DNA of 64,000 nucleotides from Lepidodermella squamata (lineage: Eukaryota > Animalia > Gastrotricha). A program made the translations under genes and the position numbers. Position 1 is the stretch's first letter. Each line of letters begins with the position of its first letter. Below are positions 1 through 64,000 of the stretch, one piece after another. Location of the stretch: NCBI GenBank assembly GCA_047495785.1, contig JBLDXI010000054.1, positions 496,001 to 560,000 of the forward strand. Direction: 5' to 3'. The notes beneath the pieces are model-generated. The model was not told the DNA's origin and did not search any database. It saw nothing but the letters and a program-made list of their open reading frames with translations.

Positions 1-246
1 ACGTTTTATATATCAGTTAGTTCTGAGACAGCTATGACGCCGTCGCCGAGGGAAGAAGCGTCCGAATTTGGCTCGGTCACGGGTCAAAAAAATGCGGCTT
101 TCCTCGACCTACTTTACGCGGGGAAGTAAGCCCTAAAAGTGCATCATTTCAAACCAACAGCGGCAACGTTGTTCAGGTATATATCTGGTAGCATTGCACC
201 TCCTTCGTGAATCTTCATGGTGATTTTCTCCACACCATCGCGTCAA

Positions 247-1687
247 TCAGCTAGCTATTTTTGCGACGATAAAAATGACAAAGAATATATCGATTGCAGC
301 TAGAGCACCGAAGAAGAGCATGTCCACGAGCCGACTTTTGTTGGTTCGGAACACACAAACGGATATTTTTCTCGAATACGACTCTTGCGACCCACTCCAA
401 GCGCACGTAACTGCAGCGTAGCATGTAATAGTCATCGATGAAATGATGAGGCCGAAAATCAGATCAGACAACAAAATATTATCCGGTGTTTTGGGAACGC
501 TTGCTAAAACCTGGCTCTGAGCCACGGTGAAAGCAAGGAGGACAGTAACAGCAAAACTAGCTCGATCAGGGCTATCAGGTGGTAGGAAAGCCCCAGCAAA
601 TTGAACAATAGTCAGCACGAAACATGGCGCGACGATGTTTAGAACATAATAATCTGGCACTCGGATTAGCTCGAAGTGGAAAAATATGTCGTGGTAGTGT
701 ATCTTCATGAAAGGCGCAACGGTAGAATATTCACGAGTGTCACCGACTTTCCAGCCGACATTTACTGAGGCGAATTTGCTTTTTTCGATGTCGCTACTCA
801 AGCGTTGAAGTGCTACGGTTGAATTAGACAGCCAGACTTCGATGTTGATATAACAGGATTGTTTATCGATGGGAAATTTCTCGAAGACCATGTCACACAT
901 GACTGTGAACATGCCGCTGAAGGTCAACTGAACCACGCCTTCGAATGGAAATACATTGAGGATGGGATATACATTCTCCAGAAGTCCGTAGTCATTTGCA
1001 CTATGGAGAAAAAGTAGTCTCAAAATTAGGTACTTAGTGGAACCAACGAATCGACAAAACCGCTATTGGCTGGACTAAAACTTGTAGAGGCACGCGATTG
1101 GTTAGATATTCCAGCATCTTAGCGTGTTATTTCTTGACCTGAATTTCCCGGGTTCGACTCGTGGTGACCGAGCAGCGTTTTTCTGATACTTTTTTTTGCT
1201 TTTCAAGAAATAACATGCCAAGATGCTGGAAAATCTAACCAATCGCGTGCTTCAACAAATTTTAGTCCACCCAATAGCGATTTTGTGGATTCGTTGGTTC
1301 CACTAAGTATGAGTAGCAAAGTCGTTACCTGTTCTCATTCACGAATCCCGGTCGCCAATAATCGTTTGTATTAGTGATTGCCCAATAATCAGGTATATCT
1401 CTGGTAGCGTTGTACCTCAGAGTAGCAGTTTTCACGCATTCAGAATGAATTCTCAGGTAAACTAGGCCGTTAATGGTGACTGTCTCTTGAAGATCGTCAA
1501 CGCCGATTAGGTGGCTGTACTGAAACCCGACTTCGATCGGCTGGGGGCCAGCTAATTTGTTATACTCGTTGGGATAAGTAGCGCCTGGTACAAAGTTACA
1601 CTCGGTGAGAACCAGGACACGAATATCATCGTCTCGGCTGATACTCGAGACCTCTGAAATGAAGAGCATCAAAATAAAGTATAACAT
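247..1687 (-). CDS. Cys-loop (pentameric) ligand-gated ion channel subunit, paralog 1; 2 exons (1687-1329, 1000-247)
   Basis: Signal peptide, loop A YWRPG, Cys-loop CDMVFEKFPIDKQSC, four TM segments with M2 DRASFAVTVLLAFTV. GT-AG intron 1328-1001 restores ...NENSANDYG, colinear with the paralog's NDNSFDDYG. Confidence 0.93.
1033..1307. mobile_element. Fold-back MITE (Tc1/mariner-type, TA target duplication) inside the channel intron
   Basis: About 105-bp imperfect inverted arms CTTAGTGGAACCAACGAATC...GATTCGTTGGTTCCACTAAG flanked by TA at 1031-1032 and 1308-1309. Confidence 0.88.
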
Positions 1688-2636
1688 TGCGGTGGATGAG
1701 CTTCAGCAATATTCGCAATGCACATGGGCTCATGCGAACAATCACCGACGCTATTCAGAATTATATTACCGGAAATCAGTCATTTCGAATGCAAACAGAG
1801 TTTTAATGCTACAACATCGATTGCTCGTCATCACACGGGGAAATTGGACAATCGAAATTCTAGTAAATTCACTCATCGCGATAAACAATGTTAGTTGTAT
1901 AATTTCATATGTAATAGCATTTGTTCAGGATATTACCGTACACTGATTTGCTGCCTTTTTAGAGCTGTATCTGTGGTGAATCATAATCCCTAATATAAAC
2001 GAGCTCGCAAATTAAACAAACTCGATGGAAAGCGCAATAAATCTGCGAAATAGCACTCTCACCGTGACACGCAACAATGTCCTGCTACTATGGTCTCAAA
2101 TGCCTGAATTCGAAGTCTAAATAGTGACAGGAAAATGCCTCCAGTTAGAAGGGATTGAGATTCAATTTAAAATTCTCCTTCCCAGCGATTTTTCTACTCC
2201 TACTTCGCTCTATGGCTAAAGACAATTTTTTCGAACCTGTGAAAATTTCATTCTCATTCACGAAAATGTCAACCTGCCAAGGGAAACAGCGTTCCATGAC
2301 TAAAGAGCACCTGACCTTGGCTATCCCCAACGTCCCTTGGCAATCTTGGCGTCAACTAATTTACCTTCCTTATTTTACCTTTTTAGCGGGCTGGCAATTT
2401 CTCTGCTTTATTGTTAGATTTTACGTGGACTTCAGAAAACATGGCTGTGCTTGGGAAAATCTCATGTTATAGATTAGGTCGAAAAAGGTAACTGCCACAA
2501 TAAATACAACAATAGGTCTAATATTTCTAATAGGTCTAATATGCAAAGGAACACAATATATGAAACTAACAGTAACAGTGTTTTTTGATTGGCGAGAAGG
2601 GAACTTAAAGCTGTGGTCCTATCACTGTCTTTCTTT

Positions 2637-3755
2637 TCAGGCCAAAATTGCAAACAGTATCGCCATGTTGAACGTAATCAACAGAACAGCCATGATAGAG
2701 AAAAACACCATGTCAATGATGCGACACCGGCGGAAGCGGCAGCATCCTACGCGGACGTATTTGTTCATGTATTCATCGCCCATAGCATTGCATACAGCGC
2801 AGACAATCGCCGAGTAGATTGTGATCAGCATCGACGCCAAAATTTGACCGAACACCAGGTCCGAGAGGAGAATGTTCTGCGGCGTTTTCGGAACATTCGC
2901 CAGAACTTGGCTTTGGGCTACAGTGAATGCGAGCAAAACTGTAACTGAGAAACTGGGCCGGTCTGGGGCGTCACTTGGGATGAAAGCTGTTGCAAATTGA
3001 ACCAAGGTCAGCACGAAGCAAGGCCCGACGAGATTCAGGATGTAGTAATTGGGTTCTCGCTTCAATTTGAAGTAGAATGTGAAAGAATGATAGAATACAT
3101 CCTCGGTGAAAGGCAGAATATCAAGTGTTTGAGATCGCTCGCCCATTCGCCATCCAACGTTTTCAGAGGACTCCTTTACTACTAAGCTGAAGTAGTTGCC
3201 GACTGAGATAGTTGAGTTCGGCAGCCAAACGCTGATTGCAACGTGACATTGCTGCGTGTCAAATGGGAATTTCTCGAAATTGAGATCACAGGCTACTGTG
3301 AATTTTCCGGAATAGGCAATCTTCACCAGACCTTGGAATGGGAATACTGTAGTAGCCGGGTAGACATTGGTCGTAAGGCCGTAGTCGTCGAAACTGTTGT
3401 CGTTGGCTACTCCAGGGCGCCAGTAGTCATTCACATTGGTCATACACCAGTATGACGGGACATTTCGAGTCGCGTTGTAGCGAATCGCCGCCTCCCGTAT
3501 GCAATCGACTTGGAAGGTGAGCAGCAAGAAACCGCTCAAAGTAACCGTTTCATCAATGTCGTTAACATCGGCCAAACGCATGAAGTTGAACATGACATCC
3601 ATGTTGCTCTTCGAGCCATTTGATCTGTACTCATCAGGGTGAGTGACCCCTGGTAGTACATTGCACTCGGTCAGAATCAACGAGCGAATATCATCATCAC
3701 GGCTCAAGGCTAGAGCGGCAGGCGAGACTAGAAGCAAGATAAATTGAATTATCAT
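2637..3755 (-). CDS. Cys-loop ligand-gated ion channel subunit, paralog 2 (intronless, 372 aa)
   Basis: Signal peptide, YWRPG, Cys-loop CDLNFEKFPFDTQQC, M1-M4; M2-M3 nearly identical to paralog 1. Confidence 0.95.
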   Translation of the reverse strand: MIIQFILLLVSPAALALSRDDDIRSLILTECNVLPGVTHPDEYRSNGSKSNMDVMFNFMRLADVNDIDETVTLSGFLLLTFQVDCIREAAIRYNATRNVPSYWCMTNVNDYWRPGVANDNSFDDYGLTTNVYPATTVFPFQGLVKIAYSGKFTVACDLNFEKFPFDTQQCHVAISVWLPNSTISVGNYFSLVVKESSENVGWRMGERSQTLDILPFTEDVFYHSFTFYFKLKREPNYYILNLVGPCFVLTLVQFATAFIPSDAPDRPSFSVTVLLAFTVAQSQVLANVPKTPQNILLSDLVFGQILASMLITIYSAIVCAVCNAMGDEYMNKYVRVGCCRFRRCRIIDMVFFSIMAVLLITFNMAILFAILA

Positions 3756-4438
3756 TTTTTTTAATATTACACTATGCGTTTACGGTGAATGTATGAACTG
3801 GCAGAAGCAATGTTTGCTCAGCCGGTCACAATTTTGTGAGCGGAAATTGGCAAAGTTAACATGTTTTCACATAAGATGCAAGTTTATTCTCTGGAATATT
3901 CTGGATGATCAGGTCATGCAAAAATGTCTCTTTTTTGACCGGGAAATACTCGAATGAATCAGTAGCCCTACTTCAGTAAATAGTTAGAGGTAAAATGAAC
4001 ATTTGGGGTTAATAGGATTAGCGTATGGAGGAGATTGAAGTCATATTTTTTCCCTCCGACCATCAACTTTGGTACTTCAGGATAATAGCACCACCCGAGG
4101 CATTGCACACGCATGGCCAACTAATTGATGTGCCATTGAATATTCTAGTAGGAGGGTAAATTGATATCTTTCTGCTGCAGTCCTGTAATTTGCAATATAA
4201 TATTAGCAAACACGTATTGTCAAACAAAACGTATCAATAATTTATTCATTGTAATGAATGTCTTAGTGGGTGAAAATATTTCAAGAAGAAATGTTTAAAA
4301 ATCAAGTCAGCAAAAAGATGAGCCCATTTACCTTATGCCTGGACGACAGTGTAGAAAGTAGGAAGACGTCCAAGGTACGGATATCGACGCCATCGGTGAC
4401 AAATCCACAGGGGGGCCTTACACTTATGTTATTTATAA

Positions 4439-6769
4439 TCAAAGCCCGGGTGCTAAAGATGACCGTCTCTGGGGGGCGAGAAGAACACTGTTTCGTTGAA
4501 CTAATCGACTTTCACTATAAGCAGGTGTCAAAAAGCCACTAGGCCTAGCAGCATTCTCGGGAACAGTTGCACTCCAGTAAAAGACGAGGTGAGATATGAA
4601 GAAAACCAAGCCATTCGCTATTGAATAAGCCGCTATTACTGAAAATTGGGTTGCATATGAATGCACTGTAAACATGGATGCAAGTATCGCCAAGGTAAGA
4701 GGGAAACTTATGTACAAGCTTAGTTTTGCCGCAGAAATATCGCTGATGAATACATGCCTCGACCTATTCTTGCCCAATAGAGAGATGAAGAAGCCGAGAA
4801 AGCAAAACATAACTTGGATGGCCAAGACGATTTTCCCAAGGTAGAAATCATCGACGATTTCGCATTCGTACCAAACAGATTGATGAATCTCTTCAGCCTT
4901 AAGAACATCGATTTCGATTGACTTGAGAACTATCACTTGTTCAACATTAAATCCTGACATTAGAAAAGCGGCTAGGAGTAGGCCAAAGTTTGGAATGGCC
5001 CATATCATGAGACCAGCTATCATTTCAAGTCGAATTTTGGGCAGTTCGCTGATTTTCCCATAGGTTTTAGCTGAAGATGCTGTCCATATTTTCGTCACAA
5101 CTCCACCTAAAGATAACGAAGACCCCAGTAAGATCAGAAATGGCGTAGCCTTACAAAATGTTGCAGAATCTAACCTCCCAGAGCCTGGGTATAGTAACAG
5201 AGGAACCAGCTGCAAAATCAAGCCAATTACAGCCATTGAATTCAACAGTGGACAGGAATCCTTAATCTTTGGATTTTCAGCATATTTCCGCATTGAAATT
5301 AAAGCTGTAATCAATGAAATTATTAGTAGACATGAAATAGCTTGAACCGGATATACAATCCAGCTTGAAATGTGATACAAATCGGAAACAAGCCTAGGTT
5401 GACTCTTTGGCGCTTTGCCATTCGAAGTGCGCCAAGTGAAGTTCGAAACAAAATCCATTACTCCCTGCCGTCTATTGTGGACTACGACGAGTTGCCGCGA
5501 TCCCTCGAAGACCTGATCGATAACATTGTTCGGATACATTCCATCGACTATATCTTTATACAAAACATTGCGGCCCCACATTGATGAAATATTGAGAGAT
5601 AGAGCGGAGTCCTTGAAGATTCTCAGTAACTCTGGCCGGCTCAAGCTACCTCTGATAGCTTGGGCCAGGGTCGAATTCTTAGATTTTAGTTTCTTCTCAA
5701 CAGAATCCAGGATGAAGACTGAGCAATGTATCGCTTCGATACATCCAAGGCGGTACAGGAATAACGGGGAGTTAACCAGTCCCTTGGTCATTAAATGCTC
5801 CGTCAATTGGCTACGACTAATTCCTATCTCAGCCACTGCGTTAGGTGTACTTCTCCCAGAGATATCCGTACCAACATTGATCGACCTTTCCGCAAACTCC
5901 CTCACCATCCATAATTCGCAACCCTTAGGACGAGGTAGGCTAGGGGTTGTGATATCAACGTCACTAGGGAAGATCCAAACAATGTTGTTGCCGTAGAATC
6001 CTTTCGAATACGCTGCACAAGCGACGAAAGAGCAGTAGAATAGATAGCAGTTAGCCACTATGATTCTAGCCCCTTTACTCATCAATCGATTGATCGATTC
6101 GCTTGGATCGACCTGGAAGAACTCTTCGCCAAGAATTGTTTTATTCGCCGAGATTACGGCCTTCATGAAATAGACGGCATCGGCGAACGAATATCCAGTC
6201 GTGTCTGATAGAATAGCGACTTTATCCCAGCCGAAATGGTCTAGGAGAGCCATTCGAGTCCACGCATACTCCGTGCTTAGCTGGATGTAGCGATAGACGT
6301 TCGAGTATTTCCTACGATCAGCGAATATCTCGTCCACACAAGCTCCTGGTATGTTTATCAGATCGTAATACTTTGCGATATGGCCAAGATGGCGGCACAC
6401 ATCGGAACAAACTGAACCAGCGAAAATTGGAGGAATCACTGAATCTCCGCTGGAACTCAGGTTAGATGATAAGGTTAATCCTTTAGGCTGGCCATTTTCT
6501 CCTACCATTCTCGAGAATAGGCTCATAGCCTCCCGAACAGCGAGGGCAGGAACACATTTATCGTCGATTATTTCGACTACTACATCGTAGTCCGGTAGAA
6601 TTTTTGATTGGCTATTCAGTTTATCAAGCAATAGCTGGACAGGTTCCGTGCAGATGGGACCCATAGGGATTGTAACCCCGGTCAGAGGAACAATCATTGG
6701 TAAGCGCAGAGTGTACTTTTTCGCATCGCTGAACACAAATGCTGAAAGCAGGAGAAAGAAGGAAATCAT
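4439..6769 (-). CDS. Class C GPCR, GABA-B-receptor-like (Venus flytrap + 7TM, intronless, 776 aa)
   Basis: Signal peptide; VFT motifs (DDKC, GSVCSDVC, HFGWDKVAIL, GARIIV, WIFP); 7TM region with 'LNSMAVIG' and 'TKIWT'; no cysteine-rich domain between VFT and TM, as in GABA-B. Confidence 0.85.
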   Translation of the reverse strand: MISFFLLLSAFVFSDAKKYTLRLPMIVPLTGVTIPMGPICTEPVQLLLDKLNSQSKILPDYDVVVEIIDDKCVPALAVREAMSLFSRMVGENGQPKGLTLSSNLSSSGDSVIPPIFAGSVCSDVCRHLGHIAKYYDLINIPGACVDEIFADRRKYSNVYRYIQLSTEYAWTRMALLDHFGWDKVAILSDTTGYSFADAVYFMKAVISANKTILGEEFFQVDPSESINRLMSKGARIIVANCYLFYCSFVACAAYSKGFYGNNIVWIFPSDVDITTPSLPRPKGCELWMVREFAERSINVGTDISGRSTPNAVAEIGISRSQLTEHLMTKGLVNSPLFLYRLGCIEAIHCSVFILDSVEKKLKSKNSTLAQAIRGSLSRPELLRIFKDSALSLNISSMWGRNVLYKDIVDGMYPNNVIDQVFEGSRQLVVVHNRRQGVMDFVSNFTWRTSNGKAPKSQPRLVSDLYHISSWIVYPVQAISCLLIISLITALISMRKYAENPKIKDSCPLLNSMAVIGLILQLVPLLLYPGSGRLDSATFCKATPFLILLGSSLSLGGVVTKIWTASSAKTYGKISELPKIRLEMIAGLMIWAIPNFGLLLAAFLMSGFNVEQVIVLKSIEIDVLKAEEIHQSVWYECEIVDDFYLGKIVLAIQVMFCFLGFFISLLGKNRSRHVFISDISAAKLSLYISFPLTLAILASMFTVHSYATQFSVIAAYSIANGLVFFISHLVFYWSATVPENAARPSGFLTPAYSESRLVQRNSVLLAPQRRSSLAPGL

Positions 6770-6942
6770 GATGTAGATAAGAGCGTTAGTGACAATACAC
6801 CCATTTTTCCCGCTTGCACACCCTCTGAGCTTTTAAAGTGTCACATAGCACTGATATCGAATTTCTAAACTGTCACAAAGCCTGGTTTTGTCTTAGAAAA
6901 TTGATTTGTGGCTATTCTCGAATCAAAATAATTGTCTTTTAT

Positions 6943-9900
6943 TTAAAAATTCAGTTTTGTAGTTGCTTCTATCCATGGAACTGCAGGACATAAACGAGTA
7001 GTAAAGTTATCTTGGTTGAGAAATACTGCTCGGGTGGGATGTGAGCAGGATTGCGGCGTCACGTGGAGATTATTTGAGAAAGCTATTATCCTGTGAACGA
7101 CCATATCTTGACTCTTTTCATACCTTCCGGTGCATGCCAAAAATGTTGAACTATGCGCTACAGAATTCGATCGCGCATCGTTTTTCTATCCAATTAGCGT
7201 AACATTAGAATTTATATTTGATTTTGTCTGAAACCTCACCTCAGTCCATATTACAGGGCATGTGACGACTGATCCATTAACTTGAGTACTAATGAGTGTC
7301 GCCGCACTAAAACTTGAGCAATCATCCTGAGAATCGGTATTCGCCCGCTTTCGAAGACACTGCGAACGGCCTGGGAGGCAAATTGACGGGAAATCCACGG
7401 CGAAACCAATTCTCGGGCTCAATCGAAGTAAGGCTACGTCAAATGCCCCCAAAGAGCTGGTTGGATCATGAAGAGGGTGTTTGAGGACCTCGGCGATATC
7501 AAGCTCAAATTTGGCATCCTCCAACATCAAAATTGCCTTGATGCTGAAAAGTAAAGAATTATATGCTTTAATTCGGCCACAGGGAAAGCTTACGAGAAAA
7601 ATGAGTTGTCGAAACAACTTGCTGAGGTGAGAATCCATTTGTTGCTCTCAATTACGAATCCATCACATTCTGCGAAGCCGTCCAAATTTGAGATCGTTAT
7701 CTTCGCTAGCCATGGTGGGTATTGTTGAGTTTGAGTTGGAATCAAAGGAACTGATTCGGCATTGCGAGCGTTGCATTCATCAATCGTCGGTATTCTTGGC
7801 GCGACCTTCGGCGAATTATTCCGTTGCGGCTGAACTGCCGAGTTCACAGCCAGAACAGCTGGAAAGGAAAATTCAATTTATGATTAGATTGGTCACAACG
7901 AGACTCACTTGCTGATTTGACTATATCGGCTAATGATTGCCCGTGAACATCGATGCCTTCAAAACTGTTTCCTGTTTCATCCTTTCTATAATTCTTAGGC
8001 ACGTATCGACAGGCCACGTTTAGTTTCTTGAGCTGGTTCAAATATGGCGACTCGTCTATCAGATCTTTGCCTCCAGAGCAACGTAGCATGTTACTGACCA
8101 GCAGAAGTTGATGTTGTGACGTAGCATTCCAATCCAGTGACTCAAGGCTCGGTTCAGTTTGAAAAACAGAGACGGAGCCTTTTCGTAGCATTTCTTCGTC
8201 GTAAAGTGCCCATTCGATGAAAGAGCCAGTTTCGTTGAGAGTAGGAGGACAGGCAGCGAGATGGCATGTTAACAGAAGCTCACTACAACACTCAGCGGTT
8301 GAATTCCCCGCAATCACATACCCCTGAATAGACCAGATATAAATGCTTAGAAAAATAGACAGAACATTAATATACCGTGACGTGAAGGGTGTCGTTGGTC
8401 ATACTCGATTTTGCGGATCTGTGCCTCTTACGCGAGCACAGACTCGAAAACCCAACAGCGACCCGGGCTGAAATAGCTGTAGCGATTGGGTCATATTCTA
8501 GGTTGAACTCCATTTTCGCTTGATCACGCAGATCTGTTGGGGTGAGACGAACAATTCCGGTAGAGCTTATGTTGCATAGGCCTTGCTTAGCAGATTTTGT
8601 CAGAAGACTCGTACCATTGAACTGATATCTGTATCTCACGATTTCAGGGTAATCCCTATTTAAAAATGATATTTGTAATTTAGTAACAAACCAGATTTAA
8701 CACCGACTTACAAAGAAATTAGAGAGGATTCAGCTGTAGGAGCCGCGTCAACTAAATTGAAGTCGTCCTGGTCGAAATTATTGCCAATAATCGCGAAATA
8801 GGAGTCGTAATTCCCACCGTTGTAGTTCGCGCTAGGATCGTAACCGCGGCCAATAATTGTGAGTAATTTGACCGTTTCAACGCCGTGAAGCCTTCCATCG
8901 CTAGACCTATACGTGAGTTTAACTCGCCTTATGCTATTTAGTTCACGAGGGCTTTTCAAGGCTCGCAGAGATGTATTGTAGTTAAGAGGAATAAACATTT
9001 GGTCCATATCGAAATCTCTCGCCTCCACTCCATTAGATGGTGTTACTTCAATTTGAGCTGCCAGTACGGCTGGCTTAACTGAGGAAAGTAAATCGTTCAG
9101 AAATATCAAGGAAATAAAAGGGGATTTTACCTCCTAATTCAAGTTTAGCCACGATGAGAAACACACTTCCATTTTCAGACGAGTCGTAGCACTTCAAAAT
9201 GTAATTCCCGTTAGCGATGTAAGACACGTTACGAAATTGAATCCACAATGGGTCCATAGCAACGTTAGCTGCCGAGAACCCCACATTCACAGAATCAATT
9301 CCTGGGCTATCCATGCAATCGTTTCCAAGTAAGCAAGTTGCAATTCTAAAGGTGTTGTTGGTTGCGATTGGAAGGTAAAGAGAGGGCTTATAACAAGGGT
9401 TAGCCACCAAATTAGCTGTGACTGTGGCCAATTGGCTGTAATAATTTAACCAGCTGGGGCTAACGTTGAATGTAACAAGTTTCACTTCATTCTCAGTCGA
9501 AGGCTTCGCGGTTACCACATCGCTATCCTCAGTAGATTTGCCTTCAATTATTTGCTTGACAGGTGAAATTGGAGGCTTTTTCGGAGGACGTGGTTTGTTT
9601 GAAGCCGCAGGATCTGTTTTGCCCGCTGAGGCGATGTTCACTGGCTTGTTGAGAGTGGGAGGTGGAACCCCATTTTGTGATGAGACATTAACTAACTTGT
9701 TGAGCCTGGGTAGTTCCACAAGTCGCTGAAGATCTGCAGGTCGTCGAAAATCTGATCTTCCCCCAAGATCTGGCAACTCTGAGAACTCTCCGGTGGAAGT
9801 CTCAACATTTTCGCCTGTGACACATGGCTTTACAGCATCTGGATTGTTGATCAGATCTATGCATTCATTTTGCTGATGGATGACGAAATTCGAATCTGGG

Positions 9901-11857
9901 TCGACTACGTCAACGACTGGTGACAACTTGTTTGAATTAGCTTCGGATAGTAGCTTGGCGAAGTATTCCTCTTTAGACGAAAGACGAACATTTCTACGAC
10001 TCGATCGAACGTAAGCTCGGCAAGAAACTGAAAGTCTTTGATTTTGACGACTCCTGACCGCTAACTGCTGGCAGGTTTTCGCGTCAACAGCGAAAATTCC
10101 GCTTCCATCCTCGTCATCGATAATGTTCCCCTCGACATAGGCTGGAGGCTGAAATCAGCCAATGCAATTTGTACGAAAATCAAGGGATAATGAAAATATT
10201 AACCTGTTCTGGGTCGAAAAAGCTCCATTCATAGATAACTTTCGCAAACATGCTGTCAGTTACAGCGAATCTCTGCCTCGGTGGGCATGAGATCGTTCGG
10301 CAAGTGAAAACGCATTGGCACGGCTGGTTAAAATGCTGATTCGCTCGAACTATTCGCATGCTGATTGCAGTTACGATCGGGCCGTAGTCAAGAAACAAAG
10401 CAATTTTAGCTTGATCGACAAAACCCGCTGATCCATCGCTAACTGGTGAGATTTTCGCTGTTACAGTCGCTGAGATATCGCACACTCCTGAGAGCGAAGA
10501 GGGGGTTACTTGGAACACCCTTCTAACAGCTGTGGTGTAGCAGCCCCTGAATTTCATGGAAGATTAGAAGTTTTCCAACGAAGTATTATCAAACTCACTT
10601 ATTTGGCTGGACTAAATCAAGTTTTTCCAAAGGACAGCCCGTTATATTAGCAATGTCCTGAACTAGCTCAATGGACAACTGTTGTCCAGAATCTAGGTCA
10701 ACTGAGGCTGCAACTACTGCAAGGGTAACAGTGTCATCCAGTGACAATTTCGCGTTCGCCTTCATGAAATAGTCCAACTCCCCGGGTCTAATCGCAGGTT
10801 TCCTCGTCAGAATTTCCCATTGACCGTGATTGATCTGCCGATTTTCGTCCGTTTGACCGGACGAGATCATCATTTTCACAGCAATTATAGCCATTAATTT
10901 CTCAATTTTCGACTTCTTCGCAAGCTTCACTGGCTTTGAGAATGCGATTTTCGGGTAGAAAACAAGCCTATCCCGGGGGCATTCGACCTTGTAGAGACCT
11001 TCAGTGATTCGCGATTCAGATTTTAGCTTCAGCCACCGACCAAAGACGTCCATTGTGAATCTTGGGATTTGAGTTGAATTCAACCACGCCTGCGGCAAAT
11101 GACATCGCCTCCGATCAGAGCCCCAAATGCATTGATCAAAAGACCCTTCAGAGCCGAGAATGTGGACAGTCATGTTTGTACAATAGTGAGGTATGGTCGA
11201 ATTTCGAAAGAACTCGAATTTCGCCTCGAAAATACCGCCATTTCTCCTGTTGCCTGGATCAACGCATAGCTGTGCATTTGGATTTTCGTTGCTATCAAAT
11301 GTGATCAGGGATGAATTAGCTGGGTATATAAGCTCAAAAAAGGAGTAACTTCGATCTGTAGCCCTCCAGTAACAAGGATTGGTCGAAATAAGGCTCAAAC
11401 TGCAAAGACCATCGTCGTGCCTCATAGTGAATCCAACGCAGTTTGAACTATCAGCCAGGCAAATTTTGATGCAATTTGTCAAACTAAGTGACATCAGTTC
11501 CGAGGAATTTCTGCATTTCCGATTCCTATGCCGTCGAAAGAAAGGCAACGTCCTGCTGAGTAAATCCTGGTCTGATTTAGCAAAACCATCTGTTATAGCT
11601 AAATTCGAAGGAAGGCCGTCGTAGCAGGAGATCGAGGGTGGGATATCAACTTTGTTATCATCGTGAGCTACGGCAACCCGGTCGAAATCGCTGTAGGCCA
11701 ATAGAGTTTGGTTGAAGTAATCGGGATCGTCGAAAGACGTATAGTCCACAATAGTTTCGGTGAGATTAATAGCTAATGCAGTGGATGGCGCGGCTTCCGT
11801 GTGTTGCAATGATACAAATAGGAAGATAAGTATCAAAAGCCATTGCAATGACACCAT
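6943..11857 (-). CDS. Large secreted modular protein: signal peptide, PAN/apple domain, internally duplicated Ig-like/unknown module, C-terminal degenerate trypsin-like domain; 9 exons
   Basis: Exons 11857-10599, 10546-10204, 10148-9131, 9078-8712, 8656-8376, 8323-7909, 7858-7594, 7543-7240, 7185-6943 join in frame via ~50-bp GT-AG introns. PAN motif CIKICLADSSNCVGFT...CSL; protease-like PWLA..CDG..WILTSASC..DVALLRL..ICLP. Confidence 0.75.
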
Positions 11858-12079
11858 TGTTATAAAGCCACTTGCGTATTTACTAGAGTGGCCAGGCGAT
11901 GACACTACGCGTATGTTTATCAAGTTTTTTCACAAATGAGTCACAGAACACAACAACATTTTTGGGGCTAAAAATAGCTAACTAAACATAGAGCTGGTAA
12001 ACACGTGAGAAAATGGCTGAATAAACAGGACTGTTAGCGGCTGCAATTTCACATGATGTATGATTCCGAATGATGTCAG

Positions 12080-13081
12080 TCACCAAGGTAGACTCTCAGG
12101 ATCGCAATTTCGCTCATCAGCTCCGTTTTTGCACTGGACGTAGCCGTTGCAATCCGCAAACATTGGTAAGCACTGACCATCGCCACAGCTAAAGCCTCCG
12201 TTCGGGCAAACTCGAACGCTATTGCAGAAAGAAGGATCCTCATCTTCACCTAGAAGGCAATTCACAGCCCCATCGCAGAGCTGTTTTTCGAGTAAGCAAC
12301 TATTGCTCAAGTGACAATGAAATAGACCATGTTGAGAGCATTCGCTCATGGTACAGTTCGACTCATCGGCGTGATTTTGACAAGCCCCAGGCCGGCCGTT
12401 GCAGCGGTCAAGCATGTCGATGCATTGGCCATTGCCGCAATCGAACTGCCACGATTTGCAAGCTACAACAGTACAGTTGAATTCATCATCGCCCTCAGAG
12501 CAATCGATAAACCCATCACATCTCTAGAATTATAAAAAAAGCAGTTATTCGACGATAGTAAAAAACGAATCTACCTAATAGAAATGAATCTAGCTTACCT
12601 GTGACGAAAATAGGCATCTCGCTTCAGATTTGCATAGAAAATGCGCCTCAGACTGACAAGTCGTGCAATTCTTCTCATCAGATCCATCCCAACAGTCTCG
12701 GTTAACATTGCAGACATTTAGCTCGGGGAAACGAATGCACTGACCACTATTGCAGCGAAAATCGAGGTAATTGCATGTTTCGCAGTTCGCCTCATCTTCA
12801 GGCGGGCTGTCGTCATCATTCGAACCGCAATCGTTAACTCCATCGCAGCGCCAGTCAGCTATGCATCGCCGAGCTTTCACACAGTGGAAAGGCCCATCCC
12901 TAAAATCTGGGTTATTATTGCACAAATCACAATTGTCCTCATCTGTCTCTGGGAATGACGGACAGTCGACCTTCCCATTACATTTTTGCTGATCTTCAAA
13001 TACGTAACCATACATTTCACACCGCCAAATAGCGTTGCAGGTGCTAAAGAGTTGTAAAAGAAAAAGAGCCGCCGCAAACAT
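12080..13081 (-). CDS. Secreted protein made of seven LDL-receptor class A repeats; exons 13081-12599, 12523-12080
   Basis: Signal peptide MFAAALFLLQLFSTCNA; repeats with C..F.C..G.C...CDG..DC.DGSDE..C; intron 12598-12524 restores SSQ|RCDGFIDC. The start may lie in an upstream exon (donor near 13158). Confidence 0.88.
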
Positions 13082-14268
13082 GAGACAGGATATTGAAAGA
13101 AATATTGTTGCTGTAGGCACAAATTTAAATCTGCGGCTATTTATTTACTCAAACTTACCGAATCGATTCTCTACGAATTCGATACTAGCCAATGCAAAAC
13201 AAAGATCGTAACTGTTGAAAAATCTGAAGAGATAAACTCGAAAAATTCCGATTGGATTCTTTTTTCATTTTTCTTCCAAATTGCCTCTCTGGTTCATCTT
13301 TTGCAAGCTAAGAAGACAGCTATTTCATGTTTCCGAAATCTGTGACCTATTAAGTGGAACAAAGTCTGCATTGATGAACACAAAATCCATGACTTTTGCT
13401 CTCGTTGATGTAGTTTTCCCTCAACTACGCTGAGTTGAAAACAAAAAAATTTAAGCGCGTCGGCGAATGAGGAACGTGAATAAATTATCCTGTAGCGTAT
13501 GGATAAGCCGCATGGTCAGCGCACGGTCAGAGCGCAAATCTATGGTCTGTACAGCAATGTTATTTTCTGGTGCTTCGAGAGCTTCATGAAAACGTATTTT
13601 GCTAGGACTGCTCAGCCTTGAACGAGTTGCAGCTACCTTAAGGTTTCCATCTTCCTTTTTACTCGCTGTGACACTGTCGATAATTGCTGCCTTTTCATTG
13701 ATTAATCAGATATTTGTTTCCATAGCTTGAGGATCGTTCTCAATGACGATTCAGTACATTTGAGGTAGCAACTCAAAGCTAGAGCTTCTTTTTTAGTGCG
13801 TATGTTAAGTACCTTCTACTTTTCATAACTTGTAAAGGCGTCAATAGGGAATTAGTGAGGCGTGAGTTCTGTTTTGCCGCGTAAATGATACCTGCGGTCA
13901 AAACTCGTCTGGAAATTTTCTGAATAGAGTTTTGGAGTACTTGTATCATAACATTCCTTTTCTAAGATTTTACTGCCACTACAAGACTGCGCACTGCTTA
14001 ATATTTTTTCAAACCCTGGATTGAATGCGCAGCGAAAAAACTAGTGAGACAATACAAGATAAATAGACCTAAGCAAGTATAATTCCTTTCAAATTGAATA
14101 TTGACTCAGCTCAGTCAACTTCATCTAGTCTTCTTATACCTTATTCAAATATATACATATATCGTGCAAAAATCGATTTAATATATAGTCCTTTTCCCGT
14201 CAAGTTCTGATCGCATTCTCATATATGTTAACTAGTCTAATCAATTTAGGCTTGCTTTTGACTTCGCA

Positions 14269-16083
14269 ATGGCTTCAACCACAGCGGCTCCGTCGTGGTT
14301 CTCGAATTTGAGCGAAGAATTCTACCGCAATGTTGTAATCGCAGCTGTATTCAGCATCCCTGCCTTCCTCATCCTCGCCTTCATCATCATCGTGTGCTGC
14401 TGCAAGGCTAAGAAAAAGCAGGCGCAACCCATTCTTCCAGTCCATAAAAACGACCTGAAACAGCCGTTGATCGAGCCGTTCCGTAACGAGTCCTGCCTGG
14501 AACGCATGGCGAATAGGAAACCGGTGGATATCGAGCCGAAAATCGAGCCGGTTGTTGTAATGAGAAATCAACAAACCGCCGCGCCGCCTAGGCCGAAATT
14601 TGTACCGAAGCTTGTACCGAAATTCAGCGAGTTGGACTTGAATACCATCGAACTGCTGGACGAGATAGGCCAGGGTGCATTCAGCGTGGTCTATAAGGCT
14701 AGGCTTAACAAGGACCAAGTCGTACACGATGAGAATAACTCAGCTCTAAATTTGCCATTAATCGCTGTTAAATCGGCTAAACATGAAGATGAGAAGTTGG
14801 AGGACAATCGCAAGGCTATGGAGAAGGAGCTGCATGCTATGGCTTCCATTGAACATTCCCACGATTTCGTTTTGAAACTCGTTGGCGCTGTTACGAAGTC
14901 ACCGGTCTGTTTCTACCTGGCAACGGAATATTGCGAGGGCGGCACGCTGTTGGATTTTCTGAGGGACCAGCGTGAAAACGGCATTGAACTAGCCGACCAG
15001 ATTTTCACGAGTGCCATGGCCAAGGGGGTTCAGCCTAAGCTTACCCGGGGTGATTTGATTGTGTTGGGAGGCAAGGTAGCTGTTGGTATGAAATTTTTGC
15101 ACGACCGGAAGTGCCTGCATATCGATTTATCGGCTCGCCATGTTTTGCTAACGGCAAATCGAACCCCGAAAATTGCCGGTTTTGGACTGTACCGCAGGAG
15201 CAAATATCCTAATGAATTCGTAAGCCTTTTCATAGATCATAGAGCAAAGAGCAAATGAAAGACAATTGGCAAAAGATCTCTGGTGAATAATTTGTAGGAA
15301 AATATCCAATTATTTCCATTTGGGGAGGTCATTTTAAGGTTTAAGTTAGGTCAAGGTTTCCTGCAGCAAAAGGACTCACACGCCCAGAATATTTGGGAAC
15401 GGTCAAAAGTCGAAAGAATAGCAGAACAGAAATTCTCCCATGCTTTATGATTTTTCCGACACTGAACCTCTCAGTTTTAGGATTGAAGGCTCTATTTAAG
15501 AAAAAATTGTTGAGAAAAAAGGTTCAGAAAAATTCTGTAAAATTAAAATAAAAGTGGAATAACTAAACACTAAACTTTTAATCCTAAGCTACCTTTTTCC
15601 GCTTTCTGAATCTTCGATTCAAGCTTTATGAAACATTTGTCATTTCGCTTATTCTAGGTCAAAATTCCGCCCAAACCCTGGCAATGGTCTGCTCCCGAAG
15701 TTTTGTCCCAGCTAAACCCCTACTTCCACCAAGGCGCTGACGTTTGGTCCTTCGGCGTGCTGCTCTGGGAAATCTTCAGCCTAGGCGAAGTGCCCTACGC
15801 CGAACAGGGCGACGAACTTACCGATGAATTCATCAACGACCTGCGTCATGGGGAGCGCCGCCTCGCAAAACCCGAACTGGCCTCTGAAGCGATCTACGCC
15901 GTTATGTCATCATGCTGGAACAACATTTCATTCGATAGACCTAACTTTAGCCAACTCGCTAAAGACCTGGCCGCCCTGTGTGCCCCAGTTATCGAGCCGA
16001 TAGAAACTATCAAAGCCCAAATAGCCGAGACAAACCACCAAGAAGTCACGCAAGTCGATGAAACCTCTGAAAACACAAATTAA
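14269..16083 (+). CDS. Receptor tyrosine kinase-like probable pseudokinase, single TM, ~20-aa ectodomain; exons 14269-15219, 15658-16083
   Basis: TM VVIAAVFSIPAFLILAFIIIVCCC; GQGAFS, AVK, HIDLSARH, AGFG, PWQWSAPE, DVWSFGVLLWEIFSLGEVPY, CW...RPNF (tyrosine-kinase signature). Confidence 0.88.
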
Positions 16084-16426
16084 CAGCCTATTTATTTCGA
16101 GAATCAAGTCGCGTAATTTTCGGCGGATATTTCAGTTGTAATATCTGCGCTGTAATATTCTTGTGACGACTTGAATTTTGACCTGAGAATAAAGGATTAA
16201 TGCGGTGATTCATTTGTTGTAGCAATTAAGTTTCGTGTACTAGGGGCGAAGACACGTGTACCCCGTGATGTATATAGCGATGGAGCAGAAAACACGTGCC
16301 GGCGCTGTCTTCATTATATAGTATACCACGAATGAACGCAACGACCTCGAAGAGCCTACCAATGTTTACCCGAAGGCAATGTGACGATGGTAACTCGTCT
16401 CGAGTTGCTAACCCACTCACGTTTTC

Positions 16427-19400
16427 ATGAGAATGCTGCGAACTTTAGATTTAACTGTATTTTTAGCGGCGCTGCATTCCAGCTGGGCTCAAGTCACTAC
16501 AGTCCTGCCTAATACGACTGTCCCAACTCGTTATCCCACGATTCAAATAACTGCCATGCCTACAGCACCACCGACTACAACGAGACGAGGTTGGGCGTTG
16601 CCGTGTATGGTTCCGACGATATTGCATGGTATGATCACTTGGAGAGGCGAGGAAGTGCCGGGGGAACGGACTGTTCCACCTGGAAGTATTGTATCCCTGG
16701 TTTGCGAGGAGGGCTATTTTGTCGCGGGTGGTGCGAATCGAAGTGCATGCTTGGAGATTGGTTGGGAGCCGGATATTGGCTACTGTAAGGCTGTGGCTGA
16801 TGACGTATCTGAGTGCGGCTTTCGCAGTTCGTGGTTCAGTACTTCGGATACTGAGAATAAGGACAACGAAGCTGTGCCTGGAGAATTTCCGTGGCTGGTG
16901 AGTGATAGTTTATTTTCCTAACAGCTTACTTACTATTATCGATAAACGATTAACATCTATATTAAAGCGTGTCCCAAATAAATTCACCACTGTTAGTTTT
17001 ATTTGCCAGTTTTTCCTAAAATTGAACCGAAGAAAAGAATATTTTAGTATTAGATATTTTAGAAATTTTATTTTTACAGGTGTTTTGCATCACGTAAAAT
17101 CGATTTTGGGAATCATTAGCTTTTTGTAGAATTCAATTTGTTTATAGATTTCTATGAAATAAGTTCCTAAGCCTGAAACTTGAATCAGGCAAAGTGTACT
17201 TATTGCAAATTTTAATGAGGCAAACTAGAGCCCAGGAGCGTAACCAGAAATTTGTTTTGGTAGTTGTTATGGATTTGAGAGTGAAATTTGCATTTTCTCC
17301 AGGGTTATATATAGTCGAAAAATGACGATATTCAGTAGGAAGTATTGTAAATATCGGCATTTCGAGCGAAGCGAGAACATTTTTGGCAATTTCGCAAATA
17401 TTTCCACCATTTTTAAGCAATTGTAGCCATTTTCTAGGGAAAATAGGCCGAAGAGGGGTTTTTGATTTTTGATTTTGGTAGTTGTTTGAATAACCAAAAC
17501 AACCAGCTGGTTACGCCACTGCTAGAGCCTAGAGCAGCTCATTGATCTGAGGTCACTTTTATCATTTGTACATCCATAATTTCTGTACCACAGGCAAGGT
17601 TAGAAGTCGAGTTCGTCAGCACCTTCGGCACCTCGGTATGCGGTGCCAGTCTCATCGCTCGAAATTGGATGCTCACATCAGCTCGATGCTTATCAAAAGG
17701 ACCCATAAGCGGGTAAGCCACACGCAGCCTTTCAAGCAAACAGATATTGACCGTTCATTCTAGGATTGCTATAACTCTAGGACAGACGAAGTTCAATGCA
17801 TTCATCGAGTCCGACATCCGAAAGCGAAACGCTAGCCGCGATTCGATATCAATCATCTACCATCCTTGGTATCAACAGAAACCAGACGGAACCTACGCTT
17901 ACGATTTCGCCCTTATCAAACTTCAAACTTACGCGAAATTAGGCACTTACGTTCGAACTATATGCCTGCCAGACTATCCCGAAGATATGTGCCCGAGAAA
18001 TGCTGATCTTGGCATGTCAGATCCTTTTTTCGACAACTGCACAGATTTCTACTCAGCTGGTTGGGGATCCACAGAAGGTACGACTTCAGTGTTCATTTGA
18101 CAATTTCGAAGATTTCGATTTTTGTAATATAGCTTCGATTCCATTGACTTCAGTAAACATAAGGAAAGTTAGATCGGTATTGATTCCACCCGAAACCTGT
18201 CCAGTCAAACTTAACGTATCGGAATCTGCAGGATTTTGCGCGAAAGCTACGAAACCAGACGTTTGCTTTGCAAGCCCTGGAATTCCAATGATGTGCGCGA
18301 AGAATAACCGCTTTTTCCTCGTCGGAGTTTTCTCCTACAATCCAAGCTTCGAATGTGGTAGGATGGTTGGCAGTCAGCCTGATATCTACTACCGATCTTG
18401 TGAGGTCATCTATTGGATCAGAGTGACTATAGGCGATATGTTGCCTACAACTACAACACCGAGGCGGCCAACAGTTACCCCAAGGCTTCGAACCACAGTT
18501 TCACCGCCTCTTACTCAATCAACATTGAGACAAATAACGATGACAGCATCTTTGAAGGTCCCGAGATTCATTGCTGGGCTTGGAGAGGCAGCGGCGTCTG
18601 GGAATTTGTCTAGAATCAAGCTCTATGTGAATTTAGGGGCGGATGTTAACGCAATCGGTTACCCAGATACGTACTACCCTAACCACTGTGGTTGGGACTG
18701 GCATTGGCCCAACGCTTCTGCCTTAGTCTGGGCTTCGGGCTGCAATCGAAGTACCGAGGTTCTGACAGAGCTATTAAATTGCGGTGCTGATATCAATCAC
18801 AAGGACTACTATGGTATGAATGCGCTAGTCGCAGCAGCTTATCATGGTAATGAGGAGAATGTGAAGCTACTTCTGGACCGAGGGGCGAATATTAATATCA
18901 AGAATCACGCGGGTGACTCTGCTCTGATCCAAGCTGCCTTCTTCGGCTACGTTCCAGTCGTCAAGCTACTTTTGGCCCGAGGAGCCAATGCTTCGGATAG
19001 AAACAACCTAGGGGAGACACCACTGATACAGGTTCGAAAAACATCTTTCAACATTTTCAACAATTTTGAGAAAAATTACGATCGGTTATCCGACTCAGTC
19101 CAGCGTTTAGCGGGAAATCGAGCCGATTTGAGCCCAAAATTCACAAATCATGAGGGTCCGACATCTTCTATCATAAAATTTGAAAGTTTTCGAACGCCAA
19201 GGGGTTGGGGGAGAGGGGTTGTTTCCCCTTCTTACAGTACTCAGACATGGGGAAACTGGTTACCAGGTGGAAATTTTTAAATTAATTGCTATTCGATTTC
19301 AAGGATGAGGATGGTGAAGCTTTGAAAAATCGGGATCTACAATTCTGAATTCAATCCAAATTTGCAGTTTTCTTTTCAACCTTCAATAAGAACTCTCGAA

Positions 19401-19761
19401 TTCATTTTTTCACGATTGATTATTCATCTTTTAGGCTGCTTCGAATAATAGGCTGGAAGCTGCTCGGGTTATAATAACTGATGGAAAGGCCGATGTGCGT
19501 ACAAGGACTCTTGACGGGGTAACTGCATTGATGCGAGCTTCGGCCAACGGCTACACCGAGATGGTGAATCTATTAATGGAGTACGGAGCTGATCTCGAGG
19601 CTAAAGAGGAAATCAACGACTGGACCGCTCTGATGTTCGCTGCTCGGAATAACAAGAATGACACAATCCAAGCTTTGATATCAAAAGGTGCCAATAGAGC
19701 AGGCTGCCCTCACGAGTTGTGCCAAGTGTGCAGGGGATGTCAAGGGTTTTACAGGCCATAA
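16427..19761 (+). CDS. Secreted Sushi/CCP - inactive trypsin-like - Thr/Pro linker - ankyrin-repeat protein; exons 16427-16897, 17594-17712, 17764-18077, 18133-19031, 19435-19761
   Basis: Signal peptide; CCP cysteines and W; PGEFPWL, CGASLIARNWMLTSARC, YDFALIKL, ICLP, AGWG, CFASPGIP; ankyrin motifs (GADIN, GMNALVAAAYHG, GETPLIQAA, TALMFAA). All junctions GT-AG and in frame. Confidence 0.85.
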
Positions 19762-19905
19762 ATTTGCAATGTTTTTCTAATAAAAATAATTTGCCTGGGC
19801 TCCTAGTTCTGATGTGAAGAAGCACTGCGAATAAGGAGTGCGCAGAGAACGCGCACTGTTTTTGTTAGTTTTTATGTTGATGACACTATGATATATGTGT
19901 GGCGG

Positions 19906-19968
19906 TAAATTCTAAATTCTAAATTCAAATATTTATTGTTCATTGATATGGGAGACAAAATAAGTAAA
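19906..19968 (-). mobile_element. Extremely 5'-truncated 3' tail of the LINE found at 45.6 and 56.1 kb
   Basis: Reverse complement TTTACTTATTTTGTCTCCCATATCAATGAACAATAAATATTTGAATTTAGAATTTAGAATTTA matches 48422-48484. Confidence 0.9.
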
Positions 19969-19981
19969 TAGATTTGTAAGT

Positions 19982-22278
19982 ATGGCAAAACAGCTGCGTG
20001 GCTTCGAACCTTGGCAGCTCGAAATATTATGCGACCACTTGGAAGAGTGGCAAAAGCGGAAATTCACTGATACAATGCAACGAAGAAAGGAGCTGAGAAA
20101 GCAGAGCTGTGTCCTTCAAAGGCAAAAGGCAAAAGACCAATACCGAGACCAATACAAATACAAGATCAAGGACAGCGGCTCCTGTCTTAAGACTTGTATT
20201 GGTCTTGGCCTTTATTTTTGGGTGGTCTTCCCATAGCCTTGAAGACCTGCGTGAAAATGGACACGCACGTGCTGAGCGGCATTAAGGCGCGCTGTGTACG
20301 CTATCGCGAACATCGCCATTGAACCAATAGCATTTCGTTATACGTTATAGTTACATGTCAGGGGTGGTTTTAGGCGCGCGAAGTTATCAGCCAATAGAAA
20401 AGCGACTACAATTTTAGACGCTCGCATCAGATTTGTGCAACCAATAGCGCTAGGACAATATACATAAACATTGTAAACATTAATTATTAGCCAATGTTTA
20501 CAGCTACAATTATAGAGAAGAACTGTTCAGATGCGCAACCAATAGCAATGCGTTTACCATTATAAGCTGAAATAGGGGCGAGCGCATTAAAGCTGCTCTC
20601 CAATTTGCCAACTACATATTAGGCGGAGACAAGATACAACTATAATCATTCTCCTAAAATGAGAGCAATACACTTAAAAAATGGGAAGTTAAGGTAATAC
20701 TGAAATTGAAAAATAATATGTTAAAATTAATACGAATTGTCATTTTTGACATTTAAACTACAACATCCATCGTCAGATGACCTGGAACTAGCAGTTAAAA
20801 CAAACATACATTTTAACCATTCTTTAGTCATATGCATATGCAAATGATTTACGCGGTTTAGATCAACCTCACTTTTTGGGGTGGTTTTCTGTTTTTTTGT
20901 CTAATAATCAATATTTATGAGTTTACCAACTATGTACGCGAGCAGTTCCAGTAAAATCTATCATAGTATTCAGATATTGTAAAGGTAATTGAAGTGTCAT
21001 GTGTTTAAGTGATGAAATTGTTTCTGTAACGTGAAGGTCTGGTCTTTGGTATTGGCCTTGGTCTCTCAAAATTCGGTATGCCTTGAAAGGGCCTTGGTAT
21101 TTGCATCAAAATAATTGTCCTGTCCTTGGTCTTGGTCTTTCGCAAAAATAATTTGAAGGACACACCTCTGTGAGAAAGTTCACCAATCTACTGTCGAAGA
21201 AAATAAACGAACGCGAGGCTCGGATTCGAACATGGTTCGATCACAAAATGGCGTCGAATGTATCCGAAGTAAGGGCAAAGAAACAGATTTTGCTTTCAAC
21301 AGCTCAATTCAACATTCTGCATGAGTGGTTTATGGGGAATCCTTATCCAAGTAAAGAAGAACGAGCGAAAATGTCAGCGAAAACTGGCTTGACTGTCTCT
21401 AAAATTGAACGCTGGCTGTGTTATCAACGTGAGTTAAGCAAACCACCTAACCGCCGGAAAAAGCAGAGATTCATTTTCACGCAAGAAAATCGCGATCTGT
21501 TGGAGAATGTAAGGAATGCAAATGCATCTATCAATTATGAAATGTTTTTTCTTTTCAGGAGTTCAAAGTGAACATCGCGCCGAATTCCCTTCGAAAAACT
21601 GAGCTAGCTGAAATAATTGGTTGTCCCAGAAGTTATGTTGTGGGATGGTTCAAGAGAAAACGAAAACAAACTGGAACTAAGCTGAAGAATTACGAGGCTT
21701 ATGATAAGGTATAACTTGTTTAATTCTGAAATCTTGAGCTTTGATCGTTGTTATTTTCTAAGATAAGTCTTATCAATGAGAGTGACGCCGATAAATTTCA
21801 AAAGGGAAGGTCATTCGAGCCTTGGCAGCTTGAGATTCTGAAAGAAGAACTTGCGAAGCCAACAAGACTCCACGCAAACCGTATTCTGGACATCGCTTCG
21901 AAGCTGGGAACAACCCCTCGCCGAGTTAGGCACTGGATGATGAGAAGGTGCGCTGGCAGCGCGAGAAAAAGTCTCGACCGCGTTAAACCTGTTATACCTG
22001 GTATCCAGAAGTTAACGCCTTCGCAACACTCAGCACTGAAACTCGTACTTGACAGAAATCGCTTCCCAACTAATGATGAAATCCAACAACTTGCTAGTAG
22101 CACGGGGCTTCCCTTTAAACGAGTCCGGCAATGGTTCCACACTCATCGTTACGACAAGCGGCTCGAGAAACAGCTAAATGTGATGGTGGCTTTGGACAAT
22201 GAAATATCCCACATAGCTTCACAGTTCGGTCTTCCAGAACCTGAGTTGTGCAAGATCTTCAATGAGCTTAGTTCTTAA
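19982..22278 (+). pseudogene. Multi-homeodomain (5 divergent HDs) transcription-factor gene interrupted in exon 1 by a hAT element
   Basis: Removing 20102-21178 gives ...KELRK|FTNLLSKK...RIRTWF in frame; introns 21509-21558 and 21709-21762; helix-3 motifs WFDH, WLCY, WFKR, WMMR, WFHT. Confidence 0.8.
20102..21170. mobile_element. Non-autonomous hAT-type DNA transposon (1069 bp)
   Basis: 19-bp TIR CAGAG(C/G)TGTGTCCTTCAAA; perfect 8-bp TSD TGAGAAAG at 20094-20101 and 21171-21178; subterminal GACCAA/TTGGTC repeats. Confidence 0.92.
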
Positions 22279-23163
22279 TCTAACGGCGAGATAATATCAC
22301 ACATAATAGATCTTTATCAGTGTCCTCTTGCTAACAATCACGAGGAAATACTCAGAATAACTCAATAAAGGCTATTGAAAAAAGAGGTTTGTGGACGTTT
22401 CGAACTCTGCCCTGGTTATCGGAACCCTGGTTTTCGGTGCCGTCCCGGATGGCCCGAACATTTATGCATAAGGTAAAACCGGCACCAATATTCGATTTCA
22501 GGCTGAGGGATATTAAACATAGAGCATGCACAGCACATTGCTATCCTGTCATCGCCGTTTCGCGCCCACTCTGCCCAGGGTTTTTTTATTTGTAACTTGT
22601 CAATCATGAAGGATCAACAATTTTTCATTAAAGATGTGCGTCAGCTTGGTTAGTGTGAATCTAAATATCCGGTGTACATGCAACTTTGAGTATGCAGTAA
22701 TTTTTTGAAAATAATTATAATATACAAGTTTATTGCTATTGATATCTGAATCTTGTTGAGTATAGAAAAAGGTTAGCTGCAAAATGACAGAAACACGATC
22801 ACAACTAATCTGTTGAGTATAATTCAATAATTCAATAATATTCCTGAAGCAAGAACGAAACCACGGTAGATATGCTAATATGGGCACAGCGTTAAAACAG
22901 CATTTCGCAGAATAGCCCATGCGACAAAACAGCGAAAAGTTACTAAAGATGCATCGTGTTATAGTGCTGTTGTGTCGCAAGAGGAAAAATCCGCTGCTCT
23001 GTCGCTTTTTCCGTTTGGGCATTTGCTGTTATGACGGTCTGTCGTGTTATGAGAAAGCGACTAAGCCCGATTATTCTATTGGTATTCTACATCAGAGATC
23101 AGAAAGGGCACTATGTAGTATTGAGTTTGGAGTGCCTATCTAAGAACTGGTTTTAAAGGAATG

Positions 23164-24179
23164 TCATGGGCGTACGATATTGAAATCAGCGCAGAAATCG
23201 TAGCATTTATTGTCTCGAATACAGCCGCATTTACGTGCTGGTCGGTAAACAAGATAGGTGTATTCAAAAATAGGTGGTAATGATCAACTTACCGAATTCG
23301 CACCTCGGTGGCCTGTAGGGCGGGACGCAAGTGCATTTATTCGGAGCAGTGCAACTTCCACCGTTCAAGCAAGGGTCGGAACATGTTGCTAGAAAGATAG
23401 GAAATATTTCAAACAAATAATGAAAAATCGGAAATACAAACGTGTTTGGCACGTCTCACCCGTGTAACCAGGTTGACAGGTGCAATTGTAGTTCGAGAGA
23501 CTAGTCATCGAAGCGGTGCAAGTATTTTGTGCGCAGGTGGGAGCACATGTAATACCTTGTAATGTACAGGTTCATCGAATTTATAGTACAATTACATTAG
23601 GATATTACTGTTAATGAGCTTGCACTGATCTCGCAGCGTTATGAGTTGGAAATTGTCGAGTGGCTTTTGGAAAAAAGAGAAACAAGCAACGCTCACTGGG
23701 CCAGCGTTACCTAGCATGAATCGGCTAACATTGAAAAGTAAGTTATAGACGCTATCCAATAGAAGCCATCGACTTACCGCGTCGCTGGCATATTCGGTGA
23801 GTTGATTGGTACGTTAAATCCAACAAAATATTTACCAGTGCAGAAAATAATCGAAGAGTTTGTAACACTGCTGTAAGACACAGCCAAGAACTGCCACGTT
23901 GTCACTGGGCAAGGTATTGTCACTCCTTGTGCCAGTCCTGTTGTACTACCCTCTCCGTAGCATTTGATGTAAGATGCATCGATTTGCAAACAACCTGCTC
24001 CCTTAAAGGTGCTGCTAAACTCGAAAAGTTGGCAGTTGTTATTCCTGCACGATGATTTAATCCATACACCGACTGTCCACGAGGAATATCCGTTGAATGT
24101 GCCATTGGAAACGTATACGTTGCTAGAATTGTCCAGTTGATTCGTGGCTTTGGCGCCAGCAATCGAATCACCGAATGGG
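23164..24179 (-). pseudogene. LamG-like/EGF family copy A, 5'-truncated (partial LamG, 2 EGF, Cys-rich tail)
   Basis: PFGDSIAGAKA...SWTVGVWIKSSC...WQFLAVSY exon, VACFSFF exon, two EGF exons, last exon ARKCGCIRDNKCYDFCADFNIVRP*. The 5' end is replaced by a LINE fragment. Confidence 0.82.
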
Positions 24180-24181
24180 CT

Positions 24182-24304
24182 GAAAATGTAGGAGCTGCCT
24201 TCTTCTTCTTCTTCCCGCCTTTACTGCCGGCCATCGTAAGAAGTAGGTAAGTAAGTGTACCGCTGCAGTAGCGCAAGCAGGAACACAAATACGCGTAAAA
24301 ACCT
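24182..24304 (-). mobile_element. 5' UTR and ORF1 start fragment of the Jockey/I-type LINE
   Basis: Near-identical to 56131-56254, encodes MAGSKGGKKKKKAAPT. Confidence 0.9.
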
Positions 24305-24854
24305 CAGAAAATTTAATATTCAATCGCAGATATTTAGATCATAAAAGATGTAAAAGTCAATTATCGGAAGGCTCGTATTTTTGTTGAAAATCGCCTTTCT
24401 ATTTATTGAAGTAGTGTGGATGATGTTTTTACGTCTCTGGGTACATGCAATATTGAGCTAGTCCGACTTTTCCCAAGTCAATCGATCAACAAAGCTACCC
24501 AACGCGGTATTATCGTCAACAAAAACGTGTTGCTAATTAGTCTGGTGCATAAATTAAGGCATTATTTTGTAGAAACCAACCGGTTAAAGATTTTTTTATG
24601 CCTGAAAAACGTGTTGCTAACGTGTCGTCAATACACATGTTTGACTGCTTCTCCCAATTTTTTCTCCTTAATTTCCAGTGGCTCATATTTTTTAATCTCG
24701 GCTTTTACGCGCTGAAAAATCGAAAGAAAAACCGAGCCCATCATAATTTATTAATTATACTCAAACCTCCATATTTGGATGCGTTCGATAATTCTCAGAA
24801 CGCTATTCCTTCAGGACTGCTTGGTACCGATGTATTCGTTCAGTAATTCAGATA

Positions 24855-25779
24855 CACTAGGTGGACAAAAAGATTAATACGGTACCAGCAATTATATTTG
24901 GGCGGCGTAGTTCTAGTAGGGATTCTTCTTTCATTCGGTAAATGACGATTCCTTATTCAGTTTTTTGCGCTCTATCTGCTGATATGCGACTCGAATATGT
25001 CCGGCTTTTCCGTTGGTCAAAAAGTTGGCAATTTACTTTTGCCAAATACCCTGTTTACCCCCATTTCAGCAGTTGTGAGAGGGGCTGGGCGATAGTAACA
25101 AGCAGCAACCCGCCTTGAAACAGCTGGGAATGTTGGAACTAGGCTTTTACTCGACAACACCAATACCAAGCAATCCTTGTTGTAGCTATTTTTGTAAAAA
25201 ACGCCCATTTGCCGGTGAGGGCGGTAAACCACGAGGGGTGGGACGAAACAGGGGGCTGATTTAGTTCGAATTGTGGGCTAGCGGAGCAAAAAATCTTTAG
25301 AAGTATGCTTAACCGTCACGGACAAGCATGTCTCAATGATTATGGGGACTCATTTTTCCCCTAAAACTTCCCTTATCGTCCCATCTTTAAGGGGTACCAT
25401 AAAGCCTCACCCTTTAATTGCATAAAATACCGCTCCTCAGTGAGTTACAGCCGTTGCAGGTGCCTCAAAATAACTAGAAGTGTAGGGTTCATACCCGCCT
25501 TGCATTTGCAGGTGATTTTTGACATGAGAAAATTTTCAGCTGGTGCCCAGCGCCTCACGAAACTGCTAAAATAGGGGTAAACAGGGAATTTGACAGAAGT
25601 CAGTTGTCAAACTTTTGACCAATGAAAGAGCTGGGCATACTCGAGTCGTATATCAGCAGATAGAAGGTAAAAAACTGAGTTAGACATGTCATTTACCGAA
25701 CGAAAGGGGAATGTCACCGATAATTATGCCATCCAAATATGATTTCAGGTACCGTATTAATCTTTTTGTCCACCTAGTG
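24855..25779. mobile_element. Tc1/mariner-type non-autonomous fold-back element
   Basis: TIR CACTAGGTGGACAAAAAGATTAATACGGTACC at both ends, TA flanks at 24853-24854 and 25780-25781, long imperfect inner arms (25017 vs 25570-25620). Confidence 0.9.
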
Positions 25780-26347
25780 TATATTTTGGCCATACCTAAA
25801 TATGATGAGCAATAAGGAAGCACAAACTGCATGTTGATTAGCGCCGAGCACCTTCAGGCTAGGTTTTTCATTGCCACAGGCAGTGCTTTGGATTATATTT
25901 TTTTTTAGACTCTACTTTCACTTTCACATTTGAAATGATTGATTTACGCGGGGAAGCATTTTGATTTGATTGATTGTGATTCAGCCTTGGCGAAGCAATC
26001 GAAGAACTTGATTTCAAATTCGCCGTTATTTTATTAATTTCCTGCCATTCCGAAGCCCTCAGCTTCCTGAAAATCCCGATGTTTCGTGTTTCGCGATCTG
26101 TTGTGATTTATGAATGTCGATGATTTGATTTGATTGATTTAGTCCTGGAAAATTAGGACAATGATTTATTTCGATTGATTGAAGGTTGAAGGAGGTCCGT
26201 GATTTAAGCTGTAAATCAAATCAATTCAATCTAAAGCCCCGGCCGCTCGCTCTTCTCCGTTAATCGCTCTAAAATGACCAAACGAACCTTTCGTTTGTGA
26301 ACGAAGGCGCCCGTATGCGTAAAACAGCCGCTTTTTACTCATCACCC

Positions 26348-26609
26348 TGTACATTCATGTGTACGCATTTAATAGTATTTTGTAGTCTAATATATTCTTG
26401 TACACGCGCATCTATGCGAATATAACTGTAAATTCTAAATTAATTTAGAATTTACAGTTATATTTACAGTTTAGTTTAGATTTACAGTTATATTCGCATA
26501 GATGTGCGTGTACAAGACTATATTAGACGTGTGTAAACAGTACGCGAGTGAGGAAAGCGCGCGCATTTGCCGCAGGTTTTTCATAGTGCGCGAGTTCTGA
26601 AACAGCCTG
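26348..26609. repeat. Rearranged inverted copy of the terminus of the 26703 element with an internal hairpin
   Basis: 26531-26609 is the reverse complement of 26703-26781; hairpin arms near 26383-26425 and 26487-26528; 32-bp perfect palindrome CTGTAAATTCTAAATTAATTTAGAATTTACAG at 26426-26457. Confidence 0.75.
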
Positions 26610-26702
26610 TTTTTTTCTGAATTCAATTTATATTTGTCTATTAGTCACCAACATACAATAACAATACAATGAAATAACTTCCCGCCTGTCGAACAAGATA
26701 TA

Positions 26703-29700
26703 CAGGGTGTTTCAGAACTCGCGCACTATGAATAACCTGCGGCAAATGCGCGCGCTTTCCTTACTCGCGCACTGTTTACACTTATATTCACATAGATGCG
26801 CGTGCACTAGACTATACTAGGCTATACAATATGCGTACACATGAATGTACAGCACACATAATAGCACTGCCGTAGCTATTTTCTGGCGAAAACCTTCGAG
26901 CCTTGATAAATTTGAGCTAAATTTCTATAAGTAACTTGTTTATTTCGAGGATGATGTCATGTTTTCCTGGAAAATGCTGATTGATTGGGCTCTCAAAGTG
27001 AAGGTTTCGAAAGAATTTCCCCTTTTACGTGGCTGGATATTTCAGAAACTCATGATTTCTGAGAAAATTCTGGTTTGACTTGATGTTGAATTTGTCGATA
27101 AATCGTCGATTGATTAGTCTCCTGCATTTGCATTGAAATTTCTTTCACGTTTCATGAATACAAGGCCCCGACTGCACAAGTTGAGAAAAAATGACGTAGT
27201 TTAAACCACTGGCGAATGTTCTACATCGAGTAAGGACAGGAAATCAAGGTTTGCAGTTCATTACGCGGAATTAACGTAGCAGTCTGATTTCGTGCATAAC
27301 TATGCGAAATTTCCACAAAATTAATGCCATGAAATCTAGGACAAAATGATGAAGGATAAAGAAATAAAAATTCGTGGCTGGAATTCTTAAAATATTCTGA
27401 AAACCCCAGAAAAAGAGAAAAATTGGCGTTTTCCAGCCTTCAGTCTCCTGCATCTCCGAAAAACCGAGGATGGTAATTGCATTTTTTCATTTCATTAAAC
27501 AGCCCAAGGGCTGCTCTACACGGCTGGTCAGAAGCGCCGAAAGTCTAACCACGTGAATCGCAAGGGGACGCAAGTCAAATTTCACAAAAAGGGTCGTAAA
27601 GAGGCCTTTTTGGTGAAAACGGGTCATCTTTGCGACCCTCCTTCTAGGAATCCCGTGGATGAATTCTTGATTTCTTGATATCTTCAGATAGCCCAAGATG
27701 TGCTCTACTATTCTGTCTGGTCGCGCCGAAAGTCTATCCACGGGATTCTTAACGAAATGCATGTCAAATGTCGCAATAATAACGTGGTAGAGAGGCAGTT
27801 TCCGGCTGCCAACGGGTCATCTTTGCGACCCTCCTTCTAGGAATCCCGTGGATGAATTCTTGATTTCTTGATATCTTCAGATAGCCCAAGATGTGCTCTA
27901 CTATTCTGTCTGGTCGCGCCGAAAGTCTATCCACGGGATTCTTAACGAAATGCATGTCAAATGTCGCAATAATAACGTGGTAGAGAGGCAGTTTCCGGCT
28001 GCCAACGGGTCATCTTTGCGACCCTCCTTCTAGGAATCCCGTGGATGAATTCTTGATTTCTTGATATCTTCAGATAGCCCAAGATGTGCTCTACTATTCT
28101 GTCTGGTCGCGCCGAAAGTCTATCCACGGGATTCTTAACGAAATGCATGTCAAATGTCGCAATAATAACGTGGTAGAGAGGCAGTTTCCGGCTGCCAACG
28201 GGTCATCTTTGCGACCCTCCTTCTAGGAATCCCGTGGATGAATTCTTGATTTCTTGATATCTTCAGATAGCCCAAGATGTGCTCTACTATTCTGTCTGGT
28301 CGCGCCGAAAGCCTATCCACGGAATTTGCAAAGAGACGAAAGTCAAATAATACAAAAAAACGTCGTAGAGTGGCCGTTTTTCGGCTGAAATGGGGTCAAC
28401 TTGGCGATCCTCTCTCTAGAAAACCCGTGGATGGAATTTTGATATCTTGGCATCGTTAGATAACCTGATAGCTACTCTACAAGGCTGGTCGTAAGCGCCG
28501 AAAGTCTATCCACAGAAATTGCGAGGGGACACAAGTCAAATGTCGCGATAGAGAGGCTGCTATTTGGGCCAACTTGGCGGCGTTTCTTCTCAACAACCCG
28601 TCGATAAATTGTTGATTTCTTGCTATCGTTAGATAGCCCAAGATGTGCTCTACAAAGCTGGTCCAAACCGCCGAAAGTCTAACCACGGGAATCACAAAGG
28701 GGCGCAAGTCAAATGTCGCAGTAAGGCCGCTTTTGGCTGAAATCGGATAAACTCAACGGCCCTCTTTCTTGAAAGCACGTGAATGGAGTTATTATTTCTT
28801 GGCATCGTTAGATAGCCTAAAACCTAATCCACAAGGCTGGTTGGAAGCGCCGAAAGTCTATCGTGGGATTGCTTTCATTAGAGTGATTACAAATGAATTC
28901 AAATTTTTGAAGTCAAACCCACTAGTTGAAATAATTTTCATAATATCTGTTTTGCAAATTCGAAATTAACTAATAGCCGCATTAGGAAACTGTCCGCTTT
29001 GAGATTTTCTTCATCGGTCAAACGGCTTCCTAGATATTATTTTGCAAGAGGACGGCTTAATTCTTAGCGATATTCCCATTTCTGACTGCAGTAGCATTAC
29101 AGTATTATCGTGTTTGATATGCGTATGGCGCATATATCCGCTTGCATGCAATATAAAACGTATAACGCCATAACTGCACATTGTGTACGCATTACATTTC
29201 GTACACTCATAGCGGTGGTTGCGCTAACGATACCAGGAGTTACTAATTTCGCCCAGCGGTTAGGAGCAGACTGGATCGAATGTCCTAGGCGAAAAATTTG
29301 CGAAGATAGTCGTTTTTATACTACTTTTGTGACATTTCTACATGAGATTCACCGTGGAAAGAACCGTTTGCTTAGTTCCCATCTGTAGGGCGTTTCCAGT
29401 GCTGTCCAACGATACCAAGGTATCAAAAATCCACCCAGTGGTTACAGCCGTTGATGGACCGAATGTCACCCGGTTGAGGGAAAAGTTGCATGTCGTGCAT
29501 ATCGTAGTATCGCCATTCCAAGACATTTTAAATTAGAAATCGTAATATGTGCGAGCGAATCGAGCTTAAATTTATTGCGGAATTATCCGCTGGCGAGACT
29601 CTAAGAAATTGATTCAAATCAAATTTTCCGCATGTGGTCTATCCTGTAGAGCAGGTCTTGAGCTGTTTAATGCAGTGGTTTTCAAATCCGGCCGCATACG

Positions 29701-31485
29701 GCCGGCAGAGGTCTGCCTATCTCTTGCATTGCGTGCGGCCGGTCGAAGGCATTAGTCCGGGATTTCACAAAATACAAAATGTGTACAAATTTCGAGCAAA
29801 ATTCCACGTATCCGGATGAAAAATAACCACAATTTTCAGAAATCTTCCCTATAAACTCGAAAACTCCGGTAAGGTCCTATTTTATCATTTCGAGCGGCCG
29901 GTTGAGGGTTCAAGAGGCAAAGCAGCCGGAAAGGTCGCCAGCCGACCGCCGTTTTTAGCCGGGACCCAGGAGTGTTAAGTCCACGGGGGACCAATGTCAT
30001 CCGGTTTGCGGGGAAATGTCCAGTTCACATCACACGTCGACAATATTTCGGGCCTCTTGCTTTGATGAACAAGCCTTGTAGAGCATGCGTTTGGCGTCTA
30101 ACGATACCAAGAAATCGTGAATCGACCAAGAAAAACAACCGTTCACATTCCCTGTGATACGGCTAAAGTTTTTCGAGCAGAAAAATCTAGGTTTGTTGAG
30201 AGTGTTTCGGGCTCTCTAACAGTAGCAAGAAATCGTAAATTCGCCTATTAGTTACATGTCCTTGAGTGCCCAAATGTCGCCAGGTTTGCCAGGCGAGTTA
30301 CCAGCTATGTAGAACAGGACGTTGGCTATCCAACAATACCAAGAAATCAAAAATCGATCCAGTGGTTCAAGCATTGTGACACCAAAATTGCGTCTCAAGA
30401 AAAATCTGAAAATCAGAACTTGTCGCTCTTGCAGCAAAACCTGCTGATTTTTCGTCTACTGTCCTCATTTACCAAACTATCCTCGAATACAAAAGTTCAG
30501 CCTACTATAAGACCTATTACTTTAGGCTGGTCTATTGTTAGATTAGATCTATCGACGCAATTTCGACGTCACTATGAATTTCCCCGAGAGAGTGAATGTC
30601 ACTCGGTTTGAGACAAAAACTACATTTTCGGCGCAGTTTTCCTTGCTGTTCTGAGACTTCATTAGCCGGCAGCTTTCAGGCGCACTGGTCCTATCCTGCG
30701 CAGAATTTTCAATGCATTCTAGCATTATAAAAAATTCGAATTTCCAGCCGATTAAAGCTTGATGACGTTCAAAGACTCTAAATGTATGATTTTGACTATT
30801 TTTAGAGATTTATGGGATCGTTGCAGATAACCCAGCCACAATAATTTTGTTCTCACCCTTGAGATTCATTCTCCTGATCCTCAACTCTTATTTTCAGCGG
30901 AAAAACTGCATCATCATCCCCGAAATTAACATGCTACACTAATTAATAACTCAATGCTGGAAAACTTAAATATCCCTCATTTTTTGAGCTGTAAAACAAG
31001 CCATCGCTTGAACTCATCTCATTTTGCCGTTATCTGGCGCCTTCAATGTTTCTCATCGTTTCAACATTTTACTGAACTGCCATCTAAAGGTGTCATACTA
31101 ATTATTCAGCTGCTCAGCGACGAATGTAAGCAACAAATCAAGTCCAATCGTCCCTTAAAAACTCGGTTTTTTCAAAGACCAGCCAATCAATAAATTGATT
31201 CTCTGGCAATCAGTTAATCAAGGGCCATGGCAAACGATAGTCTCAGAAAAAACCACGAAAATCAGAAAATCTTTCGTAAAAACCACGTCAAATTATTTAT
31301 GGTCGAAGAATAACGTGAAAAAGCTATGCTGTAGTACTGATATGTGCCTGCAGTACATTCATGTTTAGTGTGCAGTGGTACTATGTATACTGTGTTGTGG
31401 GGTGTAAACAAAACAATGCGCGCGCTTTTCCCCGCGCGCGCATTTGCCGCAGGTTTTTAGTGTGCGCCATATCTGAAACACCCTG
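26703..31485. mobile_element. Large non-autonomous TA-flanked TIR element (CAGGGTGTTTCAGA ends) carrying a 193-bp tandem array
   Basis: TA|CAGGGTGTTTCAGA...AACCTGCGGCAAATGCGCGCG at left, its imperfect reverse complement ending CACCCTG|TA at right; no transposase ORF seen. Confidence 0.7.
27500..28870. repeat. 193-bp tandem repeat array (near-identical core ~27620-28320, diverged flanking units)
   Basis: Identical units begin at 27764, 27957 and 28150; GCCGAAAGTCTA recurs through 28860. Confidence 0.95.
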
Positions 31486-31487
31486 TA

Positions 31488-32350
31488 CAAAGTGACATAG
31501 ATGGCACGCGGTTGCGAGACGACATGCGCTTGCCGGCGGCGGTGCGCCGAGGACGCTAGTGGGCGAGCTAAAGGAATATTTATCGTCTACAGATGAATAG
31601 ATGGAGTGGATTAATCAGAGATAGAGGAGTGCAGCTAGAAAAAAAGAGAAAAGAAAGGAAAAGAGTAACCATGATCATAGAAAGACGGAAGAGACGCGGA
31701 TCACACACCGAAGGTGGGCAGAGGGCAGAGAAGCCTGCTGGCGATCAGGGCCAGCGGAGACCGGGGCACCGGGTTCGCAGGGAGGCGTAGTTGCTCGACA
31801 GCTTCGCGGATCGGGAGGACAAAGCGTTGTCGGCGTAACGGCGCTGCGTCTGTTCAAAGAAACGCGGGAGACTTGGGACACCGGCGCGACGTTCGAGGCC
31901 CGAGACTCTGACGCGGTCATCGCGGCGGACGTTCGCTCAGTAGTGCCCGAAGGTAATCGTTCTGAAGGACATCAAGGCGCTTGAAGTGCCGCTTGGCTGC
32001 AGTGCTCAAGACGATGTTGCCATACATTGACGTGGTTCGAACAAGGCTCAGATACAATGCGCCACCGGCGAGAAAGGCGATAAATTGCGAGTGCAGCGGG
32101 TGATCACGCGGTCCATAAGGGCCTTCCAGGTCAACTGATAGCATTGAGATGGACACCAAGAATGCGCATGATTGGTACCTCGAGCCAACGAGAGTGAGTT
32201 GGGCGTCGTATCTGCGCCACGAATGGCATCACTTCATTCTTGGGTGCATTAAACCTTTTCCGCCAGTCATGGGCCCACGTTGATACCCGGTCGACCTCAG
32301 TCTGGGTAGCACGCTCAGCTTCTGGAAAATCCACCCTTTCACCGACAACG
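31488..32350 (-). mobile_element. Old, frameshifted 3' portion of a LINE related to the 56-kb element
   Basis: Fragments TQTEVDRVSTWAHDWRKRFN, RILGVHL, YLSLVRTTSMYGNIV, RLDVLQNDYLRALL match the young RT C-terminus; pyrimidine-rich 3' UTR and GCCGCCGGCAAGCGC motif conserved. Confidence 0.88.
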
Positions 32351-32920
32351 GTTAGGTAAATAAAGGCTGAATAAAGGCTTTGAAGGCTATGAACTGCCAA
32401 GCATTGCTCATCGCGATAATTGGAACGCATTGTTACCGATTTGAAATAACCCGCATTTTCGCTATCCGTCTAATAGTCACATTCAGACATTCGATTATAT
32501 TAAATCGGCTTCAAATTATCAGAGGATACTTACTACTAGTTTATTGAGTATTACATGAGAGAATCTTTAGGTACATTACATTCTGGAAAGAAAATGTAAA
32601 ATAAGACCAGAGAAATTATTGTCAAATTCCAAAGCTGTAATTAGTGCTTCCTGGGGCGTTTTGCATACCGTGAAAAAATAGACAGCTGACGTAAAATAAG
32701 CACACAGGCTGTCAAGCATGCCACAGAACTCGATGAATTCTTAAAATACTTGAGGAATTAATGAACAGAGATGTGATGGAAAAGGGTGGAAAAGAGTAGA
32801 GATCGAAAGGATGTCATCAAAGTAGTCGCAGAGGCGTAATTCCGGTTATCTGATCACTACGCCAATTTGATTATTCTGTATTTGCCTTAGTGGCATTGTT
32901 GCTGCATTACCAGAGTCCAG

Positions 32921-35900
32921 TCATGGGCGAATAATGTTGAAATCGGCGCAAAAATCGTAACATTTATTGTCTCGAATACAGCCGCAATTTCGCTCTTCAA
33001 ATGATTAAGAGCGTGACTATCATCGAAAACATCTACAGCATGATTCACTCACTGTATTGGCATCTCGGCGGCTTGTATGGAGGGATGCAGGTGCACTGAT
33101 CTGGCGCTGTGCATGATCCGCCACTCATGCACGGTTCGGCGCATATGGCTAAATTTTAACAAATAATCCGCTGAAGCAAATCGATCCGATTAATAATAGG
33201 ATATTTAACCTTTATCGCAAGCTTCGCCGGTGTAACCAGGCTTGCATGTACATTTGTAATTCAAAGCGTTCGTTAGCGAAGCAGTGCATGTATTCGGCAG
33301 GCAGTTGGGAGAGCACGTTATTTCTGTGAGAAAGAATAACGTCCATTGAGTGGAATCAGCGATTGTTAACTCTTACGGTTTATGAGTTCGCATTGATCTC
33401 TCAGCTTCAAAAGTTGAACATTGTCTAGGGCTTCTCGGTGGAAGGAGAAGCAGGCCACGTCAATTACGGCGTAGTAGAATGGGCTGGCTAGTCTATGGAA
33501 AAAAATAACCGTCAGCCTTCACAGGGGTGGGGAGGGGGAGCAAGAAAGTTTGCTGCATGTTCCCTCATCTTTCTTTAGTGAGTAACATTTTACCACGAGT
33601 TCTGAGTTATAACATTACGGAAAAATTGCTTTAAGATCTCATTTAAACCTATTTTATACCATATTTAATAAAATTATGAGCTCCTGAATTTTCATGATGC
33701 AGAATTAACCCTCTGTTTACCCCGATCCTTCTATTGAAATAGAATACGTCGTCTTACCGTCTTCCAAGCGTAATCTGCGGAGTGGTTACAACGGCCCGAT
33801 TGCTAAAACCCATGAAATATGACTTGTCGCAAAATACAATCGAAGAATTTGTTGCACTGTTATAAGCCAAAGCCACGAACTGCCATTCGGCTAGAACGCA
33901 AGGAAGTGAGTTCCTGGGCGAAGATGAAAGGTACCATTGCACATGAGTGGAATTAAATTGCCAGGACCCTGCTCCAGCCAGTGTCGTATTTACATACCCA
34001 AACAACGCACAGTTGCTCTTCGGGCAGTATGATTTAATCCACAAAGCCATTGTCCAAGAAGTAGTCAAATCGAACGCATCGCTGGAGAAGGAAACAAAAC
34101 TTTCGTTGCCCACTTTGTTTACCGCTTTGGCGCCTGCATCCGAGTTACCGAACGGGCCGCTGACATCGAAAGACGTCCCATTGAATACTGCAGGTATTGG
34201 ACCGTACTTAGAACCACTAATATCGCGATCCGTCCAAAGTCCATTCAGCGGCCAGTAACCCACGATATAGGGAAAATAATTTGCGATGTTACTTCTAAGT
34301 TGTTCAACAATGCTGGCTGCGGCTGGGCTTGAAACCGGGCCGGTTGCTGAGATAAGATCGAGTGAACACGCGCGAAAAATAGTCATACTACTCACAGTTT
34401 TGGCAGGAACTACCGGTGTAGCCAGCTTTGCAGGTACATGAATAGCCTTCGCTTTTAGTCACGTCACCAGTACAAGTAGCTGGGTCACAATTGACGGAAC
34501 ATGTGATAGCTGTGATTAAAAATATCATTCAATCATTTTAAATGTCATTTAAATGAATCGATTGAAATAGGTTTCTTGCTCAAAAATAGCAAATTTTTTA
34601 CCGTTTGATAAACATTATTCTTCCGAATTTTTGTTAACGCGCGTGTTCACGAGTTTGTAGCTTTTTCCAACAGGAACCCCATTCTTAATTTAATTCTAAA
34701 TTTAATCTAATTTTGATATAAAAACCGCCTGGAAATGGAGGCCCAGATATGTGCAAGTGAATAGCGATTACACTCGAAGAAGTTTTGCTGGAGGAAATGC
34801 AACGTGCGAAGTACAAATGTGCTTGGATGTCGCGACATCCCAGCTCCTGGACTCCATTCAGGGGAAAGCTGAGAAAAACCAAAGTGGGGGCCCTGTGGAT
34901 TCTTCGGCTGGGGGCTAGAAAACACCTCAGCTCATGGATCCTACTTCGCACACTGAGGAAATATGGACAGAAGATGATGGAGTTTTTAGACATACATAGA
35001 TAATATACGCGTGATTAGGCATTGGAGAAGCATTGTCCACTTTTTAGCGGACCTAACCAACCGAAACCCGATACAACTTAATAGACGCAAACCCAAGTCA
35101 TAAATAAAACCTCACTGTTTATAACTTGACACTGCCGTTTCAAGGTGATCATTTGGTCGCTAGTCAGGGCAGCTCTGTGATAGGAAAAACAGGCAACGTT
35201 CATTGGAGCGAATAGCAAAGTCTGCATGGTCGGCGTATTCAATCTGAAAGAATCAAAAGTTATAATTTCAAACATTTTTTTTCGGAGAAAATAACACCGA
35301 GCAGTAACTTTGCGGATCAGGGGGACGAAATTTTTCAGGGAATGTTGTTCAATCTACAATTCCAGTTATATCGGATCAAAGAACAAGTTTTGATTTTTCG
35401 TTCATTGATTTTTTAGAAAATCCTTTATGGAGTAGATATGGTGTTCTCGCGTGAGAAAATTAATGGGAACATGGGAACACGCGCAATATAAATTCCGAGC
35501 GGTAAGAACTTGTCACTGAGGAAGCTGGGCGCTTTGTCTCTTGAAGCCTAATGCATACCTTTTCCCGACGGTGATTGTGGCTCCTGTCAAGGCTGAAGCA
35601 TTACTAAAGCCGCCCACGATAGTTTCGTCGCAAGCTACGGTTGAAGAGTTCGTCTGAGAGTTGTAGGATAACGCCATGAACTGCCAAACATTGCTCAGAG
35701 GGCAAATGATATTAACAGCTATTGGAGCTACTGCTGAACCTATTGGATAATGTACCAAAGCCGACTCGTTAAGCTGCCAAAATCCGGCTCCCCAGTCAGA
35801 GCCGGTGAAGTATTCGAGCAACGGACAGTTTTTGGTCACGCAACCTGACTTCATCCAAATGCCGATAGTCCACGAGTGATTGCCGTTGAAAGCTGAACTG

Positions 35901-36187
35901 CTATTGAAGCTCAGGAAGCTATAGCCATCATAATTTTGATTCAAAGCTTTAGAGCTCGCATTTGTTGAACCGAAAGGTCCAGGTGAGTCAAATAGTGTTC
36001 CGTTCGGTGAGGCTAAAATTCCATATGAAGACCCGCTAACATCTCGCATGCCCCACAGTGAATTCAGAGGCCAGTAGCCGACGATATTCGGCGAGGCGAT
36101 GTTATCTCTGAGTTGTTGCAAAACCGTAGATTGGGCCAAAAATGTTTGGCACAGATGGACGAATATGAATAATTTCAGTAAATCCAT
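32921..36187 (-). CDS. LamG-like/EGF family copy B, intact: signal peptide-LamG-EGF-LamG-EGF-EGF-Cys-rich tail (8 exons)
   Basis: MDLLKLFIFVHLCQTFLA signal; two IVGYWPLN..D.SG..NGT.FD..GPFG..SWT..W.KS.C..WQF.AL.Y domains (ConA-like/LamG_3 pattern); EGF motifs CTCKxGYTGxxC; junctions GT-AG and in frame; ends KRNCGCIRDNKCYDFCADFNIIRP*. Confidence 0.85.
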
Positions 36188-37517
36188 TTTTTATACAAGG
36201 TTGCGGTATTTTCTCTAAACAAATTACCCCTGCGGCAGCCTTATGTCTGAGATGAATGATTTCCCAAAAAATTGTCTTTATTCAGTATTATCGGTTGGAT
36301 TGTGTTTAATTTAGTCTGCTCTGCCCCACTTTCCTCCAGCGCTAAAATAGCGCTAGACGAATCGAATATCGCATTTATGAATGTTACGCTGACAAACAAA
36401 CGTGTTGCTACCAAGTCGTCAAAACAAAGCAGTTCAGCTGGATCCTTTTTGCAAATTACGTATTGGGCTTTCTGCTGTTTTATCGTTAACAGTTGAAAAT
36501 ATTTCTTTCCTGCAATTTGGACCTCTACGTCTGAGAATATTGTCTCGTATCAGTTTTTCGGGTCCTGTATAATAATTATAAAGCGTTTATTTTATGTGTC
36601 GCTTTTCCCAAATTTATGTTCGAATAAGGCAAAAATCGAAAACGAGTTGCTAACGAGTCGTCAAAACAATGAAAACAAAGTCTGCTTCGAAGTCTACACT
36701 CGGTATCCTTGTCGTATTTTGGTGGCAGGGGCAATAAGTTTGGTGCGCACGCGTAAAATTTTAATCAAATTTAATCAGCGTCGAGGCCTTTCGCCAAGCC
36801 TCGGCAAGTTTGATGAATCTATATGCTTTACGGTTGAAATTATGCAGCCGTTATACTATAACTTCAACTTTCGATTTCTGGCAGGCGGAGGCTGTAGCGT
36901 GCATAGTGCGTAGCATCGCCGTTTCTCGTCACCTCTCACAGAATTTTGCGGATGCGCTACTTGTCAATCTTCATGGATCAATTTATTTAATCGCAATATT
37001 TCTTTCACAACTGTGCCAGCTTGGCTAGTATGATCATAAAATCTTATACTTGTATGGTATAACATGAGTAAAAAGTTCATATCTGAACGGAGCCGACCAA
37101 GATTTACGAAGCGAAACGAGCGGAGGCGAGTTGAGATGAGTAAATCGAGTGCGGCGAATTTTATACCGTAAAATATCGAATTGTCATAGCGACTCGACCT
37201 ATATTTTTGACGACAATTCTATATTTGTATGATATAACATGAGTAGGAATCTATATTTGAGTGAAGCACGAAATATAGATCGAGTAAAACGAATGAAACG
37301 AGTGAAATCGAGGCGGAACGAGCCGGCAGGCGAGTGGAGACGAGATTTCACGAGGTGAATGAGTTTTACGAGATCTATACGAGTGCTTCACGAAAATATA
37401 GGTTTCTACGAATGTTGTATCGTAAAATATTACACGGTGTCTATATTTTTCGCAACGCAAAATAAAAAATAATAAAAAATCCAACTTAAAATTTCATTGA
37501 AAAATGGCTTTCTTTTA

Positions 37518-37880
37518 ACTTTGCATCCCGCACTCGGTGCGGGAAGGAACCGTCATTCTCATCCCGCAGCATCCCGCATTTCATCCCGCAGTCCATCCCG
37601 CCTATCCCGCAGTTCATCCCGCAGTCCATCCCGCCTATCCCGCAGTCTATCCCGGACCGCGTCCCGCAGCTGAGATTATGGAGGGTGCGGGATCACGCAA
37701 CGGTCCTGCTGAAGAAGTGCGGGATGGCAGCTGCGGGATGATGTGCAGGATGGTGCGGGATAACAGTGCGGGACGGGTGCGGGACGGGTGCGGGACGATC
37801 CCGCAGCATCAGCGGGATCATCTGTGGGATGCATCCCGCAGGTCATCCCGCACGTCCCGCACTAGTGCGGGATGCAAAGT
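37518..37880. mobile_element. MITE built from ATCCCGC/GCGGGAT repeats
   Basis: TIR ACTTTGCATCCCGCACT / AGTGCGGGATGCAAAGT, TA at 37516-37517 and 37881-37882; internal motif repeated in both orientations. Confidence 0.82.
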
Positions 37881-38899
37881 TATATTTCATTTTCGTTCAT
37901 TTTTCTCATTCGTTCGAATTTCGTCTCGTTTTGAACGTCGATTTTCTGCCCGACCGAAATTCTGCTCGAATTTCCCGAATAAATGCTCCTAGAATTCTGT
38001 TCCGATTGGCAAGGCTGCCGCATTTGATGCCGAATGGTTCAATAACTCATCAACCCTGACACCTGCTTCTTTCGAAATCAATCGAAATCCCGAAAACCTT
38101 GCGCCTGTACAATCCGAAGAAACTGGTTCGATTTGAAGGACACGTATGCGGCGATGAAAGAAGCTCGCGACAGCAGTCCGTCGGAATTTCATCTCTGGTT
38201 GTTGAAAATGGCTCAGTTTCGGAGCGGCGCGTCGCAACGGTGTTTGGTTCGTCGATGTTTTCAACGTCATCGAATCGGAACTGTCTCTGGCAGAGTGCTC
38301 CAAGTACAATCAAGTTTCAAGGTGGTGATTTCTGCGAATTGGGGGTCAAAATGCTGTCCGATTTTCTGGATTTTCTGCTCAGTGCTCCCGGCGCGTTCTA
38401 TCGATCTAAGGTGACGACTTGCTGACCGTACCTGTTCGATGATCTTCTGCGCGATCCGACTCACGAATCGCTGCGAATTCATGCACAACGGGGACGAAAT
38501 GCTGCCCGATTTTCCGGAATTTTTCTGAAAAATTCTGGTTCCTACGGCGAATTTTTGCAGCCCGCTTGCCAAGCTGTCCCCGTCTAAATTATTCTCAAAA
38601 TTGAATGTTTCCATTTTCTTTCATAATAAATTGCTTTGCGAAAACTATATCCCTGTGTTTTTCCGTTAGAATTAGCTGTTTCAAGACCTCGGAAGTATTG
38701 GGCTTGGAAAGGAGCATCTATATTCAAAATATAGATTTTCCAGGTCAAAAATATAGATACACCTAAATCTATATTTCAGATATAGATCAGAAATATAGTT
38801 CATATTCAAATCTATATTTGAAGTATGAAAAAATATAGATTTGTGTTTCAAGGTTAAAAATATAGACACAGTGTTATATTTCCTCGTTTGAAACTTTCA

Positions 38900-39160
38900 T
38901 TTAGTAACCATTTTTTAGGCGGGAAAACGCATTGTTTTCTGAGAGGTTCATTCATAAATAAAACGCGGGCGATTCAAACGAGCATTTTTACTGTGAATTT
39001 CCACGCTAATACTCTATTTTCGCGATATTTCTCACCAAATCGCGTGCGACAAAAAAGCTTTATTTTCATGAATAGATGCTCGTTTGAATCGCTCGCGTCT
39101 CATTTATGAATGAACCAATCAAAGAACAAACGGTTTCCCGCGCAAAAAAGTGGTTAGTCA
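38900..39160. mobile_element. Fold-back MITE-like inverted repeat
   Basis: GGTTCATTCATAAATAAAACGCGGGCGATTCAAACGAGCAT pairs with ATGCTCGTTTGAATCGCTCGCGTCTCATTTATGAATGAACC; outer arms TAACCA.TTTTT..GCGGGAAA. Ends approximate. Confidence 0.7.
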
Positions 39161-41097
39161 CAACTTTATTATGTGTTCTTGCAGTGTAAGAATGAAATTA
39201 ACTCGGCTTCCTTACAAGAGGACTAGAGCAAGACAATGCACAATTATTCGATAATAAGTGACAGTTAGTGGCTGATTTTAATATGTAACGACAGAGCTAC
39301 AACGCATGCATATTCTACTAATATTCCACTTATACATTAGAGGCCAGCCAGGAGGCCTTTCGAGCAGAGTAAATATTAGAGAACTGGTCGTGGAGGAAAT
39401 GTCATGGGCGTAAAATGTTAAAATCAGCACAAAAATCGTAACATTTGTTGTCGCGAATACAACCGCATTTTCGAGCTGGTCAGAAAATAGAGAGGTGTAC
39501 ACAAAACGGCTGTATGATCAACTTACCGAATTCGCACCTCGGTTGCTTGTAGGGCGGGACGCATGTGCATTTATTCGGAGCAGTGCAGCTTCCACCATTA
39601 AAACACGGGCTAGAACATATTGCTGGAAACAACGGAAAAATTGTTCAAATAAAATAAAATAAAAGCATATACAGGGTGTTCTTTTTAAAACCGAACATCC
39701 GCCGCGCGCGTTGGAAAATCGCGTGCTACCGCAAATTTTTATGCACAAAATTAAATATCCTTTTAAAAATATTTTTATTTTATTATATTAATAATTTCTT
39801 TTAAATAAAAATTTTGTTGCTACGGAAAAGCGTGCTGCGCGATGCCGCGCGTTTTCGCGTTGTAGCCGCTCCGCGCACCGCAAGTTCCCCGGCGCGCAAC
39901 TTCATCCCCGTAATTCCGCATTTTATCACCGGTGACGACACCTTTGTTAGTGTTTTTCTGATAGCATTTCAAGCATTTAATAAGGCAGCCGGCGTCATTT
40001 TTTCTAAATATGGCTCAATTAGACGTATGCGCTAAGCCTAAACAAGCCATTTTTATGCCGTTTTTCGCAGATCTTAAGCGTTTAACCCCGGAAACTTTCA
40101 CCAAAGTGCGGTTATACCTTGCGGAAACAGTGTTTCTAAGTACAGTAATGTATTCTCTACAAGATTACCACAGCCGTTTTTGTAGGATGATGGTTATTTT
40201 TAGCACGTCTGCCCTAACAGCCAGCCGGTCTTTCAGAGCATAGATCTCATTATCACCATCTTCAAGGAGGTCTATGCCTTCAAATCACCCGTCAAAAACA
40301 CTGTCTCTCATTGTTTTCTTGTAAAGCAGAGTAAATACTACTTAGTTACCGTTACTTTTTGGAGGGTCACCGCGGTTTTTCACTTGCTGCTGCTATGGAT
40401 AAATTCTGTCGATAAATGGAGTTTTTCGGGATATTCGGAACATTTACATTGTTAGCAAACAATTCAGCGGTCAAATGGGGGCTCAAATGAGTGAATTCAC
40501 TAGGAGACATAAATACTTTGACAATGAAACAAGAAAAAGTCGGTGTTGCCATACTAACTCGTGAGCAGGAGGGACTTCCTTCTGCCATACCTGCTGTGTT
40601 AGATCTCATCCTCTGGCCAGATGAACGATCTTCAAGATGGTCCATGTCATGAATTTTGCTTAATTAGCATTGTTACTCATTGTTTTCTGGTAGAATAGAG
40701 TATAAATTTCTTATGGTGCTTTCACAAATGCGTCCGACGAGCGTCCGACGTTTTCGGCGCCCGAAGTTTCGTAATAGGCGACCAAAGTAGCGTAATAGTT
40801 GCCCGACGTTCAGATTTTCTTTCACAAACGCGCGCACTTCGGCCTGCGCGCCCGAAGTTTGAACAATAGCGCGTCCGACGCAGCGCGCGCACGCAAAACA
40901 ATGAACGTCGGATCGGAGACCCGCAAAACTACCGTCCGAAGTGCGTCCGAACCGAAGAGTTTAAACAAAAGAATCTATCGAAGAGCGGAAAAGTTTTATT
41001 GGGCTCAACAACAGCGGAAATTACAACACCATATACTACAACACATTTCAACAATTTAAGACAAAAATTCAACAAAAAATTACAAAACAATTTACAA

Positions 41098-42198
41098 TTA
41101 GTTGAACACCGTGCGACGGACTAAATCACTAATATCGAAAAACAAGCGCGATATTTCACTTTTGCTGAGAGGTGATTCATCAATGATATTTAAAATCGAC
41201 GCAAATTGTTCATTAATAGCGCGACGGCGCTCTGTAAAGAGCGGCTCGCCCTCGAGCGAGGCGATTATTGCCCGGGTAAGTGGGTCAAGTTCTTCAGATT
41301 CTTCCGCCTTCCGCTTCTTCCGACCACTGCTTGCCGCTGCTGCTGACGGTGTCGACTGTTCGATGAAGTTCGACTGCGAGTCTTGAACGCCGGCTAAGAC
41401 GGGCGGAGGGTTCAACTGACCAGCGTCGCCGGAAGAATCGCCAGTAGCATTGACTTGAGGCGTGTGAGGCGTGTGAGGCGTTTGAGGCGTGTGAGGCGTG
41501 TCGGGGCGAAGTTGCCGGGCAACTGACGCAGGTAACGCCGAAGAAACAGGTAAATTCGACTTCGTTCTGAAAGAAAAATATGAAAAATTTAAGCAATTTG
41601 TTTCCGATTTTCCGCACATTTTTCATTTAAAAAAAATAAATAAAATAACTCACTTGTTTTTGTACATCACTACGTCCGCCAGAAAGGTCATCGCCTCGTA
41701 GAAGGCGAAACGGACAGTCTTCTCAGCTGCCGAGCCGCTCGCCACGTACTGCTTGTGGCATTTAGTGAAGCGGTCGCGAAGACGCTGCCACTCCTCGCTC
41801 ACTTCTTTGTAGGTGTACGGCTGTGCCGGGGCTGACGCTGTCGCGGGCTTCATCGGAAGGCGTGTGGCCAGAGTAGCCCACAGGGCATTTTTGAAGACTA
41901 CGTCGCTGTATTTGACGTCTGACGGCAGCCAAAGCGACGGGTTGTGTCGAACAAACTCGATAATAGCGGCATGCACCTCGGAGCGATGCTGCTCGAACGA
42001 AATCGAAGACGACGCGGACGACGACGAAGAAGCCGACGAGGACGGGCGAGAATTGTTGGGCGGAACCGGTGTTGGCGGCAACTGCGAGTACGACATGTGT
42101 TGAGACGGTTGCATCATCGTGTACGGTTTGCTGTCATCGAGAGTCACCTGAGACGACGACGACGACGACGACGGAAAATAATAGCGCATGTCGTTCAT
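41098..42198 (-). CDS. Harbinger MADF/Myb-like DNA-binding protein (intron 41653-41567)
   Basis: MADF motif IIEFVRHNPSLW...Y...KNALWATLA...EWQRLRDRF...FAFYEAMTFL; NLS-like RKKRK. Confidence 0.92.
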
Positions 42199-42487
42199 TT
42201 TAACGAAAAACTAGCCAAATTCGAGTAAAAGCTGAGTGAAAGTCTAGTTTTCGGCGAGTTTTGAGTTGAGCGATGATACCCTAGCTGATGTTGGATTGGT
42301 TTAAATAACCCAAAATCGCGGCATTTTCGGACGCCATGTTGAGAAATCAAAGGGCGCACCGCCAAGATGGCGGCAGGCGCTGCGTCAATGCGCGGCCGCC
42401 ACGCTCGTCGTCATGCTCGCCTCGCCTCGCTCACCTGGATGCCACTAATCTGATTAAGAAAATTTAATTAATTTCTCTTCTCCTGAA

Positions 42488-43984
42488 ATGATTCGCGACC
42501 GTAGACGCAAGGCTCTTCTAATCGGCTTAGCGTTGCATTTACGCCGAAAACGAGCACAGAAAAAAGTGCGTCGTTATGGCATTCACCCGGTGAATCGGCA
42601 ACGGCCAATGCTGGGTCATTTCCATTGTCTACACCGCGAGCTGCTGATGGATAATGAGCGATTTCAAAATTATTATCGCCTCGATATTGCCGCATTCAAC
42701 AAACTTGTCGCACTGGTACGGCCTATTACTGCCAAGCCGTCGATATTCGGCCGGCATGGCATCTCGCTCGAAGAAAAGATGGCGCTGACCGTTCGTTTTT
42801 TAGCAACTGGAGAGTCGATGACAAGCCTGTCATACTCGTTTCGAATGGGCGTGGCAACAGTTCATTCGATTTTGAAAAGAACTATGCGTGCGATCTCAAC
42901 CGCCCTAATGCCAATTTACATGCCGACTCCCACCGCTGAAACGTGGCGAGAGAACGCCGCCGAGTTTGGCCAGTACTGGAATTTGCCGTTCTGCTGCGGC
43001 GCGGTAGACGGAAAACACTGCGTCATCGTTCGTCCGGCAAAATCTGGGAGCGAATATTATAATTATAAGGTTGGTAGCAATTTTTATTTATTTATTTTTT
43101 ATTTTATTTTATTTTATTTTATTTTATTTTATTTTATTTTATTATTTTATTTTATTTTATTTTATTTTATTTTATTTTATTTTATTTTATTTTATTTTAT
43201 TTATTTTATTTTATTTTATTTTATTTTATTTTATTTAAAAAAATATTCTCAAAATTAAATTGTAAATTTTTAATTTTAATTTTTTTGGTTTTTTTTTATT
43301 TATTTTTTATTTTTTTAGGGAACTTACTCGATTGTGCTAATGGCGGTGGTTGACGCCAAATATCGCTTCTGCCTGGTCGATGTCGGTGCCCACGGCCGTT
43401 TCAGTGACGGCGGGGTATTCAAGAATAGCGGCCTGCTGGAATATTGCAGCAACACCACGCCAACAGAGTCTATTCCTCTACCTGGTGGCAATATGAAGGC
43501 GAACCATTATTTTGTTGGCGATGCGGCGTTCGGGCTAGACTGGAACTTCCTTTCACCCTATCCCGGACAAACATCCGGAAATTTGCCGGCTAATAAGCAA
43601 ACTTTTAATTATCGTTTATCTCGCGGTCGGCGTGTCGTCGAAAACGCATTCGGCATTGCATCAGCTAGATTCCGCCTACTTCGGAAAGTGATGGAGTTGA
43701 GCCCAGAAATGGCAGAAGACGCCGTGCTGGCCATCTGTACGCTTCATAATTTCGCAATGGCCGAGGTTTCTAACTACAACATCGGCGATCGCGAGGCGTG
43801 GGACACGTGGCAGGAGATCGAGAAAGAAGGCGCGCTTCCGAATTTCGTCCCAGAGAATATTCGCGTCACCGAGAAAAAGGGTTTCGACCACGGCCAGCAG
43901 TTGCGCTCGAATTTAACCATCTGGTTCCAGTCCGAATCGGGCATGGTTGCCTGGCAGTCAAAAATGCTGAATCGAAAATTCTAA
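42488..43984 (+). CDS. Harbinger DDE transposase (intron 43070-43318 containing an (ATTTT)n microsatellite)
   Basis: LRFLATG-like HTH (VRFLATGES), GAVDGKH, YYNYK|GTYSIVLMAVVD, GDAAF, FNYRLSRGRRVVENAFG, LHNF. Confidence 0.95.
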
Positions 43985-45559
43985 ATTTCAGCAGTCGGTT
44001 TCTGTCGATTTTTAATATTCGCACTAAAATGATTAACATCTCATGAATGTAAATTCATTTTCTCATTTCTGATTTTCGCATTTTGCATCCTTATACTGTG
44101 CTTCGACTTGATTTGCTTTCATTTTTACTATAGAACAACATGTTTGGCTTGATAAATGCGATAATAGTAAAATTATATATGCTCGTGTTGCTTTTTACGT
44201 CATCTACCTTTATTTGAAAACATTTTTTGAATTGGGACCGAAATGAAAAAAAAGTTGCTGTACCCGGCCGTTTTCCGCTATATAAAAGTGCGTGCGCTCG
44301 TTGAGAGGTATGCGCGCTAACTTCGGGAGAAGAACAATAGAACGTCGGACGTCTCGCTGCGCGCGCGCGTCCGAATTGCCACTGATAACACCGTCCGACG
44401 TTTCGCTTCACTTTTCCGAAGTTTGCGAGTTGCTAACCGAAGTTTTCGCCGTCCGACGCATTTGTGAAAGCACCATTAGTTACCATGTCTTTTTGAGGGG
44501 TCACCGTGGTTTTTCTCGTTTTACGGCTTAGGATGCATTTAGACGTTAAAATGGAGTTATTCGGGTTTATCGGAACATTTATTGATGCTGGGAAATAATC
44601 AACGGTCAGATATGGGTAAAATTGGGTGATTTTGCTTGGAGACTATATCAATATGACGACAAAGCAGGAAAAAGCTAGTGTTGCCGCCGTAATTCGAGCG
44701 CAGGATCGACTTTCGTCTGCCCTACACACTCTGGTTAGACGTCATCATTGAGTCAGATCAGCAACCTTAAGGATAGCCCATTTCATGAAATAATCTGGTA
44801 AGAACAATCTTTCTCATGGTTTTCTTGTAGAATAAACTGTATATTTCTTAGTTACCATTACTTTTAGGTTGGACAACGCGGTTTTCCGCTTTAAGTGGCT
44901 TGGCATGCATTTTTCGGGTTTTTTCGGGTTTTTCGGGATATTTTTGGTCGTAGCAAATAATTTAGCGGTTAAATTTTGGCCAACATAAGTGAACTTGCTA
45001 AGAGAAGATGTCAGTTTGACAATAAAGCAGAAAAATGCTGGTGTTGCCGCCCTAACTCGAGCGCTGGGTCGGCTTTCTGATACCATACCATCCTTGTTAG
45101 AGGACGTTTCAACGCGTTGTAGCCGCAATTCTTCGTGATTTATGGGGCCATATGACGTCGATGCATGAATTTTAGGCATTGTGTGAATATATAGCTTTAA
45201 TCGTGTTAAAATTCTGCAAAAGACTTTACCCGTTGACACATTTTTCAGCCGCTGCTACTGGTTTTCAGCGGCCGCATTAGGGCCAAGGTTTGAAATCGTT
45301 TGTTTTCGCTTATTCTTCTATTTCTCCGGGAAATTCAGCGGGTGGGGCGCGTTATATTATTGTGATTTATTGCGCTTGAAGTTACATCAATCAAATAGTT
45401 TACCACTAAAATATTACAAGAAACGTAAAATCTATGCGAGAATGCTGGACTGTTCTTACAGGACGCGTAGAATCAGAGATCAAAGGGATGCATACAAAAG
45501 ACAAAGACTGGCGTGGTGTTAAACTTGCTTTGTTACCGCTGTTCTGCAGAAGCCTTGCT

Positions 45560-48487
45560 TGGTGACGCGCATGGCGGGTCGGCGATCCTGGTTCGCGAAG
45601 GGGCGGTTGTCGTCTCCGAGCGGAAGCTGGCCTTGACTGGGGCGAAGAGAAGCGAGTGGATACGCCTCGACCTGCTGCCTGGTCGCCGTTGTGAAGCAGT
45701 ACGTATGTTTACCGGCTACTGTCCGCCGTCGTCCAGTCTCGACCTGCGCTGGTTTGAGGAGGAGTTCGCTGAAGCTGCTCGTCTGGCTGTCCCGTGTTTC
45801 TTTGGCGGCGACCTGAACGCGAAATCACCACTGTGGGGGAAGGGCGACCTCTGGAACGCCAACGGCTTCTCCCTCCACCACGCCGCGACTCGGCTCGGTC
45901 TTACCGTCCTTCCGTCTCCGAAGCCGACTCATCTGCATCCCTCCTCCGGTTCGCTATCCACGCTCGATGTATGGGTGCTTAACGACGCTGCCATGCGCCT
46001 CCTGCGCGGCGGCGCTCACGTTGGCGATCGATATACCAGTGACCATTTCGTGACCTCAGTCGCTGTCGCCTTCCCAGTTGGCCGGCGGCTGCCTGCAGTC
46101 GACCCTCCCGCTCCGGATCCGTTTCCGCGGTACGATGTCTCGCGCGCCGATCGTCTCAGTTTTTCCCGCACCTTGACTGCTAAGCTCCTTGCCATTCAGA
46201 TGCCAGCTCCCGGGGACCCCTTCCCACGACTTGCCACTTATCGCCGAGAAGTAACCAGCGCTATCGCCGAGTCCCGCGACCTTCACGTGCCCGTCTGTGC
46301 GCCGGGGCAGCTGCGACGCATCGCCATGAGCCTGGAGATGCGCAGGCTTCTTCAGGAGAAGCGGGTTCTGGAACGTGCTCTGGGCAACCACGTCGACCGC
46401 GAGCTATGCGCCCGGCTCAAAGATCTCGACGCCCGGTTCCGCGCTGCGCAGCACGCTCATCTTCTCCGTCGCGACATCGCCAATCTTCGAATGGTGGAAG
46501 CGCTATCTGCCCAGCACCGTTACCGAGAAGCGTGGGAGCGCCTCCGCCGTCTCGACCGACACAGGCCGCCGCGTTCGGCTGGGCCCATGAAACTGGATGA
46601 CGGCCGCGTCTTAGCGCCATCGCCTGAGCTCGCAGATGCTCTCCTGAGTCAGTTCGTCAAGCCGATGACGCCGTATGAAGACCCGGCTGCCGATGCTGCG
46701 ACCAGACAACGTTGGGCCGATATAGAGCGATTCGTTTCCACCGATCCTGATCTTCAGCGTACCGATACCCTGCAGCTACCCGGCCCGGGTGAGTTCTCCG
46801 TCAGCCAGCGCATGGTGGCTGATGCAGTCGGGCGCCTCAAGCCGTTTAAGGCGCCTGGGCTGGACGGCATCAGTCCTATATTCTACAAATGGGGCGGGCC
46901 GCCGCTTCAGCGCCACCTTCGCCATCTGTTTAACCTCAGCCTCGGCTCCCGATGCGTTCTGCCGGAATGGAAGGAGGCTGCCGTCATCCCTGTGCCTAAA
47001 GCCGGTAAACCGCATGGCGCCGTCTCGTCTCAGCGGCCGATCTCGCTGCTCCCAGTTGACGGCAAGCTACTCGAATCGATCATCGCGCGCTGGTTGGGTG
47101 GGTTCCTGGAGGATCTCAGCCTGCTGCCTGACAACCAGTACGCGTTCCGTGCTCACCGGTCCGCTCCGGACGTACCGCTGCGAATCGCGCACCGCGTCCA
47201 CCTCGGCCGGTCGCGTAACCGTAAGGTCATCGTCGTCGGCCTTGACGTACAGGCGGCGTACGATTCCGTGTGGAGTGCCGGCCTTGCCTTCAAACTCGCC
47301 GAACTGCCTCTACCTCGAAACCTGGCCGCCTGGCTTACCGATTTCCTGCGCGACCGGAAGCTTCAAGCGCGCGTCGCCGGCTTCCTCAGCCAGCAGCGGA
47401 CTGTGAACTGCGGAGTCCCGCAAGGGTCGCCCCTGTCGCCCCTGCTGTACATCGTGTACACTGCTGACCTTCTAACTGCGCCGACTGCCCCCGGCTGTTC
47501 CCTAGACGCCTATGCTGACGATCTCACAGTCGTCGGCGAGGGTGCGAATTTCCAGGAGGCCGAACGCTGCACCCAGGCAGAGATCGATCGCATCTCGCAG
47601 TGGGCCCGCGAGTGGCGCCAGAAGTTTAATGCGTCGAAAAGCGAAGCAATGCCGTTTGCCTGGCGCTCGTACCAGACCCGTCTGCGCCTCGACGGCTCGA
47701 TGATCCCTCAAGTTGCCGTAATTCGTGTCCTCGGCGTGCACCTTGACGCCAAGCTGACTTGGAAGTCGCACGTCGACCAGGTCATCAACCGCTGCACCCG
47801 GAACCTGTCCCACTTTCGCCGTATTGCCTGCACCCCTGGCCTCTCTCGCCGATGGCGTCGCACGGCCTACCTCAGCCTTGTCCGCTCCGCCGCCACTTAC
47901 GGCAACGTCGTGTTTTGTACCGCGCCCAAGAGGCAGCTGCAGCGGCTTGATGTGTTGCAGAACGACTGTCTGCGCAGCCTGCTAAACATCCGCCGCGATG
48001 ACCGGGTCCGTGTCTCGGAGCTGGAACGCCGCTGTGGCGTGAAGAGCCTGCCTGCCTTTTTCGAACAGACCCAGCGCCGTTATGCTGCGAATGCAGTCCG
48101 GTTCGTCCTCCCACTTAGAGAAGAAGTTGAGCGACTCCGCCTCTCCGCGAACCCGGTGCCCCGTTCCCCGCTGGCCTTGATCGCCAGCAGGCTTCCTCGG
48201 GGTCCTTTGCCCACTTTCGATGTCTAATCTCGCCGCCTCTCCCTCTCCCTCTATCCTTTGCTTTCTCTTCTCTCTTCCCTTCTTCTTCCTCCCATTCTCC
48301 CTCGCTGTGTTTACGTGCCTCTCTGCTTTCGATAAATCATCCATCACCCCGCCTACTTGTGTCCACAGCGCACTGCCGCCGGCAAGCGCATATAATCTCG
48401 CGACCCCGCGTCATTGATATCTTTACTTATTTTGTCTCCCATATCAATGAACAATAAATATTTGAATTTAGAATTTAGAATTTAGAA
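45560..48487 (+). mobile_element. 5'-truncated Jockey/I-type non-LTR retrotransposon (partial APE endonuclease + RT)
   Basis: GGSAILV, GDLNA, SDH, APGLDG, RPISLL, QYAFR, AYDSV, GVPQGSPLSP, YADD; pyrimidine-rich 3' UTR and (GAATTTA)n tail. Confidence 0.95.
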
Positions 48488-51454
48488 CCGCAGTCTCACA
48501 AACAGTTACACCCGCCCGCAACTGCGGTTACCGCAGGGAAATGGATGACAGGACACGGGCATCACCACGGAATATTCCCACCGCTGCCCTGCGCCGCCGC
48601 AAACGAGTGATCAATGTCTGAATAAGATCTCGGTTATCAGTCCTAAGCGTTGTCTCAGTCATCGGCTGTTTTCAAATCTCCGGCGGATCCAGTGATACCA
48701 ATGAATTTTTCGCCGAAAATGATGCTAAATTCTCACTCTTAACAACTAACAACTCAATGATGTTAAAGTTTACATGACGTTTTGTTAAACACTCAACTTG
48801 ATCTGAATGGTGCAAATAAACGGCTGTTCATAGCCTAGCGATGTTGATTTTCCATGCTATGGATGTTAAGGATGCATTTATGAGTAAAAGAGATGCTAAG
48901 CGCTCTCTTTACTTGAAAGCAATCTTGCTATAAGGAATTCCTTACTAAGGATGTCCTTACTAAGCAAGACATCCTTAGCAAGATGGCTTCCAAGTAATGA
49001 CGCGGTGTCACTGGTATGCTTGGTGGGAATGGCTTACTCAACAATCCTTACTCAGACTTCGCCGCTTCAGACTGAGCGATCTAAGGATCTGATCTCAGAT
49101 GGACCTGTGCACCAGAGTGAGTGTCCATAGTTATGTCTATTAGGATGACAGTCCTTACTAAGCACCAAGCTACGCTGACTTGTAAACCACTATCCTTAGT
49201 AAGGAACATGACTGATGTTACGAACAGCAGTAAACGAAATGAACTGAGCGGCTAAATCATCGTAATCTAATTTTCTTTCTGATATTATGAACATGTTCTA
49301 AGAGACAGCTTTGATGATAACGGTGGTAACGCCTTTGAGATCAGCTTTAATTAGTCTATAGAAGTTAGTTACGGCCTCACTGCGGACGACGAAGTATCAC
49401 ACAAGGATGAGAGAACATCAAGGATAAAGAAGGAAGGCAACGTGTCTTCCGCATCAGCAACATCTATGCCAGTAAATTCGACATGTTTCCCCCCAGCTTT
49501 CCGTTTATTTACATGATATCACTGCCCTTTTCATCGTGAAACAGCTAGTTGCATTGCATTTCGCCCAGAAAAGGGTGCGTTTCTCTGATCCGCGGACTGA
49601 AACTTGAGCGACAAGTTTTCAAGGCCGCTTGTTATATCATTAGACTCCTCAAGACAGCAGAAAACCACGTTGCACCGCCTTCTTCTTGATTCCAGCGGTG
49701 GATTTCAACGGCAAGGAAGCGCTATTTAAGGCTCTTTTCACCGATTTTGGGTATACCACATTGCGAAAACTGAGACCGAATAAGAAAAAACGGCGCGGCT
49801 AAAACATTTAGCTCGCTTAACTGACTTGAATGATGCGCGGCAAGGAGCCGCACGCTTGCCGGTTACCTTAGGAACCAGGCGCGAAAACCCTGATTTCAGG
49901 CGTTTTAACCGCTAAAATTTAAAAACCGACGCGTCGACGTGGCAACGCGCGCTAAAATTCAAGGGCATCGTGCAATTGAAAATAAAATTAAAAATTTATA
50001 TTAAAAGTGATAAAAAATTATTTTAGTAAAATTATTTTCGTAAAATAGCCGGCAAATTTATTTTTCGCGACTACGGCAGGATGTTCGGTTTTAAAAAGAA
50101 CACCCTGTAGCGCGATATTCTCACGGGTCTGGCAAGCTTCGCCGGTGTAACCAGCTTTGCAGGTGCACGTGTAACCCGAGAGACTCGTCAGCGATCCGGA
50201 GCAACTATTCGGGGCGCAGTTGGTAGGGCACGTAATACCTATAAATAAACACCTTTCTAAAAATGTGAGAGGAGAATTTCGGATTACCATTGATGAGCTT
50301 GCATTGATCACGCAGCGTAACGAGTTCGATATTGTCGAGAGTCTCCCGGAAGAACGAGAAACAAGCAACGCTCATTGCACCAGCGCGGCCGCCAAATAGT
50401 CTGTTTTCGAGACGTTTGTGCAATATAAATATGCTATTCAAAAAAGCAATTGACTTACCGCTTCCCTAATGCCAACACCGGAGTAGTTAACGGAAGCTCA
50501 TTAGCGAATCCAAAGAAGTACTTATTAGTGCAGAAAATAATTGAAGAACTCGTAATATTGCTGTAAGCCAAAGCCAGAAACTGCCACGATGCTAGTGAAC
50601 AAGGCACCACCTTTGATGAATTTGCTGAACCATAAGAGTAGCATTTTATGTGAGTAGCGTTGATTTGCCAACAACCTGATGCCGTCATGGCGAGGTCCGT
50701 GAACTCAAATAAAGAATAAAGGGCAATTCGTGCACGATGATTTGATCCATGCACCCATTGTCCATGAGAAACCTCCGCTGAATACAGTATTGGAGAAAGA
50801 CACGTAGCTGGAATTGTCTCCTTGGTTCAGGGCTTTGGCGCCAGAATTCGAGTCGCCGAACGGGCCAGCTACGTCGAATAAAGTTCCGTTCAGTATTGCG
50901 GCTATACCGAATGTCGAACCACTGACATCGCGATTACTCCACAGTCCGTTCAACGGCAAAAATCCGACAATGCTGGGGAAAGGCGTTGTAATGCTATTTC
51001 TGAGTTGTGCAACGATTGACAATGGGGCCGGAGTTACAGCAGTGGCTGGAATTACAGAGCTTCATTTCGAGGCGTGGCGACGTATCGAAATTACTCACTT
51101 ATTTGGCATGTGCTACCTGTGTAGCCAACTTTACAGGTGCAGGTGTAGCCTCCCGGATTGGCCAAGTTGCCAGTACATGTTGACGCGACACAATTTGCGG
51201 AGCATGTTATATCTGATGGAACATTAGAATTTATTCGTGAGCTTCTAGATGCGTGGCGCGACTAATTCCGGCACGGACTGTGCCAAATTAAAAGCTAACA
51301 ATACGCCAGTATGAACCCGATGCTCATAACTCGTAGTATGATGGATTTCAGGGCCGTTTCACCTCTAGGGAAAAACCTGTAACAGGTATAAAGTCACATG
51401 AGGTGTCATTCGATAGGAAATCGTTTCGATAAAACGTAAAATATTCTTCAATCG

Positions 51455-52685
51455 ATTTGGATGATCGGCTGATTTTTCACAATTTAAAATCGATAAATCA
51501 CTGATGATTCATCGATCTGATGATTCATCCAATCGTTACCAGCTACTGCAAAAACTACGTCATTGACCTCACTAATATGGGTCAAGTAGTGCGCGCTTCC
51601 ACTAATAATAATGAAAGTACTATGCAAACCTCAGCTGCCTCTCCCCCTAGCGTGGGGGAGAGGCCTTTATTTCTTGGGGTTTAAATGTGAGCGAGGGACG
51701 ATAATTATCTGTTGAAGTTGTTGGTTTCGAGAGACGGGAAGCGCGAAAGAGCTGTTGATCTTCAAGTAGGAGTTAGTCTCAAACCTTCGCCCAAGAACGT
51801 CGGTGGCGTAGTGGTAAAAGAGGCTGCGTGTGTAACGAAAGAATGAGGGTTCAAATCCCGCAACCTACACGCATTTTTATTTTTTATTTTTATTTTTTCT
51901 GGGCGATCATTGCCAAATGTCGGGTTGCGATAGCCCAGCAGATTTCGGAGATATTATAAGCCGCCTGATTTTTAAATAAAATGCTTTAATCTGTGCCAAC
52001 CAACTCAATCAGTATACTTAGAATACCCACTTCAGATAAACTTTGGGTAACTTTGGGTAACAGCCACTTCAATACTTAATAAGCCGAAACCTGAAAACAT
52101 TTGGATAATCGGCTGATTTTTCACAATTTAAAATCGATAAATCACTGATGATTCATCGATCTGATGCAATCGTTACCCGCGGTTGCCATTGACCTCACTA
52201 ATATGGGTCAAGTAGTGCGCGCTTCCACTAATAATAATGAAAGTACTATGCAAACCTCAGCTGCCTCTCCCCCTAGCGTGGGGGAGAGGCCTCTATTTTC
52301 TGGGGTTTAATTGTGAGCGAGGGACGATAATTATTAAACTTTTTGCAAATTTCACGTTAATTTGAGGTTGTTGGTTGTTGGTTTCAAGGAACGGGGAGCG
52401 CGAAAGAGCTGTTGATGTTCAAATAGGAAGTAGCTGCAAATCGTCGCCCAAGAGTTTTGGTGGCGTAGTGGTAAAAGAGTCGGCGTGTGCAACGAATGAA
52501 AGAGGGTTCAAATCCCGCAGCCTACACGCATTTTTTTTTTTTTTTTTTATTTTTTCTGCGCAATAATTGCCAAATGTCGGATTTCGATAGCCCAGTAGAC
52601 TTCGGGAGATATTTTAAGCCCCCTAATTTTTAAATGAAATAATGTTTCAAACAGTTCCAGCAAACTCAAACACATACCTAGAGCC
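51455..52685. repeat. Two ~645-bp direct repeats, each with a GC-rich hairpin and a tRNA-like unit
   Basis: Units start ATTTGGAT(G/A)ATCGGCTGATTTTTCAC at 51455 and 52099; hairpin GCCTCTCCCCCTAGCGTGGGGGAGAGGC in both; degenerate third piece near 53140. Confidence 0.85.
51802..51878 (+). ncRNA. tRNA-derived Pol III-like unit (further copies 52459-52548 and 63919-63995)
   Basis: A-box TGGCGTAGTGG, B-box GGTTCAAATCC, followed by a T-run; no canonical acceptor or D stem. Confidence 0.55.
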
Positions 52686-54130
52686 AACCAAACAAACTAA
52701 ACAAAATTTAGGGAGAGGGGGTTGAGATGCCCTTCCTCTAGGGAGGGGCGACAGGGTGGGTATGGAAAAAGGCCTTGTGGCCTGAACATCTGAAAAGGGG
52801 CTGATCACAAACTTTTCGCGCTAGCAAAGTTAGTCCCTTTCAATGTTTAGGCGCACGTTTGTTCTCACCCAATTGCCATTTTCCGCGCCCTTTCCCCTTT
52901 TCCACATTAGTTATATGTAAGCACCCCCAAATTCCAAAAGGGCAGGGTTTTTAATCCGATTACCTTGCAAGTTATATCAATCGATAGCCCTTGACGAGAA
53001 TAGCTTATAAAAGATTTTCCAGCTGTTTTCGCCGGACCAGTTTGGAGAAATTGGCAAAAAACTGCATTTGTCCTACTTTTCTGGGGACATGACCCAATTT
53101 AAAGTAGGCCAATGTGTTACTATTTTTAGCTGCGCAATCACTAATATAGGGCCAGTACTGCGCGCATCACTAATAATAGAGATATACTGATCGCGTTTTG
53201 GCCTTGGCCACTGTTACTTCAGCCTGCTTACAATTTGGCCTCCCTCCTCGGGGAGGGAGGCTCACGATAAATCATTGCTTACTCTAATTTTCTTAAAGAT
53301 GTAACCTTGCACATCAAAGGCATAATTGCTGCAATTAATATAACAGCTATTGGTTTCTTCATGTTGTAGATTCAGGTCATTACCTGCCCTGATTGGGGCT
53401 TTTTACAATGAAGTCGGGAACAGGCGATAAGCGCCATATATTATGATAGATACCGAAAGAAGTATTTTTCTGCAAACTTGACGGATGGTTTTTTTATTGA
53501 CGCAAGTCGTAGATGCACAATTTTGGGGCATCCGCTGATTACAAGGTCTTGCCGTTTTTTCGTCAGTCATGTCGGAGAAAAGGGTTAGTTCCTAATATCT
53601 ATGATACCTGAGTGAACACTGCTAATTGCCATAATTGGGGAAAGCAGCTGAACAGTAGGCGAATGACAAAGCTCATATGGGATGATTGTGATGGCCGGCG
53701 AAAGGATAATTGATGAGGATGAGCTTTTCGAAAACATTTTCGAAAGACATTAGTTCTGGCGGTCTTACATTGAATATTTCAATTGTTCCGGTAGTTTGAC
53801 AGAATCGGTTATATTTGCGAGATTCGCGCATAGGTTGCAGTTGCTCCTCAGTGAATAATTGCATGTTGAGCATCAGTCCTATCTCATTTGGATCCATAAG
53901 CCGTTTGCTTCTGCAGGAATCGATGTATATTAGAAGAGTAATATAGCACAAAGCGTGTTAGGTTTTTAGTCGTCGTTAAAATTGCAAAAACAGGTGATAG
54001 GTCAAGGCTTACGAAGTCTTCAAGATTAGGCGGTGCGCAACAAAGGATTGTCCCGTGTTATGCAACGGCCTAAGACATTTTAACCGGGTTTCGAAGGCTT
54101 GCGCGAGCTGATTATTGTACATCACATCAC

Positions 54131-55795
54131 TTTATTTATTTATTTATTTAGGAGCCATTCATCCGTTTTTAGAAAAAGTTGGAAAGCTCAGCTGTAAAAA
54201 AAGACAATGGATTAGTTAGGGTTTGATCAAACTGTACACAAGATTATGAAGTTATAAAACATCATTTTAGATAAGTTGACAAAAATCAGTATAAAATTGA
54301 GCAACAATAATGGTAGAAAAATATGGGAGTATAGGTTTCATTTCAGGCTGCTGGCTTTTTGTTGAGATTGGTGTTGGGAGCCAGACTTAATAGGTAGTTG
54401 TAGACCAAGTTCCTGCACTGATCTGCGCTTGTTGCAGAGCGCACTGCGTCGGGCAAACTGTTCCAAAAAACTGCCCCGTGGTGTTCAAGACAACGGTCCA
54501 TGGTCTTGGACTTTGTCTTTGGCATTTTAAGGAGACAGCTCATAGTTTTCTTGGCTGTTTGGCTTCGAGTGGAGCCCGTCGCGGTTTGCTTGGTAAAAAA
54601 AGCAGCGATTGCAACCGGTGCTTCGTCATTTAAGCACCGCCAGATCAAGGTAGCCAGATGGACTTTACGCTTCCCATCCAAATCTAGCCAACGCAGACTT
54701 TGTCGCAGCGGTACCGGGTCGGCGTTCGCTGGAGCGCGGCAAATTATTCGGACAGCCTGGTCCTGGCGCCTTTGCAGTTTCTTTAATTTCGTAGGTGCCA
54801 ATTGCGATAGAGTTGTGTCGCAATACGTCAGGTGGCAGAAAATGAGACCATTTGCCATCAGTTTTAGCGTTTTTCGGTCGAGATATTTGGCAGCGATTCT
54901 CAACGCAAATAGACCACTACGAGTTTTGTTCCTAATCACTTTCAAATGATCCTTGAAGCACATCTTGTTATCAAGAGTGAAACCTAAGATTTTGAACGAC
55001 GATGTTGTTTCAATCGGACAATTTTCAATTTTGATATCGAATTTTGGTGGGGAAAGTGTGTTATAGTCAGTTGGTAGCACGATCAACTGGGATTTTTTAC
55101 CATTGACCATAAGGCTATTTGAAGCAAGCCAATCGCTCAGACGGTTCAAATCGTCTTGAAGTTCCCTCTGAATTTTTTCGACATTTTTACCCGAGTGATA
55201 AACTGTGGTGTCGTCGGCAAACTGAATTAATTTAGCAAAACGAGGAATTGAGGCCATCTCGTTGATGTATAATGTAAATAATAACGGTCCTAGTACGCTA
55301 CCTTGTGGTACTCCGTACAAAATTGGCTCTTGGTTTGATAAAAGGCTATTAATTTTGGTGAACTGAGATCGGTCCGAAAGATAGTTTCTGATGAGGCCTA
55401 CAGCTTCGGAGGAAAAACCAGCGCTATCGAGTGATTTGTAGACTCCGTCATGATGTAATGAGTCGAACGCCTTACTTAAGTCAATAGCAACAGCAACAGT
55501 AGTTAGTCCCATTTCATGAGCCTTACGCCAGTCGTTCGTCAATTTTGCTAAGCAACTGTCTGTTGAGTGGTATTTGCGAAAACCGAATTGGCTAGTAGAT
55601 AAAAATTGGATATCGGATATATGTTCCTTAATTTGGATGGAAAGGCAGCGTTCGAATGTTCTTGAGATCGGTGAAAGAATCGAAATCGGGCGAAAATTTC
55701 CTATATCTGATTTAGAGCCACCTTTGTGTAGCGGGCTAACTATTGCTACCTTCCATTGTTTAGGAATCGAACCTGAGTCGATGATCGAATTAAGG
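54131..55795 (-). mobile_element. 5'-truncated CR1-group (CR1/L2/Crack-like) LINE, RT ORF ends at 54343
   Basis: PKQWKVAIVSPLHKGG, NFRPISIL, QFGFR, DLSKAFD, GVPQGSVLGPLLF, FADDT; (TAAA)n tail at 54131-54149. 5' boundary approximate. Confidence 0.9.
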
Positions 55796-56130
55796 TGTCG
55801 TTTTCTGTACGTTGGCATAACACTAACATCTTCGCTTACTTTCAATTTTTCAGAGGTAACCCCGCAAAATTGAAGCTTAAGTGATTGAAGCGAGACAACA
55901 AATTCCAATTGTTTCGGTTTAAATGGTCGATTAATCGCCTGGAGTCACTGCGTCTGAAACTTAATTTCCTTGAAAATGACAAATATTGGTATTCTCCAAA
56001 TTTTCCGGCGGCCGGGCGCCGTTTTAACATTAATAGTAAAGCGTAAGTAAAGTAAGTAAAGCGAGCTTACGTCTTTCACAATTTGGATGAATAACTTGTG
56101 GAATTTGATCTGCGAATTTGATTTGTGTCT

Positions 56131-59100
56131 AAGGTTTTTACACGTATTTGTGTTTCTGCTTGCGCTACTGCAGCGGTACACTTACTTACCTACTTCTTAC
56201 GATGGCCGGCAATAAAGGCGGGAAGAAGAAGAAGAAGGCAGCTCCTACACTTTCCCTGTTCAAGGCTCTGAGGGGCCTGGACGCTGCTGACATCGCCAAT
56301 GTGCTGAAGGTGATCGCGGCGCTCAAGGCCGCAAAGGGTTGCCCGGAGACTCTCTCGGTTAGTGGCGAGGTCCACATGGACTCGGCTGACGAGAGTGGCG
56401 ACGAGCCACCTACGCTCACCTATGCTGGCGCGGCCACGTCCACGGCCTCGTCTCAGCGCCCGTCGTCGCACCCGGCGACCCCTGACCCTCGTGTTAAGCC
56501 GCCGCCCCAAGGCGCTCCACCTGCGGGTGCTGCCCCTGCTCCGTCCACTGCTGCCAACACCGGTTCTTTTCGCACTGTCATAATCGATGGAATACACGGC
56601 ATTCGACGGAACGAACTTGAGCCCAAACTCTACGAGGCTGTCGCCTGGCTTCGGCCCGAAACCGTTGTTGTCATGGCTAGTGGTGGCTTGCGTATCATCT
56701 GTAAAACCCCCGCTGATGCTCAGCGCCTTCTCGACCGTGATGGGTTCGCTCCTGAGGCCTTTCGTGGCTCCGCATTTCGCGTCCACCGCCCCGGCCAGCC
56801 AGACCCTAAGGCTGCTAAGTCCAAGCAAGCTGACAAGGACAGTCGTTCGGTGATCACTGCCCGGCTGCCTGGGTTCTATACCACCGACCAGCTTCTGAAG
56901 CACCTGACGAACGTCGTCGAAATTCGTGACATGCCAGTTCACACCCCCGGCGATGACCCGCTCCGCGTCGTCGTCCTCAAGACACAAGCGTTACGCGACG
57001 AGGCTCTCACCCTCGGCCTCGAGTTCCTGAATCGCCGTATCAAGTGCCGCCCTCTCAAGGACGGCCTCCTTCCGCCTAAGTGTATGCGCTGCGCCCGGTT
57101 TGGGCACGTCGAAGTTGACTGTGCTGCGGCAGAGAAAGACCTCCTGTGTGGTCGCTGCGCCTCGCCGAACCACAAAACCGCCCAGTGCGAAGCGCCGCGC
57201 GAATCCCTCGCCTGCGTCAACTGTCCGGACGGTGGCTCGCCTCGCCACTCCAGTCTCTGGCGCGGCTGTCCTCAGTTCAAGGCCGCTAAAGTGCAGGAGG
57301 CCGAGTCCCGTGCTGCCCGCGCCGAGGCGAGACGTGCTCGTGTCGCTCGACAAAAGAAGGTCACGCCACCGACCGCGCCGCCTCAGCCCCCTCCGGGCCG
57401 CGTCTTCCGGGTTGCCACTCGCGATCTTCTCGGCTCCGCGCCGCCGCCCCCACCGCAACTCCCGCCTGTTAACCCTGCTATCCGTAACCAGTTCCAGACG
57501 CTCGACGGCGCTCGTTTGTTCGAAATGATGGACGCCCGCCTGAAGAAGTTCGAGGAAAAGGAGGTTGCCTACGGCCAGCGTCTTCTACGGCTGGAGAACG
57601 CCTTCGTTGAGATCACGGGCCTTGTCAAGGCGGTCGTGCATGCGCCTCCCGTTCGCGCGGCTGGTGGCCCGCCGCATGGTGACGCGCATGGCGGGTCGGC
57701 GATCCTGGTTCGCGAAGGGGCGGTTGTCGTCTCCGAGCGGAAGCTGGCCTTGACTGGGGCGAAGAGAAGCGAGTGGATACGCCTCGACCTGCTGCCTGGT
57801 CGCCGTTGTGAAGCAGTACGTATGTTTACCGGCTACTGTCCGCCGTCGTCCAGTCTCGACCTGCGCTGGTTTGAGGAGGAGTTCGCTGAAGCTGCTCGTC
57901 TGGCTGTCCCGTGTTTCTTTGGCGGCGACCTGAACGCGAAATCACCACTGTGGGGGAAGGGCGACCTCTGGAACGCCAACGGCTTCTCCCTCCACCACGC
58001 CGCGACTCGGCTCGGTCTTACCGTCCTTCCGTCTCCGAAGCCGACTCATCTGCATCCCTCCTCCGGTTCGCTATCCACGCTCGATGTATGGGTGCTTAAC
58101 GACGCTGCCATGCGCCTCCTGCGCGGCGGCGCTCACGTTGGCGATCGATATACCAGTGACCATTTCGTGACCTCAGTCGCTGTCGCCTTCCCAGTTGGCC
58201 GGCGGCTGCCTGCAGTCGACCCTCCCGCTCCGGATCCGTTTCCGCGGTACGATGTCTCGCGCGCCGATCGTCTCAGTTTTTCCCGCACCTTGACTGCTAA
58301 GCTCCTTGCCATTCAGATGCCAGCTCCCGGGGACCCCTTCCCACGACTTGCCACTTATCGCCGAGAAGTAACCAGCGCTATCGCCGAGTCCCGCGACCTT
58401 CACGTGCCCGTCTGTGCGCCGGGGCAGCTGCGACGCATCGCCATGAGCCTGGAGATGCGCAGGCTTCTTCAGGAGAAGCGGGTTCTGGAACGTGCTCTGG
58501 GCAACCACGTCGACCGCGAGCTATGCGCCCGGCTCAAAGATCTCGACGCCCGGTTCCGCGCTGCGCAGCACGCTCATCTTCTCCGTCGCGACATCGCCAA
58601 TCTTCGAATGGTGGAAGCGCTATCTGCCCAGCACCGTTACCGAGAAGCGTGGGAGCGCCTCCGCCGTCTCGACCGACACAGGCCGCCGCGTTCGGCTGGG
58701 CCCATGAAACTGGATGACGGCCGCGTCTTAGCGCCATCGCCTGAGCTCGCAGATGCTCTCCTGAGTCAGTTCGTCAAGCCGATGACGCCGTATGAAGACC
58801 CGGCTGCCGATGCTGCGACCAGACAACGTTGGGCCGATATAGAGCGATTCGTTTCCACCGATCCTGATCTTCAGCGTACCGATACCCTGCAGCTACCCGG
58901 CCCGGGTGAGTTCTCCGTCAGCCAGCGCATGGTGGCTGATGCAGTCGGGCGCCTCAAGCCGTTTAAGGCGCCTGGGCTGGACGGCATCAGTCCTATATTC
59001 TACAAATGGGGCGGGCCGCCGCTTCAGCGCCACCTTCGCCATCTGTTTAACCTCAGCCTCGGCTCCCGATGCGTTCTGCCGGAATGGAAGGAGGCTGCCG

Positions 59101-60604
59101 TCATCCCTGTGCCTAAAGCCGGTAAACCGCATGGCGCCGTCTCGTCTCAGCGGCCGATCTCGCTGCTCCCAGTTGACGGCAAGCTACTCGAATCGATCAT
59201 CGCGCGCTGGTTGGGTGGGTTCCTGGAGGATCTCAGCCTGCTGCCTGACAACCAGTACGCGTTCCGTGCTCACCGGTCCGCTCCGGACGTACCGCTGCGA
59301 ATCGCGCACCGCGTCCACCTCGGCCGGTCGCGTAACCGTAAGGTCATCGTCGTCGGCCTTGACGTACAGGCGGCGTACGATTCCGTGTGGAGTGCCGGCC
59401 TTGCCTTCAAACTCGCCGAACTGCCTCTACCTCGAAACCTGGCCGCCTGGCTTACCGATTTCCTGCGCGACCGGAAGCTTCAAGCGCGCGTCGCCGGCTT
59501 CCTCAGCCAGCAGCGGACTGTGAACTGCGGAGTCCCGCAAGGGTCGCCCCTGTCGCCCCTGCTGTACATCGTGTACACTGCTGACCTTCTAACTGCGCCG
59601 ACTGCCCCCGGCTGTTCCCTAGACGCCTATGCTGACGATCTCACAGTCGTCGGCGAGGGTGCGAATTTCCAGGAGGCCGAACGCTGCACCCAGGCAGAGA
59701 TCGATCGCATCTCGCAGTGGGCCCGCGAGTGGCGCCAGAAGTTTAATGCGTCGAAAAGCGAAGCAATGCCGTTTGCCTGGCGCTCGTACCAGACCCGTCT
59801 GCGCCTCGACGGCTCGATGATCCCTCAAGTTGCCGTAATTCGTGTCCTCGGCGTGCACCTTGACGCCAAACTGACTTGGAAGTCGCACGTCGACCAGGTC
59901 ATCAACCGCTGCACCCGGAACCTGTCCCACTTTCGCCGTATTGCCTGCACCCCTGGCCTCTCTCGCCGATGGCGTCGCACGGCCTACCTCAGCCTTGTCC
60001 GCTCCGCCGCCACTTACGGCAACGTCGTGTTTTGTACCGCGCCCAAGAGGCAGCTGAAGCGGCTTGATGTGTTGCAGAACGACTGTCTGCGCAGCCTGCT
60101 AAACATCCGCCGCGATGACCGGGTCCGTGTCTCGGAGCTGGAACGCCGCTGTGGCGTGAAGAGCCTGCCTGCCTTTTTCGAACAGACCCAGCGCCGTTAT
60201 GCTGCGAATGCAGTCCGGTTCGTCCTCCCACTTAGAGAAGAAGTTGAGCGACTCCGCCTCTCCGCGAACCCGGTGCCCCGTTCCCCGCTGGCCTTGATCG
60301 CCAGCAGGCTTCCTCGGGGTCCTTTGCCCACTTTCGATGTCTAATCTCGCCGCCTCTCCCTCTCCCTCTATCCTTTGCTTTCTCTTCTCTCTTCCCTTCT
60401 TCTTCCTCCCATTCTCCCTCGCTGTGTTTACGTGCCTCTCTGCTTTCGATAAATCATCCATCACCCCGCCTACTTGTGTCCACAGCGCACTGCCGCCGGC
60501 AAGCGCATATAATCTCGCGACCCCGCGTCATTGATATCTTTACTTATTTTGTCTCCCATATCAATGAACAATAAATATTTGAATTTAGAATTTAGAATTT
60601 AGAA
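56131..60604 (+). mobile_element. Jockey/I-type non-LTR retrotransposon, ORF1 through 3' tail
   Basis: 5' UTR shared with the 24.2-kb fragment, gag-like ORF1, EN-RT, (GAATTTA)n tail; true 5' end uncertain and no TSD found. Confidence 0.92.
56202..60344 (+). CDS. Single 1380-aa ORF: gag-like ORF1 (3 zinc knuckles) fused to N-terminally incomplete APE endonuclease and RT
   Basis: CMRCARFGHVEVDC, CGRCASPNHKTAQC, CVNC...H...C, helical C-terminal segment, then GDAHGGSAILV with no stop or frameshift. Confidence 0.9.
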   Translation: MAGNKGGKKKKKAAPTLSLFKALRGLDAADIANVLKVIAALKAAKGCPETLSVSGEVHMDSADESGDEPPTLTYAGAATSTASSQRPSSHPATPDPRVKPPPQGAPPAGAAPAPSTAANTGSFRTVIIDGIHGIRRNELEPKLYEAVAWLRPETVVVMASGGLRIICKTPADAQRLLDRDGFAPEAFRGSAFRVHRPGQPDPKAAKSKQADKDSRSVITARLPGFYTTDQLLKHLTNVVEIRDMPVHTPGDDPLRVVVLKTQALRDEALTLGLEFLNRRIKCRPLKDGLLPPKCMRCARFGHVEVDCAAAEKDLLCGRCASPNHKTAQCEAPRESLACVNCPDGGSPRHSSLWRGCPQFKAAKVQEAESRAARAEARRARVARQKKVTPPTAPPQPPPGRVFRVATRDLLGSAPPPPPQLPPVNPAIRNQFQTLDGARLFEMMDARLKKFEEKEVAYGQRLLRLENAFVEITGLVKAVVHAPPVRAAGGPPHGDAHGGSAILVREGAVVVSERKLALTGAKRSEWIRLDLLPGRRCEAVRMFTGYCPPSSSLDLRWFEEEFAEAARLAVPCFFGGDLNAKSPLWGKGDLWNANGFSLHHAATRLGLTVLPSPKPTHLHPSSGSLSTLDVWVLNDAAMRLLRGGAHVGDRYTSDHFVTSVAVAFPVGRRLPAVDPPAPDPFPRYDVSRADRLSFSRTLTAKLLAIQMPAPGDPFPRLATYRREVTSAIAESRDLHVPVCAPGQLRRIAMSLEMRRLLQEKRVLERALGNHVDRELCARLKDLDARFRAAQHAHLLRRDIANLRMVEALSAQHRYREAWERLRRLDRHRPPRSAGPMKLDDGRVLAPSPELADALLSQFVKPMTPYEDPAADAATRQRWADIERFVSTDPDLQRTDTLQLPGPGEFSVSQRMVADAVGRLKPFKAPGLDGISPIFYKWGGPPLQRHLRHLFNLSLGSRCVLPEWKEAAVIPVPKAGKPHGAVSSQRPISLLPVDGKLLESIIARWLGGFLEDLSLLPDNQYAFRAHRSAPDVPLRIAHRVHLGRSRNRKVIVVGLDVQAAYDSVWSAGLAFKLAELPLPRNLAAWLTDFLRDRKLQARVAGFLSQQRTVNCGVPQGSPLSPLLYIVYTADLLTAPTAPGCSLDAYADDLTVVGEGANFQEAERCTQAEIDRISQWAREWRQKFNASKSEAMPFAWRSYQTRLRLDGSMIPQVAVIRVLGVHLDAKLTWKSHVDQVINRCTRNLSHFRRIACTPGLSRRWRRTAYLSLVRSAATYGNVVFCTAPKRQLKRLDVLQNDCLRSLLNIRRDDRVRVSELERRCGVKSLPAFFEQTQRRYAANAVRFVLPLREEVERLRLSANPVPRSPLALIASRLPRGPLPTFDV

Positions 60605-63600
60605 CCGCAGTCTCACAAACAGTTACACCCGCCCGCAACTGCGGTTACCGCAGGGAAATGGATGACAGGACACGGGCATCACCACGGAATATTCCCACCG
60701 CTGCCCTGCGCCGCCGCAAACGAGTGATCAATGTCTGAATAAGATCTCGGTTATCAGTCCTAAGCGTTGTCTCAGTCATCGGCTGTTTTCAAATCTCCGG
60801 CGGATCCAGTGATACCAATGAATTTTTCGCCGAAAATGATGCTAAATTCTCACTCTTAACAACTAACAACTCAATGATGTTAAAGTTTACATGACGTTTT
60901 GTTAAACACTCAACTTGATCTGAATGGTGCAAATAAACGGCTGTTCATAGCCTAGCGATGTTGATTTTCCATGCTATGGATGTTAAGGATGCATTTATGA
61001 GTAAAAGAGATGCTAAGCGCTCTCTTTACTTGAAAGCAATCTTGCTATAAGGAATTCCTTACTAAGGATGTCCTTACTAAGCAAGACATCCTTAGCAAGA
61101 TGGCTTCCAAGTAATGACGCGGTGTCACTGGCATGCTTGGTGGGAATGGCTTACTCAACAATCCTTACTCAGACTTCGCCGCTTCAGACTGAGCGATCTA
61201 AGGATCTGATCTCAGATGGACCTGTGCACCAGAGTGAGTGTCCATAGTTATGTCTATTAGGATGACAGTCCTTACTAAGCACCAAGCTACGCTGACTTGT
61301 AAACCACTATCCTTAGTAAGGAACATGACTGATGTTACGAACAGCAGTAAACGAAATGAACTGAGCGGCTAAATCATCGTAATCTAATTTTCTTTCTGAT
61401 ATTATGAACATGTTCTAAGAGACAGCTTTGATGATAACGGTGGTAACGCCTTTGAGATCAGCTTTAATTAGTCTATAGAAGTTAGTTACGGCCTCACTGC
61501 GGACGACGAAGTATCACACAAGGATGAGAGAACATCAAGGATAAAGAAGGAAGGCAACGTGTCTTCCGCATCAGCAACATCTATGCCAGTAAATTCGACA
61601 TGTTTCCCCCCAGCTTTCCGTTTATTTACATGATATCACTGCCCTTTTCATCGTGAAACAGCTAGTTGCATTGCATTTCGCCCAGAAAAGGGTGCGTTTC
61701 TCTGATCCGCGGACTGAAACTTGAGCGACAAGTTTTCAAGGCCGCTTGTTATATCATTAGACTCCTCAAGACAGCAGAAAACCACGTTGCACCGCCTTCT
61801 TCTTGATTCCAGCGGTGGATTTCAACGGCAAGGAAGCGCTATTTAAGGCTCTTTTCACCGATTTTGGGTATACCACATTGCGAAAACTGAGACCGAATAA
61901 GAAAAAACGGCGCGGCTAAAACATTTAGCTCGCTTAACTGACTTGAATGATGCGCGGCAAGGAGCCGCACGCTTGCCGGTTACCTTAGGAACCAGGCGCG
62001 AAAACCCTGATTTCAGGCGTTTTAACCGCTAAAATTTAAAAACCGACGCGTCGACGTGGCAACGCGCGCTAAAATTCAAGGGCATCGTGCAATTGAAAAT
62101 AAAATTAAAAATTTATATTAAAAGTGATAAAAAATTATTTTAGTAAAATTATTTTCGTAAAATAGCCGGCAAATTTATTTTTCGCGACTACGGCAGGATG
62201 TTCGGTTTTAAAAAGAACACCCTGTAGCGCGATATTCTCACGGGTCTGGCAAGCTTCGCCGGTGTAACCAGCTTTGCAGGTGCACGTGTAACCCGAGAGA
62301 CTCGTCAGCGATCCGGAGCAACTATTCGGGGCGCAGTTGGTAGGGCACGTAATACCTATAAATAAACACCTTTCTAAAAATGTGAGAGGAGAATTTCGGA
62401 TTACCATTGATGAGCTTGCATTGATCACGCAGCGTAACGAGTTCGATATTGTCGAGAGTCTCCCGGAAGAACGAGAAACAAGCAACGCTCATTGCACCAG
62501 CGCGGCCGCCAAATAGTCTGTTTTCGAGACGTTTGTGCAATATAAATATGCTATTCAAAAAAGCAATTGACTTACCGCTTCCCTAATGCCAACACCGGAG
62601 TAGTTAACGGAAGCTCATTAGCGAATCCAAAGAAGTACTTATTAGTGCAGAAAATAATTGAAGAACTCGTAATATTGCTGTAAGCCAAAGCCAGAAACTG
62701 CCACGATGCTAGTGAACAAGGCACCACCTTTGATGAATTTGCTGAACCATAAGAGTAGCATTTTATGTGAGTAGCGTTGATTTGCCAACAACCTGATGCC
62801 GTCATGGCGAGGTCCGTGAACTCAAATAAAGAATAAAGGGCAATTCGTGCACGATGATTTGATCCATGCACCCATTGTCCATGAGAAACCTCCGCTGAAT
62901 ACAGTATTGGAGAAAGACACGTAGCTGGAATTGTCTCCTTGGTTCAGGGCTTTGGCGCCAGAATTCGAGTCGCCGAACGGGCCAGCTACGTCGAATAAAG
63001 TTCCGTTCAGTATTGCGGCTATACCGAATGTCGAACCACTGACATCGCGATTACTCCACAGTCCGTTCAACGGCAAAAATCCGACAATGCTGGGGAAAGG
63101 CGTTGTAATGCTATTTCTGAGTTGTGCAACGATTGACAATGGGGCCGGAGTTACAGCAGTGGCTGGAATTACAGAGCTTCATTTCGAGGCGTGGCGACGT
63201 ATCGAAATTACTCACTTATTTGGCATGTGCTACCTGTGTAGCCAACTTTACAGGTGCAGGTGTAGCCTCCCGGATTGGCCAAGTTGCCAGTACATGTTGA
63301 CGCGACACAATTTGCGGAGCATGTTATATCTGATGGAACATTAGAATTTATTCGTGAGCTTCTAGATGCGTGGCGCGACTAATTCCGGCACGGACTGTGC
63401 CAAATTAAAAGCTAACAATACGCCAGTATGAACCCGATGCTCATAACTCGTAGTATGATGGATTTCAGGGCCGTTTCACCTCTAGGGAAAAACCTGTAAC
63501 AGGTATAAAGTCACATGAGGTGTCATTCGATAGGAAATCGTTTCGATAAAACGTAAAATATTCTTCAATCGATTTGGATGATCGGCTGATTTTTCACAAT

Positions 63601-64000
63601 TTAAAATCGATAAATCACTGATGATTCATCGATCTGATGATTCATCCAATCGTTACCAGCTACTGCAAAAACTACGTCATTGACCTCACTAATATGGGTC
63701 AAGTAGTGCGCGCTTCCACTAATAATAATGAAAGTACTATGCAAACCTCAGCTGCCTCTCCCCCTAGCGTGGGGGAGAGGCCTTTATTTCTTGGGGTTTA
63801 AATGTGAGCGAGGGACGATAATTATCTGTTGAAGTTGTTGGTTTCGAGAGACGGGAAGCGCGAAAGAGCTGTTGATCTTCAAGTAGGAGTTAGTCTCAAA
63901 CCTTCGCCCAAGAACGTCGGTGGCGTAGTGGTAAAAGAGGCTGCGTGTGTAACGAAAGAATGAGGGTTCAAATCCCGCAACCTACACGCATTTTTATTTT
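57677..64000 (+). repeat. Segmental/tandem duplicate of 45560-51883 (offset 12,117 bp), running off the window
   Basis: Identity extends past the LINE tail through host-element sequence, right TIR (62224), LamG/EGF exons and the tRNA-like repeat; differences seen at 47753/59870, 47940/60057, 49015/61132. Confidence 0.95.
62242..63329 (-). pseudogene. Duplicated EGF-LamG-EGF exon block (copy D) with the same 7-bp frameshift
   Basis: Matches 50125-51212. Confidence 0.85.

Follow-up and report, generated by a model that had tools for sequence, protein, structure and literature searches.

A 23-residue peptide with four cysteines, which has a terminal exon to itself, is under the tightest constraint, as judged from substitutions among paralogs, of any segment in what is predicted to be a lineage-specific family of secreted, N-glycosylated proteins in the gastrotrich Lepidodermella squamata. 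Members of the family are built of a signal peptide, one or two Laminin_G_3-like (LamG) units and one EGF-like exon, followed by the exon of this peptide (the tail), and part of the family lies in the window, the 64,000-nucleotide stretch of DNA analysed here. A previous sequence-only reading had placed three tail exons in the window; translation of the minus strand confirmed them, and their limits agree with predicted AG acceptors and TGA stops:

23164..23237, minus strand: gene A tail exon
32921..32994, minus strand: gene B tail exon including the TGA stop, with a phase-1 AG acceptor; encodes (K)RNCGCIRDNKCYDFCADFNIIRP and the stop; gene B is a two-LamG gene
39402..39475, minus strand: gene D tail exon

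All three encode x-R-(K/N)-CGCIRDNKCYDFCADFNI(V/I/L)RP-stop. Minus-strand translation of 23164-23238 gives ARKCGCIRDNKCYDFCADFNIVRP and the stop, that of 32921-32995 gives ERNCGC...NIIRP and the stop, and that of 39402-39476 gives ARKCGC...NILRP and the stop. The cysteines of this phase-1 exon are spaced C-x-C-x5-C-x3-C, and in the window an intron of 51-58 nt separates it from the EGF-like exon. The whole assembly was searched at the protein level and with a degenerate pattern, and each search returned the same 11 tail copies, all on the minus strand of contig C54, where the 11 tail-bearing genes form a tandem family in two clusters, at 519-604 kb and 898-925 kb. The pattern search yielded four further matches, each with three mismatches, and a reversed control pattern yielded three matches; across the assembly the search revealed no diverged tails above chance level. 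A single copy among the 11 shows a cysteine change (to tyrosine), and it alone lacks an AG acceptor.

Of the 23 tail columns, 19 are invariant in all 11 copies, compared with at most 11 (mean 5.3) in any 23-column window of the LamG exon. Differences within the tail had been described as mostly synonymous, and the counts bear this out, with 98% identity at codon positions 1 and 2 and 66% at position 3. In this comparison among paralogs of one genome, pS is 0.558 and pN 0.023 for the tail exon (pN/pS 0.04), against a pS of 0.629 and a pN of 0.275 for the LamG exon (pN/pS 0.44); the EGF and mid exons have pN/pS values of 0.20 and 0.25, at a pS similar to that of the tail. These substitution patterns show a peptide that is translated in the frame given above and subject to very strong purifying selection. 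The consensus tail is also retained in 3/11 copies whose genes look broken, so that the constraint is inferred from older branches. A near-invariant terminal exon attached to more variable LamG-like domains, as first proposed, is upheld, with pN/pS values of 0.04 vs 0.44. To call the LamG domains rapidly diverging was too strong, since the mean identity of the LamG exons is 55% and pN/pS reaches ~0.8 in one recent pair only, values that do not demonstrate positive selection. Measured by sequence divergence, these domains are moderately diverged, not hypervariable.

The statement that three paralogs in the window end in the tail stood only in part: all three tail exons are present, but only gene B is evidently intact. 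Its predicted splice model, from 36187 to 32921, comprises six exons that sum to 1629 coding nt (543 codons), with GT-AG sites at all introns. Upstream of the tail exon these are:

33053..33148, minus strand: gene B EGF-like exon, 96 nt, phase 1-1, with the six-Cys pattern and a sub-threshold Pfam EGF match
33377..33492, minus strand: gene B mid exon 2, 116 nt, C-terminal strands of LamG unit 2, with the VACFSF...QC motif, GT-AG sites and phases 2 and 1
33758..34346, minus strand: large exon of gene B LamG unit 2, opening with a P/T/A-rich linker and without Met, behind the phase-1 acceptor YAG|CA (conserved in 5/5 two-LamG genes)
35116..35243, minus strand: gene B mid exon 1
35559..36187, minus strand: gene B exon 1, with Met, predicted signal peptide and LamG unit 1

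Gene A (23164) is truncated, lacking a start and about 70 residues of LamG, and the tail of gene D (39402) is separated from a frameshifted LamG by about 10.6 kb of transposon-rich DNA. The remaining features of these two genes, of two related copies (E and F) and of the mobile DNA beside them are:

23293..23388, minus strand: gene A EGF-like exon
23609..23724, minus strand: gene A mid exon
23778..24178, minus strand: gene A truncated LamG exon, homologous from about residue 71, without Met or signal peptide
24190..24335: end of a ~145-bp multicopy repeat, at the expected site of the 5' part of the gene A LamG exon
39527..39622, minus strand: gene D EGF-like exon
41098..43984: transposon genes of Harbinger/PIF-like type (minus-strand MADF and plus-strand DDE_Tnp_4), between copy E and the EGF and tail exons of gene D
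50288..51061, minus strand: copy E, a linker-type LamG unit and mid exon, with the frame broken by a 7-nt insertion near 50710
62405..63178, minus strand: copy F, which duplicates copy E, within a tandem duplication

Copies of the ~145-bp repeat that are 96-98% identical occur on many contigs, including at a LINE in this window. Copy E is 90% identical in amino acids to the second LamG unit of the paralog at 585 kb of contig C54, and the 3'UTR closest to that of gene D belongs to this same paralog; going by these similarities, copy E probably once formed the 5' part of gene D. In the tandem duplication, 45557-51883 and 57674-64000 are 99.94% identical.

The first exons of the family encode Met and a hydrophobic leader ending in AQS or AQG, and each LamG exon contains 4-6 N-x-S/T sequons. 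Queried singly, the LamG exons had no Pfam match at E<=1 and did not reach the PF13385 gathering score, and word-based protein searches with them gave no match. A profile of 14 LamG units matched 61 proteins (best E 7.6e-20). The top ten were scanned, and nine of them match PF13385, eight above the gathering score (best E 5e-64). Modelled with AF2, the large LamG exon alone is all-beta (pLDDT 58), and its top Foldseek matches, at E of only ~1e-2, all have a ConA-like fold (NTNHA/BoNT Hcn, laminin LG, neurexin LNS and pentraxin). The LamG assignment rests on the position of the profile matches in PF13385 regions and on these fold matches. Laminin_G_3/pentraxin-like ConA-fold proteins are remote homologues of the unit formed by large exon and mid exon. 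Two uncharacterised proteins of Lingula anatina, XP_013404145.1 and XP_013421969.1 (profile E 7.6e-20 and 4.9e-19), were matched within their PF13385 repeats and have in common with the family's unit a C-terminal '...C.Q.Y...L...E......C' motif; unlike the family, they combine LamG_3, repeated four times, with PAN or other domains and have no single EGF followed by a four-Cys tail. In the HMMER library search, the tail motif was found at the C-terminus of 0/61 remote LamG relatives.

The EGF-like exon is a single phase 1-1 exon with the six-Cys pattern C-x3-C-x5-C-x5-C-x-C-x8-C, invariant in 11/11 copies. PF23301, PF00008 and PF07974 are each matched by all 11, with E from 1e-5 to 1e-3; in the one member with bit scores listed, these lie under the gathering cut-offs (19.9 vs 21.5 bits for PF00008). 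Two subtypes, CEF-type and CQY-type, differ at many positions, and the same tail occurs on both. In the LamG tree the tail-bearing subfamily is monophyletic (support 100/99), and the distribution of tail sequences shows the tail to be confined to it. The nearest clade consists of the LamG-EGFx4 clusters of the same genome (contigs C7, C16, C29, C32 and C46). The family's single EGF finds its best match in their third EGF ('...PPDC'), behind which comes a terminal Cys-rich exon; a complete fourth EGF and a stop close these genes, and neither pattern nor protein searches found the tail there. The tail exon agrees with this fourth EGF exon in exon position and phase only. A half or fragment of an EGF was considered as the identity of the tail and rejected, as hhalign gave a probability of 1.8% against the family's own EGF and 1.6% against the fourth EGF of the sister clusters, with 7 columns aligned.

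The previous reading had not recognised the motif, and the tail matched no known domain in searches of Pfam (no match at E<=10), of PDB sequences with a tail profile (no match at E<=10) and of the ESM Atlas for language-model look-alikes (no usable match). It was also absent from JGI metagenome contigs when these were scanned with a degenerate exact pattern, and the literature searched contained no description of the family. The nearest short ENA and Logan matches are only ~30-35% identical to this genome and for this reason come from other organisms; the collection seems to lack the proteins of this species, so that the want of closer matches there has no bearing on expression.

In neurexins, Crumbs, agrin and pikachurin/EGFLAM, LG-type domains alternate with EGF in phase-symmetric exons, and these proteins serve secreted or cell-surface recognition and adhesion. 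The family likewise pairs lectin-fold LG-type domains with EGF, and laminin LG and neurexin LNS are among its fold matches, but those mosaics are large proteins with Laminin_G_1/2 domains of the canonical kind, most of them anchored in a membrane or bound to matrix. None of them is known to carry the family's tail.

With somewhat less than even confidence, we propose that the tail and the fairly conserved EGF module form a constant, disulfide-stabilised C-terminal stalk beneath diverging lectin-fold heads, serving self-assembly or docking to a shared partner. Two disulfides would probably lie within the tail. The same stalk interaction would operate in all paralogs, either in assembling an oligomer or in docking to one matrix or cell-surface partner, and ligand binding by the LamG heads could diverge freely. 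Invariance extends beyond the cysteines to polar residues predicted to be exposed (R, D, N, K, D, D, N, R), which suggests a specific interaction surface and not mere cross-linking. The roles put forward beforehand, of an effector or oligomerisation tail in a pattern-recognition, adhesive or mucus system, are conjectural; cysteine counts are even in every module of the family, so intermolecular disulfides would not be required. A broader form of the proposal, which we hold to be rather unlikely, would make the tail a new lineage-specific two-disulfide mini-domain and universal assembly or docking tag, in a 'constant stalk, variable head' system of recognition or adhesion in gastrotrichs, its logic convergent with that of the IgM tailpiece and the VLRB C-terminus. 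The secretory tailpiece of IgM and IgA and the Cys-rich C-terminus of lamprey VLRB are constant cysteine tails that polymerise variable recognition domains. The likeness, a short conserved Cys-bearing C-terminus shared by variable heads, would be a functional analogy without sequence relationship, and those tails use unpaired cysteine where the family tail has four.

There is hardly any molecular work on gastrotrichs, and in this secreted lectin-fold family the strongest constraint falls on a very short cysteine peptide of no recognised kind. Such a peptide offers an experimental handle, which may reveal assembly partners, for example in adhesive glands, cuticle or scales, or immunity. Should the tail serve oligomerisation or docking, it would be a new module of compact size and a further case of a constant tail on variable heads; otherwise the family would be one more that is secreted and lineage-specific.

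The tail could instead be an intramolecular structural cap packed on the EGF as an extended 10-cysteine unit, with no partner of its own and conserved through folding alone. Its even number of cysteines, the fairly conserved core of the adjacent EGF (15/30 columns invariant, pN/pS 0.20) and its place in the stead of the terminal fourth EGF exon of the sister clusters all fit such a cap. The non-cysteine polar residues, however, are invariant despite two EGF subtypes that differ at many positions, and hhalign found no similarity to either EGF, as given above; we regard a cap as a doubtful account of the conservation. Cleavage of the tail after the conserved Arg-(Lys/Asn), releasing a small disulfide-rich signalling or toxin-like peptide, is improbable. 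The Arg two residues ahead of the first tail cysteine is invariant and followed by Lys in 9/11 copies, and size and cysteine density are those of a bioactive peptide; but the two copies with Arg-Asn are not dibasic, the peptide is neutral in net charge, and a conserved, glycosylated lectin-fold protein of 300-540 residues is unlikely to be a mere propeptide. Binding of a metal ion by the four cysteines (CxC and two more) in place of disulfides draws its support from their spacing only, CxC motifs being typical of metal-thiolate sites. It is highly improbable, as secretion is predicted for the protein, cysteines are normally oxidised outside the cell, and the tail matches no metal-binding family.

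Gene conversion or recent duplication, named beforehand as an explanation of the tail's identity that would remove the need for selection, has a very slight chance of being correct. There are hints of exchange among neighbours, with a mid exon identical between two paralogs whose LamG dS is 0.40, and in the cluster at 576-589 kb the 3' ends are grouped differently from the LamG tree. Family-wide, however, silent divergence in the tail is on a par with that in the other exons (pS 0.56), its third positions are only 48-65% identical between subclades, and the intron and 3'UTR beside the tail exon are diverged, many pairs being no more, or hardly more, alike there than shuffled sequences. Saturated silent sites, diverged flanks and a LamG pN/pS of 0.44 at the same pS effectively rule out conversion in favour of purifying selection. 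That the exon is noncoding, as 3' untranslated sequence or a chance open frame, has a practically negligible probability, since its substitutions are codon-periodic, with nonsynonymous changes ~25-fold below synonymous ones, its phase-1 acceptor fits the phase-1 EGF donor in 10/11 copies, and its stop codon is conserved.

Three genes of the window (A, B and D) end in a dedicated minus-strand exon (23164–23237, 32921–32994 and 39402–39475, respectively) encoding a 23-residue, four-cysteine C-terminal peptide (C-x-C-x5-C-x3-C), here called the tail. Translation of 23164–23238, 32921–32995 and 39402–39476 yields x-R-(K/N)-CGCIRDNKCYDFCADFNI(V/I/L)RP followed by TGA, and DNA alignment showed a conserved block with diverged flanks. 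The sequence-only reading had placed three terminal Cys-rich exons here, and the limits it gave agree with the stop codon and the predicted splice acceptor.

The assembly (121 Mb, 151 contigs) was searched in six frames at the protein level. Eleven tail copies were found, all on contig JBLDXI010000054.1 (C54), on which the window spans 496001–560000, and are named by their position on it.

Tail copies found by six-frame protein search
C54 519, 529, 535, 577, 581, 585, 589 and 604 kb, minus strand
C54 899, 916 and 923 kb, minus strand

A degenerate CYDFCADFN pattern with up to 3 mismatches recovered the identical 11 copies. Four extra matches elsewhere, each with 3 mismatches, were discarded as chance, the reversed control pattern giving three. 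The 916-kb copy (tail at C54:916401–916472) was the only one with a substituted cysteine (Cys12 to Tyr) and the only one with an intron ending in AA, not in an AG acceptor; as both changes coincide there, this copy is probably decaying.

Selection was assessed using Nei-Gojobori counts over all pairs.

pS, pN and invariant columns by region
Tail: pS 0.558, pN 0.023, pN/pS 0.04, 19/23 columns invariant
EGF core: pS 0.575, pN 0.116, pN/pS 0.20, 15/30 columns invariant
Mid core: pS 0.696, pN 0.172, pN/pS 0.25, 9/26 columns invariant
LamG exon: pS 0.629, pN 0.275, pN/pS 0.44, 23/201 columns invariant

Tail codons were 98% identical at positions 1+2 and 66% at position 3, in agreement with the earlier remark that most differences are synonymous. 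Between subclades, identity at position 3 was 48–65%, approximately saturation for mostly two-fold codons. Mean identity was 61% in the 60 nt of intron upstream of the tail (shuffled control 44%) and 50% in 100 nt of 3'UTR (shuffled control 42%), and 23-column windows of the LamG exon held at most 11 invariant columns (mean 5.3). The codon-position pattern, pN/pS, the diverged flanks and the LamG window comparison together show that purifying selection maintains the tail at the peptide level. Gene conversion across the whole family, which the sequence-only reading had named as a competing source of nucleotide identity, was ruled out by the tail pS, the nearly saturated third positions and the diverged intron and 3'UTR. 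Local exchange between tandem neighbours is hinted at within the 577–589 kb cluster, where the 585-kb and 589-kb paralogs share identical mid-exon cores (dS 0) with a LamG dS of 0.40 and a tail dS of ~1.2, and where 3' ends pair otherwise than in the LamG tree. LamG exons (mean identity 55%) have diverged as had been claimed, but "rapidly" was an overstatement: they are not hypervariable, and the sole pair near neutrality is recent (dN 0.114, dS 0.14).

Gene plans were obtained from tblastn with exon translations, ORF extension and junction reading; searches were made exon by exon, and splice joins are predictions. One LamG-like unit consists of a large exon (~200 codons) and a mid exon (~38 codons), with donor phases 2 and 1. 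It is followed by a 96-nt EGF exon (phase 1-1) and finally by the phase-1 tail exon, the preceding intron being 51–58 nt in the window copies. Four genes (577, 899, 916 and 923 kb) have a single unit, whose large exon carries a Met and a hydrophobic leader ending in AQS; gene A of the window (519 kb), which is truncated, likewise shows one unit. In the five two-unit genes the Met and leader lie on the upstream unit, except at 589 kb. Their downstream large exon lacks a Met and carries a linker rich in P/T/A; the phase-1 acceptor before it is conserved and matches mid exon 1, whose donor is also phase 1. The upstream large exon of the 589-kb gene (C54:590.5–591.2 kb) lacks Met and leader, unlike its four counterparts, and may reflect a separate first exon or 5' damage.

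Gene B looks intact, with 1629 coding nt (543 codons) and GT-AG at every intron.

Exons of gene B (minus strand, predicted GT-AG joins)
36187–35559, exon 1
35243–35116, exon 2
34346–33758, exon 3
33492–33377, exon 4
33148–33053, exon 5
32994–32921, exon 6 (tail)

Gene A has no Met, and homology to LamG begins no earlier than about residue 71. In place of the absent part stands the ~145-bp end of a multicopy repeat (24190–24335), just upstream of which homology to the closest paralog's 5' flank resumes. Gene D has only EGF and tail exons nearby; the nearest upstream LamG unit (50288–51061) is ~10.6 kb off, separated from them by a Harbinger-like transposon and a GC-rich stretch that is probably LINE-derived.

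Harbinger/PIF-like transposon
41098–43984, mixed strands, whole element (MADF + DDE_Tnp_4)
41650–42198, minus strand, MADF-domain ORF
43334–43984, plus strand, DDE_Tnp_4 transposase

This LamG unit is of the linker type, 90% identical to the downstream unit (LamG2) of the 585-kb paralog, and its frame is broken by a 7-nt insertion. It sits inside a tandem duplication (45557–51883 = 57674–64000; offset 12,117 bp, 99.94% identity) that extends to the window end and contains a LINE as well as this frameshifted unit. It may have arisen very recently, or the amplification-based assembly may have created it.

Single LamG exons had no Pfam match. A profile of 14 LamG-like units against 1.84 billion representatives gave 61 matches (best E 7.6e-20, none below 1e-30), the best named being uncharacterised Lingula anatina proteins. 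Laminin_G_3 was found in 9 of the 10 top matches scanned, 8 exceeding the Pfam cut-off (E down to 5e-64). Modelled by itself with AF2, the large exon gave a weak (pLDDT 58) but all-beta structure, whose leading Foldseek matches were all ConA-like jelly rolls, at E of only ~1e-2. The EGF exon has the six-Cys spacing, and EGF models matched just below cut-offs in 11/11 copies. In the phylogeny the C54 units formed one clade (support 100/99, stem length 1.19), with the upstream units (LamG1) in a clade apart from three tail-adjacent clades. The genome holds at least 146 occurrences of the LamG-like exon, and the clusters they form run on into multi-EGF, ShK-like and Sushi-containing genes. Contigs C48 and C10 carry large genes with LamG_3-like units, arrays of at least 10 EGF exons, an ShK-like Cys module and Sushi/CUB-like regions, with probable membrane anchors.

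The motif had been described as unrecognised, and it stayed so: nothing was returned at E≤10 by Pfam or by a tail profile against PDB, and ESM Atlas gave no usable match. The pattern was not found in metagenomes, and all 61 LamG-profile relatives lack a tail-like C-terminus. Because short ENA and Logan relatives were only ~30–35% identical to anything in this genome, the protein collection seems not to include this species, so these blanks mean only that the family is absent from other sampled organisms. In sister clusters (LamG-EGFx4 genes on other contigs of the genome), the third EGF is the best match to the tail family's EGF, and after it comes a fourth, the last before the stop; the tail exon thus stands in the position of that fourth EGF exon. 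Descent of the tail from an EGF fragment stays speculation, as profile comparisons with the family's own EGF (1.8% probability) and the sister clusters' fourth EGF (1.6%) were non-significant.

The data show the tail to be a translated, extremely constrained terminal exon that only one clade carries, in proteins predicted to be secreted LamG_3-EGF glycoproteins. The motif is new; the proteins bearing it are of a known type, and their phylum has received little study. The original observation is real and precisely described, and its interpretation, a constant effector or disulfide-oligomerisation tail on variable lectin-like domains, is reasonable and only partly supported. EGF and tail would form a constant disulfide-rich stalk below diverging lectin-fold heads, through which every paralog would engage in a single shared interaction: self-assembly, or docking to the same partner. 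We favour this stalk tentatively, at slightly under an even chance, mainly because the tail's polar residues, presumably exposed, do not vary whichever of the two EGF subtypes precedes them. A structural cap acting only within the molecule is rather unlikely, a released peptide improbable and a metal site more so. Gene conversion as the cause of the constancy is very improbable given the silent-site divergence, and non-coding sequence, set against the codon-position pattern, is the least credible reading.

At 27534–28862 lies a tandem array of a ~193-bp unit (copies 80–85% identical), with the same ~63-codon open frame in every copy on the minus strand. Just downstream of gene A (21170–22278, plus strand), two adjoining ORFs match homeodomain PF00046 over three stretches in total (E 1.6e-11 and 5.1e-15) and are possibly exons of one multi-homeobox gene.
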